From Fidelibacterota bacterium (GTDB taxonomy: Bacteria > Fidelibacterota > UBA8477 > JABMPR01), in NCBI GenBank assembly GCA_021734255.1, contig JAIPJM010000003.1, forward strand, positions 61,517-125,516: a stretch of 64,000 bases of DNA, in the 5' to 3' direction. The stretch's first letter is position 1; every line of letters begins with the position of its first letter. The notes beneath the pieces were generated by a model. That model worked only from the letters and a program-made list of their open reading frames with translations, was not told the origin of the DNA and ran no database searches. The position numbers and the translations under genes were made by a program. Positions 1 through 64,000 of this stretch are shown here, one piece after another.

Positions 1-2047
1 CCTGGGCTTCGAAAACATGGTGAAAAACGATGTCATGGATCTCCCCCCACTTCCAGGATGTAAAATCTGAAGTCTCGAAGGTTTCTTCTAAATGACTCAT
101 GGCCGCGGTGAACGCTTCCAGCATCAGATCATCCCGGGTTTCTACTTTGTCTGTATCCACTTTGTCAAACCAGGGATTCTCATTGTCCTCCATCATCAGC
201 AACCAGCGGTTGGTGGCGATATACCAGGTGCTCAAATATTCTTCAGCCAACTCAGGTCCCAGATCATCTGTCAGGATCAACCGCAAAAAGGTATCCAGGG
301 TCTGTCGATAGATGGACCCTTCGAAGCCATCTGCGTCCAGTACCTGATCCCAGTTTGATAAGGCTGTTTTGACCCCCACATGCTCCTGGGGGATCACAGG
401 GAGTAGATGTTCCAGTACAAGGGGTACCAGGTAGGATTGCTGGTCCTGCTGGATACGACCCATATCTGCAGCTGTTAATTTTTCTTTGGACTTGATCAGG
501 TCACGGATCCTTTTGGTCCTGAATTCAGGGGCATACTCTCCCGGCATAGGATAGGGATAATCAGCCCCGTGAGGCTCAGCGTTGGCAGTGACGATCATGC
601 CACCATCAGGGTTATATAGATGCGGCAGATCCTCAAAAGGGATATATCCCGACCAGTCATATTCACCTGTATGACCGGGAACAGGAAAGAGACCAGAGCC
701 ACTTTTTCGGATGGGGACCTTACCGGCCCCATAGTAGCCAATATTTCCTTCAACATCAGCATAGACAAAATTCTGGGGTGCTGTGGAGAAATGTGATAGG
801 GCCACTGTGAATTCACCCCAGTCACTGGCATGGTTCACTCGGTAAAGTGCTTCGATCTCACCAAAAAAATGATGTCCGGTCCAGGCTAAAGCCAGAACCT
901 CATCCTCATCCTTGATCAGCGGACCATGAATGGATTTCCGGATCTCGAATTCTTCGTATCTGAACCCATTCTCAGCGTCATCATCTTTGATCCTGAGAGC
1001 CTCAGGAATGATCTCGAAGTCCAGCCATTGCTCCTGATAGAGGTATTGGTAGGGATCATCTGGGTTCACCTCCTCGATGAACAGATCCTGGACATCCGGT
1101 CCCATATTGGTGAGGCCCCAGGCGATGTTCCTGTTGTGGCCAATGAGGCAGGCTGGTAGACCGGGGAAGAAACCACCCGCTACGTCCAAACCGGGTGCAT
1201 TCAATTGTGCGAAATACCAGGGCCCGGGCAGGCTGGAACCATGAAGATGGGGATCGCTGCAAAGCATGGGTTTTCCTGAGGTCGTCCTTTCGCCAGAGAC
1301 GACCCAGTTATTGCTCCCGCCGTTCGTGCCAAGGAGTTCTCGGAGTTGTTTGGACTGTGACAAGAGTGCCATATCACCCTGGGCATTCCCACCGAATTCG
1401 TCCATGATCTTGATATGTTCAGGTGCATAGTAGGGAAATAATTCTGCCGTTCGTTCCGCACCCAGCTTTTCATTCAACTGCCTATAGATGAGCTCTGAAT
1501 CATAGTTATAGGAAAGTTGCCAACTCTGCAGTTTGGCGATAGCCAGAATATCGCCCACATCCCAGGCTGCAGGGACATGTCCTAATAGTCTGAATTCAAT
1601 GGGAAGATCAGGATCTGAGATAAGATAGCTATTGATACCGTCGATAAAGTGGCTGAGCATGGCCTGAACCGATTGAGGCAATTCATCAGCGATCGCCGCT
1701 GGATCTTTGGGTCTCAGCATGATCTTTTTCAAAAACTTATCTGCACCGACCATGCTTTCACCAAGGATCTCGCTCAGACTGCCATTGCCTGCAGCTCTGA
1801 GAAACTCCATCTGAAAGAGTCGGTCTTGACTCATAGCATAACCCAATGCGAAGTAGGCATCAGTTTCGCTGGATGCAAAGATGTGCGGGATCCCGGAATC
1901 GTCTCTCAGGATCTCAACTTCGCCCTCCAGCCCAGAAACCCTTACTTCACCTGAGTGGTGTGGTATACCTACATGCAGGAAATGATTGATATAAACACCT
2001 GCGAGCAGGAGCACAAACACGATAGCTATGAATATTTTCTTCCCCAT
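1..2047 (-). CDS. Penicillin amidase/acylase family (Ntn-hydrolase S45) protein, 3' end beyond window. N-terminal signal/TM MGKKIFIAIVFVLLLAGVY. Could be an AHL acylase.
   Basis: Own minus-strand translation is continuous from ATG (revcomp at 2045-2047) to window start. Motifs LPIEFRLLGHVPAAWDVGDILAIAKL and the beta-subunit N-terminal nucleophile SNNWVVSG are typical of the penicillin acylase/PvdQ family. Absent from ORF track because it runs off the edge. Confidence 0.8.
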   Translation of the reverse strand, partial: MGKKIFIAIVFVLLLAGVYINHFLHVGIPHHSGEVRVSGLEGEVEILRDDSGIPHIFASSETDAYFALGYAMSQDRLFQMEFLRAAGNGSLSEILGESMVGADKFLKKIMLRPKDPAAIADELPQSVQAMLSHFIDGINSYLISDPDLPIEFRLLGHVPAAWDVGDILAIAKLQSWQLSYNYDSELIYRQLNEKLGAERTAELFPYYAPEHIKIMDEFGGNAQGDMALLSQSKQLRELLGTNGGSNNWVVSGERTTSGKPMLCSDPHLHGSSLPGPWYFAQLNAPGLDVAGGFFPGLPACLIGHNRNIAWGLTNMGPDVQDLFIEEVNPDDPYQYLYQEQWLDFEIIPEALRIKDDDAENGFRYEEFEIRKSIHGPLIKDEDEVLALAWTGHHFFGEIEALYRVNHASDWGEFTVALSHFSTAPQNFVYADVEGNIGYYGAGKVPIRKSGSGLFPVPGHTGEYDWSGYIPFEDLPHLYNPDGGMIVTANAEPHGADYPYPMPGEYAPEFRTKRIRDLIKSKEKLTAADMGRIQQDQQSYLVPLVLEHLLPVIPQEHVGVKTALSNWDQVLDADGFEGSIYRQTLDTFLRLILTDDLGPELAEEYLSTWYIATNRWLLMMEDNENPWFDKVDTDKVETRDDLMLEAFTAAMSHLEETFETSDFTSWKWGEIHDIVFHHVFEAQ

Positions 2048-2123
2048 TACTCCCCTCTTTCCTCTGACTGTGTGGACTATAGCTTAGCAAAAGGAACTCT
2101 CTTTGGAAACAATTATTTCCTTT

Positions 2124-2273
2124 TGTCATTCTGGGCGTCAACGAAGAATCTTGATCTGGATTTCGGAGTAAACCTTACACGTCTTCGCGAGCCCTTAGGG
2201 CGTGGCGATCTCGAATTATCCCTAATTGGCAAAGACAATATTATTGGGTATTTTTCCTCACTTCAGGATGGTC
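2124..2273. repeat. MITE-like/REP-like repeat copy A (about 150 bp): ttgtcattctgg...tttcggagtaaaccttacacgtcttcgcgagccc-hairpin...cttcaggatggtc
   Basis: Shares 70-80% identity over about 100 bp with copy B at 3406-3646. Terminal inverted-repeat-like ends tgtcattctg / caggatgac. Lies immediately 3' of the glpD-like gene. Confidence 0.5.
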
Positions 2274-3372
2274 TTCGCGACCTTTTCAGCCAATGAAAGG
2301 TAGGTGGTCAGTTTTCCGCCAAAAATATGGATCAATTTGCTCTCACCCTTTTGATGGACATCCAGCTTATACTCCCTGCTCACATCTGACATATTTCCTT
2401 TTTTTCGAACCAGGGGCCGAACACCAATGTAAATATCCCTGACATCCTCACGCTGGAATTGGTGATCCGTTTTCAGATAAACATTCACCTGGTCCAACAG
2501 ATATTGGATATCTGCTTCCGCAGCCTCCACCTCATCCATCTCACAATTTTCCTCGCGCTCTGTTGTCCCCAGGATCGTCTGATCATTTTCAGGTTCCGGA
2601 ATGATAAAGAAGATTCGCTTTTCCCTGGTCTGCATGAACATGAGGTTGGGAACCATAACGCCATCGAAGATCAGGTGGATACCACTCACTTTCCGGATCT
2701 GATACCTGGCTGGGAAATGATATGCTTCGTTCACCTCATCCATCCAGGGACCGGTTGCATTGATGAGCAGGGGAGCCTGAAATTCTCCTGCAGCAGAATG
2801 CACAACAAAACCAGATCGATCCCAATCTATTGATTCGATATCGTCATGAACGATGATCGTCCCCCCAAATTCCTGAAAATCATCTGCAACCCGGCGGGTC
2901 AACTCCCGATCGTGGGTTTTTGCATCCACATAGGAGAGGACTGAGCGCAAGCCATTCTCTGAAAAAGCCGGGAATCGCTCCAAAAAGGCTTCCATGCTTT
3001 CCTTCCGTGATCTTCCAGCTGACCTGGAGCCTGAGAGGATATCATACATCCACAAACCAATACGGATCATCCAACCGGGACGGGGGCTGCTTTTATAGAT
3101 GGGAAGTATGAATCTTTCGTAGTGCACCAGGTCGGGATACTTCTCCACCAGGCGTTGCCGATCATGGAGAGCCTCATAGACCAGGTGGATCTGAGCGGTT
3201 TCCAGATAGCGGAGACCACCATGAATGAGTCGTGAAGATTTGGAGGACGTTCCGCTCCCTACGCCATTTTTGTCCAGCAGTAGTACCTGTTTGCCTTGGC
3301 GGGCAAGATTCTCTGCCACACCACAGCCATTGATACCGGCGCCAAGTACGATGACGTCATAGGATTGCATAG
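2258..3372 (-). CDS. FAD-dependent glycerol-3-phosphate dehydrogenase-like oxidoreductase (GlpA/GlpD family, short form)
   Basis: N-terminal Rossmann motif SYDVIVLGAGINGCGVAENLARQG and GlpD-like motifs (SSKSSRLIHGGLRYLE). The start is moved to MQSYD, because the longer ORF (to 3439) would read through the MITE-like repeat. Confidence 0.75.
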
Positions 3373-3405
3373 TTAAAGATAACCCAAATAAACACTCCAG
3401 AGAAT

Positions 3406-3646
3406 TGTCATTCTGAGTTTTATAACTGGGAAATGTCATCCTGAATCCTTCGACTAAGCTCAGGATAAACGCAGGATATTGAACCTGATTTCGAAGTAAG
3501 CCCTACACGTCTTCGCGATCCCGACAGGCATGTCGGGAGAAGCGATCTCCACTTGATCCCAATTGCCAAGATTATGTATGATTCAGCATCTTAAATTCTG
3601 AGATTGTCCGCCTACGCTTTGTCCTTCGACAGGCTCAGGATGACAG
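3406..3646. repeat. MITE-like repeat copy B (composite, about 240 bp) with internal direct repeat ccttcgacNNNgctcaggat and terminal inverted repeats tgtcatyctga / tcaggatgaca
   Basis: Alignable to copy A (tgatttcgaagtaagccctacacgtcttcgcgatccc + hairpin cccgacaggcatgtcggg + aattgccaagatta). Sits in the 5' region of the glpD-like gene. Confidence 0.5.
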
Positions 3647-3703
3647 CTTCGGCGGGGTGGGCCGTTGAATGACTAAAAGCCCTACCATGATACCGTCACA
3701 CTG

Positions 3704-5107
3704 CTATTTGAACAGAGGCCACCACAGGAGTGCCAGGAGCAGTAGTGATCCAATGGACATGATAGCCATCTTCCAGCCCGCTCGCAGGAAGTCAGGTGCC
3801 CTGACCAACCCGCTGGAATAAATAATGGTACAGGCAGGTGCGGCTACGGCTGTAAAATATCCAAAGGCTGAAGAAATGACGGAAGCCAGACCCAGAAGGA
3901 TGGGATCTCCACCTAAATTCAGTACGATGGGACCGACAACGGCAACGGTTGCTGAACTGCTCAGCAAATTTGAGAACACGCCGCTTAAGCCCACTGAGAC
4001 CACGGCCCGCAGTGCGTCTATATTGGGAATGATCCCACTCAACAGATTCACACTCCCCTCGGCCAGCCAGGCTGCGCCTCCTGTGTTTTTCATCTGAACA
4101 CCAATGGAGATGGTCGCTCCAAAGAGCAGAATTACTCCCCAGTTCACATTCTGCCGAATGTCCTCCCACGAGACCAGATCAAACGCGATGAACAGAAAAA
4201 CCCCCATGAGCGCTATGGTTCCGATCCCATACCTTTCGCTCAGGGTTATCCAACTGGTGAGGATGCCCAGAAAAAGCAGCATGGAAAATATCTCTTTCCT
4301 GGAGATCTTCCCGGCGCGGGCAACATTCACGGAGAGTTTACGAACGGCTGTGTCTAATATTTTTAATTCAGGCGGGAAGGTCTTCAGAATAATGAGGATG
4401 GTGATCGGTATCTCGATCAAAACCATGGGATATACCATCTTCATCCACTCCAGGTAACTCATTGTCCCAGACCCGAATTCTGCCCAATAATTCAGCATGA
4501 TAACATTACGGCCACCACCACTGGGAGTACCAATGGAACCAATGGTGGCGCCATAGGCGATGGAAAACAGCAGAGCCGCAACAAGGTTTGTGTCTGCCTT
4601 GCCCTTTTTATTGGTAAAACGAATGAGTGTGAGCGCTACGGGAAGCATCATGGCTGTGACCATGTGGGGTCCAACAAAACTGGATAAAAGTGCTGAGATG
4701 GCCGTAAATCCTGCGGCAATTCGCCAGGTCCGATTACCGGTGAGACGAATGATCCCCAGCGCGAGGCGCTTATCTAATCCCTGGCTGATAATGGCCACAG
4801 CCAACATGAGAGATCCCATGATAAAGAAGACCGCATCATTCATAAAGTAAGCGCCGACTTCATTGGGTGTGCTCCCACCGATAATTACCTGCCAGAACAG
4901 TAGTTGCAGGGCGATGGCTGGTAGCGGAATGGGTTCTTTCAGGATAAGGATCAGCGTCATCAGGATGATGATCAGGATGTGGTACCCAGCATCGCTCAAG
5001 CCTTCAGGAGCTGGGACGAATAGGTAGAGGATCCCTCCCAAAGCGAATGCGACCAGAAGCCAACGCTTCTGTTGGATCCAAAAAAGCGTATTCGTTGATA
5101 TGTGCAA
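3704..5107 (-). CDS. IT-superfamily anion permease (SLC13/DASS-like; ArsB/NhaD/CitMHS superfamily), paralog 1
   Basis: 467 aa, multi-TM throughout. About 65% identical to paralog 2 at 6038-7438, with shared blocks FMNDAVFFIMGSLMLAVAI, SQGLDKRLALGII, GTPSGGGRNVIM, SSSATVAVVGPIVL. Confidence 0.7.
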   Translation of the reverse strand: MHISTNTLFWIQQKRWLLVAFALGGILYLFVPAPEGLSDAGYHILIIILMTLILILKEPIPLPAIALQLLFWQVIIGGSTPNEVGAYFMNDAVFFIMGSLMLAVAIISQGLDKRLALGIIRLTGNRTWRIAAGFTAISALLSSFVGPHMVTAMMLPVALTLIRFTNKKGKADTNLVAALLFSIAYGATIGSIGTPSGGGRNVIMLNYWAEFGSGTMSYLEWMKMVYPMVLIEIPITILIILKTFPPELKILDTAVRKLSVNVARAGKISRKEIFSMLLFLGILTSWITLSERYGIGTIALMGVFLFIAFDLVSWEDIRQNVNWGVILLFGATISIGVQMKNTGGAAWLAEGSVNLLSGIIPNIDALRAVVSVGLSGVFSNLLSSSATVAVVGPIVLNLGGDPILLGLASVISSAFGYFTAVAAPACTIIYSSGLVRAPDFLRAGWKMAIMSIGSLLLLALLWWPLFK

Positions 5108-5120
5108 AGTAGGGCGCTTC

Positions 5121-6056
5121 TTAGCGGACGATCAGAATCGGGACATCCGTTTGCTTTAAGGTCTGAATGGGCTTACTTCCAAAAAGAAATTGTTTAAGCG
5201 GATTTAAGGTAGAGGCACCCATAATGACAATGTGATTATCACCGGCGAATTCTACGAAGGTTCGGACCGGGTCACCTGTGAGAAAAAATTGCTCCACATC
5301 AATTCCCCTGGAATCAAAGTAGGCTTTGGCCATGTCCGCAGCGCCCTGGTAACCAGCGCCAAACCGGCTGGTCTTGGAAACGGTCAGGGTTCTCACCGGC
5401 CATCCCAATTTTTCGGCGATCAGAGCTCCCCATTCAACAGATTTTGCTGTGGCTGTGGAATCGTCAACCAGCAGAAGGAGTTTATATTTTTTCCGGGGAT
5501 TGAATTTTTGCAAAACAAAAATTGAGCCTGGCAGGTATTGGATAAGGGAGTGAGCCAGATTCCGTTTGTTTTGACTCCCACCAATGATAGCAAGATCATA
5601 TTTTTCCAATTGCATCTCTTTACGCAACTCACCGACCAGTTCTCCTTCGCGCAAAACGAGCTCAATTTTCTTCCCTTCAACATCTGGCATGAAAACCCGG
5701 ATCCTGCCATCCTCTTCATAGACGTGATCTGGGTTGAACTGGATCTTCGCCAAAGCTTCGTTCTCGGGATTCAATTTCTTCAACTCCTTGAGTGCCCATT
5801 GCAACACTTCAAGACCAGGATGAATGATATTCCAGTCTGTCAGATTCTGGCGCGTCAGATTGACTGAGCTTCCATGAAACTCACTGGCTTTCTTGCCGAC
5901 GTAGGCTACACCCATGCTGGCATCAAATACAGAGGCAATGAGTGACCCAAATGTAAGCGTCGGTTTGGAGTACTTCTCACTGCTGACTGCCGTTAGAAAC
6001 TTGAGTGGTTTGGTGTCGATCTTTTCTCGTTTTTTCGTCATAATAGTGGCCACCAT
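5121..6056 (-). CDS. Universal stress protein, tandem UspA domains. Likely true start MTKKREK at 6041 with ATGA overlap onto the upstream permease stop.
   Basis: Two Usp-like halves (ILVDDSTATAKSVEWGA...; DVPILIVR C-terminus). Located between the two permease paralogs. Confidence 0.75.
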   Translation of the reverse strand: MVATIMTKKREKIDTKPLKFLTAVSSEKYSKPTLTFGSLIASVFDASMGVAYVGKKASEFHGSSVNLTRQNLTDWNIIHPGLEVLQWALKELKKLNPENEALAKIQFNPDHVYEEDGRIRVFMPDVEGKKIELVLREGELVGELRKEMQLEKYDLAIIGGSQNKRNLAHSLIQYLPGSIFVLQKFNPRKKYKLLLLVDDSTATAKSVEWGALIAEKLGWPVRTLTVSKTSRFGAGYQGAADMAKAYFDSRGIDVEQFFLTGDPVRTFVEFAGDNHIVIMGASTLNPLKQFLFGSKPIQTLKQTDVPILIVR

Positions 6057-7438
6057 AATAAGGATAATGCAAGTAGGCTAACAATAGATAAAACAGCCAT
6101 TTTCCAGCCCGCTCGTAAAAAATCTTTCGATCGCACAAGACCGCTGGAGTAGATAATAGTACAGGCTGGCGCAGCGACGGCAGTAAAATAGCCAAAGGCG
6201 GAGGCGATGGCGGTGGTGAAGCCAATGAGAATCGGGTCGCCCCCCAGGTCCAGCACGATGGGCCCCACTACAGCAACTGTAGCAGAACTGCTGAGAACAT
6301 TTGACATCACACCAGTAAGCAAGACTGAGACACTCCCCTGCAAGACCGCCGGACTTTCAATAATTTGACTGAGGTTAACGATTATGGTCTTGGCTACCCA
6401 TTGGGCGGCACCCGATTGATTCATCTGAATACCAATGGAAATAGCGGCACCAAAGAGGAGAATGACCCCCCAATTCGTCCGCTGATTCAGTTCACTCCAG
6501 TCAACCAAACCGAAAGCAAGATATAGGAAGACACCGATCAGAGCGATCACACCCAGACCAACATCTTCACTGAGGAAAACCCAGCCCAGGAACACCAGGC
6601 CAAAGAGGAACAGAGCCAGCCATTCCTTCCCTTTGATCTTGCCAGCATGGGCAACATCCACCACTAACTTTCGTACAGCGCTGTCCAGAATGTCGTATTC
6701 AGGTTTGAAGGTCCAGAGCAGAATGATGACTGTAAATGGGATCTGAAAAAGAACCATGGGATACACATATTTTATCCATTCCAGATAGGAGACAGTACCC
6801 ACACCAAATTCTGACCAATAATTCATCATGATCACATTCCGTCCACCACCAGAGGGGGTACCAATAGAGCCTATCGTGGCACCATAGGCGATGGAAAAGA
6901 GCAGGGCCGCTGTCAAGCCGGCAACTTTTCTGGGGTCTTTATGGGCATAGCGGACCAGGGTAAGACCAACGGGCATCATCATGGCGGTTACTGTATGTTC
7001 ACCAATAAATGAAGACAGAATCGCAGATATGGCGGTAAACCCAACGACGATTCGCCAGGTCTTATGGCCGGTGATCTTGATGATCCCCAGGGCCAGACGC
7101 TTATCCAGTCCCTGACTGACGATGGCTACCGCCAGCATGAGGGATCCCATGATGAAGAAAACGGCATCATTCATAAATGAAGACGCCACATTATTGGCGG
7201 TATCCACTCCCAAAACCACTTGCATGAAGATCATGAGCATGGCGATGGCTGGAAGGGGTAATGGCTCTGTAATGATCAGGATCAGAGCCATGGATATGAT
7301 GATCAGGGTATCGTAGGCCGCCATGGTCAAATCGGCAGGAGGTGTGATGAAAGTATGCATGACAAGGCCATACAAAAGGGCGATGAGCAGCCACTTTTTC
7401 TGACGTATCCAGAACAGGATATCGATATACATACTCAA
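6038..7438 (-). CDS. IT-superfamily anion permease (SLC13/DASS-like), paralog 2
   Basis: 466 aa. Close paralog of 3704-5107. Immediately downstream (minus strand) of the molybdoenzyme gene. Confidence 0.7.
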   Translation of the reverse strand: MSMYIDILFWIRQKKWLLIALLYGLVMHTFITPPADLTMAAYDTLIIISMALILIITEPLPLPAIAMLMIFMQVVLGVDTANNVASSFMNDAVFFIMGSLMLAVAIVSQGLDKRLALGIIKITGHKTWRIVVGFTAISAILSSFIGEHTVTAMMMPVGLTLVRYAHKDPRKVAGLTAALLFSIAYGATIGSIGTPSGGGRNVIMMNYWSEFGVGTVSYLEWIKYVYPMVLFQIPFTVIILLWTFKPEYDILDSAVRKLVVDVAHAGKIKGKEWLALFLFGLVFLGWVFLSEDVGLGVIALIGVFLYLAFGLVDWSELNQRTNWGVILLFGAAISIGIQMNQSGAAQWVAKTIIVNLSQIIESPAVLQGSVSVLLTGVMSNVLSSSATVAVVGPIVLDLGGDPILIGFTTAIASAFGYFTAVAAPACTIIYSSGLVRSKDFLRAGWKMAVLSIVSLLALSLLWWPLL

Positions 7439-7469
7439 CTCACTCCACTGGCCGGTTCAATGAAAGTTG

Positions 7470-10331
7470 CTATTCGGTGGAATTGTTCTTCAAATAGAAC
7501 AACTCCTTGCTTGGGGCTAAGGGGCGGCCCATCCAGAGCGGTCTTCTTAAGCCATCCGGGTGTGTCTCACGTTCTTTTGCCCAGTCATTCCACTTCTTGA
7601 AGTGAGCAAATGACTTTTCGGTATCTACAAAGACGTCACCATATTTTTCATCTGCTTTGGGCACACTGATGGTCACTTTTTGCAGCCAGCAATGGGCACC
7701 TGATACTGGATCCGGTTGGACGGCATGAGTGATGTTCTGATGAACCCCTCCATCTCGCCACCAGACACGCTGAGTGTCAGGATCGTCGGTCTTCCAGGGT
7801 TCGACGCCAGTGAGTGTCTCCATGCGCCACTTGCCTGTGCCTTCTTGACTGATCTTCACTGTATTGGTCATAAATTTATTGCCCTGGTCTTGCTGACGAC
7901 GCCAACGACCAATATGATGGGAACAGGCAACCACGCCAGGTTTAATTGCCTCTGTTACCCAAACTTTGTCCACGAACCAACCGATCTCTGTCTCAATTTT
8001 GAGCAATTCACCCGTTTTTACTCCCAGTTTTTTCGCATCAAGGGTATTGATCCAGATGGGGTTCCTGTGGGCGATCTCTGTCAGCCATTTGGCATTGGCA
8101 GAGCGACTGTGAATGTGGGTCGGAAGTCTGAAATTGGGTAACAGCACACATTCATGTTTGTCCTCATCCATATGATCCTTATGAACATGGGATTTGATAT
8201 AACCCGGTATGGCCTGATCCGGATAACCAAAATCCACCATGGTCTGGGAAAAGAACTCCTGTTTCCTGGAGGGTGTCGGAAATCCTGCATATTTCTTCCC
8301 TTTGTCAACAACACCAACCGCTTTACCGTCCTTTATCAGTGTTCCGGTTGCGGTCTCTGTGGCTCCTTCTGCGTCCATCTCAGATAGGGGCGTCTTGTTC
8401 TTCTCGTAGAGGCTGGGAACCACATTGTACGCGCCATACTTCCGCATATACTCAAGAGCGGTGAGACCCTCCTTTTCCGCTGTCTCCGTTAGGCCCTCTG
8501 TATGTTCGAAGATGTACTGGTAATATTCATCAATGTTGATCTTCTCGCCCTCGCGATAGGGGCTCATAAAGTGCTTCCTGATACCCAGATCATTGTCCTT
8601 ATCGATACGCCAGGATAGTTCGATCCAGAATTCATCCTCTTCCCAGACCTGGCCAGGGTTCACTTCGTAGGTGTACTCTACTGGCCTGCCTTCCCTTCTG
8701 GCTTGTTCTCTCAGAACGGGCTGACGATAGGCGATCCAGACCCCGGAATGGGTCTCATATGAATTGAGGTCATGGCGTTCGGGACCGTGTCCCATGGGAA
8801 GTACATAGTCTGCGAAAAATGCTGTCTCATTCCAGGTAGGCGTCAGTGCAATGTGGCAGCCAACTTTCTCTGGGTCAGACAGCATCTCGATCCAGGAAAA
8901 TCCATCGGGATAGGTCCAGACCGGGTTAAAGACTCGCGTAAAGTAAACATCCATGGTCCCACGACCATCCTTGATCAGGTGAGGCAGGATCTGACTCATT
9001 TCGAAGTGATTCAGAGTGTATTCCTGTGGAAAGTGGAGTTCATTCCAGACAGGGGGACCGGGAGGTACGTCAAAAAATTCAGGGTGGAATTTATTCCAGG
9101 CGCTGGGTGAGGTGCCACCGGGGGTTCCAACCGATCCTGTGAGGACATTCAGAAAATGCAGGGTTCTTGATACCTGCCAGCCGCCCAGGTTTCCGATGGA
9201 AGCGCCGCGCCATACATGACTTGACAACTGCGAGCCGGCGCCAGCAATAACATGAGCGACCTCAACGATCTGCTCTGCTTCAATACCGGCTTCGGATGCT
9301 GCATACTCAGGGGTGAACTCGGAGTAGACATCGATCAGAGCTGACACGAAATTGTCAAAAGTAAGGTCAAGATCGGGATGCTCAGCCTTGAGATATTCAT
9401 CCCAATTGACCCAGGTTTCCATATACTCACGATCATACAAGCCTTCTTGAAGAATGATACGGGCGATGGCCAGAAACACAGCTGCCTCAGATCCCGGGTA
9501 TGTTGGCATCCAGTAGTCGGCATGACTGGCTGTATTGGAGAGGCGGGGATCCAGCACGATAAGCTTGGCGCCCTTGAGCTTGCCTTCCATGATACGCTGA
9601 GCATGGGGATTGAAATAGTGACCGGTTTCAAGATGCGAACTGGCCAGGATGATAACCTTGGCGTTGGTGTGATCCGGAGATGGTCGATCGAATTTATGCC
9701 ACATGGCATATCCGGCACGTGCACCTGCTGAACAAATATTGGTGTGGGAATTATGTCCATCAACTCCCCAGGCCTTGAGAACACGTTCCATATAGCCTTC
9801 ATGTCCAGGACGACCGACATGGTAAACAACCTTATCCCGGCGCTCAGCTTTCAAAGATTTCTGGATCTTGGCTGCGATCTCATCCAGAGCCTGCTCCCAG
9901 GAAATGGTCTCCCACTTCCCTTCTCCACGCTCACCCGCCCGTTTCAGAGGATACATGATACGTTCAGTATCATTCACCTGGTTAATGGTTGCAGGACCTT
10001 TGGCACAGTTCCTTCCGCGGGAACCTGGGTGGTGAGGATTTCCCTCAAATTTACGGATCTTGCCGTCTTCTTTGTCGATATATGCCAACAAACCACAGGC
10101 TGATTCGCAATTGAAACAGGTGGTCGGAACGATACTATAGCGTCGCTCTTTTTTTACGGGCCAGGATTTGGGATCCAATTCTGCAAAATCTTCCCACTGA
10201 TCCGGGGGGGGATATTTATACAGGGGTCGCGGTCCTTCAAGAGCATAGACCTCTGAAGTGTCTTCATGTTGGGATATCCTGGGGATCACCCCGATCCCTT
10301 CGGCAAATTTTTCTATCCATGAACGTTTCAT
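7470..10331 (-). CDS. Molybdopterin (bis-MGD) oxidoreductase catalytic subunit, DMSO-reductase/CISM family. No Tat signal, so predicted cytoplasm-facing (SoeA-like / PsrA-PhsA-TtrA-like).
   Basis: 953 aa. N-terminal [4Fe-4S] motif CFNCESACG...C about 75 aa from the start. Candidate Mo-ligand region HTNICSAGARAGY. Main frame has an in-frame TGA 9 codons upstream of the ATG, so no hidden RR leader. Partner FeS/NrfD gene upstream. Confidence 0.85.
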   Translation of the reverse strand: MKRSWIEKFAEGIGVIPRISQHEDTSEVYALEGPRPLYKYPPPDQWEDFAELDPKSWPVKKERRYSIVPTTCFNCESACGLLAYIDKEDGKIRKFEGNPHHPGSRGRNCAKGPATINQVNDTERIMYPLKRAGERGEGKWETISWEQALDEIAAKIQKSLKAERRDKVVYHVGRPGHEGYMERVLKAWGVDGHNSHTNICSAGARAGYAMWHKFDRPSPDHTNAKVIILASSHLETGHYFNPHAQRIMEGKLKGAKLIVLDPRLSNTASHADYWMPTYPGSEAAVFLAIARIILQEGLYDREYMETWVNWDEYLKAEHPDLDLTFDNFVSALIDVYSEFTPEYAASEAGIEAEQIVEVAHVIAGAGSQLSSHVWRGASIGNLGGWQVSRTLHFLNVLTGSVGTPGGTSPSAWNKFHPEFFDVPPGPPVWNELHFPQEYTLNHFEMSQILPHLIKDGRGTMDVYFTRVFNPVWTYPDGFSWIEMLSDPEKVGCHIALTPTWNETAFFADYVLPMGHGPERHDLNSYETHSGVWIAYRQPVLREQARREGRPVEYTYEVNPGQVWEEDEFWIELSWRIDKDNDLGIRKHFMSPYREGEKINIDEYYQYIFEHTEGLTETAEKEGLTALEYMRKYGAYNVVPSLYEKNKTPLSEMDAEGATETATGTLIKDGKAVGVVDKGKKYAGFPTPSRKQEFFSQTMVDFGYPDQAIPGYIKSHVHKDHMDEDKHECVLLPNFRLPTHIHSRSANAKWLTEIAHRNPIWINTLDAKKLGVKTGELLKIETEIGWFVDKVWVTEAIKPGVVACSHHIGRWRRQQDQGNKFMTNTVKISQEGTGKWRMETLTGVEPWKTDDPDTQRVWWRDGGVHQNITHAVQPDPVSGAHCWLQKVTISVPKADEKYGDVFVDTEKSFAHFKKWNDWAKERETHPDGLRRPLWMGRPLAPSKELFYLKNNSTE

Positions 10332-10384
10332 AGTCTGATCCCCTCGATCTTCTTTTCAGATATATAATGTTGAATAAGGTTCAT
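10328..10384 (-). CDS. Candidate 18-codon upstream ORF (MNLIQHYISEKKIEGIRL), translationally coupled to the molybdoenzyme gene
   Basis: Strong SD TAGGAGGA 6 nt upstream of its ATG. The SD overlaps the stop of the FeS/NrfD gene. Its TGA overlaps the ATG of the 953-aa gene (ATGA). Confidence 0.25.
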   Translation of the reverse strand: MNLIQHYISEKKIEGIRL

Positions 10385-10394
10385 CTGTATCCTC

Positions 10395-12005
10395 CTAGCT
10401 CAACGGAATCAACTGGGGTACCCGGATCCTCACAAACTCGGTGAGATAAATACCGACAGCAGCCAGGCCAGCAGCGATGAAGACCATGAGATCCGTATCC
10501 AGAGTATAAAGCATAGCCAGCGGAACAATATTTCCCATGAGTATTCCCAGATAGAAATAGCGGCTATAATAGCCCCCGGTCATGAGTTTATGGGCACGTT
10601 TGGTATCCGATGTGGCATGCGGGCTCAGGAATTCAAGTACGAGAAGAGCCAGATTCAGAGAAACGGCAACCTTGAGTACCGTGAGGACCAGTCCACCTCC
10701 ATCACTGGCCAGGAAAATCCAACCTGCCGCACCAGCGATCAGAGCATGGATCAGCATGTGAACAGGAGCCAGATGATTGGCCCACAGATCTCTTCCTTTA
10801 GCCTGAGCCAGCAGGAAGGCCGTATAAATAGCCGTCATGACCGCAATTGGGGCCGTTAGATTGATCAGCAACTTGCGAAAGCCCAGGTCGAAAAGGTTAT
10901 CAAGCAGGAGCAGGGTTACAACACCACCAAAGGCTGTGATCAAGTATCCACCGCGAACCAGCCAGCTGGACCAGTTGGGTCTCAGTAGTACATAGGGGAA
11001 GCGATCCGGTCGATCCAGATCTTTCACCAACAAACCGCCAGTGAACAGCATGAATACCAGGGTCCCAATAGCAGCAGAAAACTCAAGGCTTGAATTTGAG
11101 ACACCACCGAACCATGATAACAGGGCCATGATCAGCATGAGCCCCGTCGCCACAGATTTGGTCCAGATGTAAGCCGGGACTTCCCAGCCCCAAAGCACAC
11201 CTTTGGCAGGTGAGTCGTAGACACGGGTTGCTTTGCTGGATGCCTGTTCTTTTAATTCTGCCAGCACATTATCGATAGCTCTTTGATCCGGTTGGGTGCC
11301 ATTTTTCGCATGGGATTCCATGGCCATCTGTACCAGGAGATCGGCTTGGGCCTCTGTGCTTGCAGGGTCACTGGCATGTTTGGCAAAATGACCAACACCA
11401 CTGGACTGCTCACTCCAAATATAATTATCGCGACGATCGGTCTGGGTCGGTGTCAGCATATCTGAATCACCTTCCACATACCAGAGATTGGGGGTGGTCC
11501 CCTTTTCTGGTTTTCTGGTGACCACGTGCTCCATAGCAACAAAAGATGATATTTTTGAATGCGGATCATCCAGATCCCCTGAAACGATGGCCTCCGTCGG
11601 ACAGATCACAACACATGCTGGTTCATATCCGCCATCGATCCTGTGGGCACAGTAATTACACTTGGCCGCCGTATTGTCATTGGGGTCGATATAGAGTGCA
11701 TCGTAGGGACAAGCCTGCATACAGGACTTGCAGCCGATACAACGCGCATTATCGAAATCTACGATTCCGTCCATACGTGTATACAGGGCAGACGTGGGAC
11801 AGATCTCCGTGCAGGGAGCATCTTCACAATGATTGCAACGGTGGACTGAGAAGGAACGACTGGTGTCCGGAAAGACACCTTTTTCGATGTATTTCACATG
11901 GGTGCGATTGACACCGATGGCCACATCGTGTTCAGATTTACAGGCAACCGTACAGGCATGACAGCCAATACATTTACGGTTGTCTATGACAAAGCCATAA
12001 TTCAT
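10395..12005 (-). CDS. Fused electron-transfer/membrane-anchor subunit: N-terminal 4x[4Fe-4S] ferredoxin domain (PsrB/SoeB-like) plus C-terminal NrfD/PsrC/SoeC-like polytopic membrane domain
   Basis: Four Cys clusters (CIGCHACTVACKSEH, CNHCEDAPCTEICP, CIGCKSCMQACP, CNYCAHRIDGG..CVVICP) in the first 150 aa. A hydrophilic linker follows, then about 8 TM helices. No signal peptide. Confidence 0.8.
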   Translation of the reverse strand: MNYGFVIDNRKCIGCHACTVACKSEHDVAIGVNRTHVKYIEKGVFPDTSRSFSVHRCNHCEDAPCTEICPTSALYTRMDGIVDFDNARCIGCKSCMQACPYDALYIDPNDNTAAKCNYCAHRIDGGYEPACVVICPTEAIVSGDLDDPHSKISSFVAMEHVVTRKPEKGTTPNLWYVEGDSDMLTPTQTDRRDNYIWSEQSSGVGHFAKHASDPASTEAQADLLVQMAMESHAKNGTQPDQRAIDNVLAELKEQASSKATRVYDSPAKGVLWGWEVPAYIWTKSVATGLMLIMALLSWFGGVSNSSLEFSAAIGTLVFMLFTGGLLVKDLDRPDRFPYVLLRPNWSSWLVRGGYLITAFGGVVTLLLLDNLFDLGFRKLLINLTAPIAVMTAIYTAFLLAQAKGRDLWANHLAPVHMLIHALIAGAAGWIFLASDGGGLVLTVLKVAVSLNLALLVLEFLSPHATSDTKRAHKLMTGGYYSRYFYLGILMGNIVPLAMLYTLDTDLMVFIAAGLAAVGIYLTEFVRIRVPQLIPLS

Positions 12006-12059
12006 AGTAGTTGGTCTCCCCCGTTCAGAATTCGGGTAAAAATCATTTATTCAGTTGGT

Positions 12060-13232
12060 TCAGGAAGCCTGTTGAGCAGCATATGCAGACGCTGCACATT
12101 CGTTCTTCCCAAGGTCCATGGTGCTCTGCTCATCATCCTCTGGATTCAGCCAACCGGCATTCACCTTTCTGATCTCAGCATAGACATCAGGCTGCTTACG
12201 TATGTTTTCCAGGATGAATTTTTGGAAATCCTTATCATTATCGATCCCATAAATGGACGCATTACCCTCAATGATCTTCCCCAGTGATTTTTCAAAAACC
12301 AGGTCTTCATTTGCTTCGCTCCACTGGATATAATGACCGGGAAGCACCTGAAGGTTGGGATCCATCTTTTTGATCTTCTGGTTTACTGTTTCATAAAGCA
12401 TGGTGGCCCATTCGACTGCTTTACCGCCTAGATCTGGTCGCCCCAGCGATATGATGAAAATCGTATCTCCAGATATCACATATTTCCCGTCAATGATGTA
12501 GCAGGTGCTGCCAGGTGTATGGCCCGGCGTATGAACGATCCTGATATCAGGGCCTTTGGGAGAAGCCTTGTAGGTCTCGCCGTCCTGAATAGAAACATAT
12601 TCGAAACTGGCACCGAGAAAATCACCGGCATGTGCATGAACCACTGCCCCTGTTTTTTCTGCCAGGAAGCGACTGCCACTGATATAATCAGCCTGAAGGT
12701 GTGTTTCGAAAGTTTGGGTTAGCTTGCAATCATGCGCTTCCGCAAATTGAGAGTAAAACTCCATATTCCTCGAAGGATCAAAGAGAGTCAGCTCACCTTC
12801 AGAGATCAAACCATAATTCAGAGAGGCTTTTCCAGGCCGAACGAACTGCCACAGTTCGTAGGTATCCGCAGTATCGTTAATTCTTTTGTCTGTCAACATA
12901 TTGCCCCAGGAAACGATTCCCTGGGTTAGATACCCTACATCTTCAAATCCATGGGCGATCAGGATCTCGCCTACATATTTCGCTGAGCCTTCCTTCGCGC
13001 AGACGACCCTCACCTTTTTATCACGCGGGACCTTGGCTACCGATGCTTCCTCTTCTTCCATGAAGTCAAAATAAGGGACATTGATCATATCCACTTCAAC
13101 GGGACTTTCCACTTTGAAGCGGTTGAAGTCCTCTTCATTTCTTACATCCAGAATGAGGAGTTCTTCCGCTTGGGTGAGCCAGTCAAAAAGTTGCTTTGCT
13201 GAGTAGGGAGTAAGCATGTAATTACCTCGCAA
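12060..13232 (-). CDS. Rhodanese-domain / MBL-fold fusion protein, persulfide dioxygenase (ETHE1/Blh)-like
   Basis: N-terminal rhodanese (LILDVRNEEDF...VVCAKEGSAKY). C-terminal MBL fold aligning to ETHE1 (THLQADYISGS vs THCHADHITGS; HTPGHTPGS; SGDTIF). The ETHE1 Fe ligands (His, His, Asp) are conserved. Confidence 0.75.
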   Translation of the reverse strand: MRGNYMLTPYSAKQLFDWLTQAEELLILDVRNEEDFNRFKVESPVEVDMINVPYFDFMEEEEASVAKVPRDKKVRVVCAKEGSAKYVGEILIAHGFEDVGYLTQGIVSWGNMLTDKRINDTADTYELWQFVRPGKASLNYGLISEGELTLFDPSRNMEFYSQFAEAHDCKLTQTFETHLQADYISGSRFLAEKTGAVVHAHAGDFLGASFEYVSIQDGETYKASPKGPDIRIVHTPGHTPGSTCYIIDGKYVISGDTIFIISLGRPDLGGKAVEWATMLYETVNQKIKKMDPNLQVLPGHYIQWSEANEDLVFEKSLGKIIEGNASIYGIDNDKDFQKFILENIRKQPDVYAEIRKVNAGWLNPEDDEQSTMDLGKNECAASAYAAQQAS

Positions 13233-13478
13233 TCATTTCATACGCTGGACATAGAATATCTTATCGAGTCCAACTTCGTCTATCTGTAAAACCTTTTGTC
13301 CGGAGGCTCTGCACCAGGCCTTGATATCTGATTCTGCTCAGGGATGAGCAGCTGTAATTTTCAGTATCTCACCTATCTGCATCATTCTTAATTGTTGGTT
13401 CGAACGAATCACCGGCATTCCCATGCCGCAGTCCCCCAGATCTATGGATACATCCCATTTGACGTCCATATGCTTCAT
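13233..13478 (-). pseudogene. TusA-like sulfur-carrier paralog with in-frame TGA (13338-13340) and altered active-site motif (CPxP replaced by CGMGMP)
   Basis: Translation MKHMDVKWDVSIDLGDCGMGMPVIRSNQQLRMMQIGEILKITAAHP*AESDIKAWCRASGQKVLQIDEVGLDKIFYVQRMK aligns along its whole length with the neighbouring TusA (…DPGSKNDISAWTSRTGHELLG…FVYFIKKK). The stop sits where Gly/Ala is expected. The extended frame ends exactly at the start of the next gene. Confidence 0.5.
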
Positions 13479-13482
13479 TGTG

Positions 13483-13998
13483 CTAAATGAAAAGTGATAT
13501 ATCAGCGTCTGCCGCAAACTCCAGGAAGGTTGCTGCACCGCCAAGTTCAACGCCATCGATGAACTGATCCTGTGTAAATCCGAAGACATCCATGGTCATC
13601 TGACAGCCAATCAGTCTGACACCCAGATCGATGCACATTTCACGCAGCTCTTCCACCGTCGCGACACCTTTTTTCGCAAAGGTCTTCTTCATGAAGGATG
13701 TTGCCATGGCCTCATAGCCTGGAACATTGTTGCCCAGGATATTGGGGATGGGCCACTCAAAATTCTGAAATCCCTTTGGCCCAAATGGCATCTTCATGGG
13801 CATGGCAGGATTGGTCTGTGGCGCCACCTTGGCATCAATCTTTTTGTTCAGCAGGGGCAGCCCATAGAAGGTAAAGAATACAGCAACTTCCATATCCATG
13901 GCGGCTGCTGTCGAGGCTAGTAAAAATGGCGGATAAGCCCAGTCCAGAGTTCCCTGGGAGGCGATCATTGCCAAGCGCTTGGGTCTGTTTTCACTCAT
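13483..13998 (-). CDS. DsrE/DsrF-like (DsrE2-type) sulfur-relay family protein
   Basis: 171 aa. Conserved LIGCQMTMDVFG Cys motif typical of the DsrE/DsrF/DsrH-like family. Adjacent to TusA. Confidence 0.7.
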   Translation of the reverse strand: MSENRPKRLAMIASQGTLDWAYPPFLLASTAAAMDMEVAVFFTFYGLPLLNKKIDAKVAPQTNPAMPMKMPFGPKGFQNFEWPIPNILGNNVPGYEAMATSFMKKTFAKKGVATVEELREMCIDLGVRLIGCQMTMDVFGFTQDQFIDGVELGGAATFLEFAADADISLFI

Positions 13999-14009
13999 GG
14001 ATCACCCGC

Positions 14010-14246
14010 TCACTTCTTCTTGATGAAGTAAACGAACCCTTCATCATTTTCATCAGTACCAAGTAGTTCATGGCCTGTACGGGACGTCCATGCAGAAATA
14101 TCATTTTTTGAACCTGGATCAGTCGCTACCATTTTTAGAATTTGACCACTCTCCATAGCATCAATTGCCTTCTTGGTCTTGATCACGGGAAGAGGGCAAT
14201 TCAGTCCTTTGCAATCCAGTTCCTGATCCACATTAAATTCTGTCAT
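14010..14246 (-). CDS. tusA: TusA-like sulfurtransferase
   Basis: 78 aa with canonical LDCKGLNCPLPVIKTKKAI...TDPGS (CPxP motif). Confidence 0.85.
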   Translation of the reverse strand: MTEFNVDQELDCKGLNCPLPVIKTKKAIDAMESGQILKMVATDPGSKNDISAWTSRTGHELLGTDENDEGFVYFIKKK

Positions 14247-14596
14247 TTAGCTACTCCTTCTTTCTCCGGGAAAAGCTCCCCCAATTTGAATTCTCCAGCT
14301 TCCAATCCGATTTTGCATGAATTGACGCAATTTAAGATTTTCACGATCATATCACTGGCTAAAAAATAAAAAAATCGGGTGCCCTCACGCCTGGAGGCCA
14401 GAATGTTGCGTCTTTGCATGTAACGCAGATGCTGGGAAGTGATGGGCTGGGGGAGATCCAATTCACGTTGGATCTGTCCGACTGACTTTTCTTCTTCCTG
14501 CAAAAACTCAATGATCCGTAATCGTTCGGGATGCCCCAATGCTTTCAAGGTCTTGGAGGCTGATGCGAAAAATTCAGCTTTCTCGGTATCGGTCAT
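14243..14596 (-). CDS. ArsR/SmtB-family transcriptional regulator, SqrR/BigR-like candidate persulfide/redox sensor
   Basis: HTH region LKALGHPERLRIIEFLQEEEKSVGQIQRELDLPQPITSQHLRYM. C-terminal CVNSC pair. Start placed at MTDTEK (14594-14596), because the upstream direct repeats are likely the operator. The ORF track's longer start is 14632. Confidence 0.8.
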   Translation of the reverse strand: MTDTEKAEFFASASKTLKALGHPERLRIIEFLQEEEKSVGQIQRELDLPQPITSQHLRYMQRRNILASRREGTRFFYFLASDMIVKILNCVNSCKIGLEAGEFKLGELFPEKEGVAK

Positions 14597-14801
14597 GTTT
14601 TGTATCACCATTATTAAGACAATATTTGTCATAATATATAGTTTTCACTATATTTGTCAAGTTGAATATTTACACCTGTAGGGCAGCGGTCATGGCAATT
14701 GCTTTTAGCACCAAAAAATGTAGTTTGTCAGGTGTTTTACACCTTCTTTTATAGTAACCCATCCCCCATTAATTCATCAATAATGATATAATTTTTCAGG
14801 A
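14597..14801. promoter_or_regulatory. Divergent promoter region (regulator leftward, acnA rightward) with direct repeat TATTTGTCA x2 (14623-14631, 14651-14659) and near-palindrome GACAATATTTGTC
   Basis: Repeats seen directly, in an AT-rich interval between divergent genes. Candidate ArsR-family operator. Confidence 0.4.
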
Positions 14802-17486
14802 GTGCCTATGGCTAAGAACTCACAATCCCTCAACAGCTTCAATACCCGTTCGACCCTGACATTGAATGGTGTTGACCATGAATATTTTTCCCTGAAAGCA
14901 CTGGCTGCTGATGATCGGCTGAAAAAACTACCCATTGCTCATAAGATCCTGCTGGAGAACATGCTGCGATTCGAAGATGATCTTACCGTCAGCAAAGAGG
15001 ATGTCCATGCTGTCCTGAATTGGGATGCAGCCGCCGCACCGACACATGAGATCCAATTTCGACCAAGCCGTGTGCTCCTTCAGGATTTTACCGGTGTACC
15101 TGCAGTTGTCGACCTGGCTGTCATGCGGGATACGATGGCGGACCTGGGAGGTGACCCGGAGAAGATCAATCCGCTTCAGCCAGCTGACCTGGTCATCGAC
15201 CATTCTGTTCAAGTTGATAAATTTGGCTCAGCCTTGGCATTTCTCGAAAATGCAAATATTGAAATGGATCGAAACCGGGAACGGTACGGGTTCCTGCGCT
15301 GGGGCCAGGATGCTTTTGAAAATTTTAATGTTGTCCCACCGGACACCGGTATCGTTCATCAGATTAACTTGGAGTATCTGGCTCAGGTTGTTTTCAAGAA
15401 TCAGACGGACGAGGGTTCCCAGATCTATCCAGATTCTCTGGTTGGAACCGACTCACACACTACCATGATCAACGGTCTGGGTGTGCTGGGATGGGGTGTT
15501 GGAGGCATCGAAGCTGAAGCAGCTATGCTGGGACAACCCATTTCCATGCTCATCCCCCAGGTTGTTGGTTTCAAGCTTACAGGCAAACTTGCCGAAGGGA
15601 CAACTGCTACTGACCTGGTGCTAACCGTTGTTGAGATGCTCAGAGCAGAGGGTGTTGTCGGTAAATTTGTCGAATTTTACGGAGATGGGATCACCCACCT
15701 CAGCCTGGAAGACCAGGCAACCATTGCCAACATGGCTCCAGAATATGGGGCTACCATGGGATATTTTCCGGTGAATACTGCAACGCTGAAATATCTGCGT
15801 TTCAGTGGTCGGGATGAAGATCAGGTCCAGCTGGTGGAAGCATACACCAGAGCACAGGGCATGTTTTATGAAGCTGGTGGAGATGATCCCACCTATTCGG
15901 CAAACCTTGAGCTGGATGTGAGCACTGTAGTTCCTTCCATCTCAGGCCCAAAGCGCCCCCAGGACAGGATCATGTTGAGCAGCTCCAAACCGACCTGGAT
16001 CCGCGATCTTGAGACACTCAAAGGCAGCAGCAAAGGATCATCAGCTGTGGAAGGTGAAGACTATGAGTTGAAGGATGGTTCCGTCGTTATCGCCGCGATT
16101 ACCTCCTGTACAAATACATCCAACCCAAGTGTAATGGTCGCCGCTGGCCTGCTGGCCAAGAAGGCTGTTGAACTGGGAATGGATATCAAACCCTGGGTCA
16201 AGCCCAGCCTCGCTCCAGGATCAAAAGTCGTTACTGACTATTTTGAAGCAGCAGGGCTTACACCCTATCTGGATAAATTGAAGTTTAACCTGGTTGGATA
16301 TGGCTGTACCACCTGTATCGGTAATAGCGGACCTTTACCTGACGCTATTGCTGATGCTGTAGAAAGTGCTGACCTGGTCGTTACCTCGGTGCTTTCAGGG
16401 AACCGCAACTTCGAAGGTCGTGTGAATCCCCATGTGAAGGCAAATTACCTGGCATCACCGCCCCTGGTAGTTGCCTACGCCCTGGCTGGTACCATGGATA
16501 TCGACCTCTACAACGAGGCAATTGGCCAGGACAAAGATGGCCAGGATGTCTTCTTGAAAGATATCTGGCCCAGCTCCAAGGAGATCGCCGACGCCATTGC
16601 CCAGGCTGTGAAACCCGAACAGTTCAAACGTAAATACGCCGATGTATTCACCGGTGACGAAGCCTGGCAAAATTTAAAAGTACCTCAGGGTAATACCTTC
16701 GAGTGGGATGCGGATTCGACTTACATCCGCAAGCCGTCATTCTTTGAAGGTATGAACCGTCAACCGGATGGACTGACCGATATTAAAGGTGCCAGAGTCC
16801 TGGCCCTGTTGGGCAATTCAGTGACCACCGACCACATATCTCCTGCCGGAGCATTCCATGCTGACAGCCCGGCAGGTAAGTACCTGATTGAAAATGGAAC
16901 GGAGCCCAAGGATTTCAACTCCTATGGCAGTCGTCGTGGAAATCATGAAGTGATGATGCGCGGCACATTTGGTAATATTCGCCTTCGCAATCTCCTGGCT
17001 CCCGGAACAGAAGGTGGTTTCACCAGGAAACTCCCTGAAGGTGAAGTAACCACCATCTATGATGGCGCCATGGCATACAAAGCCGAGGGTACACCTCTCA
17101 TCGTTATCTCAGGCAAGGAATATGGTACCGGATCCAGTCGTGACTGGGCAGCCAAAGGGACCAATCTCCTAGGTGTGAAGGCAGTTATTGCTGAAACTTT
17201 TGAACGAATTCACAGGAGTAACCTTATCGGTATGGGTGTGCTGCCACTCCAGTTCAAGGATGGAGAAGGTCGGGAAAACCTAGGGCTGACGGGTGAAGAG
17301 GTTTACTCCATCTCAGGGATAGCAGATGGACTGACCCCGGGGAAAATTCTCACAGTTCAGGGTACTAAGCCAGACGGAAGCAGCTTCTCATTTGAGGCCA
17401 TGACGCGTATCGATACGAAAAATGAACTGGAATATTACCGACATGGTGGTATTCTGCAGTACGTCATGCGCTCCCTGCTTGACTGA
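14802..17486 (+). CDS. acnA: Aconitate hydratase A
   Basis: 894 aa. Canonical aconitase motifs ([51 protein letters not shown]). Confidence 0.95.
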
Positions 17487-17502
17487 TAAGATCTAACTTA
17501 TA

Positions 17503-17537
17503 TAAAAAAAGGCGATGGTGACTCATCGCCTTTTTTC
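17503..17537 (+). terminator. Rho-independent terminator (aaaaaaaGGCGATGgtgactCATCGCCtttttt), usable in both directions
   Basis: GC stem flanked by an A-run and a T-run, between convergent genes. Confidence 0.7.
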
Positions 17538-17677
17538 TTTGGTCCAAGAAGAAGGATATTGGTTGTAATTGGACCACCTTGCTACATCCATATGCTTTTG
17601 TAGATAGGCCCGGAATGGGCTGCCGGAATTACCTACATTAGCCAGATGCTTGTCCCGGCGATGCTACTCGAACCGGG

Positions 17678-18694
17678 TCAATGTTTAGAGCCCCCTTGTC
17701 CATCTTGGGGCTTTAGACCCCAGATAAAGTCCGAGCTGATCCAGTAAATATTTGAATTTCCATTCAGGGGACTTGCGAAATTCTTTTGAAGCTCGGCAAT
17801 CTCTGGTGATCGATTCTCCCCGGCTCTGGCTGACATAAAGAACAGATACTCACCATCTGGTGAGAGGCTGCTAGAAAATTCGCGACCGTTCTCAGAATTG
17901 ATCCTGTCCCCCATGTTCACCGCTTGACTCCAAGTATCATCGTCATTGCGGAATGATATGTAATAATCTGTACCTCCCCGGCTGTCTTCCAGGCCAACAG
18001 CAGGGATGATCATAAACCTTTCCTGTGGGTCAATGAAGGCATTGTAACGATTGGTGCCGATATTGATCTCCGGCCCCAATTTCTCAGGTTCAGCATACGT
18101 CCCATTCACGAGGCGGGAACGAAAGATCTCGTTGGTGCGTGAGCCTTTTTCAGCCCGGGTGAAATACAGGGTGCCATCCCTGGTGGTTGACGGGTAGAAT
18201 TCTGAGCCCTCGGTGTTCACAGGCGCACCCAAATTGTACGCTTCACCCCAGCCATCACCCTGTCTATCCACAGCCCATATATCCTCTGTGGCCGGGGAAT
18301 CATCATCTTCCGGCATATTGGAAAGAAAGAGCAAGCGATTCCCGTCAGGCGTGATATGCGGTTCATAGAACATATAGTCTGTATTGGTGATAAAACTGGC
18401 CAATTGCGGATCACTCCAGACGCCACTTACTTCCTTCGCCATATAGATCAGGTTGAAACCCATGGCAGAGACACAGAAATAGATCTCCTTTCCATCGGGT
18501 GTGAATGTGATGTCCCTGGCGTACAATGGTGTAGAAACAATTGACTCAGCAAAAAGTTCTGCCGTATCTGCCGGAACTGATTGTCCCAGATACGGGCCCA
18601 TTAAGCCAGAATTTTCTGTGCTGTTCTTTTCAGAAACACACCCTGCCAAAATGACGATGACAGTGAGAAACATAGGAAAGCGGGTAGATATCAT
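17678..18694 (-). CDS. PD40/TolB-like beta-propeller lipoprotein
   Basis: Lipoprotein signal (ILAGC). Repeated SPDG / TPDG / RDG beta-propeller repeat signatures. Confidence 0.55.
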   Translation of the reverse strand: MISTRFPMFLTVIVILAGCVSEKNSTENSGLMGPYLGQSVPADTAELFAESIVSTPLYARDITFTPDGKEIYFCVSAMGFNLIYMAKEVSGVWSDPQLASFITNTDYMFYEPHITPDGNRLLFLSNMPEDDDSPATEDIWAVDRQGDGWGEAYNLGAPVNTEGSEFYPSTTRDGTLYFTRAEKGSRTNEIFRSRLVNGTYAEPEKLGPEINIGTNRYNAFIDPQERFMIIPAVGLEDSRGGTDYYISFRNDDDTWSQAVNMGDRINSENGREFSSSLSPDGEYLFFMSARAGENRSPEIAELQKNFASPLNGNSNIYWISSDFIWGLKPQDGQGGSKH

Positions 18695-19134
18695 GCTTCG
18701 ATCCTCATGTCACTCAACGCGCTCAGCCCATCTTCAGAGTCCATACTCTTTTCTATTTTTTTGACCACAGATCTGAAGACCGGTGTGTCCCTGACCTCAT
18801 TAAAATCAGGGTCATGCTGCATGTATTCAATATCGTGAAAGCCATTGGCAAAGGCAGTGGTAAGCAATTTCGCCGCTGCCACAGCATCACCCTGTAAGGC
18901 GTGACAACAGGCAAGATTGTAGGCCGCTGCAGTGTTTTGCTGGTTGATCTCCAGCGCACGGCTGAACAGGTCAGCAGCTTTTTCATAATTTTTTTCCAGA
19001 TAGGCATCCATGGCTAGTTGATTCAGCTTCAGTCCCTGTATGCCAATCTTTACCTGGCTAACACTTGAACAGCTGGAGATCCCCAACACCACCACGAATA
19101 TGAACAACAAGCGAAAATTGGATATTCCCTTCAT
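18691..19134 (-). CDS. TPR-repeat lipoprotein
   Basis: Signal plus Cys (GISSCSS). TPR-like AYLEKNYEKAADLFSRALEINQQNTAAAYNLACCHALQGD. Confidence 0.55.
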   Translation of the reverse strand: MKGISNFRLLFIFVVVLGISSCSSVSQVKIGIQGLKLNQLAMDAYLEKNYEKAADLFSRALEINQQNTAAAYNLACCHALQGDAVAAAKLLTTAFANGFHDIEYMQHDPDFNEVRDTPVFRSVVKKIEKSMDSEDGLSALSDMRIEA

Positions 19135-19459
19135 AATTATCTCACTTCCCCATCAATTACTCTCATTTTTGATCCGAGTGTCATCATATGGAGGCGAAAA
19201 TAATTGGCACTCCTGGTCAAGAATTCTGATTATCTACCAGTGGCCTTATAGCTTGCTAAGCGGTAAGTTCGAGAGGTTAACAATGAATGACAGACAGGAT
19301 GAAGGGATCACCGCTACCGCTGGTCGGAAAATCAGACCGTTCAGCTAAATCCCGTGATTCAGGTGCCGTTTCACTCTATTTTCGCAGCAATGAAAGTAGG
19401 TTGGCCCCAAAACCCTGGATGTTTGCTGAAAAAATGACTGGCAGCACACCTTAATAGAA

Positions 19460-20572
19460 ATGAAATTGCAGTTCATGAAAACCAAATCAAAATTCTCAAC
19501 ACTCTCCCTCTTTTGGGTCCTTCAGATCACAGGCTGGGTGGTATATGGTATCATCTATTACCTGGTCTTCTATTCGCACAGAGACCTGGATCTGAGGAAT
19601 ACCTTCGGATTCTCCATTACCTACGTGGTGGCGTTCCTTGTAACGCTGATCATGCGGAAGATCTACCAGAAAATGGATTATCATAATCGATCCATCCTGG
19701 AGGTATCGGGGATGGTGGTGATCACATCTGTCATTTTTGCTATCATCTGGCTGTATGTTGATCGATTCATCTCTTATCCCCTCTATGAATATGAGAAATA
19801 CAAAATGTTTCTCTCCAAGATCACCACCCGCAGTAACCTGGGCATGATCTTCTGGAACACATTCATTCTGTTCACATGGTCCACTCTCTACTTCCTTATC
19901 AATTTCTGGCGGGAATGGAATGAGCATCAGCAAAGACTTGAAAAAGCAGAATTGCTGGCCAACAGCGCTCAATTACAAATGCTACGCTACCAGCTCAATC
20001 CCCACTTCCTCTTTAACTCACTTAATTCTATCCGGGCTCTCATTCTGGAGGATAAGAATAAGGCCAGGGAGATGGTCTCTGAGCTGGCAGAACTCTTGAG
20101 ATACTCACTCGTTAGCAACAAGAACGGTGACGTGGCACTGAGTGAAGAGATCACTGCCATCAAACATTATTTTGCCATTGAAAAGAAACGCTTCGAGGAG
20201 AATCTACAGGTAGAATTCGCGGTAGATTCCCTGGCTGAAGACTACCCCATCCCCAGTTTCCTGATCCATCCCCTGGTTGAAAACGCTGTCAAATATGGCA
20301 TGAAAACCTCTCAAATGCCCCTAAAGGTCCGGATCGAAGCGAAGGTTACCGGCAATACCCTTACTGTCTATGTCCGCAATCGAGGAAAGTGGCTACAAGA
20401 AGATGACCCGACACGTTCGAAACCGGCCGGAACAGGCACCGGACTGAACAATGTCAGGGACCGCCTGGAAAACAGATTTCATGGCAATTATGAGCTAAAG
20501 CATTTTGAAGAAGATGAATGCGTCGTTGTAATGATCCAGATCTCAAGAACGGTAGCAAAAGAAGATGGCTAA
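19460..20572 (+). CDS. lytS: LytS/YehU-family sensor histidine kinase
   Basis: N-terminal 5-6 TM domain. His_kinase motif QLNPHFLFNSLNSIRALI. C-terminal HATPase. Confidence 0.8.
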   Translation: MKLQFMKTKSKFSTLSLFWVLQITGWVVYGIIYYLVFYSHRDLDLRNTFGFSITYVVAFLVTLIMRKIYQKMDYHNRSILEVSGMVVITSVIFAIIWLYVDRFISYPLYEYEKYKMFLSKITTRSNLGMIFWNTFILFTWSTLYFLINFWREWNEHQQRLEKAELLANSAQLQMLRYQLNPHFLFNSLNSIRALILEDKNKAREMVSELAELLRYSLVSNKNGDVALSEEITAIKHYFAIEKKRFEENLQVEFAVDSLAEDYPIPSFLIHPLVENAVKYGMKTSQMPLKVRIEAKVTGNTLTVYVRNRGKWLQEDDPTRSKPAGTGTGLNNVRDRLENRFHGNYELKHFEEDECVVVMIQISRTVAKEDG

Positions 20573-21293
20573 AGACTATAAAGCATTACTCGTAGACGAC
20601 GAGCGACTCTCTCGTAATGACCTGCGTCTGCTTTTGGAGAACCATAAGCAGATTACGGTTATCGGGGAAGCCTCCAACGCTGAAGACGGACTGCAGAAGA
20701 TTGATGAACTGAAACCTGATCTGGTCTTTCTGGATATTCAGATGCCAGGAATGAATGGTTTTGACATGCTTGAGCACATCAATTCCGATATTCATGTCAT
20801 TTTTGTCACAGCTTTTGATGAATATGCCCTGCGCGCCTTCGAAGTGAATGCCCTGGACTACCTGCTGAAACCGGTAAATCCGGAAAGGCTGCAACAGTCC
20901 ATTGAACGCCTGGAACAGATTCCTGAAGAGCTGGAGGAATCAGACCTCCGAGAGCTGGAATACAATGACCGGCTCCTGCTCAAGCTGGATACCAGTCTTG
21001 GTTTCCTCAAGGTGAGCACTATTATCTGCATTACCTCGGCCGGCGACTATTCTGAGCTTCTCTGTACCAACAAGAAGAAGGTTCTGGTGCATAAATCCAT
21101 GGCCGAATGGGAGTCCCGTTTACCTGCGACCTTCTTCAATCGTATTCATCGCACCACCATCGTCAATATGGAATATGTGGATCGACTGGAGGAATGGTTC
21201 AATAATTCATACCGGGTCTACATGAAAGGTGTTGAGGAACCTTATGTCATGAGTAGGCGTTATGTAGCCAAGCTAAAGCAAAAAATGAGTTAA
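20565..21293 (+). CDS. lytT: LytTR-family response regulator
   Basis: REC domain (LLVDDERLSR...DLVFLDIQMPGMNGF) plus C-terminal LytTR domain. Overlaps the kinase gene. Confidence 0.85.
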   Translation: MAKDYKALLVDDERLSRNDLRLLLENHKQITVIGEASNAEDGLQKIDELKPDLVFLDIQMPGMNGFDMLEHINSDIHVIFVTAFDEYALRAFEVNALDYLLKPVNPERLQQSIERLEQIPEELEESDLRELEYNDRLLLKLDTSLGFLKVSTIICITSAGDYSELLCTNKKKVLVHKSMAEWESRLPATFFNRIHRTTIVNMEYVDRLEEWFNNSYRVYMKGVEEPYVMSRRYVAKLKQKMS

Positions 21294-21328
21294 ATGTTCT
21301 GCAGATTCTAATCTAGTCTGCTTCGTTC

Positions 21329-21358
21329 AAACCCCGTCTTTTTGGCGGGGTTTTTTTG
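21329..21358 (+). terminator. Rho-independent terminator (ccccgtctttttggcggggttttttt)
   Basis: Stem-loop plus T-run after lytT. Confidence 0.6.
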
Positions 21359-21478
21359 CGATTAACAATGGTCCCCTCCTCCATTCATCTTGTATTGTCT
21401 TTCTAAGCATAGCGAAGAATCTCGGATTTATCTTCGGTCACAGAACCCAGACTCTTCACTCCAGGTGGTTCGAGAAAT

Positions 21479-22189
21479 TTAGAAGTTAGGTACCATCTCC
21501 TTGCGATACTTCGCGAAGAAGCCAGTGATCGACTTAACCACTTCCTCTGCCGTATCCACCACGCGGAATAGCTCGAAATCATCCTGGCTGATGTTCCCAT
21601 TTGCAAGCGCCTGGTCATTCAGCCAGTCTACCATACCGGACCAGTAATCGCGACCCACCAAAAAGATGGGAAATTTCGGTGTCTTACCTGTCTGGGATAA
21701 GGTCAGTGCTTCAAAAAGCTCGTCCAGGGTACCCATCCCTCCGGGAAAGGCAACAAAGGCTTGAGCATATTTCAGGAACATGAGTTTGCGGACAAAAAAG
21801 TATCTGAAGGATATATTCTTGTCTGAATCAACATAAGGATTATTGGACGCTTCAAAGGGTAGTTCAACGCCGATCCCTGCTGATACACCACCCACTTCTT
21901 TTGCCCCCTTGTTTGCTGCCTCCATAACACCAGGCCCGCCCCCAGTGATCACACTTAGACCTTCCTGAGCCAGGAGTTTCGCAAGCTCATAAGCGGTATG
22001 ATAGTATGGATCATCTGGTTTGGTCCGGGCAGAGCCAAAGATGGTCACAGAAGGTCCTATTTCATTCAGAAGATCAAAGCCCTCCACAAACTCTGCCATG
22101 ATCCGGAAGACCTGCCATGAGTTCTTTGATTTGACCTCACTCCAGCTTTTCTGTTCAAATTTTCGTTCAACGCGTTTATCCACACTCAT
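21479..22189 (-). CDS. LOG-family (TIGR00730) Rossmann-fold nucleotide-binding protein / cytokinin riboside 5'-monophosphate phosphoribohydrolase-like
   Basis: GGGPGVMEAANKGA and PGGMGTLDELFE motifs. Confidence 0.8.
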   Translation of the reverse strand: MSVDKRVERKFEQKSWSEVKSKNSWQVFRIMAEFVEGFDLLNEIGPSVTIFGSARTKPDDPYYHTAYELAKLLAQEGLSVITGGGPGVMEAANKGAKEVGGVSAGIGVELPFEASNNPYVDSDKNISFRYFFVRKLMFLKYAQAFVAFPGGMGTLDELFEALTLSQTGKTPKFPIFLVGRDYWSGMVDWLNDQALANGNISQDDFELFRVVDTAEEVVKSITGFFAKYRKEMVPNF

Positions 22190-23085
22190 TCTGATGCTCC
22201 TTCAAGGGCAATTTCAACTGCTTTCATAAGACATTTACTTGTTGTTGTAGCGCCGGTAATAGCATCCACATTCGGCGTCTGCTTGATCAGTATCCGGTCG
22301 ATTACGCCTTCGGCGAATCGGGCATAGGGACTTTCCCTGTTTTCCTTCACTTTGATATCAGAGATCTTACCCTTGATGACCAGTACCTGGACTGAATAAT
22401 CAAATCCCGCATAACTGGCGATTCCTTCATAACTCCCATCAGAGATCTGACTGAGATCAGGAGTTGATATCTCCATTTTGCGATAGGATTCGAGATCCAG
22501 ATACCCCATGATCCCCAGGCTGACCCCAAGAATCACACCAACCCCTGTCAGGGTCAAGACCAGGCTCCGCCGCATCTCATGCTTTTGCACCCGCTGTCCC
22601 CAGGGCCTGAATATCGTGATCGAGATCAGCACTGCAATAATAACCAGGGCAGCAATAATTGCAGGGGCAAGCGCACCATGGTATTCCGTATAAGCGAGGG
22701 ATCCCTTCAAGTTATCCAGGCCTATATCTGAGAGTGCCACCATACCATTGATAGCCGGACCCAATACGACCCATACCAGGAGAAACAGCAACACTGTCCC
22801 GGTCCATTTCCCGATGATCCACCAATGCCTGGTCAATCCCCAGTGCGTAAAAACAGAATAAACAATCCCTGTGGCCACCACACCGAAGAAGGAATAAGTA
22901 ACCACACGATTAAAGAGGGCGTAAATCGAATAGTTAGCGATGTATAGCTCCCTGGGGTCCAGGTTGCCAATAAGATTGATCGTCAGAATAGACGCCAGTC
23001 CACCTGTAAGTGAGGCAATAAAGAAAATATGAATGACGCGCAACCAGCGCCTGCCTGTTTTTTCCAGCATAGATATTCCTTTCAA
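22186..23085 (-). CDS. Membrane protein with C-terminal FMN-binding domain
   Basis: Several TM helices. C-terminal ITGATTTSKCLMKAVEIAL resembles an FMN_bind domain. Confidence 0.45.
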   Translation of the reverse strand: MKGISMLEKTGRRWLRVIHIFFIASLTGGLASILTINLIGNLDPRELYIANYSIYALFNRVVTYSFFGVVATGIVYSVFTHWGLTRHWWIIGKWTGTVLLFLLVWVVLGPAINGMVALSDIGLDNLKGSLAYTEYHGALAPAIIAALVIIAVLISITIFRPWGQRVQKHEMRRSLVLTLTGVGVILGVSLGIMGYLDLESYRKMEISTPDLSQISDGSYEGIASYAGFDYSVQVLVIKGKISDIKVKENRESPYARFAEGVIDRILIKQTPNVDAITGATTTSKCLMKAVEIALEGASE

Positions 23086-23232
23086 GAGACAAGCTCAAGT
23101 ATAAGTCAAAATGATGAAAGATTTTTGCATTTTTTTATTATGAGACCCTCATAAATACTCGGGCTCCTCTTTCTGGCCTATGGTATTTCCTTGCTCCGTA
23201 GGGCTTCATGGTAGAGATTCGAAGGTTGAAAA

Positions 23233-23745
23233 GTGCGAAACCAGGAGAATAATTTCACTATGCAAATTCAAATTTTCGTGACTGGAGGAACCTTTGACAA
23301 GGAATACAATGAGCTCAATGGTGAATTGTACTTCCGAGATACCCATCTGAAGGAAATGCTGACCCAGAGCCGCTTCCAACTCGATGTGAATGTCCGCAGC
23401 CTCATGATGGTGGATAGTCTCGATATGACTGAAGAGGACAGGGAGATCATTCTGACCCACTGCAAAAAATCTCAAGCTGAGGGCATCGTCATCACCCATG
23501 GAACTGACACCATGGTGGAAACTGCACAGTTATTGGCGGAGCATATAAAGGACAAGACCATCGTCCTGACCGGAGCAATGATCCCCATTGTCTTTGGCAG
23601 TTCAGATGGATTGTTCAATATGGGGGCTGCCCTGGCCTATGTCCAAACCCTGGACCCCGGTGTTTATATTGCCATGAATGGACAATATTTTCGTCACGAT
23701 AATGTAAAAAAGAATAAAGAATTGGGTCTTTTCCAGACCCTGTAG
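23233..23745 (+). CDS. L-asparaginase N-terminal-domain-only protein (start possibly MQIQIF at 23263)
   Basis: VTGGTF and ITHGTDTM motifs of the asparaginase/glutaminase N-domain. No C-domain. Confidence 0.5.
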   Translation: MRNQENNFTMQIQIFVTGGTFDKEYNELNGELYFRDTHLKEMLTQSRFQLDVNVRSLMMVDSLDMTEEDREIILTHCKKSQAEGIVITHGTDTMVETAQLLAEHIKDKTIVLTGAMIPIVFGSSDGLFNMGAALAYVQTLDPGVYIAMNGQYFRHDNVKKNKELGLFQTL

Positions 23746-23755
23746 GAGGCAATTC

Positions 23756-24055
23756 ATGAATAGAAATAGAGCATTGATTCTGGTTCTTGTCATCCTTCTA
23801 ACATTGGGATTTTTGAGCGCTTGCATGCCCAACCCCGCAATGGCGGTCCATACACACCCCGCAGGTTTCTTCAAGGGTGTCTGGCATGGCTGGATCGCAC
23901 CCTTTTCACTGATCGTTGGTTTTTTTAATGACAATATCCGTATATATGAACCGAACAATACGGGCTGGTGGTATGATTTCGGTTTTTATATGGCCATCAT
24001 TAGTGGGTTTGGTGGGCTGTCGCTCGTCAGACGGAAGCAGGACGATCGACTCTGA
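23756..24055 (+). CDS. Small hypothetical membrane/lipoprotein (99 aa)
   Basis: Signal/TM with Cys (LGFLSAC), then a second TM. No recognisable family. Confidence 0.35.
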   Translation: MNRNRALILVLVILLTLGFLSACMPNPAMAVHTHPAGFFKGVWHGWIAPFSLIVGFFNDNIRIYEPNNTGWWYDFGFYMAIISGFGGLSLVRRKQDDRL

Positions 24056-24060
24056 TCGCT

Positions 24061-24981
24061 ATGAAGATCACTGTTAAAGAGCTGACGACTGTCGGACCAA
24101 CGATCCATTCCACCTTTGTGGATCTACCTTTTATCAAGCATGTCGGTGGATCAGGAAGCGTACCAAAACCCGTGCTTGCCTATCAATCACCTTCCTGCAT
24201 CAAGATCGTGGGAAATATTCATGCTTTTCTAAAAGCGCAGGAACAGGGATTACCCACGGTTCCGGTCTATCTCATCCAGGAATCAGAAAGCACTCTGGAA
24301 TTGCTCCAGACCATAATTGAATATTATGATCCCCTAACCCTTATGGATAAAGCGCTCATCACCCGCTCCGCCATCGAACTTGGTGTACCCCGTCCCACAC
24401 TAGCTGAAAATATCTTCCCCTTCATGGACCTACCGCCCAGGGAAAAACTTATCGACCAGGTTTTGTTTCTCCTCGATATGCCCAGCGATCTTCAACACTT
24501 CATCGTAGATAAGGACCTGAGCCTGAAACGAGCTCTCATCTTCCAGAAAGCTGAAGGGAACCTGAACTGGGTATCCCGCTTCATTTCCAACCTGAAGGTG
24601 GGGATCAACATGACAGCGGAGATCATCCAGAATATCTGGGAGATGGCAAAACAGGACGATGTGGACTTCAAAACCAAAGCCCAGGAAATGGGGCTCTGGG
24701 AAATGGCTGACACTCACTATGAGGATAACAGGCAGGTACTATTAGACATTCGGAAACGAATATCTGAGGCTCGTTTCCCAATTTTGACCAAAGCTGGCGA
24801 AGATGTTCAGGCGCTTCTGAAAGCAGCCGATCTTCCCAGTTCTGTCAAGGTCAGCTGGGATCCCCAATTTGAACGACAAGGTCTGGATATCTCATTTCAC
24901 AGTAAGGATGAAGCAGAATTGGATCAGACCCTGAGCAAGTTATCCTCACCATCATTTAAAGAACTGTTTAAGAAGGTCTGA
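24061..24981 (+). CDS. Hypothetical protein with degenerate ParB/Srx-like N-terminal domain
   Basis: IKIVGNIHAFLKAQEQGLPTVPVYLI resembles the ParB GERRxRA...IPV block, but the arginines are missing. The rest has no match I recognise. Confidence 0.35.
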   Translation: MKITVKELTTVGPTIHSTFVDLPFIKHVGGSGSVPKPVLAYQSPSCIKIVGNIHAFLKAQEQGLPTVPVYLIQESESTLELLQTIIEYYDPLTLMDKALITRSAIELGVPRPTLAENIFPFMDLPPREKLIDQVLFLLDMPSDLQHFIVDKDLSLKRALIFQKAEGNLNWVSRFISNLKVGINMTAEIIQNIWEMAKQDDVDFKTKAQEMGLWEMADTHYEDNRQVLLDIRKRISEARFPILTKAGEDVQALLKAADLPSSVKVSWDPQFERQGLDISFHSKDEAELDQTLSKLSSPSFKELFKKV

Positions 24982-24985
24982 GCCT

Positions 24986-26176
24986 GTGAAAGAGCCAAAG
25001 ATCACCCGGATCGTTGTTGATGAGAAGGTCGCCAACCAGGAGTTGGTAGCTCGTTACCAGAAAAATAATCCCGATGCCACGGTGACCCGGATCGAACTCA
25101 CTGAGGAGTATAAAGTATCCATGTTCCGTCAGGAACCGACACCGGCTAAACGGGAGATCCTGCTCACAGAAAAACAGGGACATACTGTAAAACAATGCCC
25201 AGGGACAGATCGGACCTATCGCTGTTGTAATTATCATGTGATCAACCAGACAAGCAATTGTCCCATTGACTGCACCTATTGTATCCTTCAGTTTTACTTA
25301 AATAATCCCGTAACAACTGTCTATGCGAACTCTGAGAAATTGCTGACTGAGGTAAAAGAGAAGATCGCCACCCAACCCAGGCGCTTTTTCCGTATCGGTA
25401 CCGGTGAGTTATCCGATAGTTTGGCATTTGACTCCTCATCCGATTTCTCCCGGGACATTGTGACGTATTTCGCTGATCTGGATAATGTGCTTCTGGAGTT
25501 GAAGACCAAATCCAATCGGATCGAGAACTTATTGGACCTGGATCACAAGGGACACACCGTGGTCTCCTGGTCAGTGAATCCACAGGTCATTATTGACGCC
25601 GAGGAACATAAAGCTGCTTCACTGCAGGAACGGCTCGAAGCCATGGCCAAAGTCCAGGCAGCCGGTTATAAGATCGGTTTCCATTTTGACCCACTCCTTT
25701 TTCACGAGGGTTGGGAACAGAGTTACCCAGATCTGATCAAACAACTTTTCCAGGTGGTCGACCCGACAAACGTTACCTGGGTCTCCATCGGGTCTCTCCG
25801 CTTTCCCCCGGAGATGAAAGACAAGGTTTTGGAAAAATTCCCCAAATCAAAGATCATGTTCGCTGAACTGATCCGCGGAATGGATGGCAAGATGCGCTAT
25901 CCCAAACCGCTGCGATTGGACATGTATCGAACGGTGTATAAAGCATTACAGACATATGGCGGGGAGGATCTATTCATCTATTTCTGTATGGAATCTGCCG
26001 AAATTTGGGAACGGGTCATGGGCTGGAGCCCTGAAGATAATGAGCACCTGGACTATCTATTTGCTGAAAGTCTGCATCGTCGCTTCCCTGGTCTCATGCA
26101 AGAGGCTCCTGATCGACAAGTCTATGATGATGGTATTCCGCTTCACCAGGATAAGGCAGACATTCCCGGGTTTTAA
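24986..26176 (+). CDS. SPL-family radical SAM protein (spore-photoproduct-lyase-like)
   Basis: CPIDCTYC (Cx3Cx2C) followed by ILQFYLNNPVTTVYAN and RIGTGELSDSLAFD, as in the SplB family. Confidence 0.7.
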   Translation: MKEPKITRIVVDEKVANQELVARYQKNNPDATVTRIELTEEYKVSMFRQEPTPAKREILLTEKQGHTVKQCPGTDRTYRCCNYHVINQTSNCPIDCTYCILQFYLNNPVTTVYANSEKLLTEVKEKIATQPRRFFRIGTGELSDSLAFDSSSDFSRDIVTYFADLDNVLLELKTKSNRIENLLDLDHKGHTVVSWSVNPQVIIDAEEHKAASLQERLEAMAKVQAAGYKIGFHFDPLLFHEGWEQSYPDLIKQLFQVVDPTNVTWVSIGSLRFPPEMKDKVLEKFPKSKIMFAELIRGMDGKMRYPKPLRLDMYRTVYKALQTYGGEDLFIYFCMESAEIWERVMGWSPEDNEHLDYLFAESLHRRFPGLMQEAPDRQVYDDGIPLHQDKADIPGF

Positions 26177-26188
26177 GCACTCGTTGTA

Positions 26189-26692
26189 ATGATTCGCAAA
26201 GTAATAAAAGACGACTTTGGTCAACTCGTTGAAATTTATAACCAAGCCATACTCAAGGGGCATCAAACTGCCCATTTGAACCCGGTAACCATTGATTCGA
26301 GGAAGCAATGGTTTCTTGACCACGCTGCGAAAAGGCAACTGCTTCTCGCTTATTTAGAAGGAAAAACTATCCTTGGGTACCTTAGCTTAAGCGCCTATCG
26401 AAACGGGCGTGAAGCATTACAGGGGACAAAAGAAGTGAGCATCTACATTAGACAGGATTCCCAAAATCAGGGCATTGCATCAGCACTTTTTAAGCATACA
26501 CTAGCTCTGTGTCCCTCAATGGGAATTGAAGCCTTGATCGCTATCATCCTGGCCAGCAATCAGAGCAGTATCTCCTTCTTTAAAAAGCATCAGTTTGAAG
26601 AGTGGGGCCGCTTACTCGATATAGCAAAAGTCGCTGGCCATAAAATCGATCATGTCTATCTGGGGAGACAGGTTTCCCTTGATAAGCGTTAA
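26189..26692 (+). CDS. GNAT N-acetyltransferase, phosphinothricin/MSO acetyltransferase (PAT)-like
   Basis: Acetyl-CoA binding motif QNQGIASALFKH. Overall PAT/YncA-like. Confidence 0.75.
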   Translation: MIRKVIKDDFGQLVEIYNQAILKGHQTAHLNPVTIDSRKQWFLDHAAKRQLLLAYLEGKTILGYLSLSAYRNGREALQGTKEVSIYIRQDSQNQGIASALFKHTLALCPSMGIEALIAIILASNQSSISFFKKHQFEEWGRLLDIAKVAGHKIDHVYLGRQVSLDKR

Positions 26693-26708
26693 AAACAGAG
26701 CCACCAAG

Positions 26709-27266
26709 ATGAAATCATTTATAAGCATATCCCTCCAGACTGAACGGCTCACGCTGAGGCCGGTAAAGGAGAGTGATGCCGAGGATCTATACGCCATTTT
26801 CTCGGATCCAACGGTCATGCGCTATGGGAGCTCAACACCCTGGACTTCCATCGATCAGGCCCTAAAAAAAATAAGTTTGGATCGGGAAGCGCTAAAAAAA
26901 AGTGAATCGCTTATTCTCGGCGTGATCCGTAATGATGATAATAAATTGATCGGCACTTGCAGCCTGTTTGACATAAACTGGCAATGTCGCCGGGCCGAGA
27001 TCGGCTATATTCTGAGTTCAAAAGTCTGGGGTCAGGGCTACATGAATGAAGCGCTTCATACACTGCTGGACTTCGGGTTCGATGAATTGAACTTCCACCG
27101 GGTCGAAGCCGACATCGACCCCAACAATAAAGCTTCAGAAAGGATCCTCCAGAAACTGGGCTTCACGGAAGAGGGCTTACTCAGGGAACGGTGGATCGTG
27201 GATGGGGAGATCACTGACACAGGGTTCTATGGTTTATTACAAAGAGAGTGGCGAAGCAAGATTTGA
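26709..27266 (+). CDS. GNAT family N-acetyltransferase (RimJ/RimL-like)
   Basis: ERLTLRPVKESDAEDLY start typical of the RimL family. GQGYMNEAL motif. Confidence 0.7.
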   Translation: MKSFISISLQTERLTLRPVKESDAEDLYAIFSDPTVMRYGSSTPWTSIDQALKKISLDREALKKSESLILGVIRNDDNKLIGTCSLFDINWQCRRAEIGYILSSKVWGQGYMNEALHTLLDFGFDELNFHRVEADIDPNNKASERILQKLGFTEEGLLRERWIVDGEITDTGFYGLLQREWRSKI

Positions 27267-27449
27267 GCCTACCTTCGCCCAACTATACAGAGGTATAATA
27301 ATATCTACCAGCCAGAGGTAGTGACATCTTTTGCTGGGTCTAGCTTCACATGCAGGAGTAGCCGTACGTGTACGATTAGGCCGTTGCTTTGTACTTATAG
27401 CATCAGTAAAACATGGGGTATGAAATAAATCGGGGGTCAAGGAGTAGTT

Positions 27450-27953
27450 ATGAATCTTCAGACTATTGCATCAATTGCAGAAATATTTGGATTTGTAGCC
27501 GTTATGGCAGCTATTATTTTTGGTTGGATCCAGATCCAACAATTCAAGCGTCAGAGAAGAGATCAGGCAGCCATAGAGCTAGTGCGAAACTTCCAGGATA
27601 TTGAGTTTACACGGGGTTTTCGCTTGATCCATTCCTTGCCGGAGGACATTTCAGCCGATGAGTTCAAAAGCAAGGGAACTGAATACATAGATGCTGCCTA
27701 TTCCCTCAGTATGAAATACGAGACCATGGGGGTCCTGGTGCACCGTGAGGTAGTACCCATCGATGCAGTAGAGGATCTGATCGGTGGTGTTGGAATTACA
27801 CTTTGGAAACGGCTTAGTCCCTGGATTCATGCTGTTCGCAAAGAACAATCAAATGAGCATATCCTCGAATGGTATCAATGGCTGATTGAGAGGATACTGG
27901 AGCGCGGGAATAAGAACCAAGAACCTGCGTATAAAAGATTCAGAATATGGTAG
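27450..27953 (+). CDS. Hypothetical protein with N-terminal TM anchor (167 aa)
   Basis: Single N-terminal TM helix. No recognisable domain. Confidence 0.35.
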   Translation: MNLQTIASIAEIFGFVAVMAAIIFGWIQIQQFKRQRRDQAAIELVRNFQDIEFTRGFRLIHSLPEDISADEFKSKGTEYIDAAYSLSMKYETMGVLVHREVVPIDAVEDLIGGVGITLWKRLSPWIHAVRKEQSNEHILEWYQWLIERILERGNKNQEPAYKRFRIW

Positions 27954-27971
27954 CTGAAGGAGTAGTCAGAT

Positions 27972-28733
27972 ATGTTTAAGCATGCCATTGTTCGAACACC
28001 ATGCAAAAACATGGTGGCCGGTTTAACAGGGGCTGGTCTGGGGAAACCAGATCATTCTCTCGCTATGATTCAGCATCAAGCATATATCAAAGTACTTGAA
28101 TCTTGCAATGTCGAGGTCACGATTCTTCCTCCAGATGAGAAATATCCTGATTCCACTTTTGTTGAGGACGTTGCTCTCCTGACACCGCATTGTGCTATTA
28201 TCACCCGCCCGGGTGCACCCTCCCGACAGGGTGAAACAGAAGGGATCCAGAGAGCCATTACTCCCTTTTATTCGGCTGTGGAGGTGATAAGGGAACCAGG
28301 TACCATCGATGCCGGTGATATCATGATGGTTGGTGAACACTACTACATTGGCCTATCTGAGCGTACAAACCCTGAGGGCGCCAGGCAAATGATCCAGATC
28401 CTGGAGCAATATGGAATGAGCGGATCTACTGTTGATCTGAAGCATGTCCTCCACCTGAAAACGGGTGCTGCCTATCTGGAAAACAATAATCTGGTTGTAT
28501 GTGGTGAATTCACCGAAAAGGCTGAATTTGAAAAATTTAACAGGATAGTTATCACTGAAGCAAATGCCTATTCAGCCAATTGCATTTGGGTGAACGACCG
28601 CGTGGTCATCCCATCCGGGTTTCCCAGAACAAAGGAGCTGATCAGCAGCGCCGGCTACCCTGTTATTGAAACCGATATGTCTGAATTTCAAAAATTGGAT
28701 GGTGGGCTCAGCTGTCTATCTCTCAGGTTTTAA
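27972..28733 (+). CDS. Dimethylarginine dimethylaminohydrolase (DDAH)/amidinotransferase superfamily protein
   Basis: MFKHAIVRTPCKNM...TPHCAIITRPGAPSRQGE...LDGGLSCLSLRF (C-terminal catalytic Cys) typical of DDAH. Confidence 0.75.
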   Translation: MFKHAIVRTPCKNMVAGLTGAGLGKPDHSLAMIQHQAYIKVLESCNVEVTILPPDEKYPDSTFVEDVALLTPHCAIITRPGAPSRQGETEGIQRAITPFYSAVEVIREPGTIDAGDIMMVGEHYYIGLSERTNPEGARQMIQILEQYGMSGSTVDLKHVLHLKTGAAYLENNNLVVCGEFTEKAEFEKFNRIVITEANAYSANCIWVNDRVVIPSGFPRTKELISSAGYPVIETDMSEFQKLDGGLSCLSLRF

Positions 28734-28761
28734 CGCTTGACCACACGATGAAGGAATTATT

Positions 28762-29493
28762 ATGAATATATTGATCGTCGGTGCTACTGGCGCCACTGGA
28801 AAACGACTGGTTGAGCAATTGCTGGAGCGGGGGCAGTCCGTAAAAGCTTTTGTTCGCGAGGGTAGTGAACTACCGGAAGGGGTCAGAGGGCATAAGGATC
28901 TAACCATCATTAACGGCTCAGTTCTGGATCTTCCGGATATGGAGCTGGTCACCCATGTAAAGGATTGTGATGCTGTGGTTTCCTGTCTCGGACACAACAT
29001 CTCATTCAAGGGACTGTTCCTGCCTCCCCGTAAACTGGTCAGAGATTCAATTCGCAAGTTATATCAAGCTGTTCAGCTCCATGAGTACCCGATGCCGGTT
29101 AAATTTCTGCTGATGAATACCACAGGGAACCGAAATCGTGATCTGAACGAAAAAATATCGCTCAAACATCGTATTGTCGTGGCTCTCCTGCGTATTCTCC
29201 TCCCGCCCCAGGCTGACAATGAGGCAGCTGCTAACTTCCTTCGAGTACACGTGGGCCAGACCGATGACAAAGTAGAGTGGCTTGCTGTGCGTCCAGATGG
29301 GTTGATCGATGAAGAGGCGGTAACAGGATATGATGTTCACCCATCCCCCGTTCGTGATCCCATTTTTGATGCTGGTCAAACCAGCCGTATCAATGTGGCC
29401 CATTTCATGGCCGAATTGATCCTTAACACGGAACTATGGAACAAGTGGAAAGGTCAGATGCCTGTCATCTATAACAGAGATCATGGCGAATAG
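28762..29493 (+). CDS. NAD(P)H-binding (NmrA/atypical SDR) oxidoreductase
   Basis: MNILIVGATGATGKRLVEQLLERG Rossmann motif. Confidence 0.7.
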   Translation: MNILIVGATGATGKRLVEQLLERGQSVKAFVREGSELPEGVRGHKDLTIINGSVLDLPDMELVTHVKDCDAVVSCLGHNISFKGLFLPPRKLVRDSIRKLYQAVQLHEYPMPVKFLLMNTTGNRNRDLNEKISLKHRIVVALLRILLPPQADNEAAANFLRVHVGQTDDKVEWLAVRPDGLIDEEAVTGYDVHPSPVRDPIFDAGQTSRINVAHFMAELILNTELWNKWKGQMPVIYNRDHGE

Positions 29494-29704
29494 TGCATTT
29501 ACCTACCAGCAAACCAAATCCGGGTTGGTTCTTATCAGTGCCAATAATCGCGTGGTGACAACACTCAAAGGCAAAGAAGCTCTCAAATTTATACAAAAGA
29601 TCGACCCCCTCTCCCTGGGTGAACAACAATTACTCATGGCCAAAGTCACCGGACAATTCAAATTTGGCAATGAAAGACGAGCCAAGGGATCAGATCAAAG
29701 ATGA
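29483..29704 (+). CDS. Small hypothetical protein (73 aa), overlapping both neighbours
   Basis: ORF only. Overlaps consistent with operon packing. Confidence 0.3.
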   Translation: MANSAFTYQQTKSGLVLISANNRVVTTLKGKEALKFIQKIDPLSLGEQQLLMAKVTGQFKFGNERRAKGSDQR

Positions 29705-30237
29705 AAATGATTGCCTACATGGGGGTAAGTCTGGATGGCTACATCGCTGACAAAGCGGGTGGTGTTGATTGGCTCAATGAGCTACCCATCCCGGAGGGTG
29801 ATGATCTGGGGTTCTCAACATTCATGGCTGGTATCGATGCCCTGCTCATGGGGTCGAACTCTTTCCGCACCATCCTCCAGATCGGTGACTGGTATTACGA
29901 TAAGCCTGTGTATGTTGCCAGTAACAGCATCCAGTTGATCCCTGAGGGTTATCAGGAGCGCATTAAACTCATTCAAGGGGATATTCACGAGTTACTTGCC
30001 CAGCTCGAGGGAGATGGCCATCAAAATATTTATGTTGATGGCGGGAAGATCGTCCAGGCCTGTATCCAGGCAGATCTGCTGGATGAGCTCATTATTACTC
30101 ATATTCCTGTTTTACTGGGTGATGGCATATCACTTTTTGGCAAGTTGGAACGGTCCAAGACTCTGGAACACAGACAGACGGAGGTTCTGGGATATGGCCT
30201 GGTGAAATCTCACTATCTCATTCGGAATAATCGATGA
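29701..30237 (+). CDS. Dihydrofolate reductase family (RibD C-terminal domain) protein
   Basis: MKMIAYMGVSLDGYIADKAGGVDWL... typical of the RibD_C/DHFR-like family. Confidence 0.7.
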   Translation: MKMIAYMGVSLDGYIADKAGGVDWLNELPIPEGDDLGFSTFMAGIDALLMGSNSFRTILQIGDWYYDKPVYVASNSIQLIPEGYQERIKLIQGDIHELLAQLEGDGHQNIYVDGGKIVQACIQADLLDELIITHIPVLLGDGISLFGKLERSKTLEHRQTEVLGYGLVKSHYLIRNNR

Positions 30238-30743
30238 GTCTATTAATTACTCCTGTTCATGCGAAGACTGATGTACAACGCTTGGCTGGTCTGGCCAGTG
30301 AGATCTGGTGGCAGCATTTTCCCCCGATCATTGGTAAAGCTCAGGTCGAATACATGGTTAAAAAGTTTCAAAGTGAAACAGCCATACTGGAGCAATTAGA
30401 GCAGGGCTATGACTATTTTCTGGCTGAGATTGATGGCCTCGCTGTTGGATATACCGGCCTGCTACCTGATGCAGAGGCAAAAAAGCTGATGATCAGCAAG
30501 CTTTATGTGAAAGAGAATGCCCGTGATAACGGTGTTGGTCAGACGCTCCTGGATTTCATTGAAAAGAAATGTAACACTGAAGGGCTTGATACACTCTGGC
30601 TCACAGTGAATCGCGGAAACACGGGACCGATCAATTGGTATCTGAAACGTGGGTTTAGGATCACAAAAGAAGTTGACATGGACATCGGTGAAGGCTTTAT
30701 CATGGATGACTATATCATGGAAAAGGACTTACACCGGGACTGA
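30234..30743 (+). CDS. GNAT family N-acetyltransferase
   Basis: RDNGVGQTLLDFIEKK acetyl-CoA motif. Confidence 0.7.
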   Translation: MSLLITPVHAKTDVQRLAGLASEIWWQHFPPIIGKAQVEYMVKKFQSETAILEQLEQGYDYFLAEIDGLAVGYTGLLPDAEAKKLMISKLYVKENARDNGVGQTLLDFIEKKCNTEGLDTLWLTVNRGNTGPINWYLKRGFRITKEVDMDIGEGFIMDDYIMEKDLHRD

Positions 30744-31549
30744 TGACGTCGATCACGGGAAATATTTTCAACATTAAACGATACGCTATTCATGATGGAC
30801 CCAACATCCGGACCACGGTCTTCTTTAAGGGTTGCTCCCTCTCCTGCTGGTGGTGTCACAACCCGGAAGGGAAATCCCCAGAGGTCCGGTTCAAGTCAAA
30901 CCCTCGGCAAACCTTTGAGTCCAGCGATGAAAAATTGGTTCCTTTGGGTGGCTGGACAAGTACAGTCTCTGAGATCATGGGGGAAATACGCAAGGATCTG
31001 CCCTTCTTCCAGGAAAGCGGTGGTGGCGTCACTTTCTCTGGTGGTGATCCCCTCTACCAGCCCGAGTTTCTTCAGGCGCTCCTCAAGGCTTGTGGCCAGG
31101 AGAACATCCATCGAAGCGTTGATACCTCAGCCCATGCCCCTGCAGAGATCATTCGTTCAGTTGCAGGAGAAACTGAGCTCTGGTTATTGGACCTTAAACA
31201 CATGGATAATACCCTGCATCTTAAGCATACGGGTTTAGAAAACGGCTTGATCCTTCAAAATATCAAACTGCTGGATGCATTGGGCGCGGAAATTCGTATC
31301 CGCATCCCTTTGATCCCGGGAGTGAATGCTGATGAACAGAATCTGACTGCGTCAGCAAAATTCATCTGTGATCTGGAACGTAAACATCCCATTGATATCT
31401 TACCCTATCATGACACGGCTGCTTCAAAATATCGAACCCTGGGGTTAGATTATCGCCAGGTGCAAGCAAGCGGACCAGAATCATTGAATCCAGAACAGCT
31501 CATAGAATTGATGGGCAGCTATGGACTCTCAGCCCAAATAGGTGGTTAA
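30743..31549 (+). CDS. Glycyl-radical enzyme activating protein (PFL-AE family radical SAM)
   Basis: FFKGCSLSCWWCHNPE (CxxxCxxC) plus GGDPLYQPEF. Confidence 0.9.
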   Translation: MTSITGNIFNIKRYAIHDGPNIRTTVFFKGCSLSCWWCHNPEGKSPEVRFKSNPRQTFESSDEKLVPLGGWTSTVSEIMGEIRKDLPFFQESGGGVTFSGGDPLYQPEFLQALLKACGQENIHRSVDTSAHAPAEIIRSVAGETELWLLDLKHMDNTLHLKHTGLENGLILQNIKLLDALGAEIRIRIPLIPGVNADEQNLTASAKFICDLERKHPIDILPYHDTAASKYRTLGLDYRQVQASGPESLNPEQLIELMGSYGLSAQIGG

Positions 31550-31552
31550 AGA

Positions 31553-33910
31553 ATGAATGACCGTATCAATAGATTGAGACAGGAAAGCTTTGAGGCAAAG
31601 CCATCCATCTCCATTGAGCGGGCCTTGCTTGAAACTGAATTTTATCAGGATAATGCAGATAATTATTCGCTACCGGTTCTGCGCGCACTGACCTTTAAAC
31701 ACATCTGTGAAAACAAATCGCTCTATCTCGGACCTGATGAACTTATTGTCGGCGAGAGGGGACCGTCACCTAAATCTGTTCCCACATTTCCAGAGCTGAC
31801 CTGCCATAGCGTTGAAGACTTGAAGATTCTAAAAAGTCGTGAAATGACACCTTACGATATTTCCGATACTGATATAGCCATCTACGCTGAAAAGGTCATC
31901 CCGTATTGGGAAGGTCGGTCCATGCGGGATCGGATATTCTCAAAAGTGCCTGAAGACTGGAAGCTTGCCTATGAGGCTGGACTTTTCACCGAGTTCATGG
32001 AACAGCGGGCACCAGGACATACGGCCCTGGATGGAACCATCTATCGAATGGGTATGATCGATCTCAAGGCGCGCATCGCTGATCGTATCCAGCGCTTGGA
32101 TTATGATAGCGATCCTCAGGCAGCTGATCGGTATGAGCAACTCAAAGCCATGGATATCACCTGCGACGCCATTATCATTTTTGCCGCTCGTCACGCTGAG
32201 CTGGCTGAATCTCTGATCAAACAAACCGCCGATCCTGAACGCGTCCAGGAGTTAAAAACGATCGCTTACGTGTGCCGAAATGTTCCGGCGAAGGCTCCTC
32301 AAACATTTCATGAAGCTATCCAGATGTACTGGTTCGTGCACCTGGGCATCATCACAGAACTCAATGGCTGGGACGCCATGACACCTGGACACATCGACCA
32401 TCATTTGATACCCTTTTACGAAAAGGAGATCGTTGACGGAACCCTGACCCGGGAGGGGGCAAAGGAACTGATGAGTTGCCTGTGGATCAAGGTGAACAAC
32501 CAGACTGCACCGCCAAAAGTTGGGGTAACAGCAAAGGAAAGTGGCACTTATAACGATTTCACCCAGATCAATCTTGGTGGCCTCTACCCGGATGGGAGCG
32601 ATGCCAGTAATGAGGTGTCCCTGATCGGCCTGGAAGTATCGGACGAACTTCATCTGCTTCAGCCTCAGCCCAGTGTCCACATCAGCTCGAAGACGCCAGA
32701 TGCATTCCTGACGGCTGCCAGTAAAGTCATTCGCAAGGGGTACGGCTACCCCTCCGTCTTTAACACAGAGATGGTGGTGAAAGAACAGCTCCGTGTCGGC
32801 AAATCCGCACAAGATGCATTGGAAGGCGGTACCAGCGGCTGTATCGAGACCGGTGCCTTTGGCAAAGAAGCCTATATTCTCACAGGTTATTTCAACGTCC
32901 CCAAGGTATTGGAACTTACCCTGAATAATGGTACAGATCCCCTGAGTGGCAAGCAAGTGGGGCTAAAGACCGGACCCGTTGAATCTTTTTCAACCTATGA
33001 GGAGTTGTACTCGGCATTTTTGAAACAATTGCACTACTTCGTCGATTTGAAGATCCGGGTAAATAACTATATCGAACAGATGTATGCCAACTACTCTCCG
33101 GCTCCCTTCTTATCAGTTGTGATTCATGATTGTATCGAGAAGGGTCAGGACTATTACAACAGCGGTCCCCGTTACAACACCAACTACATCCAGTGTTGTG
33201 GGATCGGGACGGTGACCGACAGTCTTTCTGCGTTAAGGACCCATGTCTTCGGCGGTGAGCTTGACATGGCTGAGTTAATGGCAGCACTTGAAGCGAATTT
33301 TGAGGGTTTCGACGATCTCCGATCCCAACTACAGCATCAGACCCCCTTCTATGGTAACGATGATGATCGGGCAGACATGATCATGCTGGATGTTTATGGC
33401 GATCTATTCAAAGCCATCGATGGCAAGCCCAACACCAAAGGAACGGTTTATCATCTCAATATGCTTTCCACCACCTGTCATATATATTTTGGCAAAATGC
33501 TAGGTGCCACACCCAACGGACGGCGTGCTCATCTACCAGAATCAGATGGCACTTCTCCCTCACACGGTGCAGATGTGCAGGGTCCCACAGCTGTGGTAAA
33601 GTCCCTGAGCAAAATGGATCAATCCTTGTCCGGGGGTACTCTGCTGAATCAACGATTCCTGCCTGACGTACTTGCTTCGGACCAGGACCTGAAAAACCTG
33701 GGGAGTCTCATCCGTACCTACTTCAAGCTTGGTGGTCATCATATGCAGTTCAATGTTGTAGATACAGCGACCCTGCGCAAAGCCCAAGCGAACCCAGACG
33801 ACTATAAAAACCTTCTGGTTCGGGTTGCAGGTTACAGCGATTATTTTGTTGATCTGGATAAGGATCATCAGGAAGAGATCATTCGTAGAACAGAGCAAGG
33901 GTTACCTTAA
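31553..33910 (+). CDS. Glycyl radical enzyme, Cys-X-Glu eliminase/dehydratase-type (substrate unknown)
   Basis: 785 aa. C-terminal glycyl-radical motif RVAGYSDYF. Cys loop GTSGCIETGAFG (C-x-E, as in the GDH/CutC/HypD/IslA class). PFL-like GATPNGRRAHLPESDGTSPSHGAD block. Confidence 0.85.
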   Translation: MNDRINRLRQESFEAKPSISIERALLETEFYQDNADNYSLPVLRALTFKHICENKSLYLGPDELIVGERGPSPKSVPTFPELTCHSVEDLKILKSREMTPYDISDTDIAIYAEKVIPYWEGRSMRDRIFSKVPEDWKLAYEAGLFTEFMEQRAPGHTALDGTIYRMGMIDLKARIADRIQRLDYDSDPQAADRYEQLKAMDITCDAIIIFAARHAELAESLIKQTADPERVQELKTIAYVCRNVPAKAPQTFHEAIQMYWFVHLGIITELNGWDAMTPGHIDHHLIPFYEKEIVDGTLTREGAKELMSCLWIKVNNQTAPPKVGVTAKESGTYNDFTQINLGGLYPDGSDASNEVSLIGLEVSDELHLLQPQPSVHISSKTPDAFLTAASKVIRKGYGYPSVFNTEMVVKEQLRVGKSAQDALEGGTSGCIETGAFGKEAYILTGYFNVPKVLELTLNNGTDPLSGKQVGLKTGPVESFSTYEELYSAFLKQLHYFVDLKIRVNNYIEQMYANYSPAPFLSVVIHDCIEKGQDYYNSGPRYNTNYIQCCGIGTVTDSLSALRTHVFGGELDMAELMAALEANFEGFDDLRSQLQHQTPFYGNDDDRADMIMLDVYGDLFKAIDGKPNTKGTVYHLNMLSTTCHIYFGKMLGATPNGRRAHLPESDGTSPSHGADVQGPTAVVKSLSKMDQSLSGGTLLNQRFLPDVLASDQDLKNLGSLIRTYFKLGGHHMQFNVVDTATLRKAQANPDDYKNLLVRVAGYSDYFVDLDKDHQEEIIRRTEQGLP

Positions 33911-33913
33911 ATC

Positions 33914-34756
33914 ATGATTTCAGTACACAGCCTCCATATTTATCCCGTAAAATCTCTTCAGGGAATCGACCTGAAGTCAGCCAGATTGGGTATCCGAGGT
34001 CTCCAGTATGATCGGACCTGGATGGTGACCGATGCCCAGAATAAATTCATCACTCAGCGCCATTACCCGAAGCTGGCAAGGATCCAGGTTGAGTTAACGC
34101 AGGACCAAATGACCTTAAGTCACCCGTCCATGGATCCTCTCTGTGTCGATCTGGAAGATTCCCATTCTGATCAATTGGAAGCAACGATCTGGGATGATAA
34201 GGTAAAGGCAATGGATGAAGGGAAAGAGGCTTCCCAATGGTTAACCCAGGTTCTGGGGACGATAGACGGACATTCCTTGAAACTACTACGCTATCATCCT
34301 GATCATATACGCCACGTGAGCCAAAAACATCTGCGGGATGAAGCCGCCCACACCGCTTTTGCTGATGGATTCCCCTTTCTGATCACTTCTGTAGAATCCC
34401 TGGGCAAACTCAATGAAGTCCTTCAAAACAATGGTTCTCAGCCTGTTGGTATGAACCGCTTTCGACCCAATATCGTCATTCGTGGTGTTGAACCCTTTGG
34501 TGAAAACTCACTGGATACACTTGCTTCAAACTCAGGTGAATATGGGCTGGGTATTCGCAAACCCTGCCAGCGATGTCATGTCACAACGATCGATCAATCC
34601 ACTGGACAGAAGATCGAACCGAAAGAACCCCTGCGAACGCTTTTGCAGATGGACACCCAGCCAGGCCTGGAAGGCGCCTACTTCGGACAAAACTCAATAT
34701 TACTGTTTGGGAAAGACGCACTGATACAGGTAGGCGATCAGTTGAGTCCCTCCTGA
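33914..34756 (+). CDS. MOSC domain-containing protein (YcbX/mARC-like, MOSC_N beta-barrel plus MOSC)
   Basis: [15 protein letters not shown]..., FRPNIVIRG. Conserved Cys in the C-terminal half (CQRCHVTT). Confidence 0.75.
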
Positions 34757-34779
34757 ACAACAACAAGAAAGCGAATAGT

Positions 34780-36813
34780 ATGAATCGACTTGCCCAGGAA
34801 AAGAGCCCCTACCTGCTACAACATGCTGAAAACCCAGTGGATTGGTTCTCCTGGGGAGAGGAAGCCTTTCAGGCAGCTCGAGAGGCTGATAAACCTATCT
34901 TTCTTTCCATCGGATACGCCACCTGCCACTGGTGCCATGTCATGGCACATGAATCATTTGAGAGTCCAGAAATTGCTGCTGCCATGAATGACACCTTCAT
35001 CTGTATCAAGGTCGACAGGGAAGAGCGTCCTGATATTGATGCCATCTACATGATGACCTGCCAGATGATGACAGGACAAGGCGGTTGGCCGCTAAGTATT
35101 GTTATGACGCCGGAAAAACAGCCCTTTTATGCAGCCACCTACATTCCACCGGAGAACCGTTACGGCAGGATGGGGATGGATAAATTGATCCCTGCGCTGA
35201 AGAATGCCTGGAAGCACCAGAAAACTGAGGTGATGAACTCTGCACATGATATCTACAACACGCTGGTACAACAGCAGGTGTCACGAGATGAAAGCGGATT
35301 GCAGCCTGAGTTGGTTGGAAAAGGCTATCGAGAGCTTATGGGTCAGTATGACAAAAAGAATGGTGGGTTCGGTTCAGCGCCTAAGTTTCCAACACCCCAC
35401 CGACTGATCTTGCTTCTGCGTCAGGGGGAAACTGACGCCATGTCAGCGGCCAGACATACCCTGCACCAAATGCGGTTGGGTGGTATTTTTGACCACATCG
35501 GATTTGGCTTTCACCGATATTCAACGGATCCCCATTGGCTGCTCCCCCATTTTGAGAAAATGCTGTACGATCAAGCCCTCTTGGCCTGCGCCTATCTGGA
35601 AGCCTTTGAATATACCCAGGAGGAATCGTTTGCTGATGTAGCCAGAGAGATCCTGCTCTATGTCAGCCGGGATATGACCGACCCCTTGGGAGGTTTTTAC
35701 TCAGCTGAGGATGCCGACTCTGAAGGAGAGGAAGGTCTCTTCTACATCTGGTCTGCGTCAGAGCTGAAGCAACTCCTGGGTGACAAATATTCTCGCGTGG
35801 GTGAGTTATGGAATATTTCAGAAGCGGGCAACTTTAAAGATGAATCCAGCGGAGAGGCAAGCCCCTTTAATATTCCCCATTTGAGTCGAAAGCCGAACAA
35901 CCAGGATAGAGATCTGCTGCTCGAGGCAGGGCAAACACTCTTTGAAGTTCGTGAGAACCGGATTCACCCTCAGAAAGACACCAAGGTCCTGGCTGACTGG
36001 AATGGACTCATGATCGCTGCTTTCGCACGAGCGGCGCGTGTCCTGGACGATGAGTTCTATCTCGACCTGGCGAAAAAAGCCAATCAATTCATTCAATCAC
36101 AAATGACAACCGAGGAAGGAGAGCTGTGGCATCGCTGGTGTGACGGGGAGGTGTCAGTCCCCGGTCAGATGGATGACTATGTCTTTCTAACCCAAGGTCT
36201 GCTTGAGCTATATGAATCTACACTTGACCTTGATTATCTGGACCAGGCCCTTCGGTATAACGACATTTTGAAGGACAATTTCATCGATGCGGCTGGTGGG
36301 GGTTATTTCATGACCTCCATTCATGCGGAAGAGCTGATCACACGTCCGAAGTCCCTGTATGACGGGGCAACACCTTCCGGGAACTCCCTGCATATGCTGA
36401 ACCTCCTCAAACTTTCAAGGCTCACAGGAAAGATTGAATTGGAACAGCAGGCTGGAGCCATCGAAGGCGCCTATACAGATGCATTGAAGCGATCCCCTTC
36501 AAACATATCACAAGCACTCATCGCACTGCAATTTGCTCAGGGAGATACTCAGGAAGTCGTTATTGTGGGACCACGCCACCACTCACAAACACAGGAGATG
36601 CTCACACTTATCCAGGCAGAATACGATCCGTTTCGCGTCATTCTCCTGAAAGATCCGGAGGAACAGGAGCACGTTTCGCGTGTAGCTCCTTTCACTGCTG
36701 ACATGGATATGCTGGATGAAAAACCAACAGTCTATATCTGTCAGAATTTTGCCTGTGATCGACCCATCAATTCTCCAGATGCATTACAGAAAAAACTGCA
36801 TCCAGAACCATAA
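34780..36813 (+). CDS. Thioredoxin-domain protein, DUF255/YyaL family (N-terminal Trx-like plus six-hairpin domain)
   Basis: [13 protein letters not shown]...[23 protein letters not shown] is canonical DUF255. Start moved to MNRLAQEK (34780). The ORF-track start 34573 overlaps the MOSC gene. Confidence 0.8.
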
Positions 36814-36850
36814 AAAAAAGACCCCGATATCTCTATCAGGGTCTTCTTCT
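36811..36850. terminator. Bidirectional rho-independent terminator (aaaaaaaAGACCCcgatatctctatcaGGGTCTTcttctt) between convergent genes
   Basis: 7-bp GC-rich stem with an A-run on one side (T-run for the minus-strand tonB operon). Confidence 0.65.
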
Positions 36851-36870
36851 TAATAATAGGATTAAGGAAT

Positions 36871-37518
36871 TTAGTTGTTCTTCAACCTGAATACAACAGG
36901 GACGGAGATCCTTACCGTCACTGCCTTGTCACGCTGGTAAGCCGGTTTCCACTTGATCACCTTGATGGCATCCATGGCAGCTTCATCCAGGCCCGTCTTG
37001 GGAATACCCTTGAGGATGGTAGTCTCGATCACGCGACCATCTTTACCAATGGTGGCTTGTACGATGACGGTACCCTCGATACCAGCTTCTCTGGCGATCT
37101 CCGGATAAACCACAGCCTTCTGGATCGCTGCGTAACCACCCATGGGTTCCGGTGGTTCATCATACGCAATAAAGATAACATTGCTTTCTGGTGGCGGTGG
37201 TGGTTCGTCCAACATCTCAAAATCTTCCAGATCCGTCTCTTCGATGGTGAAATCTTCATCGATCTCCTCATCTTCAGATTCGATTGGGATCGAGGGACGA
37301 GCTGGTGGTGGTGGCTTGTCAAATTGCTGCGTTTCAGGTGGGATCTCAATACTTTCAATAGGTGCTACGTATTCTTCCTGTTCGATCTCTTCCACAGCAA
37401 ATTTCGGGACTGCGTAGAGCACAACTGTGAATACAGCCAAAACGATAATGGCACCAATTTCAAGATGCTTCCTGTGTTGTAGCTTGAGCGAGGCATGGGG
37501 ATACTGTTGTGGTAGCAT
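36871..37518 (-). CDS. tonB: Energy transducer TonB
   Basis: N-terminal TM. Pro/Glu-rich spacer. C-terminal TonB_C (GTVIVQATIGKDGRV...VPVVFRLK). Confidence 0.8.
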   Translation of the reverse strand: MLPQQYPHASLKLQHRKHLEIGAIIVLAVFTVVLYAVPKFAVEEIEQEEYVAPIESIEIPPETQQFDKPPPPARPSIPIESEDEEIDEDFTIEETDLEDFEMLDEPPPPPESNVIFIAYDEPPEPMGGYAAIQKAVVYPEIAREAGIEGTVIVQATIGKDGRVIETTILKGIPKTGLDEAAMDAIKVIKWKPAYQRDKAVTVRISVPVVFRLKNN

Positions 37519-37521
37519 AGT

Positions 37522-37929
37522 TTACTCCCTTGGCTTCGCAGAATAATTGATCTTCAGGGCTGAGGCCTCCCTCAACTCCTGGTGGACATCTGTGATGATC
37601 TCCATCTCGGTCTGGCGATCTGCTTTCAATGACGTGGTCAGTTGGGGATCTGCTACGACTTTATCATACATGATCGTACGAATCTTGCCCACATCAATGA
37701 TCTGATCATCGATGGATACAGTTCCTTCTGCCGTCACCCAGATGTGAGATACGTGCTTATTTCCTTCCAGCTTTGCGATCTGCTTCGCTTCCGGCAGGAT
37801 CAGCTTCAATCCCTGGAATTCTCGAAGAACAGTCACGACCATGAAGAAGATAAGCAGCATAAAGATGATATCAGGGAGTGACGAGGTCGGAATTCCTGGA
37901 TCAATTTTAGTTTTTCTCTTTAGTCGCAT
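37522..37929 (-). CDS. exbD: Biopolymer transport protein ExbD/TolR
   Basis: DIIFMLLIFFMV motif. About 135 aa. Confidence 0.85.
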   Translation of the reverse strand: MRLKRKTKIDPGIPTSSLPDIIFMLLIFFMVVTVLREFQGLKLILPEAKQIAKLEGNKHVSHIWVTAEGTVSIDDQIIDVGKIRTIMYDKVVADPQLTTSLKADRQTEMEIITDVHQELREASALKINYSAKPRE

Positions 37930-37932
37930 GCT

Positions 37933-38352
37933 CTAATTCTCCGGGTCAACGATGGAAATACGTTTTGCATTTGCCTGCTTCAACTGGTCTATCACTTCGA
38001 TATAGACCCGATACTTTGTCTGGGATGCTGTTTTCACAGAAAAGATCATTTTGTCATTGGTCGCGATCAACTGTTTTGCAATGTGCTTGAGTTCGCGAAC
38101 ATCGATAAGACGAACATCGTCTTCGTGATCCAATGCGATCTTTCCAGAAGCATTGACAAGAATATTGGTGATGTTCTTCTTGTGTACTTCCACCTGTGAG
38201 TCCCCTTTTTCAGGAAGCACAAGCCCCAGTCCCTTGTCCATATCGATGGTTGTGGTCACCAGGAAGAATAGCAATAGCATAAACACAATATCCGGAAGGG
38301 AGGCAGTTGGAATCTCACCCCCAGGTTTATCTCTTTTTTTCTTTACCAGCAT
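37933..38352 (-). CDS. exbD: Biopolymer transport protein ExbD/TolR (second copy)
   Basis: DIVFMLLLFFLV motif. Confidence 0.85.
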   Translation of the reverse strand: MLVKKKRDKPGGEIPTASLPDIVFMLLLFFLVTTTIDMDKGLGLVLPEKGDSQVEVHKKNITNILVNASGKIALDHEDDVRLIDVRELKHIAKQLIATNDKMIFSVKTASQTKYRVYIEVIDQLKQANAKRISIVDPEN

Positions 38353-38377
38353 AGTATTACCCGGTCAATTGTGTTTA

Positions 38378-38989
38378 TTAACTCTTCTCCATCTCTTCAA
38401 TCGTATCCAGTAGATCGATGGAAGCCTCTTCCATTTTGATGATCAGTCTGTCGATCATGAATGTAAAAAGATTCTGTGAGAACTGGATAACCATAGCAAC
38501 GATCAACCCGAAGAGAGTCGTCAGCAGGGCCATTGAGATACCAACAGCAACGAGAGCAGGCTGGATATCATTGGCAGCAGCGATAGAATCGAATGCCTTA
38601 ACCATACCATAAACTGTTCCGGTGAATCCAAGCATTGGTGCGAGTGATACCACTGTTGAGAGCCAGATCATATTGTTCTCAAGAAATGACATCTCAATGG
38701 AGCCGGCACTTTCGATCGCCTTTTCCGCTGCCAGTACACCACGGTCAGCTCTGGATAGACCTGCCAGATAGATCATTGGAACTGAACCAGGCGTGTTGCG
38801 ACAGACTTCAATAGCCGCATCTTTACCCTGTTCTTTCAAGGTCGTATTGATCTCTGAGAGAAATGATTTTGTCTGAATAGTTGCTTTCATCAAGCTGATG
38901 AATCGTTCAACAACGAACACCAGACCGAAGATGAAGACAATAAGAATCGGCCACATGAATTGACCACCGTTTAAAAACCACTGAACCAT
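38378..38989 (-). CDS. exbB: MotA/TolQ/ExbB proton channel
   Basis: 3 TM helices. MLGFTGTVYGMVKAF motif. Confidence 0.85.
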   Translation of the reverse strand: MVQWFLNGGQFMWPILIVFIFGLVFVVERFISLMKATIQTKSFLSEINTTLKEQGKDAAIEVCRNTPGSVPMIYLAGLSRADRGVLAAEKAIESAGSIEMSFLENNMIWLSTVVSLAPMLGFTGTVYGMVKAFDSIAAANDIQPALVAVGISMALLTTLFGLIVAMVIQFSQNLFTFMIDRLIIKMEEASIDLLDTIEEMEKS

Positions 38990-39131
38990 TTCGGTTATTC
39001 CTCCTAATCCTATGTAGATTTCAGAATTTGACTTACCCTACCTTATCCTTCAATCATAGTCGGATACCTAAGTAAAGTCAATCAATTTCCCTATTAATGC
39101 CCCGTCGTTTCTCAGTTATTCAGGGCAAATT

Positions 39132-40727
39132 TCAAAAATATTCAGCTACCCTGCCAATATCGCGTGCCTGGTCAAAATATCCCAGTGCTTCCTGAACCTG
39201 ATTATCCATCTGGGTCCTGATCTGATATTGCTCATTTCGGCCAAAAAGTTTTGCGGCCAGTTCGCTCTTGATGTAGTACCGGATAGTCTCTTCGTCCTCG
39301 CGGATCTTCTCTTTATCAAGCTCAAGATCCTCAATAGCGAAGATCTTCTCGTAAACCTCATTCAAGAGTTCATCGCTTACTTCATACTCGCGATTGAAGG
39401 TCGGCCAATCATCACCGAGCTCCGGATGTTCTCCTGCATAATCTGCGGCAATTCGGAAAAAGAACCTTATATCATTGCGCCTTACCTTTGCCAGATCGCG
39501 GGAGATCGTTGCTGGATCCTCGAGAGTGATATCAGGTGTGATGCCACCACCACCATAGACGGTACGTCCCGTCTTGGTCTTGAATTGGGGTCTATCCTCC
39601 AGCTTGGTGGTGTCAACGCCCCGTTCCCTGTCCATGAGTTCAGAATAATATTCATAGGCATCACCGTTCTCATATTCTCGCTGAATGAGACGACCGCTCG
39701 GTGTATAATATCTCGCAACAGTCACCCGAATAGCAGAGCCATCCCGAAGTGGGTACTGGCGCTGAACCAGCCCTTTTCCAAAGCTTGTCTCTCCCACAAC
39801 AATGCCTCGGTCCAGATCCTGGAGTGCGCCGGCCAAAATCTCACTGGCTGATGCTGAACCGCGATTGATCATGGCAATGATGGGTTGTTTATAGTAGGTC
39901 GCCTTATGATTTGAAAACATTTCTTCATTGGCATTCTTCAGCCGACCCTTTGTGGATAGGATCTTCTCGCCGCCGGGGAGGATATAATCAACAATTTTGA
40001 TGACCTCATCCATGTAGCCACCGCTATTGTTTCGCAGGTCGATAAGCAGTCGTTTCATACCCTGAGCCTGTAGTTCTGAGATGGCTGAGATGACTTCATT
40101 TGAGGTCGTTGATGAAAATCGATTCAGCAGAATATATCCTGTGCTGTCTTCCATGACGAACTTGGCCAGAACGCTATAGATCGGGATCTTATCACGAATG
40201 ATGGTAACCGGGATCAGTTCATCTTCGCCAGGTCTGGAGATCTCAAGGTCAACTTTTGAACCCTTGGGACCTCGTAATTTTTCAAACACACCATCGCGGG
40301 TGATCTTGAATGCGGACTCGTCGTCAATAGTGACGATCTGGTCACCTGGCTCCAGGAGACCATCTGAAGGAGAGCCGACAATGGGCGTGATCACGGTAAT
40401 AAAATCATCGATCAGGTCAAATTCGATCCCAATACCTTCAAAATTTCCTCTAAAGCTCTCATTGATCTGTTCTGTTCGGTCAGCCCCAATGAAGACGGAG
40501 TGGGGGTCCAGAGCTTCCATGAGTCCATTCTGAGCTCCGATCATGGTCTTGTCCCAATCCACATCATCCACATAGTTGGTGTTGATGATCTTTACCATGT
40601 CCTGGAAGTCACGCCATTTGTTATAAAAGTCGCTACCCTGGGCAAAAATGACCTCACCTGAGGGGGTCAGTGCGATAGCACCCAGGATGACGAGGCTAGC
40701 AATCGCTATGTTTCTAAATACTTTCAT
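39132..40727 (-). CDS. ctp: S41 family carboxyl-terminal processing peptidase
   Basis: GVFEKLRGPKGSKVDL (PDZ) and GSASASEILAGALQD catalytic motif. Confidence 0.85.
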   Translation of the reverse strand: MKVFRNIAIASLVILGAIALTPSGEVIFAQGSDFYNKWRDFQDMVKIINTNYVDDVDWDKTMIGAQNGLMEALDPHSVFIGADRTEQINESFRGNFEGIGIEFDLIDDFITVITPIVGSPSDGLLEPGDQIVTIDDESAFKITRDGVFEKLRGPKGSKVDLEISRPGEDELIPVTIIRDKIPIYSVLAKFVMEDSTGYILLNRFSSTTSNEVISAISELQAQGMKRLLIDLRNNSGGYMDEVIKIVDYILPGGEKILSTKGRLKNANEEMFSNHKATYYKQPIIAMINRGSASASEILAGALQDLDRGIVVGETSFGKGLVQRQYPLRDGSAIRVTVARYYTPSGRLIQREYENGDAYEYYSELMDRERGVDTTKLEDRPQFKTKTGRTVYGGGGITPDITLEDPATISRDLAKVRRNDIRFFFRIAADYAGEHPELGDDWPTFNREYEVSDELLNEVYEKIFAIEDLELDKEKIREDEETIRYYIKSELAAKLFGRNEQYQIRTQMDNQVQEALGYFDQARDIGRVAEYF

Positions 40728-40916
40728 AATCTCAATCTATATAACCCAAACTACTTGATTCGGTTCCAACATTACTCGTAGCCTGTAAAATAATTGAGCG
40801 CATCAAACGATGAAAGCACCCATTTGGCTCTGGAAATAATAATCGCCGATGGGTTTCACCGGCGATTAATTCTATAACAGGGATGTTTTAGGTGTCCAAG
40901 CACCGAAAAATGGGGC

Positions 40917-41684
40917 TTAAAGGGTAACGTAAAGCTGGGTTCTCAAAAACAGAGCAGAGAGAGAGACCTCAGGAGAATCAACAATCGATTCTGCATTATA
41001 CAGGTTCCATGAGCCTGATGCAGCAATTTGATAGTTATAACCAACCACGGCTTTTAATCCGATCATACGCGAGACGTCAAAGCGAAATCCCAAATAAGGC
41101 TGAACAACCGGCAAGGTCCAGGCTGAAACTTCAAACGCTTTTCTTCCGGTAACGCCTGCACCCGTGTCTGTACCTGAGATCACATCCTGCCAGCTTTCAT
41201 TACCCGGTGAGGATTGGGCACTTACCGACACATATCCGATACCGAACATGGATCCACCCAACAACATCAATCGAGAACGCGAATGTGTGTTGAGTTCAGT
41301 CGTCAGCCCAACCTGATTTATAGTAAAATTGATATAAAATTGATCATCATTCGTATCATTACCTGATGCTTTATATTCACCAATTCCTGCATACATACCA
41401 ATGGTCCAGTGGGGAGACACCTCTCCAAATCCCTCGAAACCAGAGAAGACCATATTCGAACTTTTGATCCCGGTTGTCAGGCTAGCGTTTGCTATATCAA
41501 ACTCCGGTGCAGTTGAAAAAGTCGGCAGGTCCGCAAATGCATCTTCGTCCATTTTCAGGGAAATCATGTAAGAGAAAGAGGGTCCGATGCCAGAATGCAG
41601 GGCTGGTTTACCTTCTGAGAACTGGGCCTGCACGGATCCAAGGATCAAGCCTGCCATCACAAATAGTTTCGAAAAATTTCTCAT
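40917..41684 (-). CDS. Putative outer-membrane beta-barrel protein (start at MRNFSKLFVMAGLILGSVQA signal peptide)
   Basis: Signal peptide. Alternating amphipathic beta-strand pattern. Gly/Ser/Tyr-rich. Confidence 0.4.
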   Translation of the reverse strand: MRNFSKLFVMAGLILGSVQAQFSEGKPALHSGIGPSFSYMISLKMDEDAFADLPTFSTAPEFDIANASLTTGIKSSNMVFSGFEGFGEVSPHWTIGMYAGIGEYKASGNDTNDDQFYINFTINQVGLTTELNTHSRSRLMLLGGSMFGIGYVSVSAQSSPGNESWQDVISGTDTGAGVTGRKAFEVSAWTLPVVQPYLGFRFDVSRMIGLKAVVGYNYQIAASGSWNLYNAESIVDSPEVSLSALFLRTQLYVTL

Positions 41685-41956
41685 TGTTGTTTTACCTCCC
41701 AAAAGGATAGTCCTGCTGGATGTTCCCTGGTTTACATCGAGATCAGCGTAAAAATCAGGCGCTAATTTGTCTCGCTTTTTGTCTACATGCAAATTGTTGA
41801 CACAATATATGTGCTCTCAATTTTTTACACAAGTCTTTTAAGAAATTACTTTAAGTGTTGGCGTAAATTTATATTGCATACAGGAGTTTAGCCCAATAAA
41901 TTGGCTTAACGTTTGGAGTAGGATTCAAAGTTTAAACCGTAAAGAAATGGGTTTCC

Positions 41957-44900
41957 ATGATGAGCAAACATTTTTTTAGCCATGTAATGCTGCGTTATAT
42001 CTTGCTGGCTCCGCTTATTGTTGCACTGTCCATAACGAGTCTGTTCGGTGCTGGCAACCTTCGTGATATTCACCATGTTACAGATCTGGGGGATTTGAAT
42101 CATGATGGGAATAATGATTTTGGAGCAATCAGAAAAGGCAACGGTTCCAATACTGAACTGATCGGATTTTCAGTCAATCCTGACGGTGATTTTGATATTT
42201 TCTGGCGGTTTGCCCTGCCTGAAAACCTTATTGGTGAATGGGTTGACTTTACCCTGGCTGACTTAAACCTGAACGGCCGCCCTGAATTAGTAGCTATCAT
42301 GAAACTGGTCTCTGCAGGCTCTGGCAGTAATGCGCCCTGGCTATATGGCTTCGAATGGACTGGTAGTGAATTTGAATATATCCCCAGTTTTCAATGGGCT
42401 TGGAAGTCCGAGAGTGGACTGTTTGCCCGACCGGGCCAGATCGAGGTAGCGGATATTGATAGAGACGGATTAAGCGAATTATTTATCACCTTAAGCGCAC
42501 CTCAGGTCAATCTGCTGGTTCTTGAATTCAATGGTGATCTCAAGACAGCTGAAGTGGAGATCGAATACAGCGGCCTGCCTAGCTCCATGACAAAAATTCC
42601 TGCTTCCATATCCATCGCTGTTGCAGATGTAAATGCAGACAATAATGACGATATTATCCTCATGCAGAAACAGGGATCACAGGTCATGACGGCCGGTATC
42701 GTATCCATGGCCGAGGATAAATATTCGCACCAAGCCTTACCGACTTTCACCTTGAATGCCCGCGATGAGGTCATTCATAATTCTACTATCTCAAAAGCTG
42801 ACTTGGGTGGGCGTGGATCAAACCTCGTCTACATCGGTAGTTCTGGGGGTACGATCTACCAGTATGACCCCACCATCGGTGGCTCTGTCTGGCAACGCTT
42901 TTCATCCCCCATCAATACCCTATCCTTTTCTGACATGAATGGGAACGGGTTAACCGAAGGGCTCATTCAAAGCGGCGACCGGATCTACTTTCTTGAACAA
43001 GCGACCAATGGCGTTGGCTTTGATTGTTTCCACTCTCTTGTTGATGCAACGATCAGTGGGCAGGACGTGCTTGCCTTCCGCGATGGCCTCCTTATCAAGA
43101 ATCATGGGGTCTACCAATTCATGGCAGTGGGTGAATCCGCTCCCCATATGACTGAGGATATGGAAGAGATGGAGGAAGCGACAGAAGAGATCACAGAAGA
43201 AGCAGCTGAGGAACCCATGCAGGCAGAACCACCACTCCTGGATAAACTGGTATCTGAACCTGCCGAGACCACCATGATTTCCGAACCCCAGAGAAAACCA
43301 AAAGCACCAGACATTATCCTCCATGTTAATGAAAGTTTTGTACACAACATCCCCCGCCAGGATGATATGGATCCAGGCCAGGCTTACGTGAAATTCCGCA
43401 CCTACCCTGAAGGCATGAGACTGGGTAAGGATTTCGTCTTGAGATGGAACCCAACAGAGGATCAACTGGGCTATCATCAGATCTCTTATTCATTTGGACA
43501 GAGTCTGGATACCAGTATCACCGTGTATGTAAATCATCCACCCGATATTTTTTCAACGCCGCCACCTCTGGCCCAAACCGGTCAGCAGTATCTGTATCAA
43601 GTACAGTGGGAAGATCTGAATACTGAGCAGTATAGCGAATTCGAATTGATCTCAGCACCCTCTGGAATGGCAGTAGATGAGGAGGGTCTGGTTCGGTGGC
43701 TTCCCAGCGATACCCAGCTTGACTCCCAGTATGTCACACTCAGTATCAGCGATGGATTTGAACGAACGCTTCAAAAATTTGCACTCTATGTGAACATCTT
43801 ACCCCTTGTTCTGGACAAACCTGCACCCGTCGCATTTGTCAATGAGCCCTACGTTGGACAGATCGGCATTCAGGATAAGAACGAACCCAATACGGCACGC
43901 GTGATTCCACTTCGGGCACCACAGAACCTGGTTTTGGAATCCTCCGGTCGTATTACCTGGACGCCTGAAGAAAGGCAAACCGGTTTTCATGATGTCCTGT
44001 TTGAGCTCACAGATGACATGTCAACCAGCCTGGACTCATTCACACTGTTCGCCAATACACCACCAATTATTTCATCCCGGTATGAGAAACATGTGCCGGT
44101 CGGTAAACCCTGGAATTATAACGTTGAGGTCCAGGACCCCAATGCCAATCAGGATATCGGCTTCCTGATCTCCGAAAGCAGCATCCCCAATTTGACGATC
44201 AGTCGGCGCGGTCGTATTACCTGGACGCCAACAGAAGCTGAACTCGGACGGCAGACCTTTACCGTGTCTGTGTCGGATGGCTTGCGAGACGATCTCCAAA
44301 AGGTCGATATCTATGTAAATAGCCCTCCTGTGCTAGGGAAAGTGACTGATACCCTTGCCATTGTTGCCAGACCATTTACAACCACTGTTCCGGTCACGGA
44401 TCACAACAAGGGTCAGGCATTGAATTATACCTTCCTCTCTGCACCTGATGGAATGACTATTTCCAATGCCGGTCAGATAGAGTGGACCCCAACCCGGGGT
44501 CAAAAGGGCTGGAATGAGGTCTTTGTCAAGGTCTCTGATGAGTACGCCTCCGATACCTATAAGTTTGCGGTGTATGCCAATGCCCCGCCTATCATTGTAT
44601 CTACACCTGATACACTTGCTATAGCCGGACAAGAGTATGTCTATGAATTAAAGGCACTTGACCTGAATACAGACCAGACCCTGGTGTTTGAAGTTTTGAA
44701 TGCTCCGGAAGGTGTAAGCATTCGTAACAACTCGGCTGTGGTCTGGACACCCACTCTTGATCAGCTGGATAAAGCCCAATTCAAGGTCAGTGTAACAGAT
44801 GGGCATGACACCAATGTCCAAACTGTTGATCTCTTTGTGAATGCCCTGCCTGAAGTCACCTCAAAACCATCTGCGGTAGTACTGGCTGATCGCAAGTACC

Positions 44901-45199
44901 GATATCAGCTCAAGTCACGGGACTTGAATAAAGACAGCATCACCTACTCAACTGTCCTTCTGCCAAGTGGCGCGGATATGGACACAGAAGAAGGCTTGAT
45001 CACCTGGACACCAGATAAGTCCAACGAAGGAGCCAATAAATTCATTATTCAGTTAACTGACTCGCGCGGCTCGACCAACTTGCATGAATTTGAGGTTAAT
45101 GTCTTTGAAGATCCCAAAACACCCATGCGTCAAATGGGAGCCTTTATCATCACGCTGGCAGGTATTGGCGCGATGTTCATCCTAAAATTCCTGTCTTGA
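41957..45199 (+). CDS. Large cell-surface protein: N-terminal FG-GAP/VCBS-like region, acidic linker, about 7 tandem cadherin-like/He_PIG Ig domains, C-terminal TM anchor
   Basis: Modules of about 95 aa repeat the pattern PP.I...Y.Y.V...D.N....F.L.SAP.GM.I...G.I.WTP...Q.G...V.V.VSDG......F.V.V. Acidic stretch MTEDMEEMEEATEEITEEAAEE. Ends with the hydrophobic MGAFIITLAGIGAMFILKFLS. Confidence 0.7.
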   Translation: MMSKHFFSHVMLRYILLAPLIVALSITSLFGAGNLRDIHHVTDLGDLNHDGNNDFGAIRKGNGSNTELIGFSVNPDGDFDIFWRFALPENLIGEWVDFTLADLNLNGRPELVAIMKLVSAGSGSNAPWLYGFEWTGSEFEYIPSFQWAWKSESGLFARPGQIEVADIDRDGLSELFITLSAPQVNLLVLEFNGDLKTAEVEIEYSGLPSSMTKIPASISIAVADVNADNNDDIILMQKQGSQVMTAGIVSMAEDKYSHQALPTFTLNARDEVIHNSTISKADLGGRGSNLVYIGSSGGTIYQYDPTIGGSVWQRFSSPINTLSFSDMNGNGLTEGLIQSGDRIYFLEQATNGVGFDCFHSLVDATISGQDVLAFRDGLLIKNHGVYQFMAVGESAPHMTEDMEEMEEATEEITEEAAEEPMQAEPPLLDKLVSEPAETTMISEPQRKPKAPDIILHVNESFVHNIPRQDDMDPGQAYVKFRTYPEGMRLGKDFVLRWNPTEDQLGYHQISYSFGQSLDTSITVYVNHPPDIFSTPPPLAQTGQQYLYQVQWEDLNTEQYSEFELISAPSGMAVDEEGLVRWLPSDTQLDSQYVTLSISDGFERTLQKFALYVNILPLVLDKPAPVAFVNEPYVGQIGIQDKNEPNTARVIPLRAPQNLVLESSGRITWTPEERQTGFHDVLFELTDDMSTSLDSFTLFANTPPIISSRYEKHVPVGKPWNYNVEVQDPNANQDIGFLISESSIPNLTISRRGRITWTPTEAELGRQTFTVSVSDGLRDDLQKVDIYVNSPPVLGKVTDTLAIVARPFTTTVPVTDHNKGQALNYTFLSAPDGMTISNAGQIEWTPTRGQKGWNEVFVKVSDEYASDTYKFAVYANAPPIIVSTPDTLAIAGQEYVYELKALDLNTDQTLVFEVLNAPEGVSIRNNSAVVWTPTLDQLDKAQFKVSVTDGHDTNVQTVDLFVNALPEVTSKPSAVVLADRKYRYQLKSRDLNKDSITYSTVLLPSGADMDTEEGLITWTPDKSNEGANKFIIQLTDSRGSTNLHEFEVNVFEDPKTPMRQMGAFIITLAGIGAMFILKFLS

Positions 45200-45223
45200 T
45201 CCTACATCCAAACAGGACTGAAA

Positions 45224-45254
45224 GACCCCGGCAATTTTGTCGGGGTTTTTTTAT
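45224..45254 (+). terminator. Rho-independent terminator (gaccccggcaattttgtcggggttttttt)
   Basis: Stem-loop plus T-run after the adhesin gene. Confidence 0.65.
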
Positions 45255-45421
45255 ATGATATTTTCCAAATGTCCGGGTTTTCCAAGTGACTGGGGAGCTT
45301 GAAAAGACTTTACAAAATTATTTGAACGGTTAGTCTGCACTTTACCCGTCACCCATAAGCTGAGGGCACCCCATACTGAGGAGCCGCTAATTTGGGTATA
45401 TATTTTTAAGGGATCTGGGTT

Positions 45422-46339
45422 TTAAAGTTGATACGATAGCGACATCTGGCTGACCCAGCCGATGCCCCCAAAACTCTGGGTAGCAGACTCGATGAGAATT
45501 CCATGCCAGTCGATCACAAAACCAGCTGAAGCTCCGGCAACAAAATCAGATTCATTGACGCCTGTCTGGAAATCGAAGCGGTTCGAGTTTACACCCAACC
45601 TCAATCGAAAACTTGGATGGAGCAAAACCTCTGCACCAAGGGCCAGGCGTAATTGCTCATCGAAAGCATAGATACCTTCCAGGTTCAATCGCAAAGGAAG
45701 GTGAGAGAGTACCTTGGAAGATCCGACACGGAGCTGTCGCGGCATGGGTTCCTGGCTATCACCCAAAGGGGTTGCTGCCAGATATACACCCACGCTGAGA
45801 GAATCTGCCTCCTGGTTATACACAGCGCCCACGTCATAATAGAAGTCGGAGTTGGACTCAAGATCAACTGTGCGCGTGTAGTGCCCGATCCGGGTTCCCA
45901 GACTCATCGTCTCTGAAAATTTGAAGGCATAGCCAAGCGCGACGGACATCTCCTGGTACCCGAAGGCTCCGGTCGTCACACCCGTGAGCGAGGTGGCATC
46001 AAATTGACCATAATCGAAAAAGGTGGTTTCCAGGCTGAGCCGGTGCCTCTGCAGGGGAAGTAGGCCCCCAGCTGAGTAGCCCTTGATGCCGACCAGATGA
46101 TTAACATATCCTGTTTGGATGGATAATTTATCTGCAAAGGTCATTCCGGCAGGATTACCCTGAATATCCATCCCACCAGTGGGATCGATTGCCCGACCAC
46201 CGCCCATGGCAGCGGAGCGACTGCTGAAAGGATAGTTCAGGATCTGATACGATGGCGTTTCTGCCATACCGACCTGAACCAGAAATCCGGACAAAAGGAT
46301 GGTTTTTAATAATTGCTTGGTCATGACCTTAAAGTACAT
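45422..46339 (-). CDS. PorV/PorQ-like (T9SS-associated) outer-membrane beta-barrel protein
   Basis: Signal peptide. N-terminal SSRSAAMGGG...GNPAGM resembles the PorV ARAxxMGGA...NPAG signature. Confidence 0.5.
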   Translation of the reverse strand: MYFKVMTKQLLKTILLSGFLVQVGMAETPSYQILNYPFSSRSAAMGGGRAIDPTGGMDIQGNPAGMTFADKLSIQTGYVNHLVGIKGYSAGGLLPLQRHRLSLETTFFDYGQFDATSLTGVTTGAFGYQEMSVALGYAFKFSETMSLGTRIGHYTRTVDLESNSDFYYDVGAVYNQEADSLSVGVYLAATPLGDSQEPMPRQLRVGSSKVLSHLPLRLNLEGIYAFDEQLRLALGAEVLLHPSFRLRLGVNSNRFDFQTGVNESDFVAGASAGFVIDWHGILIESATQSFGGIGWVSQMSLSYQL

Positions 46340-46430
46340 GCCTTAAAATGATTTTTGTTTCAATATAAAACAGGACTTTTTTTAGGGTCAGTATGCTAAG
46401 AAAGGCACTCCTGGCATTTTCTGTGGAACC

Positions 46431-47312
46431 ATGCTAGCTTCTGTGCTCATGGTATATTTACTCTGGACACTCCTCATCATTTTACTCTTCTATAGCGGTA
46501 TCCAGATTTTCATCCGGAAAGTTTACGCCTTCAAACCGGTTCCCCACAAAGAAACACCAGCGAAATTCGGCATTCCCTTCGATGAAGTCAGGTTCAAGAC
46601 AGAGAATGATAAGACACTATATGGCTGGTGGATTCCGGCGGTGAAGCATTCCGAGACCGCACCTACCCTAATTCTCGCCCATGGATTATATCGCAATCTG
46701 GGGTACATGCTGCGATATATTCAAAATTTGCATCCCCTGGGTTATAACCTCTTGACCTTCGATTCACGACATCATGGCAGCAGCGACCGGGATGATCATG
46801 CCTCTATGTATAAAATTGGTCAGGATATCACACATGCAGTTCGGTATCTGGAATCGATAAAAGTGGCTCAAGGTCGTTTCGGGGCAATCGGCATCTCGCT
46901 GGGAGGAGCCGGGTCGGTTTACGCTGCCTCCCTGGAACCATCCATCAAAGCCGTTGTCACTGTTGGTGCACCAGCCCATCCTGTCGATGTCATGTACCGT
47001 AGATTCAGGGAATATTATTTACCTGGCTTTGTTGTGTGGTATGCCCTTAGACAGATAGAAAAGGCGATTGGTGTTTCCTTTGATTCTTTTGCACCTGAAA
47101 CCAATATTGCTAAGGCAAAAGCCCACTTCCTGATCATTCATGGAGAGGAGGACCAGGTCGTCTTACACTCACAAGGTGAGAAACTCAAAAAAGCAGGCAA
47201 TGCGGGTCAATGTGAACTGTGGTCGCTGGACGGTTACGGCCATTCCAATTGTCATCATCATCCAGATTTCTGGAATCGGGTTCACACTTTTTTGATCGAT
47301 CAATTAACTTAA
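46431..47312 (+). CDS. Alpha/beta hydrolase with N-terminal TM anchor
   Basis: GISLGG nucleophile elbow. HGEED...GHS C-terminal triad elements. Confidence 0.7.
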   Translation: MLASVLMVYLLWTLLIILLFYSGIQIFIRKVYAFKPVPHKETPAKFGIPFDEVRFKTENDKTLYGWWIPAVKHSETAPTLILAHGLYRNLGYMLRYIQNLHPLGYNLLTFDSRHHGSSDRDDHASMYKIGQDITHAVRYLESIKVAQGRFGAIGISLGGAGSVYAASLEPSIKAVVTVGAPAHPVDVMYRRFREYYLPGFVVWYALRQIEKAIGVSFDSFAPETNIAKAKAHFLIIHGEEDQVVLHSQGEKLKKAGNAGQCELWSLDGYGHSNCHHHPDFWNRVHTFLIDQLT

Positions 47313-47347
47313 GGGATGGTAACTATTTCTTCACAAGGAAGCCAATC

Positions 47348-48727
47348 ATGAAGTATCCGCCAGAACCATTTCGAATTAAGACCGTTGAGGCCATCTCACG
47401 GACGACGGAGTGGGAGCGCCTCTCCACCATCCAGGATGCAGGATTCAACGTATTCAACATCCCAGCTGAAAAGATCTACATCGACCTCCTGACCGACAGC
47501 GGTACCAGCGCTATGAGTGACAATCAATGGGCTGGCATGATGATAGGTGACGAATCCTACGCTGGTTCGAAGAATTACTTCAGGTTTGAGGCAATGATCC
47601 ATCGGATCTTCGGCTTCAAGTATGTCATTCCCACCCACCAGGGACGGGTGGCTGAAAATCTTTTGTTCTCCACCATCCTAAAAGCGGGTGCAGGTCAGGT
47701 TATCCCCAACAATAATCATTTTGATACTACCCGTGCCAATGTGGAATATAACGGTGGTATAGCAGAAGACCTGGTCGTGGATATTGCCAAGGACACCCAG
47801 GCCCTTGCCGATTTCAAGGGGAATATTGACCTGGATAAACTCGAGAGACTCGTTCAGAAAGTCGGTGCTGAGAACATCCCCATTGGCATGCTGACCATCA
47901 CCAATAATTCTGGTGGCGGTCAACCGGTGTCCATGGAAAATATAAGGAAAACATCAGAATTGTTGCACCAGCATGGCATCCCTTTTTTCATTGATGCCTG
48001 CCGCTTTGCGGAAAATGCCTATTTCATTAAAAAGCGCGAATCGGGTTACGGTGAGAAGAATATCCTGGAGATCGCCAACGAGATGTTTTCCTACGCAGAT
48101 GGTTGCACCATGAGTGCCAAGAAAGATGGATTGGTAAACATGGGTGGCTTCTTTGCTACCAACAACAAAGACCTAGCCGAGCAGATCACAAACCGCCTGA
48201 TCCTCATTGAAGGATTCCCCACCTATGGTGGGCTTGCCGGACGTGATCTGGAGGCTATCGCACGTGGTTTAGAGGAAGTGTTGCATGAAGACTATCTGGC
48301 TTATCGTATCTCTCAAGTGGAAGAGCTTGGTGACCGTCTCATTGCAGCAGGGGTGCCCATCCTAAGGCCGACCGGTGGCCACGCCGTTTACCTGGATGCT
48401 AAAAATTTCCTGCCACATGTACCCCAGTCCCAGTTTCCAGGAATTGCCCTTACCGTTGCACTCTACACCCATGCAGGAATTCGGGCCGTGGAGATCGGCA
48501 GCTTGATGTTCGCCCATCAGGATGAGAAAGGAAATACCCATTATCCTGACCTGGAACTGGTTCGACTGGCGATTCCACGCAGAGTCTACACAAATAGTCA
48601 GATGGAATATGTTGCTGAGAATATCATTGAACTTTTCCAGGACCGTGAAAATATCGGTGGCTACGAAATCGAGTATGAGGCGAGTGTTCTCAGGCATTTT
48701 ACAGCCCGCATGAAGCCTCTTAAATAG
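47348..48727 (+). CDS. tnaA: Tryptophanase (beta-eliminating lyase; TnaA/TPL family)
   Basis: MKYPPEPFRIKTVE...IDLLTDSGT...PTHQGR...SAKKD (PLP Lys)...FPTYGGLAGRD...LRHFTARMKPL. Start moved to MKYP. Confidence 0.85.
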   Translation: MKYPPEPFRIKTVEAISRTTEWERLSTIQDAGFNVFNIPAEKIYIDLLTDSGTSAMSDNQWAGMMIGDESYAGSKNYFRFEAMIHRIFGFKYVIPTHQGRVAENLLFSTILKAGAGQVIPNNNHFDTTRANVEYNGGIAEDLVVDIAKDTQALADFKGNIDLDKLERLVQKVGAENIPIGMLTITNNSGGGQPVSMENIRKTSELLHQHGIPFFIDACRFAENAYFIKKRESGYGEKNILEIANEMFSYADGCTMSAKKDGLVNMGGFFATNNKDLAEQITNRLILIEGFPTYGGLAGRDLEAIARGLEEVLHEDYLAYRISQVEELGDRLIAAGVPILRPTGGHAVYLDAKNFLPHVPQSQFPGIALTVALYTHAGIRAVEIGSLMFAHQDEKGNTHYPDLELVRLAIPRRVYTNSQMEYVAENIIELFQDRENIGGYEIEYEASVLRHFTARMKPLK

Positions 48728-48743
48728 GACTGTCACGCAAGAC

Positions 48744-50330
48744 ATGAAACGCCTGCACACCATATTAATCCTTATGCTCCTGCTGAACACTGCGCACGCC
48801 AGGCTTTACTGGGTATTCCTGGTAGATGATCCCGGCAGACCCCCAGCCGTTATTTCAGAAAAAGCAGCCGACAGGGTGGCGCTCCGCGGGAATTTGAGGA
48901 TACCGGGATCCAAGCTCGTCCTCCCCGACCATATTGCTGAGATAGAGTTCCTCGGATTCAAGATAAAGACTGCTTCCCGTTTTCTGAATGCTGTCAGTGT
49001 TGATGTTCAGAGCGAAGAGGATATCTATACGCTTAAGCAACTTCCGTTCGTCATTGACATGCAGCCTGTTGGACAGCGTCCAAGCAGAAAACCAGTAGCA
49101 TTTGATTCAGAAACCAGCCTGGCTCGAATCACTCAATTTGAGTATGGAGACTCCTACACCCAGAACGCCATGCTGGGAATACCCGCATTGCACAACTATG
49201 GCTATGATGGTGCTGGTGTCCTTATCGGTATATTTGATACCGGTTTCAATCAGGTCCACCCTGCCTTTGATGCCATGGATATAGTCAAGACATATGATTT
49301 TGTCGACCAAGAGGTGGATGTTACAACCACTTACCTTTCCAATCATGGGGATGATGTACTGAGTGTCATCGGGGGCTATGCTCCTGGTGAACTGATCGGA
49401 CCGGCATATGGCGCATCCTACCTATTGGCCCGCACAGAGAACATCGGCAGTGAAACACGACAGGAAGAGCACAATTGGATGGCTGCTGTGGAGTGGGCAG
49501 ATTCGCTGGGAGTGGATATCATTTCCTCTTCCCTTGTCTATTTTGATTTTGACGGTACGGGTGAAGATTATCCGATTTCCGCTCTGGACGGCCAGACAAC
49601 CATTGTTGCGCAGGCGGCCAACATCGCAGCTGCCCGGGGGATATTGGTGGTAAACGCAAATGGGAATGATGGGCCAGGAGATATGACACTCTGGCCTCCT
49701 GCTGATAGCCCCGACGTTCTTTCAGTCGGTGCCGTCGGACCAGATGAGGTCATAACAGGTTTTTCTGGCAGAGGTCCGACCTATGATGGCAGGATCAAGC
49801 CAGATGTTGTAGCACAGGGTTCATCCGTTCAGATGGTCAGTGGTACCAGCGGGTACAAGCTTGGTCAGGGAACATCTTACTCAACGCCTGCAGTTGCAGG
49901 TCTTGCCGCATTACTACTCCAGGCAGCTCCCGATATCAGCCCCGATTCCATCATATCAATATTCAAAGCAAATGGAGACCGGGCGAGCAACCCTGATAAT
50001 ATTTATGGATATGGTATTCCCCAATTTGCCTATTTATTTGAGCCCATTGGTGGTGATCAATTCCTGAATAATTTGACCTTCCCGAATCCGAGCACATATG
50101 ATTTCATTCATCTGGTACTGCCCCACCGCATTCCCGGTGATGTTGACGATGCGAAATTGTACAATATTAGGGGCCAATATCTGGGAGAACTTGCGGTAGA
50201 AAAAGTCTCGGGCACCACCCTGCGCCTGAATTTGCCAGACGATACACTCCTTGCAGACCAATTACTGATCGCCTCTGTCAGGATCGATGACAAGCGCTAC
50301 ACCGGTAAATTCGTTTATATCAAATCTTAA
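48744..50330 (+). CDS. S8 family subtilisin-like serine peptidase with T9SS-type C-terminal sorting domain
   Basis: Signal peptide. Catalytic D (GIFDTGF), H (HGDDV), S (GTSYSTPAVAG). C-terminal LYNIRGQYLGEL...GKFVYIKS resembles a T9SS CTD. Confidence 0.85.
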   Translation: MKRLHTILILMLLLNTAHARLYWVFLVDDPGRPPAVISEKAADRVALRGNLRIPGSKLVLPDHIAEIEFLGFKIKTASRFLNAVSVDVQSEEDIYTLKQLPFVIDMQPVGQRPSRKPVAFDSETSLARITQFEYGDSYTQNAMLGIPALHNYGYDGAGVLIGIFDTGFNQVHPAFDAMDIVKTYDFVDQEVDVTTTYLSNHGDDVLSVIGGYAPGELIGPAYGASYLLARTENIGSETRQEEHNWMAAVEWADSLGVDIISSSLVYFDFDGTGEDYPISALDGQTTIVAQAANIAAARGILVVNANGNDGPGDMTLWPPADSPDVLSVGAVGPDEVITGFSGRGPTYDGRIKPDVVAQGSSVQMVSGTSGYKLGQGTSYSTPAVAGLAALLLQAAPDISPDSIISIFKANGDRASNPDNIYGYGIPQFAYLFEPIGGDQFLNNLTFPNPSTYDFIHLVLPHRIPGDVDDAKLYNIRGQYLGELAVEKVSGTTLRLNLPDDTLLADQLLIASVRIDDKRYTGKFVYIKS

Positions 50331-50386
50331 CCATTCTGGAACAAGACCGGTCAAAACCAGTAATTAACTTAAAGTGGAGGTGAAAC

Positions 50387-50875
50387 ATGAAGACCCATAG
50401 AATTTTGATCCTCATCCTGGTTCTGGTAACGACAGTCCAGGCGAGCCCCCACCGTCGGGTCACACACCATCACTCCCACCCCTACCGCTACAGCAATCAT
50501 TATCGACCAGCCCATTACAATTATCTGCGCTACTCATATGGACCTGTCAGATACTACCAACCAGCCTACGTCACCCGGGTGACCAAAACAGTCTATCCCA
50601 AGAACCTGGTTACCATTACTGCTGAAGCCGTAACGGGGGATATCGAAACATTGCATGACGCCTTTCTGCGCGACCTCATCTCAGAAAATGATTATAAGGG
50701 AGCAAAGAAAACACTGTTGAATCGCATTGGCATGCAGGTTAATCCTGAGGCAGTCGGTGCTTCAACCCAGGATATCATTACTCAGATAGAGCACCTCTAT
50801 GAAATGAAGAGCAGACAGGTACTGACTGAGAGAGAATACCGCAAGCAGAAGAACAAATTGCTGGATATGATCTAA
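50387..50875 (+). CDS. Secreted hypothetical protein: His/Tyr/Arg-rich N-terminal region plus two SHOCT-like motifs
   Basis: Signal peptide. HRRVTHHHSHPYRYSNHYRPAHYNYLRYSYGPVRYY. Motifs LISENDYKGAKKTLL and VLTEREYRKQKNKLL. Confidence 0.45.
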   Translation: MKTHRILILILVLVTTVQASPHRRVTHHHSHPYRYSNHYRPAHYNYLRYSYGPVRYYQPAYVTRVTKTVYPKNLVTITAEAVTGDIETLHDAFLRDLISENDYKGAKKTLLNRIGMQVNPEAVGASTQDIITQIEHLYEMKSRQVLTEREYRKQKNKLLDMI

Positions 50876-50955
50876 AAACGAACCTTCCAACGCTTCCAAA
50901 CCACCAGCTAAAAATATTATCCAAAAAGGTACATCTTTTTCTTGGTTATAAATGA

Positions 50956-51549
50956 ATGCTCGTTTATTATAGATGCGTGAGAGTAAAAGACGATATAAAA
51001 CGTAACGCAATTATAGAAGCCACGGTTTCCTTGGTGAATGAGATCGGATTTGCTGCCAGTTCTGTGTCAAAGATCGCCAAACGGGCGGACGTCTCCCCTG
51101 CGACTATTTACATTTACTTCAAAAATAAAGACGACCTGCTGGTTTCCACTTATGTAGATATCAAAACCTGCCTCGCCAATGCCATTATGGAAGACTTCGA
51201 TTCTGATACACCCATCAGAGACGCTGTCTTTCTTGCCGGTAAAAAGCTGTATGCCTATATAAACAAACACCCCAAGCTCTTTTACTTCACGGAACAGTTC
51301 GCCAATTCACCCTATACTGACCTGGTTGACAAAGACAAGATCGAAGCACCATTCAAGCCCATGTATGATCGGATACAAGAAGGGATAGACCAGAAGATCA
51401 TTAAGGATGTTCCCTTCGAACTCCTGTTTGCTCACCTGTATCTACCCATTTTTAATCTGGTCAACCCCCGGCTGCATCCCAATTTTAAAGCAACGCCTGA
51501 GATCATTGACATATCCATGAACATGGCCTGGGACGCGATCAAGCTTTAA
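50956..51549 (+). CDS. TetR/AcrR family transcriptional regulator (true start possibly GTG near 50977)
   Basis: KRNAIIEATVSLVNEIGFAASSVSKIAKRADVSPATIYIYFKNKDDL HTH. Confidence 0.8.
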   Translation: MLVYYRCVRVKDDIKRNAIIEATVSLVNEIGFAASSVSKIAKRADVSPATIYIYFKNKDDLLVSTYVDIKTCLANAIMEDFDSDTPIRDAVFLAGKKLYAYINKHPKLFYFTEQFANSPYTDLVDKDKIEAPFKPMYDRIQEGIDQKIIKDVPFELLFAHLYLPIFNLVNPRLHPNFKATPEIIDISMNMAWDAIKL

Positions 51550-51570
51550 AAAAATTTCAAGGAAAACTGA

Positions 51571-52731
51571 ATGAACATTCGTTTAAATAAAACACTCAAA
51601 CGGACTGGCAAAACACTGCTGACCCTGGCGGTTGTCCTGGCTGGATTGACCTTCTCAGCAAATTCAGTGCAGTCCTCTGCAGAATACAATAAGGGAGAAT
51701 CTCCCATGGAAAAAATTATGGGTTCGCCACAGTTTGATGGTAAGCGCTTCAAACAGCAAGTTCCCATGAAAAATCCTTCCTTCACAGAAATGATGAAGGA
51801 CCAGTTCTTTGGAAATGAGATCCGCGTACCGGAACAAACCCTGCCCCAGCAGTATGCTGATCTAAGGCCGTTCTTCTCCACAGACAACAACCAAGTCAAT
51901 GTAACCAATGCCAGGCACTCCTCACTCCTGATCAATATCGATGGCTATCGCATCATGACCGATCCAGTTTTTGAGGCTAAAATCACTCCTGTTGGACCCA
52001 CGCGGTTCAATAAAGAGATTTCGGTGAATATCAATGACCTGAGAGACATCGATGTGGTGGTGATCTCCCACAATCACTATGATCATCTCAACAAATTCTC
52101 AATCCAGACATTGAATCCTGAGGTCACCCGTTTTCTGGTACCTCTTGGTGTAGGTGCCCAGTTGGAAAAGTGGGGTGTCTCCCGCGATAAAATCACTGAA
52201 CTGGACTGGTGGGATGAATTTAGTTTTAACGCGGATCTGACCCTGGTCTCAACCCCCAGTCAGCATTTCTCTGGACGCGGGTTGACAGACAGGAACAAGA
52301 CCCTCTGGACATCCTGGACCATCATGACGGCCAACCATCGGCTCTATTTCAGCGGTGATACGGGCTACTTTGATGGATTCAAAGAGATCGGTGCTAAATA
52401 TGGCCCCTTTGATATCGCGTTTATGGAATGTGGAGCCTACAACGACGCCTGGTCCACCGTCCACATGTTTCCGGAGGAGACCATACAGGGGGGCATTGAT
52501 CTAAATGCTCAGCATATTTATCCCATTCACTGGGGAACGTTTAGACTCGCCATGCATGACTGGTTCGATCCCATGGTCCGAGCCAGACTGGCTGCCGACA
52601 GCAGAGGCGTTTCACTTTTAACCCCTGTTTTCGGACAGACACTGGAGTATCCAGACTCTCTTACAACTACAGATTGGTGGATCCCATTCTTACCAGAGAT
52701 AAACGAAGCATTAACGGAGGTAGCCCCATGA
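51571..52731 (+). CDS. Secreted MBL-fold metallo-hydrolase (NAPE-PLD-like)
   Basis: Signal peptide. VVVISHNHYDHLN (HxHxDH) motif. Confidence 0.75.
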   Translation: MNIRLNKTLKRTGKTLLTLAVVLAGLTFSANSVQSSAEYNKGESPMEKIMGSPQFDGKRFKQQVPMKNPSFTEMMKDQFFGNEIRVPEQTLPQQYADLRPFFSTDNNQVNVTNARHSSLLINIDGYRIMTDPVFEAKITPVGPTRFNKEISVNINDLRDIDVVVISHNHYDHLNKFSIQTLNPEVTRFLVPLGVGAQLEKWGVSRDKITELDWWDEFSFNADLTLVSTPSQHFSGRGLTDRNKTLWTSWTIMTANHRLYFSGDTGYFDGFKEIGAKYGPFDIAFMECGAYNDAWSTVHMFPEETIQGGIDLNAQHIYPIHWGTFRLAMHDWFDPMVRARLAADSRGVSLLTPVFGQTLEYPDSLTTTDWWIPFLPEINEALTEVAP

Positions 52732-53408
52732 TCAAAGCAATCATCACCGGTGCAACTGGTATGGTCGGAGAAGGCGTTCTACATGAATGCATTAAACATC
52801 CAGATATAGAATCGATCCTGGTCATCACCCGTAAACCAACAGGTGTGAACGACCCTAAAGTAACGGAGCTCATCCATACAGACTTTTCAGATTTCAGCTC
52901 TCTTGAAGAGGAACTTAGGGGCTACAATGCAGCCTACCTCTGCATGGGCACCACTTCATTTCTCAGCTCTGAGAAGAGCTACAGCTATGTAACCTATGAC
53001 CTGACCATGGCCCTGGCGCGTCCACTTGTAGCGTTAAACCCAGACATCACACTTTGCTATGTCTCAGGTGCAGGAACGGATGCCAGCGAAGCAGGCAGGC
53101 TCATGTGGACCCGGGTCAAAGGCAAAACAGAGAATGATCTTCTTAAACTACCTGCCAAACAGGCTTTCATGTTCAGGGCCGGGATCATTACCCCAACCCG
53201 GGGGCTGAAAAACACCTATACTTTTTACAAAATTCTAAATCCAATCCTTCCTGTGGTCAGGAAGCTATTTCCCGGGATGATCTCAAGCCTTGAAGAGATA
53301 GGGCTGGCAATGATCCAGGCCACGAAAGAAGGATATGAAAAACCTATCCTTGAAGTGGCAGATATTGTGGCACTCGCCGCACAAGAGGGGAAAAACTTAC
53401 ATGAGTGA
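52728..53408 (+). CDS. NAD(P)H-binding epimerase/dehydratase-family protein
   Basis: MIKAIITGATGMVGEGVL Rossmann motif. ATGA overlap with the upstream gene. Confidence 0.7.
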   Translation: MIKAIITGATGMVGEGVLHECIKHPDIESILVITRKPTGVNDPKVTELIHTDFSDFSSLEEELRGYNAAYLCMGTTSFLSSEKSYSYVTYDLTMALARPLVALNPDITLCYVSGAGTDASEAGRLMWTRVKGKTENDLLKLPAKQAFMFRAGIITPTRGLKNTYTFYKILNPILPVVRKLFPGMISSLEEIGLAMIQATKEGYEKPILEVADIVALAAQEGKNLHE

Positions 53409-54300
53409 AAAATGGACCACGAATAATATTCCTGATCAATCCGGACGAACTGTCATCGTAACGGGAAGTAATAATGGTATTGGATACGAGGCTGCCAAGA
53501 CACTGGCCATGAAGAACGCGCAGGTGATTTTGGCGGTACGCGATCTGGAGAAAGGTGCTCAAGCCAAAAACAACATCCTCAAAGAATTTCCACAGGCTCA
53601 ACTACAGGTAATGCACCTGGATCTGGCAAATCTCAAGACAGTCGACTCTTTTGCGTCAGAATTCAGCGGGAGTAACTCCAGACTTGATCTGTTGATCAAT
53701 AATGCCGGGATCATGATCCCCCCCTATTCAAAAACAGAAGATGGATTTGAGTCTCAAATGGGCACCAATCATTTGGGTCACTTTGCCCTGACAGCCAAGT
53801 TATTCGACATGTTGGACAGCACACCGGGTAGCCGCATTGTAAATGTGAGTAGCGGTGCGCACAAAATGGGGAATCTTAACTTTGATGATCTTCACTGGGA
53901 AGATCGTCGATACATCCCCTGGCGCGCATATGGCGACAGTAAAATATCGAACCTCTATTTCACATTTGAACTGAGACGCCGAATTGAAAGCAGTGAGTCC
54001 AGGGTGCTTGTTGCTGTTGCTCATCCTGGGTATTCTGCTACCGGACTGCAAAAGTTAGCATTCCTTAAATTTTTAAATATCATTGTCGCCCAGTCTGCAG
54101 CCATGGGAGCCCTGCCCACGTTACGTGCAGCCACTGCCCCTGAAGTGAGAGCCGGTGACTATTTTGGCCCGGACGGTGTGGGTGAGATGCGTGGATTCCC
54201 GGAAAAGGTTGAGGCCAAGGAGCTAGCCCACGACGAAGAGATCGCCAGTAAATTGTGGGCCGTTTCAGAAGAGCTGACGGGCGTAACATTCAAGATTTAG
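53401..54300 (+). CDS. SDR family oxidoreductase
   Basis: TVIVTGSNNGIGYEAAK (TGxxxGxG), NNAG, YGDSK catalytic motif. Confidence 0.85.
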   Translation: MSEKWTTNNIPDQSGRTVIVTGSNNGIGYEAAKTLAMKNAQVILAVRDLEKGAQAKNNILKEFPQAQLQVMHLDLANLKTVDSFASEFSGSNSRLDLLINNAGIMIPPYSKTEDGFESQMGTNHLGHFALTAKLFDMLDSTPGSRIVNVSSGAHKMGNLNFDDLHWEDRRYIPWRAYGDSKISNLYFTFELRRRIESSESRVLVAVAHPGYSATGLQKLAFLKFLNIIVAQSAAMGALPTLRAATAPEVRAGDYFGPDGVGEMRGFPEKVEAKELAHDEEIASKLWAVSEELTGVTFKI

Positions 54301-54510
54301 TTCCCTCGCTGCATTTTTCCAGGCGAGTTATACAGGGACCTGTAACCAGGTCCCATTTAATGACTCAAATAGGGGGATTGTATCGGGCAGGATGAATGCT
54401 GAATTCAATATTGAAGGCCTGTGTAAACACTTTATATTTGCGCCGCGAAAAAGGAAATTGGTATTGGTACAACGAAAAAGACGAAGCGAACGAAATAGAA
54501 TACTAGGCGA

Positions 54511-54912
54511 ATGGTAATGGAAATTCTGCACCAACAACTATCAGACAAGCTTATAGAGTTGGCAATAGAGGTGCAGAAGGAACTTGGTGTTGGTTTCCTT
54601 GAGCGAGTTTATGAAAACTCGCTCGTTGTCGCGCTGCAGGATGAGACCATTTCTGTGGATCAACAAAAACATCTGAATGTTTATTTTCGAGGCAGAAACG
54701 TTGGAATCTATGTCGCAGATCTTGTGGTAGATGACAAGATCATTGTTGAGATCAAAGCGGTGGAAAGCCTTTCTAAAGCACACTATGCCCAGGCGATCAA
54801 TTATTTACAAGCAACAGATGTCGAGGTTGCCTATGTCATCAATTTTGGCAAAATACCGCTTCAGTTCAAACGATTGGTCAAACCCAACAAACAAAAACCA
54901 GTAGCTTCGTGA
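54511..54912 (+). CDS. GxxExxY family protein (PD-(D/E)XK-like)
   Basis: AIEVQKELGVGFLERVYENSL signature. 133 aa. Confidence 0.8.
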   Translation: MVMEILHQQLSDKLIELAIEVQKELGVGFLERVYENSLVVALQDETISVDQQKHLNVYFRGRNVGIYVADLVVDDKIIVEIKAVESLSKAHYAQAINYLQATDVEVAYVINFGKIPLQFKRLVKPNKQKPVAS

Positions 54913-54960
54913 TCTTCGTTCAATTCGTTGTCAGAAATAAAATATGGAGAAGAAATAGAT

Positions 54961-56844
54961 ATGAGTAAACATGTATTCCAAACCGAAGTAAGTGAACTGC
55001 TTCACCTTATTGTTCATTCACTGTATTCACACAAAGAGATTTTTCTACGGGAACTGGTATCCAATGCGTCCGATGCCCTGGACAAGCTGAAGTACCTGAC
55101 CCTGACAGAGGATGAATTTAAGAAGATCAATTTCGACCCACGGATTGACATTTCCTTCAACGACTCTGACGACGGTCGCTCCCTGACCATCAAAGACACT
55201 GGGATCGGTATGAACGAAGAGGACCTTGTCGAACATCTGGGGACCATCGCCCGATCAGGTACCAAGAATTTCCTGGGAAAGCTCTCCGGTGATGCCAAGA
55301 AGGATTCAAACCTTATCGGACAATTCGGTGTCGGATTCTACTCCTGTTTTATGGTGGCTGATGAAGTTGAGGTCATTTCAAAAAAGGCTGGAGAGGATCA
55401 GGGCTTCCGCTGGGTCAGCGATGGAAAAAGCGGGTATGAGATAGACAAGGTCGTCAAAAAAGAAACTGGAACGGAGATCACGCTCCACTTCAATGACGAG
55501 GGTAAGGAGTATGCTAACCGCTGGTCCATTACTGACATTCTTAAGAAGTACTCGAACCACATCGCATTCCCCATCTTCCTGGAATACGAAGAGAGCACCT
55601 TCGATGGTGAGGGTGAGGATAAAAAAGAGATCAAAGAACTGAAATCCGAGCAGGTCAATGATGCGACTGCATTCTGGAAGCGACCAAAGGGTGAGTTGAA
55701 GAAAAAAGATTATAACGAATTCTACAAAACCCTCAGCAATGATTTTCAGGATCCCCTGCTCCACCTGCATACACAAGCTGAAGGAGCTCTGGATTACACT
55801 ACCCTGTTTTACGTACCAGAGAAGGCACCGGCTGATCTATTCTATGCTGACTATAAACCTGGTGTAAAGCTCTATGTGAAACGTGTTTTCATCACAGATG
55901 ATGAGAAAGAGTTGCTACCGACCTATCTGCGATTTGTTAAGGGTATCATCGATTCTGAAGATCTACCGCTGAACGTCAGCCGGGAGATCCTCCAGCAGAA
56001 TAGAGTTCTGGATAATATTCGCAAATCTTCAGTGAAAAAACTCCTGAAGTCTTTTCAGTCCCTGGCTAAAAAAGACAAGGATTACCTGACGTTCTACAAG
56101 GAATTTGGCCGCCCCATCAAAGAAGGCTATTATCAGGATCAGGAGAACCGCGAACTACTGGAAAAGCTGGTGCGTTTCAAGTCAACCAAGGTTGAGGGCT
56201 ATACAACTCTTGAGGATTATGTCGGAAGAATGCAGGAAGATCAGAAGGGCATCTACTACATCACAGGCGACAATGAAGCTAGCCTGCGCCGCTCTCCGCT
56301 CATCGAAATGTACACATCCAAGGACATTGAAGTTCTGATCGCAGATGATGAGATCGATGAGATCATTATCCCCGGTGTGGCTAAATTTGGCGAACATGAC
56401 TTCAAATCTGTGAACCGCAGCAATGCCGGTGATGAACTGAAGCAGGATGATGAGCAGGATGATGAAACCAAGGATAAGGAAGCGGATGCATTCCTCAAAA
56501 AAGTGAAAAAGGTCCTGGGTGAGCGCGTCAAGGATGTGAAGATCTCTGCGCGTCTCACTGACTCACCTTCCGTCCTGGTAGCTGATGCTGAAGACCCCAC
56601 CTTCCAGATGCAGGAAATGATGCGGGCCATGGGTCAGTTTGACATGCCAGAAGCCAAGCCCATTCTCGAGATCAACCTGAAGCATCCGATCTTGAAGAAG
56701 ATGAAGGGTATGCGGAAATCCAAGGATTTTGACAATGCAACGGAGTTGCTGTATGAGCAAGCAATGTTACTCGAGGGAATGAAACTTGAGAATCCTGCTG
56801 ACTTTGTAAAGCGCCTGAATGATGTTTTGACAAAGTCTCTGTAA
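54961..56844 (+). CDS. htpG: Molecular chaperone HtpG (Hsp90)
   Basis: IFLRELVSNASDALDKL, GQFGVGFYS, LPLNVSREILQQ. Start at MSKHVF, preceded by GGAGAAG. Confidence 0.95.
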   Translation: MSKHVFQTEVSELLHLIVHSLYSHKEIFLRELVSNASDALDKLKYLTLTEDEFKKINFDPRIDISFNDSDDGRSLTIKDTGIGMNEEDLVEHLGTIARSGTKNFLGKLSGDAKKDSNLIGQFGVGFYSCFMVADEVEVISKKAGEDQGFRWVSDGKSGYEIDKVVKKETGTEITLHFNDEGKEYANRWSITDILKKYSNHIAFPIFLEYEESTFDGEGEDKKEIKELKSEQVNDATAFWKRPKGELKKKDYNEFYKTLSNDFQDPLLHLHTQAEGALDYTTLFYVPEKAPADLFYADYKPGVKLYVKRVFITDDEKELLPTYLRFVKGIIDSEDLPLNVSREILQQNRVLDNIRKSSVKKLLKSFQSLAKKDKDYLTFYKEFGRPIKEGYYQDQENRELLEKLVRFKSTKVEGYTTLEDYVGRMQEDQKGIYYITGDNEASLRRSPLIEMYTSKDIEVLIADDEIDEIIIPGVAKFGEHDFKSVNRSNAGDELKQDDEQDDETKDKEADAFLKKVKKVLGERVKDVKISARLTDSPSVLVADAEDPTFQMQEMMRAMGQFDMPEAKPILEINLKHPILKKMKGMRKSKDFDNATELLYEQAMLLEGMKLENPADFVKRLNDVLTKSL

Positions 56845-56870
56845 CTCATTTTCATTCATATCATGTGTAT

Positions 56871-56900
56871 TGAAAGCTCCAAATCGGGGCTTTCTTTTTT
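56871..56900 (+). terminator. Candidate rho-independent terminator (gaaagctccaaatcggggctttctttttt)
   Basis: Stem gaaagc/gctttc plus T-run after htpG. Confidence 0.5.
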
Positions 56901-56987
56901 GCCTTCCAATCATATTGGTAGAATTCGGCGGGGAGGAGAGGAAAGACTATATCAAGGGCCGCATATCAGCTCTTGAGGATAAACAGC

Positions 56988-59372
56988 TTAAATCTTTATC
57001 CTGATCTCGCCGTACAGGTTGATACCCTGGTCGTATACCAATCCCTTATAACGACTAAGGTGGCTATAGTACTGGGCATTTAAAACATTATCAACCCCCA
57101 TGGACATATCCAAAAAACTGGTACCAAAGGGTAGTTTTGCATGGGCAGCAAGGTTGAGAAGCGTATAGCCTTCAGGTTCTACGAAAAGTATTCCACCATC
57201 CCCATCATCGATCATATTTTCATATTCTGCCAGATTTTCCTGTGGAAAATAATATTCACCTGATAGCTCAAGTGAGATCTTGCGAAAGATGGATAGTTTG
57301 TCCAGTTCAAATGACAGACCACTGAGAATCCTGGGTGGGTTAATGGCAGGAAGATTAGTTTCAACTTTCCCATCCTGGTCAGCATCGATGGTCGCCTCCA
57401 GATATTCACCCCACATGATGTCCCAACCAACATTGGCGCGCATATGTCCGCCGACAGTATGCTCTAAGCGCATCTCGCTGCCATAGGTTCTGGCATTTCC
57501 CTGAGTGATCTGGTAAACAGGAATACCTGTCTGATCATCCCGTGTACCAGTCGGTGCGCTGGTGATGTAGTCGGTCAAATGATTATAGAAAAATGTGAAC
57601 TCACCACTGTGTGATCCTGCTACATGCCGCAGGATCAGATCAGTATTGATCGAGCTTTCTGCCGCCAGTACAGCATCACCTCTCTCGATCTTCCAATCAC
57701 CATGATGGACACCATTAATATAAAGCTCGTAGGGATTTGGTGGACGCCACCCTGTCCCTATGTTGAGGGCCAATGAATACGGAGCTTCCACCCGGTGCCA
57801 CACCAACCCCACACCACCGCTGGTGACGGGGAAGTAGTTCCTGCTCACATCCTCACTCACATTGATCATGGGGAAGGTAGACGTTTGAATATCGTAAGTA
57901 TGAGCATCAACACGAAGTCCTCCTGAGAATGTCAAATCCCACCATTTCCAGCGATAATAACTGTAAGCGCCCAGAGCCAGTAGGTTGTAGTTTGGCAGGA
58001 GCCGTTCTTGACCGATCGAATGACTCAATTTGTTCATATAGCTGAGACCGATGGTCCCAGGCAACTTATCCTGCACAATGTGCCGCCAACGAATGTTGGC
58101 AGAGTAGGTGTCCGTTGTTATATCAACAGCAGGGGTCTCGTTTTCCACTCCACCCTCTCGATGATTATGCTGAACACCGGCATCATACTCCAGCCAGCTG
58201 TGTTCCAGCATCCATTTCCCTTTAATGGTCAGATTATCATTTACTGTGGGTGAGATAATTTTTCCCAAGACATGAAACCAAGAGTCTGTTCCCTCTGGAC
58301 CCCCGCCAGTATTGTGCCAGTGTCCTTCCCCGATCAAGGTCTGCTCTTCCTGGTAATACCCTCCAAGAAGTTCTAGTTTGCTGGAATGGAATTTTTTTGC
58401 CCAATGCAAGCTAGCGCTCTGTTGCTGGAACGCTGTCCCCGGGACCCGGGACAAAAATTCATCATCACCTGGAGCGGCATAGTCATCACTCCAGCGCCCC
58501 TGAAAGTTTACATGCATCGCCGTCGTTTGCCCGGCTTTCTGTATACCAAAACCACCGATCAGTTGTTGAGAATTTGCATGAAACCCTGCTCTACTGGCGA
58601 GTTGAAACTTTTGACCTCCTTCGTCCAGTGTCTGCAGAGCAGGTGATTCCAGATGAACGACACCACCCAACGCATCTGATCCATAGATCAGCCCCATGGG
58701 GCCGCGGACAACTTCAATGCGCCCAACGCTTAACACATCTGCCTCAGGTGTATGATGGCCACCCCATTGTTGACCTTCCATGCGAATGCCGTCTTTCAGG
58801 ATTACGATCCTTTGATTACTCATTCCACGAATAATGGGTTTCGTAATTGCATGCCCCTGGGAGACCACCTGTACGCCAGCAATGTTGCCAATAGTACTAC
58901 TCAGGGATTGGCCAGCATGACGCTGGAGGTTTTCACCCTCCAGGACAGAGACCGTTCTTTCAGAGTGCAGCACATCTGTGGGCAGGCCTGTGACAGAAAC
59001 TGTGACGACGGATCCCTCAAGAATTGTATGCTCTAGCACCACCCTGGTTACTTCCCCAGGTGGTTGTGGAATGACAATGCGAACTGATTTCATGACATAC
59101 CCGATGACACTGATATTCACTTCAAAGTCACCGGACGGCAGATGATCCAGGCGAACATGCCCAGTTTCATCACTGACGGTACCCCTGTTCAGCTCATTCA
59201 CCACCACATTGGCATATGGAACAGGCTGGCCGTGTTCATCAACAATATGGGACCGCCAACTGAAATGTTCTACCCTGTCTTCCTCAGCAAACAAGAGAGA
59301 GAAGCTGAGAAAGAGGAAAACGACCAGATACTGCTGGACAGACCTAATGATCATGATCCTCATTTTGTTCAA
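56988..59372 (-). CDS. TonB-dependent receptor with N-terminal carboxypeptidase-regulatory-like domain
   Basis: Signal peptide, CarbopepD_reg-like segment, plug (IVILKDGI...), long beta-barrel. Confidence 0.85.
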   Translation of the reverse strand: MNKMRIMIIRSVQQYLVVFLFLSFSLLFAEEDRVEHFSWRSHIVDEHGQPVPYANVVVNELNRGTVSDETGHVRLDHLPSGDFEVNISVIGYVMKSVRIVIPQPPGEVTRVVLEHTILEGSVVTVSVTGLPTDVLHSERTVSVLEGENLQRHAGQSLSSTIGNIAGVQVVSQGHAITKPIIRGMSNQRIVILKDGIRMEGQQWGGHHTPEADVLSVGRIEVVRGPMGLIYGSDALGGVVHLESPALQTLDEGGQKFQLASRAGFHANSQQLIGGFGIQKAGQTTAMHVNFQGRWSDDYAAPGDDEFLSRVPGTAFQQQSASLHWAKKFHSSKLELLGGYYQEEQTLIGEGHWHNTGGGPEGTDSWFHVLGKIISPTVNDNLTIKGKWMLEHSWLEYDAGVQHNHREGGVENETPAVDITTDTYSANIRWRHIVQDKLPGTIGLSYMNKLSHSIGQERLLPNYNLLALGAYSYYRWKWWDLTFSGGLRVDAHTYDIQTSTFPMINVSEDVSRNYFPVTSGGVGLVWHRVEAPYSLALNIGTGWRPPNPYELYINGVHHGDWKIERGDAVLAAESSINTDLILRHVAGSHSGEFTFFYNHLTDYITSAPTGTRDDQTGIPVYQITQGNARTYGSEMRLEHTVGGHMRANVGWDIMWGEYLEATIDADQDGKVETNLPAINPPRILSGLSFELDKLSIFRKISLELSGEYYFPQENLAEYENMIDDGDGGILFVEPEGYTLLNLAAHAKLPFGTSFLDMSMGVDNVLNAQYYSHLSRYKGLVYDQGINLYGEIRIKI

Positions 59373-59901
59373 TTGACATGGGAAAGAGTATCCCGATCAC
59401 GGACTCAGAGCTGTTTTCAAATGCAAGTAGATATGTATTCTCTACTTCGAGATGAAAGACCGCCTTGAAGGCTATAGTGGCACAATCATCAGAGCGACCA
59501 TAGACCGCTTCTGGCTGAACAATTGTGGAATCACCCCCATTTAGCAGGGTTACATCTGCGGAATGGTCCAAATAGAGTAAATAATCGCCCTCATCACCAA
59601 TAGGTTTGTAGGGGATGTATCCTGCGTAACTATTCCCCGAAGTGGTTGTAAGTTCAACATCATAGCGAGTGTGCAACTGAGCTTGGACCCGGTAGCTATC
59701 GACTATGATCAGGCTGTCTAGCGCTGCTTGAAAATAAGGACTAGCCTGGAGGGCGATAGATGGCCCATAGGTCAGGTGCTCACAAACATGGGCATCCTGA
59801 CTTTCTTCTTCCTCTTCATTTTGGACACATCCGGAAACAGCAAATACGAGGACTATGATAACCCCTGTCAAAATATGTAATTTTTTAATGTGTAGCATGT
59901 T
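59344..59901 (-). CDS. Hypothetical lipoprotein encoded upstream of the TonB-dependent receptor (start MLHIKK)
   Basis: Lipobox VSGC. Acidic stretch. No recognisable family. Confidence 0.4.
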   Translation of the reverse strand, partial: NMLHIKKLHILTGVIIVLVFAVSGCVQNEEEEESQDAHVCEHLTYGPSIALQASPYFQAALDSLIIVDSYRVQAQLHTRYDVELTTTSGNSYAGYIPYKPIGDEGDYLLYLDHSADVTLLNGGDSTIVQPEAVYGRSDDCATIAFKAVFHLEVENTYLLAFENSSESVIGILFPMSIEQNEDHDH

Positions 59902-59961
59902 TACTCCCGTTAATTGGATTACACCTGAGGTCTCAGGTGATAACATTTCTGTCTTTTAAGA

Positions 59962-60279
59962 TTACAGAGAAGCGGGAGGTGGGAGATTGAGCAGATCAGG
60001 CGATAGGATCTGCCTGAATACTGTCTTTGTCTCTTGTAGAACAGGAGTCGATTGTGACACATTCACAATAATTGTAGGCACACCTAGAATCGCAATTAAG
60101 AGGAAGCTGGCAGGGATAATATTGTGCCACTTGCAGGATTGCTCATCCTGGAAAGAATGATGATGGAAAGCCTGCATGAGAATCAGGGATGTGATCAAAA
60201 GAATACCAGCGAGAGCGGATATTCGAATCAGGTTAAGTATGTCATTCCTCTGTTGCATGGCGACAAGATTAAAACCCAT
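59962..60279 (-). CDS. Small hypothetical membrane protein (105 aa)
   Basis: Two predicted TM helices. ORF only. Confidence 0.3.
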   Translation of the reverse strand: MGFNLVAMQQRNDILNLIRISALAGILLITSLILMQAFHHHSFQDEQSCKWHNIIPASFLLIAILGVPTIIVNVSQSTPVLQETKTVFRQILSPDLLNLPPPASL

Positions 60280-60437
60280 CTCTGTTTAATACAAATAGAA
60301 ATAATTACTATTTATGTAACAAAGACAAACAGGTCACCGTAAAGTGACCTTAGTAATGTGGTCGATGTAGGATTGGTGTTCGCTCCGCTCCACCGTCTCC
60401 GCCACGTTGATACGTGGCTCCGGCTCGAACCTACTAT

Positions 60438-60471
60438 GATAAAAAGAAAAGAGGTCTCGCACAGAGACCTC
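60438..60471 (-). terminator. Rho-independent terminator downstream of tRNA-Val (gaggtctctgtgcgagacctcttttctttttatc on minus strand)
   Basis: Perfect 8-bp stem plus T-rich tail. Confidence 0.6.
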
Positions 60472-60475
60472 CAAA

Positions 60476-60552
60476 TGGTGGTCGATACTGGATTCGAACC
60501 AGTGACCTCCCGGATGTGAACCGGACGCTCTAACCAGCTGAGCCAATCGACC
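60476..60552 (-). tRNA. tRNA-Val (anticodon CAC), CCA encoded
   Basis: Minus-strand GGTCGATTGGCTCAGCTGGTTAGAGCGTCCGGTTCACATCCGGGAGGTCACTGGTTCGAATCCAGTATCGACCACCA. Cloverleaf arms and the anticodon loop TTCACAT give anticodon CAC. Confidence 0.85.
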
Positions 60553-60567
60553 AAAAATATAACTTAA

Positions 60568-60594
60568 CAACGAATCCAACGAATTTAACGAATT
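60568..60594. repeat. Three tandem 9-bp repeats (c/t)AACGAAT(c/t) immediately upstream of tRNA-Val. Inverted ttcgt copies at 60625-60650.
   Basis: Seen directly. Likely promoter-proximal protein-binding motifs. Confidence 0.4.
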
Positions 60595-60783
60595 GTATGT
60601 ATTGATCATCATTAATTCAATTTCGTGGTTTTCGTCCAATTCATTGTGAAAAAACATCAATCCGGACCAACTGCCTGTCCCAGCGTAGTCTCGAGCTTGG
60701 CGAGGGACGAAGCGGGAAGCCAATCGACCAATTTTCAATAATGTGTCCTGTCCATGTTAAAAATACAACATGAAAACCAGAAT

Positions 60784-61383
60784 TTACAATAACTCCATCC
60801 AGGCTGTCCGGATCATCTCAATGGCCAGGGCAACCAACAAGAGGCCCATGATCCTGCTCATGATCTCCAGGCCCTGTTCTCCCAGGGCTTTGTTGATGTG
60901 GCGTGCGTAATACATGGCAACCCAAAAAATAACTAGATTGGCGATCATAGCCACGTAGGGCACCAGAATACCATATTGCGCCACCAAGAGAATGATCGCT
61001 GTGATGGCACCAGGACCGGCGATGAGTGGTGTCGCCATAGGAACGACGATATCCTTCTCATAATTGACATCTTCATGCTGATTGATATTCAAAACATACA
61101 TCAAACCGATGATAAGCAGGATCAGTCCACCACCTACCTGGAATGAAAAAAGTGATATGCTGAAAAAATCTAGAACACCCTTGCCAACAAAAACAAAGAC
61201 AGTGAGCAGGAGGAAGGAAACCCTGATGGCTCGGTGGGCACTCTTCTGTTGCCGTTCAGGTGAGTAATCCTTGGTCAAGGTCATGAACACAGGTAATCCA
61301 CCGAAGGGGTCCATAATGACCAGCAGGGTGACAAATGAATGCATGAATGCGCTGAGATCCATCAGGCTTCCCTGCCTTGCCAC
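60784..61383 (-). CDS. marC: MarC family (UPF0056) membrane protein
   Basis: 199 aa, 6 TM helices. MarC-like pattern. Confidence 0.75.
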   Translation of the reverse strand: MARQGSLMDLSAFMHSFVTLLVIMDPFGGLPVFMTLTKDYSPERQQKSAHRAIRVSFLLLTVFVFVGKGVLDFFSISLFSFQVGGGLILLIIGLMYVLNINQHEDVNYEKDIVVPMATPLIAGPGAITAIILLVAQYGILVPYVAMIANLVIFWVAMYYARHINKALGEQGLEIMSRIMGLLLVALAIEMIRTAWMELL

Positions 61384-62480
61384 GCTTTATTGATTGCCTC
61401 AACTGCCAGTCTTACCATGACCGTCGGAATGCCTGAACGAATATCGTGTTGACCCAGCTTGCTCAATAGCACCCAGTGTAACTCTGAATGGGCCACCTTC
61501 TTATCCAGGTGTGTGATCGCCTCAATTTCTGCTGGATCAAGTTCACCTGGGGGTGTTTTCAATGGAATATGTCTAAGGTTGTCAGCCAAAACCTGCCATT
61601 CAGCATCGGGTAGATCTCCGGCCTGGTTGGAGAGCCAGCCGGCACCATACATCCCCAGAATGACAGCTTCCCCATGCCTGATCTTGCCATACCCCAGCTT
61701 TGCTTCGATGGCATGACCCAGGGTGTGTCCAAAATTCAGGATACGGCGGAGACCTGCTTCTTTTTCATCAGCCTCAACCACCTCAGCCTTGAGTTCACAA
61801 CTCTTTGAGATCGCCTGGATGAGTTTATCGTTTGGCTCAGACGCAAGCAGCTCATGCATATTTTCTGTGAGAAAATTAAAATAGTCCAGATCACAGACAG
61901 CACCCATCTTAAACATTTCAGCATAACCCGAGATCCTGTCCCGCTCATCAAGGCTGGCAAGGGAATGCACATCCATAAGGACCAGGTCAGGTTGATAAAA
62001 ACTGCCGATGAGATTCTTCCCACTCTTGTGGTTAACACCCGTTTTACCACCGACGGCTGCATCCACCATGGATAACAGAGTTGTCGGGATATGGACCAGC
62101 TTAATACCTCGAAAGAGAATGGCAGCGACAAAGCCCCCCAGGTCCGTGGTCACGCCACCACCCAGGGTGACAATGGTACCCGTCCGTTCCATTCCCTGTG
62201 CGATGAGGGCATCCATGACCTGCTCCACGGTTGCCAGGTTCTTGTATGCCTCACCCTCAGGAATAAGAATGGTCCGCGTAACGAAACCTGCAGCTTGCAG
62301 TGAATCTCTCAGGAGGGTCCCATATAATTCATTCACCGTATTGTTGGAGATGATGCCAATCGGTCCTGCCGCTTCGATCGCTTTCAAATGCTCAGCGGCA
62401 TTGCTTATGAGCTCCCCTCCGATCAGACATTCATATTGACCGATTTCGTGCTTGATCTTTATTCGAGTTGTTTCAGACAT
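61362..62480 (-). CDS. aroB: 3-dehydroquinate synthase
   Basis: GGGVTTDLGGFVAA, NFGHTLGHAIE. Confidence 0.9.
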   Translation of the reverse strand: MSETTRIKIKHEIGQYECLIGGELISNAAEHLKAIEAAGPIGIISNNTVNELYGTLLRDSLQAAGFVTRTILIPEGEAYKNLATVEQVMDALIAQGMERTGTIVTLGGGVTTDLGGFVAAILFRGIKLVHIPTTLLSMVDAAVGGKTGVNHKSGKNLIGSFYQPDLVLMDVHSLASLDERDRISGYAEMFKMGAVCDLDYFNFLTENMHELLASEPNDKLIQAISKSCELKAEVVEADEKEAGLRRILNFGHTLGHAIEAKLGYGKIRHGEAVILGMYGAGWLSNQAGDLPDAEWQVLADNLRHIPLKTPPGELDPAEIEAITHLDKKVAHSELHWVLLSKLGQHDIRSGIPTVMVRLAVEAINKAWQGREA

Positions 62481-62994
62481 GCCGTATGCTTAACTCCTTC
62501 ATGACCTGATCTACAATTGTATCAGGTGATTTTTCACCAACATTTATCTGCAGTGTTGATGCTCTGGCATAGGCTTCCTGTCTAGCTTCAAGAATATTGC
62601 CTAATTTCTGTAAGGTATCTTTACACCTACTGAGAAGTGGTCGATCAGTGGCATATTCCAGACGAGCGGCTGCTTCTTCCGGTGACAGTACCAGCCAGAT
62701 CGTGCTTTGCTCTTTCAGAAACTCAAGATTTTCTGTGCTTGTGACAACGCCGCCACCACAGGCAATGATGGTATTCTGAAGCATTTCCGTTCTCAGCAAA
62801 GTAGCTGATTCCATTTGTCTAAAGACCGCTTCGCCGGATTCAGAAAAGATCTGGGCAATGGTTTGATCACTTTCCCTCTCTATTTCCTCATCCAGATCCT
62901 GAAAATGCCAGTCTAATTTTTGGGCGAGTAATTTTCCAACGGTGCTTTTTCCAGCCCCCATGAGCCCAATCAGATAAATATTCTTCTTGATCAT
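62473..62994 (-). CDS. aroK: Shikimate kinase
   Basis: P-loop GLMGAGKSTVGKLLA...DLD. Confidence 0.85.
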   Translation of the reverse strand: MIKKNIYLIGLMGAGKSTVGKLLAQKLDWHFQDLDEEIERESDQTIAQIFSESGEAVFRQMESATLLRTEMLQNTIIACGGGVVTSTENLEFLKEQSTIWLVLSPEEAAARLEYATDRPLLSRCKDTLQKLGNILEARQEAYARASTLQINVGEKSPDTIVDQVMKELSIRHV

Positions 62995-63046
62995 TGCTAG
63001 TTTTCCTAAGACCGGGTCAAAATAGCATTCGGCTTAGCATGATGAA

Positions 63047-64000
63047 TCAGGCTCCCGTTGCCTTTATGTGGGCCTTGACCTGCTCCAGGGAATCCCCTCC
63101 AAATTTTTCGAGAACAGCATCGGCCAGCACAAGGGCCAGCATAGCCTCGCCTATGACCGCCGCTGCAGGAACAGCACAGGCATCCGTGCGCTCTTTATGG
63201 GCAGAGCCCGCTTCACCACTGGCAATATCAACAGAGCGCAAGGGTTTCGCCAGAGTCGGTATGGGCTTCATGCCAACCTGAACCTGAATAAGCTCTCCAT
63301 TGGACATACCACCTTCCACACCTCCGGCATGATTGGTTGCCCGCCTTACTTTTCCATGCTCTTTGATGATCTCATCATGAACCTTTGAACCCGGTGTATC
63401 AGCCATATCCAGACCATCACCAATGCTAACAGATTTCATAGCGTTTATGGACATCATGGCCGCAGAGATCCGGGTACTGAGCTTCCGATCCCAGTGGGTA
63501 TAGGAGCCTAAACCGGCGGGTACACCAGATGCTACAACCTCAAATACCCCACCAATTGAATCTCCGGCCTTTCGCAGAGCGTTGATGTGCTCGACCATCT
63601 TAGCTTCTGCCTGTTTGTCCAGGCAACGCACCGGTGATTCATCTGCTGCTCTATTTATCGATCTCAAATCACTGGCCGGTGTAGCAGTCGACAGCTCTGG
63701 GCCGATCTGCTTCACATGACTTGCTATTTCAATGCCGAGCTCCCTCAGCAAGACCCTGCAGATGGCGCCCAGTCCAACGCGCATGGCCGTCTCTCTTGCA
63801 GATGAACGCTCCAACACGTTCCGAATATCCGAGAAACCAAATTTCTGTACGCCGGCAAGGTCTGCGTGGCCCGGTCTGGGTAAGGTGACCGGATCAACAG
63901 CGGTCTTGGGCTGTTCATGGGACATTCTGTCTTCTTTCCAGTTCTCCCAATCCTTATTCTGGATCCACAGGGCGATGGGAGATCCCAGGGTTTTACCATG
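63047..64000 (-). CDS. aroC: Chorismate synthase, 5' end beyond window
   Basis: RPGHAD, SSARETAMRV, GGRSSA-like blocks. Own translation shows the frame stays open upstream of the listed Met (...GKTLGSPIALWIQNKDWENWKEDRMSHEQ) to the window end. Confidence 0.9.
   Translation of the reverse strand, partial: HGKTLGSPIALWIQNKDWENWKEDRMSHEQPKTAVDPVTLPRPGHADLAGVQKFGFSDIRNVLERSSARETAMRVGLGAICRVLLRELGIEIASHVKQIGPELSTATPASDLRSINRAADESPVRCLDKQAEAKMVEHINALRKAGDSIGGVFEVVASGVPAGLGSYTHWDRKLSTRISAAMMSINAMKSVSIGDGLDMADTPGSKVHDEIIKEHGKVRRATNHAGGVEGGMSNGELIQVQVGMKPIPTLAKPLRSVDIASGEAGSAHKERTDACAVPAAAVIGEAMLALVLADAVLEKFGGDSLEQVKAHIKATGA

Follow-up and report, generated by a model that had tools for sequence, protein, structure and literature searches.

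A conserved sulfur-carrier and molybdoenzyme gene block in an uncultured Marinimicrobia bacterium, with a putative role in cytoplasmic sulfur oxidation

Background

Which reaction is served by a block of ten genes that joins persulfide carriers to a membrane molybdoenzyme and two anion permeases? The block lies in a 64,000-nucleotide stretch of DNA (the window) from an uncultured marine bacterium of the Marinimicrobia (SAR406). Its core enzyme has been known since 2014 under the name 'polysulfide reductase'. The original prediction regarded the fused BC subunit and its position upstream of A as new, but both were already published for fosmids of Marine Group A (= Marinimicrobia), together with the lack of a signal peptide, and the same features were described in MGII archaea (Wright 2014, PMC3906813). 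That study, in which Frigaard & Bryant 2008 is the source for a psrBC fusion in green sulfur bacteria, grouped the PsrA of Marinimicrobia with the cytoplasmic PSR of those bacteria, for which oxidation of sulfite derived from Dsr had been proposed. More recently, PSRLC3 was described as an inferred sulfite oxidase in a study whose tree has the validated SoeA (D3RNN8) among its reference sequences (Williams 2022), and bSreA and SoeA were assigned to one lineage (Wells 2023).

Results and discussion

Gene content and layout

Profile and ORF analysis confirmed the predicted gene content, i.e. a sulfur relay, a molybdoenzyme, two permeases, a USP protein and an ArsR regulator, as ten minus-strand genes in the 3704-14801 region (Table 1). 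Gene identities were assigned by Pfam and NCBIfam profile searches. Intergenic spacing ranges from overlap to 63 nt, the ArsR gene overlapping the TusA start by 4 nt, and this spacing suggests that the ten genes are co-transcribed. The best sigma-70-like site of the region, identified by consensus match, immediately precedes the first gene, ArsR, and lies between it and the divergently oriented aconitase gene; the total of such sites in the region was no higher than in shuffles.

Table 1. Features of the block, in the order of the genes from ArsR to the second permease
Feature	Coordinates	Strand	Remarks
Sigma-70-like promoter	14633..14660	-	TTGACA-16 nt-TATATT; 11/12 consensus matches
ArsR/SmtB-family repressor	14243..14632	-	HTH_5 E=1e-10; NF033788 74.7 bits > cut-off 55
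Canonical TusA sulfur carrier	14010..14246	-	PF01206 90.2 bits; CPxP motif as LNCPLP active site
DsrE2-like sulfur carrier, soluble	13483..13998	-	PF13686 161.6 bits; NF047629 209.3 vs cut-off 210
Second TusA-like gene, 81 codons	13233..13478	-	In-frame TGA 13338-13340; candidate selenocysteine
Small hairpin, possible bacterial SECIS element	13304..13321	-	Starts 16 nt after UGA; 7 bp, one bulge, GUG loop
N-terminal rhodanese + CstB/PDO-like metallo-beta-lactamase (MBL) domain	12060..13232	-	Profile searches
Four-[4Fe-4S] ferredoxin-type + NrfD/PsrC-type fusion ('PsrBC')	10395..12005	-	16 Cys in four motifs; 8-helix quinone-binding membrane anchor
Mo/W-bisPGD catalytic subunit A	7470..10331	-	953 aa, 109.0 kDa; N-terminal CxxCxxxC...C cluster
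DASS/SLC13-family anion permease 1	6038..7438	-	TIGR00785 217.8 bits > cut-off 198.6
311-aa protein, C-terminal universal-stress-protein (USP) domain	5121..6056	-	PF00582 45 bits
DASS/SLC13-family anion permease 2	3704..5107	-	TIGR00785 227.9 bits > cut-off 198.6

The first gene probably starts at Met13, near 14596. Its product had been called SqrR/BigR-like, an assignment that the scores do not bear out: the protein scored 53.7 bits against the BigR equivalog (cut-off 155) and 55 against TsoR (cut-off 115). Its cysteines form a C-terminal CxxxC pair, conserved in an alignment of 13 homologues, and this pair differs from what we take to be the BigR/SqrR arrangement. A thiol-based repressor also heads the CstR/CstA/CstB and BigR/Blh operons, which share the fusion of MBL and rhodanese domains, but the regulator found here is of neither the BigR, the SqrR nor the CstR type.

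A molybdoenzyme predicted to face the cytoplasm

As originally claimed, neither A nor BC has a signal peptide: no RRxF(L/I)K motif, hydrophobic leader, Tat or Sec signal was found on either sequence. The FeS domain is therefore predicted to be cytoplasmic. Hydropathy analysis of BC gave eight transmembrane helices in an N-in orientation, with 12 K+R in the predicted cytoplasmic loops versus 2 outside. The lack of a Tat signal, the N-in topology and the position of the FeS domain N-terminal to the eight-helix NrfD domain all point to a membrane enzyme facing the cytoplasm.

The AF2 model of subunit A (pLDDT 86.6) had ArrA and PsrA as its best structural matches, and Cys200, the predicted Mo ligand, aligns with the column that we take to hold the Mo-ligand Cys of these two proteins. 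No NCBIfam model matched A above its cut-off (best PhsA, 201 < 694), and no SoeA model was among the matches. Homologue P0001 is 91% identical, followed by Neomarinimicrobiota MAGs (88%), MGII archaea (67-70%), Bacteroidota (62-66%) and, at about 55%, Rhodococcus jostii RHA1 pRHL3, Thermomicrobium roseum and Natrinema. Among the 1.84 billion representatives searched, the closest full-length proteins outside the family were Tat-exported B-C-A-TorD enzymes and Psr/Phs-like proteins, and the nearest such relatives (P0128, P0151, P0157) carry Tat signals. No obvious signal-less SoeA of ~970 aa was among them, so that canonical SoeA may either fall within the 50%-identity cluster of A or be quite distant.

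The B-C-A-TorD enzymes (P0128 of locus L087; Azoarcus sp. KH32C pAZKH, L083; Sulfurovum mangrovi, L084) are 30-44% identical to the family described here and share its RYPP(F/P)ExW N-terminal motif and BC-before-A order. Unlike it, they encode B and C in separate genes, along with a TorD-type chaperone and a further FeS protein, and P0128 bears a Tat signal whereas subunit A does not.

The SoeA protein of Allochromatium vinosum reportedly has a mass of about 108.95 kDa, and subunit A is likewise of about 109 kDa. A. vinosum SoeABC is said to have separate B and C subunits in the gene order A-B-C, whereas here BC is fused and precedes A. We take D3RNN8 of A. vinosum and aq_1234 of Aquifex aeolicus to be the experimentally validated SoeA proteins. 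By architecture, the complexes of both species (Alvin_2489-2491 in A. vinosum) resemble the enzyme studied here in combining a cytoplasm-facing Mo-bisPGD subunit, a four-cluster FeS protein and an 8-TM NrfD protein, and SoeA is of the Cys ligand class (Wells 2023) that is predicted for subunit A.

Two further systems were compared by description. PSRLC3 of green sulfur bacteria (Frigaard & Bryant 2008; Gregersen 2011) has the same two-gene format of BC fusion and A, and a published description of Prosthecochloris states 'two genes encoding PSRLC3'. It also lacks a signal peptide, and cytoplasmic sulfite oxidation has been proposed for it, as we propose here. Its sulfite comes from rDsr, whereas the source here would likely be the O2-dependent MBL/PDO-like domain; no dsr genes were seen among the annotated ORFs of the window. 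The Marine Group A fosmids FPPP_13C3 and 122006-I05 (PMC3906813) share with our locus the phylum, the PsrBC fusion, BC before A, the absence of Tat and hence a predicted cytoplasmic location, and MGII archaea as closest relatives. Their pentose-phosphate and Moco-biosynthesis neighbours recur in related Marinimicrobia loci. Upstream of the complex, that study mentions nothing but a rhodanese-like gene, on one of the fosmids, and neither the ArsR-TusA-DsrE2-TusA(TGA)-Rhd/MBL string nor the DASS-USP-DASS tail present here. Its authors preferred polysulfide reduction or sulfide oxidation, whereas we prefer sulfite oxidation.

Sulfur carriers, a probable selenoprotein and a rhodanese-MBL fusion

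The DsrE2-like protein has no TM segment. The second TusA-like gene matches PF01206 (E=1e-11) only when its TGA is read through, the site reading ...ITAAHP-U-AESDIKAWCRASG, and C-G-M-G-M-P stands in place of the canonical CPxP cysteine. TGA occupies the same codon in the TusA-like genes of four other loci (L001, L002, L093, L094; 48-66% amino acid identity), with conserved coding sequence 3' of it, and the read-through sequences match PF01206 at E=1e-11 to 5e-14. This in-frame TGA, shared at one codon position by five diverged sequences, makes it probable that the gene encodes a selenocysteine protein. No report of this reading was found in the literature examined, and the product appears to be a previously unlisted selenoprotein. 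The nearby hairpin, a possible but weak SECIS candidate, has 94% of cells paired, with one compensatory pair; its stability does not exceed that of shuffles, and Rfam gave no match.

The rhodanese-MBL gene likely starts at the ATG at 13217. Its rhodanese active-site loop is CAKEGS; in the MBL domain the motif FETHLQADYISGS is invariant among homologues, which also conserve a C-terminal motif, MDLGKNEC. The MBL domain had been described as an ETHE1-like PDO. Its relation to PDO/CstB proteins holds, but among solved structures CstB-type MBL-rhodanese proteins (3tp9, 3r2u) come closest, and the conserved signature is HxQxDY, not HxHxD(H/F). The absence of the second His of HxHxDH counts against an oxidative role. 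The domain order is Rhd-MBL, with HxQxDY replacing HxHxDF, whereas CstB-type proteins are MBL-Rhd. TusA, DsrE2 and rhodanese also occur together in the rhd-tusA-dsrE2 cluster of sulfur oxidisers (Stockdreher 2014); here, in distinction to that cluster and to the Cst/Blh systems, the relay is joined to a respiratory molybdoenzyme operon.

The two permeases, 65% identical to each other, are DASS members, as the prediction of SLC13-like carriers implied. They are no closer to sulfate than to dicarboxylate carriers; the latter are their nearest relatives, which counts against sulfate export.

The metalloid alternative, in which the enzyme acts on a non-sulfur oxyanion (arsenite/arsenate, selenate/selenite or similar) and ArsR and the permeases confer resistance, is very improbable. 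ArrA is the best solved-structure match, an ArsR-family regulator is present, TusA/YedF-like proteins and DASS/SulP carriers can link to selenium, and the operon contains a probable selenoprotein. Yet identity to ArrA is only about 20%, the ArrA, YnfE and TtrA equivalogs score far below their cut-offs, ArsR-family proteins are generic, the locus lacks ars, arr and arx accessory genes, and the neighbourhood that is conserved consists of sulfur-specific genes (TusA, DsrE2, rhodanese, CstB-like MBL, SQR-like, TauE, YeeE-like).

Conservation of the neighbourhood and direction of the reaction

The BC-A pair, with BC upstream, is kept in 71 of 81 related loci. Five other Marinimicrobia genomes contain the full ArsR-TusA-DsrE2-Rhd/MBL-BC-A string, and a sixth contig begins inside DsrE2. 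Because pair and string recur, the arrangement is not due to chance. The proposed search for SLC13 genes near the BC fusion yielded a same-strand DASS-USP pair within 8 kb, USP following DASS, at nine Marinimicrobia-like loci. The 45 Bacteroidota loci contain a SulP+STAS permease (24/45), a CstB-like MBL-Rhd protein (21/45) and also SQR-like, DUF1641, YeeE-like and rhodanese genes; those of MGII archaea contain TauE/SafE (4/8) and Rhd/MBL (2/8). Rhodococcus has DsrE-TusA-BC-A with two MBL genes and ArsR, locus L095 has BC-A-chaperone-DsrE-TusA-MBL-Rhd-TauE, and in Thermomicrobium a CsoR-type regulator adjoins BC-A. Thus, in five or more distant lineages, BC-A occurs near TusA/DsrE, MBL/rhodanese, SQR-like genes and transporters of three families (DASS, SulP, TauE), as expected for a pathway from persulfide via sulfite to sulfate. 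Many hosts belong to groups that we take to be aerobic heterotrophs. Such hosts, and the presence beside one enzyme of three unrelated transporter families with named sulfate- or sulfite-carrying members, favour an oxidative, sulfate-producing role.

The direction of the reaction is not readable from sequence, as the Aquifex member of the SoeA/bSreA lineage reportedly also reduces sulfur, polysulfide and tetrathionate. We nevertheless consider it unlikely that BC-A is a bSre/Psr-like enzyme that faces the cytoplasm and reduces sulfur, polysulfide, thiosulfate or tetrathionate, with TusA, DsrE2 and rhodanese feeding it sulfane sulfur. Rhodanese-type suppliers are established for such enzymes, Sud serving the Wolinella Psr and SbdP the Aquifex enzyme. 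The best NCBIfam and PDB relatives of A (PhsA, PsrA, ArrA) and the common lineage of bSreA and SoeA agree with reduction, as do the published annotation psrABC and the expression of some clades under anoxic/sulfidic conditions (Hawley 2017; Wright 2014, PMC3906813). Against it, the same enzyme occurs at 55-70% identity in MGII, Saprospiraceae, Rhodococcus, Thermomicrobium and haloarchaea, all lineages that we take to be aerobic; a sulfide-making reductase needs none of the O2-dependent PDO-type MBL, SQR-like and SulP/TauE/DASS neighbours; and cytoplasmic H2S production beside a persulfide-detoxification set is not coherent.

We regard as more doubtful still that the molybdoenzyme oxidises persulfide or thiosulfonate bound to TusA/DsrE2 (R-S-S- / R-S-SO3-) instead of free sulfite. 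DsrE3A and TusA reportedly bind thiosulfonate in Metallosphaera. DsrE-TusA directly adjoin BC-A in Rhodococcus and L095, TusA-DsrE2 lie in the same Marinimicrobia string, the carriers are thus linked more tightly to BC-A than MBL is, and no dsr or shdr genes are among the annotated window ORFs. However, we know of no precedent for a Mo-bisPGD enzyme acting on protein-bound persulfide, and MGII, many Bacteroidota and Thermomicrobium have BC-A without adjacent TusA/DsrE. The homologue of green sulfur bacteria, moreover, is thought to use free sulfite from Dsr (Wright 2014, PMC3906813).

Conclusions

We lean, with modest conviction, towards a single operon that detoxifies sulfane sulfur in the cytoplasm by oxidising it to sulfate. 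The rhodanese domain would acquire persulfide sulfur, whether derived from sulfide, polysulfide or organic persulfides, and TusA, DsrE2 and the TusA-like (seleno)protein would relay it among themselves. The MBL domain, a CstB/PDO relative, would convert it with O2 to sulfite, possibly also thiosulfate, and the SoeABC-like BC-A complex would oxidise cytoplasmic sulfite to sulfate at its Mo site, two electrons reaching the quinone of the NrfD domain by way of five FeS clusters. The two DASS permeases may export the oxyanion product, and reactive sulfur sensed by the CxxxC pair of the repressor would de-repress the operon. The one-pathway interpretation of the original prediction thus keeps its co-directional block and is strengthened by comparative synteny, without the novelty and the SqrR/BigR regulator attached to it.

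Each of the two sulfur-based alternatives would give the locus another meaning. A reductase would provide an anaerobic electron sink for Marinimicrobia of oxygen-minimum zones. Oxidation of a carrier-bound substrate would add to rDsr and sHdr a third cytoplasmic route of sulfane-sulfur oxidation, in which the TusA-like protein, containing Sec, would be the dedicated carrier of the substrate.

Gene content and borders of the operon

Ten co-directional genes, identified from ORF calls by Pfam and NCBIfam matches, run without interruption along the minus strand (see the table of coordinates). The distances between them range from a 4-nt overlap up to 63 nt, and the two DASS permeases are 65% identical to each other. 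The gene content and layout of the block, as originally predicted, proved to be correct on the basis of the Pfam and NCBIfam matches and the gene spacing. The operon is flanked by a divergent aconitase gene on one side and by a gene for a DAO-family flavoprotein, an FAD oxidoreductase, on the other. No terminator-like site was found between the last DASS gene and the DAO-family gene; the latter may be part of the transcription unit of the operon or lie outside it. None of the 20 ORFs scanned elsewhere in the 64-kb window is a further sulfur gene.

Coordinates of the operon, its borders and the comparison genes (positions in the window unless a fetched comparison locus, L0xx, is named)
Feature	Location	Strand	Remark
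Operon	14632-3704	minus	ten genes, listed below in order
Promoter-like site and annotated ArsR start	14596-14660	minus
ArsR/SmtB regulator		minus	gene 1
TusA	14010-14246	minus	gene 2
DsrE2-like protein		minus	gene 3
Second TusA-like protein	13233-13478	minus	gene 4
In-frame TGA of gene 4	13338-13340	minus
Rhd/MBL protein (rhodanese + MBL)	12060-13232	minus	gene 5
BC, FeS-NrfD fusion	10395-12005	minus	gene 6, 536 aa
A, Mo-bisPGD subunit	7470-10331	minus	gene 7, 953 aa
DASS permease 1		minus	gene 8
USP		minus	gene 9
DASS permease 2		minus	gene 10
DAO-family FAD oxidoreductase	2258-3439	minus	393 aa, 265 nt 3' of the last DASS gene
TusA-like gene, TGA at same codon	L001:6891-7109
TusA-like gene, TGA at same codon	L002:6870-7100
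TusA-like gene, TGA at same codon	L093:197-499
TusA-like gene, TGA at same codon	L094:340-618
NarJ/TorD-type chaperone (PF02613)	L095:9943-10839		soil-lineage member
NarJ/TorD-type chaperone (PF02613)	L096:9966-10817		soil-lineage member
Sister-group locus	L087
Sister-group locus	L083		Azoarcus sp. KH32C pAZKH
Sister-group locus	L084		Sulfurovum mangrovi plasmid

Directly 5' of the ArsR gene is TTGACA-16-TATATT, the best promoter-like match of the region, whose -10 box stops one base short of the annotated ATG. This makes Met13 (~14596) the probable true start, in agreement with the length of the homologues. A search of the promoter region for operator palindromes found none. The regulator itself had been proposed to be SqrR/BigR-like, an assignment that we abandon. 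The BigR equivalog NF040642 (cut-off 155 bits) gave 53.7 bits, and the cysteine arrangement differs: BigR and SqrR are expected to have a cysteine pair in alpha2 and alpha5, whereas this generic ArsR/SmtB protein has a conserved C-terminal CxxxC and no cysteine in its N-terminal half.

The molybdoenzyme and its published relatives

Subunit A matches PF04879, PF00384 and PF01568, has a CxxCxxxC motif at residues 72-79 and a computed mass of 109.0 kDa; SoeA is reportedly of ~108.95 kDa. In the alignment its Cys200 falls in the putative ligand-cysteine column of ArrA and PsrA, which we take to be that of the Mo-ligand cysteine. The best structural matches of its AlphaFold model (pLDDT 86.6) are ArrA and PsrA, at ~20% identity. 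No NCBIfam equivalog was passed by A, those of PhsA, DmsA, ArrA and TtrA all scoring far under their cut-offs; the PhsA equivalog NF012032 reached 201.3 bits (cut-off 694) and covered only the N-terminal third. BC combines the FeS protein and the membrane anchor in one polypeptide matching PF13247 and PF03916. It opens straight with the first of four cysteine motifs, which contain 16 cysteines in all, and has eight hydrophobic segments beyond residue 278 in an N-in topology, with 12 lysines and arginines in the predicted cytoplasmic loops versus 2 in the others. Direct reading of the N-termini revealed no Tat or Sec leader on A or BC, in line with the earlier claim that both subunits lack a signal peptide, and the predicted active site faces the cytoplasm. 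A periplasmic PsrABC or PhsABC complex was considered and rejected, as there is no Tat motif and the PhsA equivalog failed.

The fused BC, its position before A and the absence of signal peptides had been regarded as a new architecture, yet all three were already described by Wright 2014 (PMC3906813) on Marine Group A fosmids, which carry a psrBC fusion with psrA downstream and no Tat signal, indicating a cytoplasmic location. These authors found the closest relatives on MGII fosmids and noted a resemblance to the cytoplasmic PSR complex of green sulfur bacteria (GSB). The operon thus shares the B-C fusion 5' of A and the lack of a Tat signal with the PsrBC-PsrA of Marinimicrobia, MGII and GSB. 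As cited in PMC3906813, Frigaard & Bryant 2008 had pointed out the fusion in GSB, and Gregersen 2011 had proposed that the GSB enzyme oxidises sulfite. The Marinimicrobia genes were treated as polysulfide reductase by Hawley 2017, and according to a 2020 review the function is unresolved and cannot be read from sequence. Williams 2022 mentions PSRLC3 as a presumed sulfite oxidase, and its tree includes the validated SoeA D3RNN8 among the reference sequences. A 2021 review, after Dahl 2013, describes the SoeABC genes as a universal feature of purple and of green sulfur bacteria. The enzyme is mentioned neither in the Thermomicrobium transcriptome paper nor in the MGII genomics paper.

Spread of the BC-A family

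Homologues of the fused BC and A pair, here called the BC-A family, are widespread. A shows 91% identity to the metagenomic protein P0001, 88% to two Candidatus Neomarinimicrobiota MAGs and 74-79% to many other Marinimicrobia. MGII archaea, both Poseidoniales and Thalassarchaeaceae, came next at 67-70% (loci L019-L027), so that Marinimicrobia (74-88%) and MGII are the nearest relatives, as for the PsrBC-PsrA of Wright 2014. Identities of 62-66% were found with Saprospiraceae, Lewinellaceae, Cyclobacteriaceae, KSB1 and one Planctomycete, and of ~55% with Haloarchaea, Actinobacteria and Chloroflexi, including proteins on replicons of Natrinema, Rhodococcus jostii RHA1 and Thermomicrobium roseum. 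The strong conservation over these lineages indicates that the family is very conserved and widely transferred, and the identity of A across domains implies repeated inter-domain transfer, as already remarked by Wright 2014 (PMC3906813). Unusual conservation is also a trait of the bSreA/SoeA lineage (Wells 2023).

In a tblastn search of plasmids, haloarchaea, Rhodococcus and Thermomicrobium were the sole sources of family members; the other matches were of the Arx, Dms, Phs and Fdh types. In IMG, family members bear generic names only. A search seeded with a 40%-identity representative (P0123) returned only soil-lineage members, and the representative search gave no obvious signal-less protein of ~970 aa beyond the 50%-identity clusters of the family itself. 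Soil-lineage members have a NarJ/TorD-type chaperone gene directly after A, and their A carries no Tat signal despite this neighbour; the chaperone gene is absent from the window operon.

Outside the family, the closest full-length proteins (30-44% identity) form a sister group. Separate genes for B and C come first in it; the gene for A, one for a TorD-type chaperone and one for an extra FeS protein follow. Tat signals are present on the representatives checked (P0128, P0151 and P0157). An N-terminal RYPP(F/P)ExW motif is common to the two groups. The Azoarcus sister locus adjoins genes for a PhnD-like binding protein, a sensor kinase, a sigma-54 regulator and ACR3.

Gene neighbourhoods across lineages

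ORFs were called in 84 loci and clustered, and recurrent clusters were annotated. The BC fusion lies 5' of A in 71 of 81 loci. Five further Marinimicrobia genomes carry the order ArsR-TusA-DsrE2-Rhd/MBL-BC-A, one more contig begins inside DsrE2, and nine have a DASS-USP pair no more than 8 kb away on the same strand. Among the Bacteroidota, a SulP+STAS sulfate permease accompanies BC-A in 24 of 45 loci and a CstB-like MBL-rhodanese protein in 21; other neighbours are an SQR-like flavoprotein with DUF1641, YeeE/YedE-like sulfur transporter halves, single rhodaneses and a Crp regulator. Half of the MGII loci (4/8) contain a TauE/SafE family exporter, and Thalassarchaeaceae have the same Rhd/MBL protein as the window. 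On pRHL3 of Rhodococcus jostii RHA1 the order is MBL, ArsR, MBL, DsrE, TusA, BC, A, while in a 5.4-Mb genome (L095) it is BC, A, chaperone, DsrE, TusA, MBL, rhodanese, TauE. In Thermomicrobium roseum a CsoR-type regulator precedes BC-A.

Many Marinimicrobia loci have molybdenum cofactor (Moco) biosynthesis genes (MoaA-like) next to BC-A. A MobA-like gene and pentose-phosphate genes (Rpe, transketolase, RpiB) are also found nearby, and these neighbours take the place of the sulfur-relay genes; the loci concerned are L007, L008, L010, L013 and L021 downstream of A and L005-L013 upstream. The pentose-phosphate and Moco neighbours of several of these loci are those of the fosmids of Wright 2014 (PMC3906813).

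Sulfur carriers, Rhd/MBL protein and permeases

TusA, with an NCPLP (CPxP) active site, matches PF01206 with 90.2 bits (threshold 28.6). The DsrE2-like protein is soluble and scores 209.3 bits with NF047629, just under the cut-off of 210, and 161.6 bits against 25 with Pfam DrsE_2.

The proposal of an ETHE1-like persulfide dioxygenase (PDO) holds in part. The Rhd/MBL protein has the MBL fold (PF00753), and its nearest structures are the CstB-like 3tp9 and 3r2u. The first His, the PGH His, the GD Asp and the LPGH His are kept, the first three being presumably the iron ligands of ETHE1, so that dioxygenase activity of the MBL domain would be possible. What the protein lacks is the HxHxD(H/F) signature and a match to the Blh equivalog NF040641 (27.8 bits versus 625). 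The signature is replaced by FETHLQADYISGS (HLQADY, i.e. HxQxDY and not HxHxDF), invariant in 9/9 Marinimicrobia and MGII homologues (the window, L001, L002, L004, L006, L008, L009, L019 and L020), whereas Bacteroidota and Rhodococcus proteins retain ETHFHADFVSGH. Two further cysteines occur, one in a C-terminal MDLGKNEC motif invariant in the same homologues and one in the rhodanese CAKEGS loop. The variant is common to Marinimicrobia and Thalassarchaeaceae archaea.

The assignment of the permeases to the SLC13/DASS family was confirmed, TIGR00785 being passed with 217.8 and 227.9 bits (cut-off 198.6). Their nearest structures, VcINDY and SLC13A2/5/3, are dicarboxylate or citrate carriers, ahead of SLC13A1; the gene context suggests that the permeases may carry sulfate.

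A candidate selenoprotein of the TusA family

A TGA codon interrupts the second TusA-like gene, beyond which the frame continues as conserved TusA (...AAHP-TGA-AESDIKAWCRASG...). The protein lacks CPxP and has C-G-M-G-M-P in place of the canonical cysteine motif. When the TGA is read through, PF01206 is matched in 3/3 versions tested, and the window copy reaches its 44.9 bits only in this way. The two closest MAGs and two short ENA contigs also have the in-frame TGA. A pseudogene or a recoded genome was rejected as an explanation: the TGA is kept in five sequences that are only 48-66% identical, coding conservation extends on both sides of it, and TGA is an ordinary stop in 8/19 window genes, including the terminator of the TusA-like gene itself.

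Among 5.8 billion proteins no homologue with Cys at the TGA position was found, and the only two matches both have TGA in their DNA. The Trp at this position in the public proteins P0403 and P0404 (from L093 and L094) is a gene-calling artefact, the DNA having TGA. These stored proteins differ from the table-11 translation of the DNA, so that the original call presumably used genetic code 4; calls of this type mask candidate selenoproteins behind what looks like a Trp. A conserved 7-bp hairpin, a possible SECIS element, begins 16 nt past the UGA, with 94% of cells paired and one compensatory pair. It is no more stable than shuffled sequences (z-scores from -1.4 to +0.7) and matched no Rfam family. 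In the 64-kb window no Sec machinery (selA, selB or selD) was found among the 20 ORFs scanned, and no tRNA-Sec occurs there. The TusA/SirA family is absent from the GOS selenoproteome catalogue, and TusA is not among the families of a 2022 new-selenoprotein preprint. On balance we consider it fairly likely that the gene encodes a selenocysteine protein. If so, a sulfur-carrier family would join the bacterial selenoproteome, and selenium use would be tied to sulfur trafficking.

Function and significance

BC-A is adjoined by transporters of three unrelated families, all with named members that carry sulfate or sulfite, and persulfide-handling proteins recur alongside. Many of the hosts belong to groups known as aerobic. 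On these three grounds, the most economical reading would be that sulfite is oxidised to sulfate in the cytoplasm, with coupled reduction of quinone, and that the product is then exported. The originally predicted pathway from persulfide via sulfite to sulfate is thus plausible, and cross-lineage synteny now lends it support beyond that of the original prediction.

That A would cluster with experimentally validated SoeA (D3RNN8 and aq_1234) is supported only by a chain of literature via the GSB cytoplasmic PSR and PSRLC3. The operon shares with SoeABC a Mo-bisPGD subunit with an N-terminal [4Fe-4S] motif and a predicted Cys ligand, a cytoplasm-facing site, and a four-cluster FeS subunit with an 8-helix NrfD/PsrC-like anchor, fused here. 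No SoeA model occurs among the NCBIfam hits of A, nor SoeA among its PDB matches. The indirect signs of kinship diverge, similar mass and conservation standing against the lack of a signal-less ~970-aa relative outside the family. An Aquifex enzyme of the SoeA/bSreA lineage is said to oxidise sulfite and also to reduce sulfur compounds.

The conserved DsrE-TusA-BC-A linkage suggests another reading, which we regard as improbable: BC-A would oxidise carrier-bound sulfur (persulfide or thiosulfonate), not simply free sulfite, and the Sec-containing TusA would be the dedicated carrier in this Marinimicrobia lineage. If true, rDsr and sHdr would be joined by a third cytoplasmic route of sulfane-sulfur oxidation, one that operates in abundant heterotrophs of the sea (SAR406, MGII archaea and Saprospiraceae).

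Compared with published accounts, the physical joining of the TusA/DsrE2/Rhd-MBL relay and the twin DASS permeases to the BC-A operon is apparently new, as are the transporter pattern seen across phyla, the HxQxDY variant of the MBL domain and the probable TusA-type selenoprotein. Several cultured hosts would allow a direct test of function: Rhodococcus jostii RHA1 (pRHL3), Thermomicrobium roseum, Flavilitoribacter nigricans and Natrinema. Few uncultured plankton are as abundant as Marinimicrobia and MGII archaea, and models of the ocean sulfur cycle routinely score their 'psr' genes as polysulfide reduction. The synteny with carriers, PDO-like and SQR-like proteins and three transporter families over at least five distant lineages points instead to an oxidative, sulfate-forming and quinone-reducing role.

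Follow-up and report, generated by a model that had tools for sequence, protein, structure and literature searches.

A duplicated permease-universal stress protein cassette downstream of a molybdoenzyme gene cluster in a marine Marinimicrobia bacterium

Two copies of a DASS-family permease gene flank the gene of a double-domain universal stress protein (USP) in an uncultured marine Marinimicrobia (SAR406) bacterium. All three genes are encoded on the minus strand of the 64,000-nucleotide stretch of DNA that was analysed (hereafter the window), where an earlier note on this DNA had placed them. A permease gene followed by a USP gene is a conserved two-gene unit with a dedicated tandem-type USP, near-universal in the phylum, and the window locus arose by tandem duplication of the whole unit, followed by loss of the second USP gene. 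Across the phylum, the gene context of the unit speaks for molybdenum no less than for sulfur. As the best of several readings, we tentatively propose that the unit encodes an oxyanion importer that resembles PerO, is gated by the USP, and would supply molybdate or tungstate.

Conserved permease-USP cassette and its duplication

The gene of permease A (6038–7438) encodes the motifs G-E-H, GGGRN, S-N-V, and A-P-A-C, and its product is 100% identical to a protein of an NCBI Marinimicrobia MAG (P0121). The reading frame opens with a TTG at 7438; an ATG at 7432, located behind a GGAG sequence, is the more likely start. The TGA stop codon of permease A (6040–6038) shares an ATGA with the ATG of the USP gene (6041–6039), which confirms the overlap reported from the first reading of the sequence. 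The sequence of this junction is CTATTATGACG. The USP gene (5121–6041) is separated by 13 nt from the gene of permease B (3704–5107), which starts with TTG and in which G-P-H replaces G-E-H. No terminator-like sites were found in the gaps between psrA, permease A, USP, and permease B.

The USP gene adjoins the permease gene in 78 of 81 Marinimicrobia loci, the three exceptions being contig ends, and at least 575 matches to the cassette in the phylum were confirmed by tblastn. The permease-to-USP order is also present in 37 of approximately 42 alphaproteobacterial loci, the neighborhoods of which are otherwise unrelated. The intergenic distances in these loci range from −38 to +43 nt, except for one ORF-call overlap of −164 nt. 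Protein P0323 is a natural Usp-DASS fusion, and P0348 and P0331 are receiver-DASS fusions. The near-universal adjacency in two phyla, together with the natural fusion, backs the proposal that the USP is a partner of the transporter.

The two permeases that bracket the USP are identical at 291 of 449 positions (65%) and similar at 79%, without gaps, a likeness far beyond chance. The earlier note, which had recognized the pair and its identity, took the two for fairly recent duplicates, which is not supported. Orthologue groups A and B are each kept across at least 16 species, and relatives with the order perm-USP-perm-USP (loci L001, L008, and L010) identify the entire cassette as the duplicated unit. 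The single-cassette arrangement Acn/perm-USP-DAO is found in L020. The second USP gene of the three relatives stands where the window has a 264-nt spacer (3440–3703). No USP remnant is detectable in this spacer, and its fold is no better than that of shuffled sequence.

Permease B evolves faster than permease A: orthologues of A are approximately 84–92% identical to the window copy, and those of B approximately 70–84%. Distances among the USPs follow permease A (partial r 0.61), not permease B (−0.05), so that in the co-evolution check suggested earlier the USP co-varies with one paralog only. A proline is fixed in all 19 orthologues of permease B at a site occupied by glutamate in permease A and in every single-copy relative. 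The site aligns with the hairpin-tip residue N151, a Na1 ligand of VcINDY, which lends some support to the suggestion that the paralogs differ in ion coupling.

Sequence motifs of the permeases and predicted fold of the USP

Both permeases match the Pfam families Na_sulph_symp and CitMHS, with PF00939 E-values of 5e-50 and 4e-47, and score 227.9 and 217.8 bits against the NCBIfam model TIGR00785 'dass' (cut-off 198.6). Judged by these profile matches, the assignment to the DASS/SLC13 family (TC 2.A.47) made at first reading holds, and the permeases are divergent members of it. No carboxylate-specific equivalog model matched either permease; the only match was to the generic 'dass' model. The best relative of solved structure is VcINDY, to which query residues 45–461 align with an E-value of 1e-34, corresponding to full-length homology.

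The Ser-Asn-Thr motif of the first hairpin, which forms the Na1/substrate site of VcINDY, is absent from both permeases and is replaced by G-E-H in A and G-P-H in B. Residues G144 and H146 are invariant across the permease subfamily. The tip of the second hairpin keeps Ser-Asn and reads S-N-V in A and S-N-L in B, with an invariant Asn378 and a variable third residue. The subfamily signature is G-E-H, GG[GA]RN, and P-[AT]-C, where VcINDY has Ser-Asn-Thr, GSPPN, and TPPN; in the window, the latter two correspond to GGGRN and APAC. Substrate-site positions are held by an Arg in TM5b, a His, and a Cys in TM10b, all three invariant. The dedicated USP partner further sets the window permeases apart from VcINDY.

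Most USP orthologues share the same start methionine, which gives a protein of 306 residues. Pfam detects the C-terminal Usp domain only (residues 192–311). The AlphaFold2 model (pLDDT 83.6, pTM 0.84) contains two α/β domains, and its best Foldseek matches are the tandem-type USPs TTHA0350 (E-value 4e-15), Rv2623, and UspE. The top matches (3ab8, 3cis, 3loq, 4r2j, and 5cb0) each align over approximately 300 columns. The predicted structure thus confirms a true tandem type with two USP-fold domains per polypeptide, as the earlier note had claimed. TTHA0350, Rv2623, and UspE resemble the model with E-values of 4e-15 to 1e-7 and TM scores of approximately 0.6–0.78; however, they are only 11–18% identical to the window USP in sequence. 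Two features distinguish the window USP from them. The first is a conserved insertion in the N-terminal domain, W-x-I-x-H-P-G-L-E-V-L-x-W-A, which is common to the USPs of alphaproteobacterial cassettes. The second is a partial nucleotide-binding motif confined to the C-terminal domain, G-A-S-T-x9-G-S, with Thr at the second Gly and with D193, D194, and S195 invariant. The N-terminal domain is degenerate, and in the alignment it lacks the ATP-binding motif G-2x-G-9x-G-[ST].

Molybdoenzyme, sulfur-relay, and cofactor genes around the cassette

In the window, the cassette forms the 3′ end of a same-strand array with the order ArsR-TusA-DsrE2-(TusA-like)-Rhd/MBL-psrBC-psrA. The first gene encodes an ArsR-family (HTH_5) regulator (14243–14632; PF01022 in the annotation of L001). 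Just 5′ of it, the sequence TTGACA-16/18-TATATT (14631–14660) matches the sigma-70-like consensus at 11 of 12 positions and is, by consensus, the sole strong candidate promoter for the array. The regulator is followed by a TusA sulfur carrier (14010–14246; PF01206 in the same annotation) and a DsrE2-type sulfur carrier (13483–13998) that scores 209.3 bits against NF047629, just under the cut-off of 210. A second, divergent TusA-like small ORF (13242–13454), found by tblastn, is 28% identical to the first and is present in L016 too. Next are a fusion of rhodanese with a metallo-β-lactamase-fold protein (12060–13232) and psrBC, a fusion of a 4Fe-4S ferredoxin with an NrfD-type membrane anchor (10395–12005). 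PsrA (7470–10331) is the Mo/W-bisPGD molybdopterin catalytic subunit of Marine Group A described in PMC3906813. The gaps within the array leave no room for promoters or terminators.

The N-terminus of PsrA contains no twin-arginine (RR) motif, and PsrA therefore faces the cytoplasm. The psrBC-psrA genes combine the features of cytoplasm-facing Psr/Soe-type enzymes: Mo-bisPGD, FeS with NrfD, and the order BC then A. The cluster is grouped with SoeABC and with green-sulfur-bacterial PSRLC3-type cytoplasmic complexes. It matches the psrBCA of Marine Group A, which belongs to the same phylum, in the fused psrBC preceding psrA, the lack of a TAT signal, and the upstream rhodanese (Wright et al. 2014; Hawley et al. 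2017). These two publications make no mention of a downstream permease, USP, Moco operon, or riboswitch. The psrA gene ends at 7470, 31–37 nt ahead of permease A. The link to the molybdoenzyme drawn in the earlier note is real, although not an obligatory one: psr is absent at the corresponding spot in close relatives.

Among the 72 loci with an upstream flank, the nearest upstream gene is moaE in 17 and psrA in 13 (30 loci together); in these loci it shares the strand of the cassette and lies 3–98 nt from it. Loci L048 and L061 contain the full order psrBC-psrA-moaA-moaC/mogA-tauE-moeA-moeB-moaD-moaE-perm-USP, and the order from Moco genes to permease is repeated in approximately 20 further metagenome contigs. 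In L045 and L063 the order of USP and permease is swapped, yet the cassette still lies beside moaE or psrA. A match to the Moco/Tuco riboswitch (Rfam RF01055; 37.3 bits, cut-off 36) is positioned 5′ of moaA in L075, and homologous elements occupy the corresponding position in 18 more loci. A Moco-type riboswitch thus heads the moaA...moaE-permease-USP genes in 19 loci in all. The riboswitch alignment contains compensatory changes at 19 of 34 predicted pairs. In L048, L052, L061, and L077 the riboswitch is located between psrA and moaA, which places the permease in the cofactor-controlled unit and not in that of the enzyme. Moco RNAs are known from positions ahead of genes for molybdate transporters, for Moco synthesis, and for Moco enzymes (PMC2408646). 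Searches with nhmmer and Rfam found no riboswitch match in the window, and the window contains no Moco synthesis genes. In alphaproteobacterial loci L147 and L152 the cassette adjoins a second type of cytoplasm-facing Mo enzyme, which is Soe-like and only 27% identical.

Candidate cargo and control of the permeases

Because the cassette repeatedly ends Mo-enzyme or Moco operons in the phylum, an oxyanion, for example molybdate or sulfate, is a more likely cargo than a carboxylate. By analogy to PerO of Rhodobacter capsulatus, the permease may be a carrier of a small tetrahedral divalent oxyanion. PerO is a secondary permease that provides a functional model fitting both the molybdenum and the sulfur contexts, and it is likened here by its described function, not by sequence. 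The original work on PerO is reportedly that of Gisin (2010) and Hoffmann (2017), and we know of no USP partner or riboswitch control for it. PerO is described as an importer of molybdate, tungstate, vanadate, and sulfate (PMC4710039) and is placed in the DASS family (PMC5840216); PerO itself has low affinity and is unselective. In Marinimicrobia, the gene context suggests that the permease would take up molybdate or tungstate, to be used in cofactor synthesis and by the neighboring cytoplasm-facing molybdoenzyme; sulfate may be a further cargo.

Seawater sulfate is approximately 10^5-fold more abundant than molybdate, so an unselective PerO-like carrier would be swamped, and molybdenum supply would require selectivity. 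Several other observations weigh against the molybdenum reading. In the window, psrBCA and sulfur-relay genes are the only ones to which the permeases are coupled. The cassette is near-universal in the phylum and also occurs in contexts free of Mo genes (Rpe-Tkt-RpiB, aconitase, and some alphaproteobacterial loci). Synteny shared within one phylum may partly reflect inheritance and not selection, and the TauE/TSUP transporter in the Moco operon could be the Mo carrier instead. In a 2018 survey, the Marinimicrobia genomes then available were scored without Mo use (PMC6147048).

The main rival reading, which we regard as somewhat more doubtful, is that the permeases carry sulfur oxyanions for the cytoplasm-facing Psr/Soe-like enzyme. 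Their role would be uptake of thiosulfate or sulfite, or else release of sulfate formed in the cytoplasm, with TusA, DsrE2, and rhodanese handling sulfane sulfur and the paralogs split between import and export. The placement of the window permeases behind the one-strand sulfur-relay and psr array agrees with this, and the full array is found again in the distant Marinimicrobia loci L036, L043, and L054. In L001, L012, and L017, where psr or another Mo enzyme is absent, DsrE2-TusA immediately precedes the cassette. Alphaproteobacterial loci have the order DsrE2-TusA-FadL-perm-USP, followed by SoeABC-like genes in L147 and L152 and without a Mo enzyme in L111 and L151. Where no Mo enzyme accompanies it, the DsrE2-TusA pair favors a sulfur substrate. 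TauE-family genes recur nearby. An active site in the cytoplasm, indicated by the lack of a TAT signal (PMC3906813), means that substrate or product must cross the membrane. In sulfate reducers, DASS genes react to the level of sulfate, which is also among the anions that PerO imports (PMC5840216). However, where both are present, the permease follows the Moco riboswitch together with the cofactor genes, not psrBCA. Many loci (among them L050, L053, L062, and L075) have Moco-perm-USP without psr or sulfur-relay genes within 10 kb, sulfur genes are missing from the surroundings of most alphaproteobacterial cassettes, and the Psr of Marinimicrobia lacks an assigned substrate (PMC8359478). The earlier proposal of sulfite or thiosulfate import with sulfate export thus stays a live rival and is not the best-supported reading.

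Uptake of di- or tricarboxylates (succinate, malate, citrate, or 2-oxoglutarate), as by VcINDY, SdcS, and CitT, is unlikely; the placement beside psr and Moco genes would then be accidental. The closest solved relative is a dicarboxylate carrier, JGI labels the relatives 'sodium-dependent dicarboxylate transporter', aconitase is a divergent neighbor in close relatives, and glutamate dehydrogenase is downstream in 23 loci. However, the site at which VcINDY binds carboxylate and Na1 is replaced by G-E/P-H, and the Arg of TM5b and the Cys of TM10b are invariant. The search for a carboxylate-specific subfamily, proposed in the earlier note as a way to refute its idea, returned only the generic model. 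Adjacency to aconitase is limited to one shallow clade, whereas adjacency to Mo genes spans deep clades and survives the swap of gene order.

ArsR-family repressors are usual regulators of sulfur-oxidation clusters too. Another small anion, such as phosphate (as for the DASS members Pho87/90/91), arsenate/arsenite, or selenate, is very improbable: the ArsR regulator, the recurrent Rpe/Tkt/RpiB/PRK neighbors (Rpe being directly upstream in approximately 9 Marinimicrobia and 8 alphaproteobacterial loci), weak ArsB Pfam matches of alphaproteobacterial permeases, and ArrA, which ranks first among solved relatives of the Mo subunit by a narrow margin over Thermus PsrA, are associations weaker and less specific than those with molybdenum and sulfur, and ars, arr, and pst/pho genes are absent nearby.

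For the molybdate or tungstate importer that we tentatively favor, control by the USP can be pictured from known systems. TeaD gates the TRAP transporter TeaABC, and a similar role falls to the USP-like C-terminal domains in cation-chloride cotransporters. By analogy to both, the USP may dock on the cytoplasmic face of the permease and gate transport by a nucleotide-type signal. TeaD of Halomonas elongata (PDB 3hgm) is a USP encoded together with a transporter that has a membrane subunit of the ion-transporter superfamily, and the window USP likewise is co-oriented and contiguous with its transporter gene across lineages. Taken singly, the USP domains of the model resemble TeaD (Foldseek E-value of approximately 1e-5). 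TeaD, however, has one domain, binds ATP, and serves a TRAP transporter, whereas the window USP has two domains, of which the N-terminal one is degenerate, and a DASS partner. We hypothesize that paralog A has retained the ancestral mode, with control by the USP and coupling to cations or protons, and that in paralog B coupling, and likewise USP control, has been changed or lost. For paralog B, a different affinity, a facilitator or exchanger mechanism, or a preference for tungsten over molybdenum is conceivable. A comparable pairing is DVU0542–DVU0545 of Desulfovibrio vulgaris, where USP genes share a transcript with the gene of an oxyanion-family transporter, a putative member of a sulfate-exporter family, and where molybdate fitness phenotypes are described (PMC10102598). 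The transporter there belongs to the PSE family (TC 2.A.98), not to DASS, and the USPs are separate genes. The molybdate fitness effects of USP and transporter are opposite, a pattern that would fit a braking role of the USP (PMC10102598).

Gene array of the window and its tandem universal stress protein

The array lies on the minus strand. In transcriptional order, it starts with the genes for an ArsR-type regulator (14243-14632), TusA (14010-14246), and DsrE2 (13483-13998), followed by a small ORF encoding a second, divergent TusA-like protein (13242-13454), and the gene for a rhodanese-MBL fusion (12060-13232). Downstream are psrBC, encoding a fused 4Fe-4S/NrfD protein (10395-12005), and psrA, encoding the Mo-bisPGD catalytic subunit (7470-10331). 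The array ends with DASS permease A (6038-7438, probable ATG at 7432), the universal stress protein (USP, 5121-6041), and DASS permease B (3704-5107), which is separated by a 264-nt spacer from a gene for a GlpD-like flavoprotein. An ungapped alignment of the two permeases over 449 residues gives 65% identity. The stop codon of permease A overlaps the start of the USP gene as ATGA, and the gaps between psrA and permease A and between USP and permease B are 31-37 and 13 nt long, respectively. The coordinates and alignment thus confirm the layout described in the earlier note, in which two permeases of this identity flank an ATGA-overlapping double-USP gene after a molybdoenzyme. The single strong promoter-like site of the minus strand lies upstream of the ArsR gene, and none of the intergenic gaps of the array contains a terminator-like site. 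Permease A and the USP share 100% identity with P0121 and P0001, respectively, two proteins from a Candidatus Marinimicrobia MAG.

The molybdoenzyme of the window is the published psrBCA of Marine Group A, in which a fused psrBC precedes psrA, and the enzyme faces the cytoplasm, since PsrA lacks a TAT signal (Wright et al. 2014, PMC3906813). The complex is related to those of green sulfur bacteria proposed to oxidise sulfite (PMC3906813), and the expression of Marinimicrobia psr genes was reported from Saanich Inlet (PMC5688066). Neither a symporter nor a universal stress protein came up in term searches of these two papers. Among solved structures, ArrA and Thermus PsrA come nearest to the Mo subunit from the window and score almost alike.

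Pfam detects the C-terminal Usp domain alone in the window USP. The N-terminal half is USP-like with a conserved insertion in an alignment of 31 homologues, the AlphaFold2 model contains two α/β domains (pLDDT 83.6, pTM 0.84), and a Foldseek search with the model ranks tandem-type USPs at the top (TTHA0350 with E 4e-15, then Rv2623, AF USP, and UspE). Therefore, the protein is a true tandem USP, as had been claimed from the sequence. Single-domain Foldseek matches include TeaD, the USP of the TeaABC TRAP transporter, and weaker ones are USP-like C-terminal regulatory domains of cation-chloride cotransporters. The C-terminal domain retains the G-x2-T-x9-G-S motif and an invariant D-D-S; the N-terminal domain is without a nucleotide motif.

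Conservation and duplication of the permease-USP cassette

A scan of species-representative genomes identified at least 575 relatives, with 77 loci among the matches listed, nearly all labelled Marinimicrobia and a few carrying another or no label. Among the matches listed, with the window proteins mapped, the USP gene adjoins the permease gene in 78 of 81 loci, and the three loci without an adjoining USP lie at the end of a contig. The permease mostly precedes the USP, and the reverse order occurs now and then. A metagenome scan seeded with distant relatives revealed a second group with permeases 44-51% identical, placed in Alphaproteobacteria by source names (Rhodospirillaceae, Sneathiella, and Hyphomicrobiales MAGs, and not the named hosts of the oxyanion permease PerO). 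There, a tandem USP follows the permease in 37 of about 42 loci, with gaps of -38 to +43 nt, one ORF-call overlap aside, and the surrounding genes are otherwise unrelated. The alphaproteobacterial contexts from Mb-scale contigs have no consistent neighbour other than the USP. The 50%-identity representatives of the wider family contain one Usp-DASS fusion and two receiver-DASS fusions. The recurrent pairing and the natural fusions are a classic pattern for two proteins that interact physically. The strict pairing in two phyla and the natural fusion offer a clean system for studying the control of secondary transporters by USP domains.

P0323 joins a DASS permease to an N-terminal Usp domain, whereas P0348 and P0331 join one to a response-regulator receiver domain. 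The 691-aa size fits the long DASS proteins of group Cii in sulfate reducers (PMC5840216).

Both permeases score above the cut-off of the generic DASS model and align end to end with VcINDY, the solved DASS dicarboxylate carrier. No equivalog was passed, carboxylate ones included, and the family assignment proposed earlier holds. The VcINDY residues Ser150-Asn151-Thr152 correspond to G-E-H in permease A and G-P-H in permease B. The GSPPN motif of TM5b is replaced by GGGRN, the second SNT by S-N-V/L, and the TPPN of TM10b by A-P-A-C, with the arginine and cysteine invariant in the subfamily. G-E-H and GG[GA]RN are common in a wider DASS branch; the invariant TM10b cysteine is a mark of the USP-linked clade. 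Proline takes the place of glutamate in 19 of 19 permease B orthologues. This change is absent from permease A, from 61 of the 64 single-copy Marinimicrobia orthologues, and from the alphaproteobacterial orthologues.

The order is perm-USP-perm-USP in relatives L001, L008, and L010, whereas L020 carries one cassette, arranged as aconitase|perm-USP-DAO. Neighbour-joining trees separate the A from the B permeases, and one USP type from the other, into distinct clades inside one Marinimicrobia sublineage. These arrangements and clades show that the entire cassette was duplicated near the clade base and that the second USP was lost afterwards in most members; the description of the permeases as fairly recent duplicates was not accurate. 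In 16 species that carry the three genes, conservation is highest for permease A (mean distance 0.10), followed by permease B (0.17) and the USP (0.18). The co-evolution of the USP with either paralog, raised in the earlier note, was found for permease A (partial r 0.61) and not for permease B (-0.05); as the pairs are not independent, this co-variation is suggestive only. Translational coupling to the USP, co-variation with it, and the glutamate make permease A the probable USP-regulated, coupled form. Permease B has the proline and a faster rate of evolution, and its own USP is gone in most lineages, so that its coupling or affinity has probably changed. Heterodimers of permeases A and B are conceivable. 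With a fixed substitution between them at the position of the coupling ion, the two paralogs provide a built-in comparison of coupling modes.

A second, independent tandem doubling of the permease has given rise to USP-perm-perm or perm-USP-perm orders elsewhere in Marinimicrobia, in other clades (L029, L038, L039, L044, L121, L142). It brings in a divergent third permease type, found also in L060, L076, and L080.

Molybdenum and sulfur genes beside the cassette

Among the 72 loci listed with an upstream flank, the gene directly upstream of the cassette, on the same strand and at a distance of 3-98 nt, is moaE in 17 and psrA in 13. The fullest order, psrBC-psrA-moaA-moaC/mogA-tauE-moeA-moeB-moaD-moaE-permease-USP, is found in L048 and L061. 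Other lineages have the psr part alone, as in the window, the Moco part alone, or neither, with Rpe-Tkt-RpiB or aconitase upstream. The Moco-to-permease order is repeated in about 20 further metagenome contigs. In L045 and L063, the USP and permease are swapped and the cassette is still beside moaE or psrA. What the recurrent contexts have in common is a Mo/W enzyme facing the cytoplasm or the pathway for its cofactor.

Moco RNAs precede genes for molybdate transporters, Moco synthesis, and Moco enzymes, and their P3-less forms correlate with the use of a tungsten cofactor (PMC2408646). Upstream of moaA in L075 (4123-4255), we identified a match to the Rfam Moco/Tuco riboswitch RF01055 (37.3 bits, cut-off 36). 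Using nhmmer, 18 more homologous elements were found upstream of moaA (L045, L047, L048, L050, L052, L053, L055, L061, L062, L077, L104, L109, L113, L123, L130, L131, L135, L154). Their alignment keeps the hallmark conserved segments, with compensatory changes in 19 of 34 pairs predicted by RNAalifold. At loci with psr genes, the riboswitch is positioned between psrA and moaA. The Marinimicrobia elements are without P3, and most have an extra hairpin in the P5 region, which explains their below-threshold Rfam scores. At E <= 0.01, Rfam has no riboswitch match in L061 or L053. RF01055 under-detects Marinimicrobia riboswitches of the Moco/Tuco type, since a single copy passes the gathering score and that of L061 reaches just 21 bits.

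A comparative survey from 2018 scored the Marinimicrobia then available as not using Mo (PMC6147048). In contrast, at least 20 species-level loci studied here contain a complete Moco biosynthesis operon, and many loci carry psrA. A TauE/SafE (TSUP) gene is located inside the Marinimicrobia Moco operon, between moaC-mogA and moeA (L062:6257-7093, with equivalents in about 13 GTDB loci; further entries are L108:10152-11132 and L164:3829-4572). Genes for TauE recur near the alphaproteobacterial cassette as well.

The sulfur-relay proteins TusA and DsrE2 are a second, partly independent theme. In the alphaproteobacterial loci L147 and L152, the cassette is located between DsrE2-TusA-FadL and a Soe-like ABC complex, the catalytic subunit of which is only 27% identical to that from the window. 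L111 and L151 have the order DsrE2-TusA-FadL-permease-USP with no mapped Mo enzyme. The array of L147 (4694-15282; the same in L152) comprises a divergent ArsR gene, DsrE2, TusA, a FadL-like outer-membrane protein, permease, tandem USP, and the Soe-like ABC genes for a 989-aa Mo subunit without a TAT signal, an FeS subunit, and a DmsC-type anchor. A DUF442/BLH-phosphatase-like gene is nearby.

Rpe, ribulose-phosphate 3-epimerase, is directly upstream of the cassette in Marinimicrobia (L025, L026, L029, L042, L058, L066, L067, L070, L082) and Alphaproteobacteria (L097, L098, L103, L108, L118, L127, L129, L155), often alongside transketolase, RpiB, or phosphoribulokinase. Aconitase, the divergent neighbour in close relatives, was considered as a hint of citrate and set aside, as the adjacency is limited to one shallow clade.

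Substrate and regulation of the permeases

We tentatively propose, by analogy to PerO, that the cassette could be a USP-gated oxyanion importer with an operon-level role in the Mo/W supply of the phylum. The chief reason to prefer this role is that, at loci with genes for both the enzyme and its cofactor, the permease belongs to the cofactor unit under riboswitch control. As dianions of tetrahedral shape, molybdate and sulfate would both suit a "divalent anion" carrier in which the carboxylate/Na1 motif has given way and arginine, histidine, and cysteine have been acquired. PerO of R. capsulatus imports micromolar molybdate as well as tungstate, vanadate, and sulfate (PMC4710039), and is treated as a DASS protein (PMC5840216). 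It is a characterised carrier of both molybdate and sulfate, likened here to the permeases by its reported substrates and family and not by sequence.

Several observations count against the supply of Mo/W: sulfate is in excess in seawater, the cassette is near-universal and found in unrelated contexts too, the 2018 survey scored Marinimicrobia without Mo use (PMC6147048), and TauE in the Moco operon is another candidate transporter, which could itself carry Mo or S anions. The strong rival is the transport of sulfur oxyanions, the idea of the earlier note; we consider it somewhat less likely than Mo/W supply, and it is the more natural reading for the window itself, which has no Moco genes and no Moco/Tuco-type riboswitch. 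In the rest of the window, no genes for Moco synthesis, mod, or sulfate assimilation were found. A role in carboxylate transport is improbable.

Returning to Mo/W supply, it is possible, if uncertain, that the cassette of the G-E-H / GGxRN / P-A-C DASS permease and tandem USP represents a widespread route of molybdate or tungstate uptake that is not of the ABC type and was not recognised before. Its expression in pelagic Marinimicrobia would be driven from a Moco operon with a Tuco-like riboswitch variant lacking P3 at its head, and the permease would be gated post-translationally by the cassette USP. The USP probably holds back or permits transport depending on a nucleotide-type ligand on its C-terminal domain, by analogy with TeaD/TeaABC and with DVU0542-0545, where the molybdate fitness effects of a USP and of an oxyanion-family transporter go in opposite directions (PMC10102598). 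A candidate surface for docking is the conserved insertion in the N-terminal domain. The window lineage would have split the function between a glutamate-bearing, USP-controlled paralog and a proline-bearing, USP-independent one, which could differ as high and low affinity, coupled and uncoupled, or Mo and W forms.

In the literature, we found no description of a strict DASS and tandem-USP cassette in two phyla, of its placement in a Moco operon behind a divergent riboswitch without P3, or of the fixed coupling-site change between these paralogs; the protein families, the published psr operon, and permease duplication as an ordinary event are already known. In dark and in oxygen-poor ocean waters, Marinimicrobia rank with the most abundant bacteria that are uncultured, and psr genes are the ground for their place in the marine sulfur cycle. 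The psr operon runs on into a conserved, regulated anion-transport module absent from earlier descriptions and tied to the Moco operon and riboswitch across Marinimicrobia. If true, the proposed supply of Mo/W would explain how this abundant phylum feeds its cytoplasm-facing molybdoenzyme. The module is a concrete, cloneable handle on what crosses the membrane for the Psr/Soe-like enzyme and on Mo/W acquisition by streamlined cells.

Additional features were noted in the window. The TusA-like ORF (13242-13454, minus strand) is 28% identical to TusA (14010-14246) and present in L016 too. In the rhodanese-MBL fusion (12060-13232, minus strand), T-H-L-Q-A-D-Y replaces, by eye, the usual H-x-H-x-D-H metal motif, and the protein may not be an active enzyme of the persulfide dioxygenase type. 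The 264-nt spacer was rejected both as a USP2 pseudogene (best E 0.4, noise only) and as a structured element, since it folds no better than shuffled sequences (z -1.15). A short REP-like motif, ATCCTGAGC...TCGAAGGA, occurs in it twice (3446-3466 and about 3615-3640, minus strand); the repeated ATCCTGAGC...CGAAGGA was not significant as searched and was dropped. The glycyl-radical enzyme and its activase (30743-33910 and 33914-34756, plus strand), considered as a sulfite-releasing sulfonate lyase, are a trans-4-hydroxy-L-proline dehydratase system (1165 bits, cut-off 1100) and unrelated. They are directly followed by a gene for a protein of the MOSC-domain family, which comprises Moco-dependent or Moco-sulfurase-related proteins. 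The sole Rfam gathering-level match in the window is a tRNA gene (60479-60552, minus strand).

Follow-up and report, generated by a model that had tools for sequence, protein, structure and literature searches.

We analysed a window of 64,000 nt of Fidelibacterota (Marinimicrobia) DNA (GCA_021734255.1, contig JAIPJM010000003.1, positions 61,517-125,516, forward strand). This marine genome encodes a two-gene molybdenum enzyme, predicted to face the cytoplasm, in which the iron-sulfur (FeS) and membrane subunits are fused. The BC reading frame (10395-12005, minus strand, 536 aa) lies upstream of the A reading frame (7470-10331, minus strand, 953 aa), with 63 nt between the two and a Shine-Dalgarno-like purine run ahead of each. 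The pairing of a catalytic subunit lacking a Tat signal with an FeS-NrfD fusion protein, on which the original prediction was built, was confirmed. The gene order is ArsR, TusA, DsrE2, rhodanese-metallo-beta-lactamase (MBL), BC, A, DASS, Usp, DASS, and it is kept in the related loci L088-L092, where the second DASS gene is present in L091 and L092 and absent from L088-L090. The features are:

14243-14632 (-): ArsR/SmtB-family regulator heading the cluster, with weak resemblance to BigR/TsoR (Pfam HTH_5)
14010-14246 (-): TusA sulfur carrier, 78 aa, with a CPLP motif (Pfam TusA, E = 7.5e-26)
13483-13998 (-): DsrE2-type sulfur carrier (Pfam DrsE_2, E = 1.9e-47)
12060-13232 (-): rhodanese plus MBL-fold protein, putatively persulfide-dioxygenase/CstB-like in activity (Pfam Rhodanese and Lactamase_B)
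11466-12005 (-): FeS domain of BC, aa 1-180, with four [4Fe-4S] motifs and no signal peptide (16 Cys, PsrB match)
11205-11465 (-): linker of BC, aa 181-267 (about 85 aa), in which some residues are conserved and two helices are predicted
10395-11204 (-): NrfD-type, eight-helix, quinone-interacting membrane domain of BC, aa 268-536 (Pfam NrfD, E = 1.1e-18)
10356-10358 (-): in-frame TGA preceding the ATG of A by 9 codons, read from the sequence
10278-10325 (-): conserved amphipathic helix of A, aa 3-18, RSWIEKFAEGIGVIPR
7470-10331 (-): Tat-less Mo-bisPGD catalytic subunit A, 953 aa (Pfam, cofactor ligands, AF2 pLDDT 80.7)
6038-7438 (-): DASS/SLC13-type anion transporter (Na_sulph_symp), candidate sulfate/sulfite carrier (Pfam and TIGR00785)
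5121-6056 (-): Usp-domain protein (Pfam Usp), syntenic in L088-L092
3704-5107 (-): second DASS transporter, a paralogue of the first

Among the neighbours, the ArsR-type regulator scored 74.7 against the NCBIfam model HTH_metalloreg (cutoff 55) and 53.7 against BigR, below the cutoff of 155, and it holds the same position in L088, L089, and L091. The DsrE2-type carrier scored 209.3 against SulfCarrDsrE2 (cutoff 210) and was 76% identical to the copy adjoining the Chlorobium sp. N1 enzyme. Between it and the rhodanese-MBL gene there is an uncalled TusA-like reading frame (13236-13478, minus strand) with a conserved in-frame TGA (13338-13340), a candidate selenoprotein. The rhodanese-MBL protein had 3TP9, 3R2U, and ETHE1 4CHL as nearest solved structures; its similarity to verified persulfide dioxygenases was weak, and its metal motif deviates, reading THLQADY rather than HxHxDH. 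The first DASS gene lies directly 3' of A in L004 and L088-L092 as well.

The catalytic subunit

The A subunit carries the Pfam domains Molybdop_Fe4S4, Molybdopterin, and Molydop_binding, with the FS0 cysteines at C72/C75/C79/C109 and with Cys200 aligned with the Mo-ligand cysteine of PsrA and ArrA, the two proteins whose structures were also nearest to the AF2 model. The window protein and 34 aligned homologues all retain the FS0 cysteines, together with the Molydop_binding domain and the SHTNxCS motif of the Mo ligand. Together with BC, the subunit shows all three features of CISM membership, namely Mo-bisPGD with FS0 and a protein Mo ligand, a four-cluster ferredoxin, and an eight-helix NrfD domain. 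The best solved-structure matches of A were in PsrABC of Thermus thermophilus (PDB 2VPW-2VPZ) and ArrAB of Shewanella (6CZ7), both at E of about 1e-37, with Foldseek TM scores of 0.73-0.75 and 20-21% identity in the structural alignment. All three enzymes have Cys as the Mo ligand and the same cluster ligands, but PsrABC and ArrAB differ from the window enzyme in being periplasmic, Tat-exported, and built of separate subunits, with A about 190 residues shorter. NCBIfam scores of A fell below every curated cutoff, at 201.3 versus 694 for PhsA, 186.6 versus 777.7 for DmsA/YnfE, 133.7 versus 1600 for ArrA, and 111 versus 1750 for TtrA. The window enzyme thus departs from PsrABC/PhsABC both in having no Tat-exported catalytic subunit and in scoring below the curated cutoff.

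Sequence inspection and hydropathy revealed no Tat or Sec signal on A. Its sole RR (residues 63-64) stands 8 residues ahead of FS0 with no hydrophobic stretch behind it, and no 19-residue window in the subunit attains a KD of 1.6. In the list of open reading frames, the ATG at 10331 is the earliest start past the in-frame TGA, and therefore a hidden leader has no room; an upstream start concealed ahead of this ATG was ruled out on the same ground. The claims that A has no RR leader and that the TGA excludes a concealed extension were thus both borne out, and about 70 homologues from a wide range of phyla likewise have no signal and no room for an extension.

The N-terminus of A instead carries a motif, [KR]-x-S-[FW]-IE-K-[IF]-AE-x-[LI]-G-[LI]-IP, that is kept in about 70 loci across phyla, and the AF2 model places a helix at residues 5-12. 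The motif aligned with the RRxFLK region of two Tat-bearing relatives, P0128 and P0151, and the helix may be a remnant Tat or chaperone-binding peptide. We put this idea forward tentatively because a linked NarJ/TorD chaperone gene was present only in L086 and L087, and was absent from the window and the remaining loci.

The iron-sulfur-NrfD fusion and its orientation

The BC protein has its first cluster motif (MNYGFVIDNRKCIGCHAC) right at the start, and inspection of its sequence found no signal peptide. The 16 cysteines of the FeS domain fall at positions 12-135 in four cluster motifs, and the Pfam domains are Fer4_11 (52-144) and NrfD (268-525). The FeS domain matched PsrB (2vpw_B) at E = 2.7e-46; the NCBIfam models for TtrB, ArrB, NrfC, and DsrO each scored below their own cutoffs on BC (for TtrB, 173 versus 416). 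AlphaFold gave eight confident helices spanning residues 275-532 (pLDDT about 80-95), which superpose on PsrC (2vpw_C, TM 0.75) and ActC by Foldseek, whereas the FeS domain had a pLDDT below 50, and the model is therefore uninformative on the B-C interface. Across the linker region, Y195, W197, G203-H206, L223/L224, and R261-W274 were invariant among 35 homologues, and helices were predicted with low confidence at 220-235 and 241-256.

A frameshift or assembly artefact was ruled out as the origin of the fusion, because all 120 listed BC homologues are about 535 aa long with the same two domains, and B and C occupy one reading frame directly upstream of A in 69/69 related loci in which both were detected. 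That the fusion would enforce a 1:1 stoichiometry, as predicted, is reasonable.

Across 35 homologues, the mean number of K/R residues was 3.7, 2.1, and 2.7 in NrfD loops 2-3, 4-5, and 6-7 and about 0 in the other loops, and this concentration therefore points to an N-in topology with the FeS domain in the cytoplasm. Since export signals are absent from both proteins, the catalytic and FeS modules are predicted to remain cytoplasmic, in agreement with the original prediction; this inward orientation is supported at the level of sequence. Compared with PsrC, the NrfD domain would thus be inverted, and its quinone site would lie towards the cytoplasmic side. Both termini of PsrC lie on the side that bears PsrB (PMC8076601), so an N-terminal fusion would retain the B-C geometry and flip only the membrane orientation.

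The alternative that the enzyme is periplasmic after all, with a weak KR-type Tat signal exporting A and BC inserted N-out, draws on the alignment of the A N-terminus (M-KR-SWIEKF...) with the RRxFLK motif of the Tat-bearing relatives, and KR variants do occur among Tat motifs. We consider it highly improbable: the N-terminus has no hydrophobic h-region, FAEGIGVIPRISQHED being charged, and KK, HK, or K-x mostly stands at the KR position in homologues. Since the FeS domain is signal-less and lies ahead of TM1, 270 residues and four clusters would have to traverse the membrane, and the N-in topology from the K/R bias opposes a periplasmic FeS domain.

Distribution and relatives

The original prediction held this topology to be known for SoeABC and little else. 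That part did not stand, since a psrBC fusion, a psrBCA gene order, and a Tat-less, predicted-cytoplasmic PsrA were described in Marine Group A by Wright et al. in 2014, and the same type was published for MGII archaea, green sulfur bacteria, Haladaptatus, and Caldilinea (PMC3906813). The green sulfur bacterial version appears in PMC9324843, PMC6338057, and PMC5473276 as PSRLC3, a two-gene enzyme and inferred sulfite oxidiser, for which these papers and PMC3906813 cite Frigaard & Bryant 2008. Nor is the arrangement rare: a profile scan seeded with a 3-sequence alignment placed relatives in no fewer than 594 species genomes, and in the fused clade a single 90%-identity cluster can hold about 2,500 sequences. 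Because the arrangement was described in 2014 for the same phylum and relatives occur so widely, the two-gene fused Tat-less architecture is already known and is not a discovery. Among 80 related loci, four with a full upstream flank (L003, L027, L043, and L078) yielded no BC gene beside A at the sensitivity of the search.

The window A subunit was 60% identical to that of Chlorobium sp. N1, whose locus has a fused 521-aa BC with DsrE2 and TusA as neighbours, and 65-70% identical to Poseidoniales/Thalassarchaeaceae proteins. By this close sequence relationship, the BC-A two-gene order, and the lack of a Tat or Sec signal on A, the window enzyme belongs with PSRLC3 and the Marine Group A psrBCA, which likewise comprise two genes, a fused FeS-NrfD gene followed by one for a Tat-less A that is predicted to be cytoplasmic; Marine Group A is, moreover, of the same phylum. 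The Marinimicrobia locus L093 has pentose-phosphate and Mo-cofactor neighbours, as described for fosmid FPPP_13C3, and contains a TauE-family gene. The window population differs from that fosmid in GC content (about 48% versus 32.8%, compared by description), and the TusA/DsrE2/rhodanese-MBL/DASS operon around the window enzyme is not in the 2014 Marine Group A description.

Carriers of the enzyme include Flavobacteriaceae, Saprospiraceae, Rhodococcus jostii, Thermomicrobium roseum, and haloarchaea, which are generally known as aerobic heterotrophs. Several carriers of the fused clade are cultured, among them Thermomicrobium roseum DSM 5159, Flavilitoribacter nigricans DSM 23189, Lutibacter aestuarii, Rhodococcus jostii RHA1, and Natrinema, so that its function is directly testable; the literature searched yielded no member that had been characterised biochemically or genetically or solved structurally.

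Outside the clade, the closest relatives with intact cofactor-ligand cysteines among the 150 best cluster representatives were the Tat-bearing P0128, P0151, and P0157; in the only Tat-less ones, P0123 and P0125, the aligned Mo-ligand cysteine is lost, and in P0125 FS0 is lost too. Tat-bearing BCA relatives also occur on a Sulfurovum mangrovi plasmid (L082) and in a ttr-like locus of Azoarcus sp. KH32C (L085). They share with the window the B-C-A gene order and a YPPxxxW motif ahead of FS0, and the Sulfurovum NrfD subunit also shares a C-terminal PQM/LxPLS; identity between the window and Sulfurovum was 51% for B and 37% for A. In contrast to the window enzyme, twin-arginine signals are present in P0128, P0151, P0157, and the Azoarcus A, a TorD-family chaperone gene accompanies the Tat-bearing BCA relatives, and B and C are separate genes in Sulfurovum and Azoarcus. 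The Sulfurovum A gene is split over two frames and has an uncertain start.

Proposed sulfite oxidation and its alternatives

The gene context around the enzyme combines a persulfide relay (ArsR, TusA, DsrE2), a rhodanese-MBL protein, and sulfate-type transporters, and from this we infer a Soe-like role. Across the 80 related loci, a SulP sulfate permease occurred in 29, a CstB-like MBL-rhodanese in 22, a rhodanese in 16, YeeE/YedE sulfur-transport proteins in 10-11, and an SQR-like flavoprotein in 7. The analysis of context points to a Soe-like sulfite:quinone oxidoreductase over a polysulfide reductase, and on balance we favour the view that this inward-facing fused Mo-bisPGD enzyme oxidises cytoplasmic sulfite to sulfate as SoeABC does. 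Under this proposal, A and BC, the latter combining a four-cluster ferredoxin with the NrfD quinone-site domain, would keep both of their cytoplasm-side modules inside the cell; sulfite would be oxidised to sulfate at Mo, from which FS0 and then the four clusters would conduct the electrons to quinone in the membrane, on the model of SoeABC. Sulfane sulfur carried on TusA/DsrE2 could be oxidised by the persulfide-dioxygenase-like rhodanese-MBL protein to supply the sulfite, the adjoining DASS transporters could let sulfate out, and the ArsR-type repressor may control the whole cluster. The inward orientation and the neighbours suggest that this would be the final step of sulfide or organosulfur oxidation, and since the carriers include taxa generally known as aerobic heterotrophs, oxidation fits better than anaerobic sulfur respiration.

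SoeABC, known from Allochromatium vinosum, Ruegeria pomeroyi, and Aquifex aeolicus, resembles the window enzyme in combining Mo-bisPGD, 4x[4Fe-4S], and NrfD modules, in lacking a Tat signal, and in its large A subunit, SoeA of A. vinosum being about 109 kDa. The predicted inward catalytic and FeS modules, the inverted NrfD domain, and the association with sulfur-relay genes are likewise shared. SoeAB was proposed to face the cytoplasm with SoeC inverted (PMC8076601), and in Acidithiobacillus canonical soeABC is likewise clustered with rhd-tusA-dsrE (PMC6335251). SoeABC differs, however, in comprising three separate subunits in the order soeA-soeB-soeC, whereas the window has BC-A with B and C in one 536-aa protein, and a review of NrfD proteins restricted SoeC to Proteobacteria, Clostridia, and Aquificae and left fusions unmentioned (PMC8076601). 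None of the characterised SoeA proteins (Alvin_2491/D3RNN8, aq_1234, SPO3559) was recognisable among the best 150 cluster representatives, and no SoeA model was among the NCBIfam matches of the window enzyme. Cluster look-ups, plasmid tblastn, and a search from the GC-rich relative P0121 for SoeA returned only fused-type relatives or unrelated 730-880-aa Tat-bearing enzymes. Because the nearest ligand-keeping outsiders are Tat-bearing and the Tat-less P0123 and P0125 have lost the Mo-ligand cysteine, function is not transferable by orthology. A wider scenario, which we regard as possible but rather doubtful, is that the fused Tat-less clade is separate from three-gene SoeABC and derived from Tat-exported BCA enzymes by loss of the signal, that the N-terminal helix is a signal remnant kept for NarG-like cofactor-insertion chaperoning, and that the clade provides the main cytoplasmic sulfite dehydrogenase of such abundant marine heterotrophs as Marinimicrobia, MGII archaea, and Bacteroidota.

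The strongest competing explanation, though in our view an unlikely one, holds that the enzyme faces the cytoplasm and acts on sulfane sulfur (polysulfide, persulfide, thiosulfate, or tetrathionate), either as a reductase or reversibly. Quinol would then reduce the sulfur that TusA, DsrE2, or rhodanese brings in, or sulfide would be oxidised to polysulfide. This is the PsrABC role that Wright et al. and Hawley et al. gave the Marinimicrobia enzyme (PMC3906813, PMC5688066), and it agrees with the nearest solved and modelled families (PsrA/PhsA, ArrA, and TtrB), with a BCA order that matches ttrBCA-like loci, and with the adjoining sulfur-carrier genes. Marinimicrobia transcripts of the enzyme were, in addition, reported from anoxic to sulfidic water (PMC5688066), where an O2-dependent dioxygenase would be unable to supply sulfite. 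This counts against sulfite oxidation, as do the deviant metal motif of the MBL protein, its weak similarity to persulfide dioxygenases, and the possibility that the sulfate-family transporters act as importers and not exporters. Against a reductase, the family scores, those for PhsA and TtrB included, all lie far under their cutoffs, and a review found Psr, Phs, and Sre indistinguishable by sequence (PMC8359478). The characterised Psr, Phs, and Ttr enzymes, moreover, face the periplasm, the side of their substrates, and the commonest conserved neighbours of the fused enzyme are sulfate-family transporters and dioxygenase-type MBL proteins. The enzyme is also widespread among taxa generally known as aerobes.

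The choice between the two functions has consequences beyond this locus, for the enzyme, under the name polysulfide reductase, underlies the part that Marinimicrobia are proposed to play in 'cryptic' sulfur cycling within oxygen-minimum zones. Under the wider scenario above, the 'polysulfide reductase' behind the oxygen-minimum-zone models of Marinimicrobia sulfur cycling would be mis-assigned. A role in sulfite oxidation would also alter the reading of metagenomic and metatranscriptomic 'psr' signals that come from Marinimicrobia, from MGII archaea, and from Bacteroidota of the sea.

A non-catalytic, quinone-interacting module with a molybdopterin-like subunit devoid of cofactor, like ActB/QrcB, might be suspected from the ligand losses in P0123 and P0125, but is scarcely credible here, given that the cofactor motifs persist in the window protein and in the 34 homologues aligned with it, and that MoaD/MoaE or other Mo-cofactor genes adjoin the enzyme in several loci.

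Architecture and orientation of the enzyme

In the ORF listing of the window, every gene of interest around the gene for the fused FeS-NrfD protein (BC) and that for the molybdopterin protein (A) was found on the minus strand. The genes are given below in transcription order, with assignments from Pfam/NCBIfam except for the uncalled ORF.

Genes around BC and A in the window
14243-14632 (-), ArsR-family regulator
14010-14246 (-), TusA
13483-13998 (-), DsrE2
13236-13478 (-), uncalled TusA-like ORF between dsrE2 and the rhodanese-MBL gene, with an in-frame TGA at 13338-13340
12060-13232 (-), rhodanese and metallo-beta-lactamase-fold (MBL) protein
10395-12005 (-), FeS-NrfD protein (BC), 536 aa, directly before A
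7470-10331 (-), molybdopterin protein (A), 953 aa
6038-7438 (-), DASS transporter
5121-6056 (-), Usp protein
3704-5107 (-), second DASS transporter
2258-3439 (-), GlpD-like flavoprotein

The A subunit contained the three Pfam domains typical of Mo-bisPGD enzymes, the cysteines C72/C75/C79/C109 of its [4Fe-4S] site FS0, and a Cys200 aligned to the cysteine that ligates Mo in PsrA and ArrA. The original prediction of a Tat-less subunit with no hidden extension was borne out: no twin arginine with a hydrophobic stretch was found in residues 1-62, no 19-residue window anywhere in the protein reached a KD of 1.6, and the ATG at 10331 is the earliest possible start downstream of the in-frame TGA at 10356-10358, which rules out a hidden upstream leader. 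A Tat motif was found in none of about 70 A subunits of the fused clade. The predicted single-gene fusion also held, with a BC protein that begins with its first cluster motif right at the N-terminus and carries 16 cysteines arranged as four [4Fe-4S] motifs, then a linker, about 85 residues long and conserved at some positions, and an NrfD domain of eight helices. AlphaFold predicted these helices with high confidence and they superposed on PsrC and ActC; the FeS domain of the same model was unreliable.

Neither protein had a signal sequence. Across 35 homologues, the mean numbers of Lys/Arg residues were 3.7, 2.1, and 2.7 in NrfD loops 2-3, 4-5, and 6-7, and 0.03, 0.11, 0.2, and 0 in loops 1-2, 3-4, 5-6, and 7-8, a distribution that by the positive-inside rule would make the even loops and the FeS domain at the N-terminus cytoplasmic, in agreement with the inward orientation first proposed. 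The Psr crystal structure has the two PsrC termini on the PsrAB-bearing side, and an inverted orientation has been proposed for SoeC (PMC8076601), which suggests at the sequence level that the fusion would retain the B-C geometry and merely flip it across the membrane.

Distribution and prior description

The topology had been regarded as known for SoeABC and little else, and this view did not survive the database search. The BC protein had more than 8000 database relatives, and when each species was represented by one genome, at least 594 genomes encoded an A-subunit relative, with bacterial and archaeal phyla represented. The 120 BC relatives listed were all 58-88% identical to the window protein, all contained both Fer4 and NrfD domains, and were 523-558 aa long (119 proteins) apart from one 459-aa fragment; the named entries among them were Marinimicrobia. 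The best 80 of the at least 594 A-subunit relatives spanned 60-79% identity and came from Marinimicrobia, Poseidoniales/Thalassarchaeaceae (MGII archaea), Saprospiraceae, Lewinellaceae, Flavobacteriaceae, Cyclobacteriaceae, Planctomycetota, Pyrinomonadaceae, KSB1, Calditrichaeota, Spirochaetia, and Chlorobium sp. N1, including the cultured strains Flavilitoribacter nigricans, Lutibacter aestuarii, and Gaetbulibacter sp. S0825. B and C formed one ORF immediately upstream of A in all 69 loci in which both domains were detected. A GC-rich branch (Alphaproteobacteria, Myxococcota, Rhodothermaceae, Chloroflexi, Gemmatimonadetes) was likewise fused, and plasmid or megaplasmid copies occurred in Thermomicrobium roseum, Rhodococcus jostii RHA1, and haloarchaea; the T. 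roseum proteins are annotated simply as "4Fe-4S dicluster domain-containing protein" (510 aa) and "molybdopterin-dependent oxidoreductase". In four loci (L003, L027, L043, L078) the sequence upstream of A, at least 2 kb in each, contained no adjacent FeS-NrfD gene detectable by tblastn (E < 1e-5), and these loci may represent variant organisations; in L078, ORFs of 494 and 313 aa lay upstream, together with an A-like paralogue.

The fused architecture is known, very widespread, and already published for this phylum. Wright et al. 2014 (PMC3906813) described a psrBCA gene order on Marine Group A fosmids, a psrBC fusion on fosmid FPPP_13C3, a PsrA that has no Tat signal and is predicted to be cytoplasmic, and the same features in MGII archaea, Haladaptatus, Caldilinea, and green sulfur bacteria (for the last, Frigaard & Bryant 2008, as cited there). 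In a Marinimicrobia locus (L093) whose BC was 62% identical to the window protein, the neighbours (ribulose-phosphate epimerase, transketolase, RpiB, and Mo-cofactor genes) were those listed for FPPP_13C3, and therefore the window enzyme belongs to the published family. The green sulfur bacterial enzyme PSRLC3 is encoded by two genes (PMC5473276) and is viewed as an alternative sulfite-oxidising system (PMC6338057; PMC9324843).

Probable function

No curated family model reached its cutoff for A or BC (best scores: PhsA, 201 vs 694, for A; TtrB, 173 vs 416, for B), and the structures nearest to A, ArrA and PsrA, were about 20% identical, so the substrate cannot be named by homology alone. In the window the enzyme is preceded by a TusA/DsrE2 sulfur relay and the rhodanese-MBL protein, a relative of CstB-type persulfide dioxygenases, and followed by transporters of the DASS family of Na+/sulfate symporters. 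Among 80 related loci, SulP sulfate permeases (29), CstB-like MBL-rhodanese proteins (22), rhodaneses (16), YeeE/YedE sulfur-transport proteins (10-11), MoaD/MoaE (8-10), and SQR-like flavoproteins (7) lay near the enzyme, and L093 contained a TauE-family gene. This combination of genes is that of sulfide/persulfide oxidation in the cytoplasm, which yields sulfite. Many of the carriers come from groups usually regarded as aerobic heterotrophs. Canonical soeABC also clusters with rhd-tusA-dsrE (PMC6335251). Based on these neighbours, carriers, and the soeABC parallel, we favour, with moderate confidence, a predicted Soe-like sulfite:quinone oxidoreductase. A reductive or reversible role is possible as well, given that the enzyme is reported to be expressed in anoxic water and that the MBL protein has a deviant metal motif. 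In the literature on Marinimicrobia the enzyme goes by the name of polysulfide reductase (PMC5688066), one review recommends no reading more specific than "unspecified dissimilatory sulfur metabolism" (PMC8359478), and our literature search found no paper tying Marinimicrobia to sulfite dehydrogenase in this sense. The remaining value of the fused enzyme lies in its likely mis-annotation as polysulfide reductase.

In T. roseum a "metal-sensitive transcriptional regulator" of the CsoR family (L081, 4135-4413), rather than an ArsR-type protein, precedes BC-A. The persulfide sensor CstR belongs to this family, whose presence here is consistent with persulfide-responsive control across different lineages.

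Possible origin of the fused clade and associated features

As described in the literature, SoeABC is defined by a three-gene organisation, from which the window enzyme differs. When the 150 best cluster representatives were compared, the closest non-members of the clade to retain the cofactor-ligand cysteines (P0128, P0151, P0157) carried Tat signals and shared with the window A subunit a YPPxxxW motif before FS0. A Sulfurovum relative, with separate B and C genes and a TorD chaperone gene, shares the C-terminal PQMLPLS motif of the window protein. Taken together, the Tat-bearing relatives and the unfused locus point to a possible origin of the fused clade from exported BCA-type enzymes, separate from that of canonical Soe. 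Two relatives without a Tat signal (P0123, P0125; about 40% identity) lacked the aligned Mo-ligand cysteine, and P0125 additionally lacked the FS0 cysteines and had gained long low-complexity inserts; both may be non-catalytic derivatives of the family.

The N-termini of the A subunits at the 80 loci revealed an amphipathic helix conserved across bacterial and archaeal phyla, with the consensus [KR]-x-S-[FWL]-IE-[KR]-[IF]-AE-x-[LI]-G-[LI]-IP and the window copy KRSWIEKFAEGIGVIP (aa 3-18 of 953; 10278-10325, minus strand). The predicted model was also helical here, and in alignments the segment fell where the Tat-bearing relatives have their twin-arginine (RRxFLK) region. In NarG a remnant signal peptide is retained for chaperone binding, and the helix may likewise be a remnant kept as a chaperone-binding site, an idea we hold as a hypothesis because a NarJ-like gene was linked in only 2 loci. 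We found no description of this helix in the literature searched.

The closest contigs (L088-L092, 80-91% identity) had the same operon as the window. The DASS-Usp-DASS arrangement with two paralogous transporters (3704-7438, minus strand) was also present in L091 and L092, in contrast to one DASS followed by Usp in L088-L090, a difference that reflects recent duplication or loss among closely related populations. At 1-2083 (minus strand) a frame with more than 694 codons and no stop continues past the window start, which keeps it off the ORF listing; by synteny with L088 it is the gene of the penicillin-amidase family that lies downstream of the GlpD-like one.

The uncalled TusA-like ORF reads MKHMDVKWDVSIDLGDCGMGMPVIRSNQQLRMMQIGEILKITAAHP-[TGA]-AESDIKAWCRASGQKVLQIDEVGLDKIFYVQRMK, and gene callers left a gap or called only a 48-aa front part. 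Beginning 13-16 nt past the TGA is an invariant segment of about 30 nt, AAGGCCTGGTGCAGAGCCTCCGGACAAAA, which can fold into a small hairpin whose loop is GUG; its fold energy was not better than that of shuffled controls (z = 0.61). The hairpin looks like a bacterial SECIS, making this ORF (13236-13478, minus strand) a candidate selenocysteine-containing TusA-like protein. Counterparts were found in L088 (6905-7147), L089 (2070-2303), and L091/L092 (about 5520-5770); the in-frame TGA is kept in four Marinimicrobia populations, whose sequences differ in amino acids both before and after it and whose reading frame continues uninterrupted to a conserved stop.
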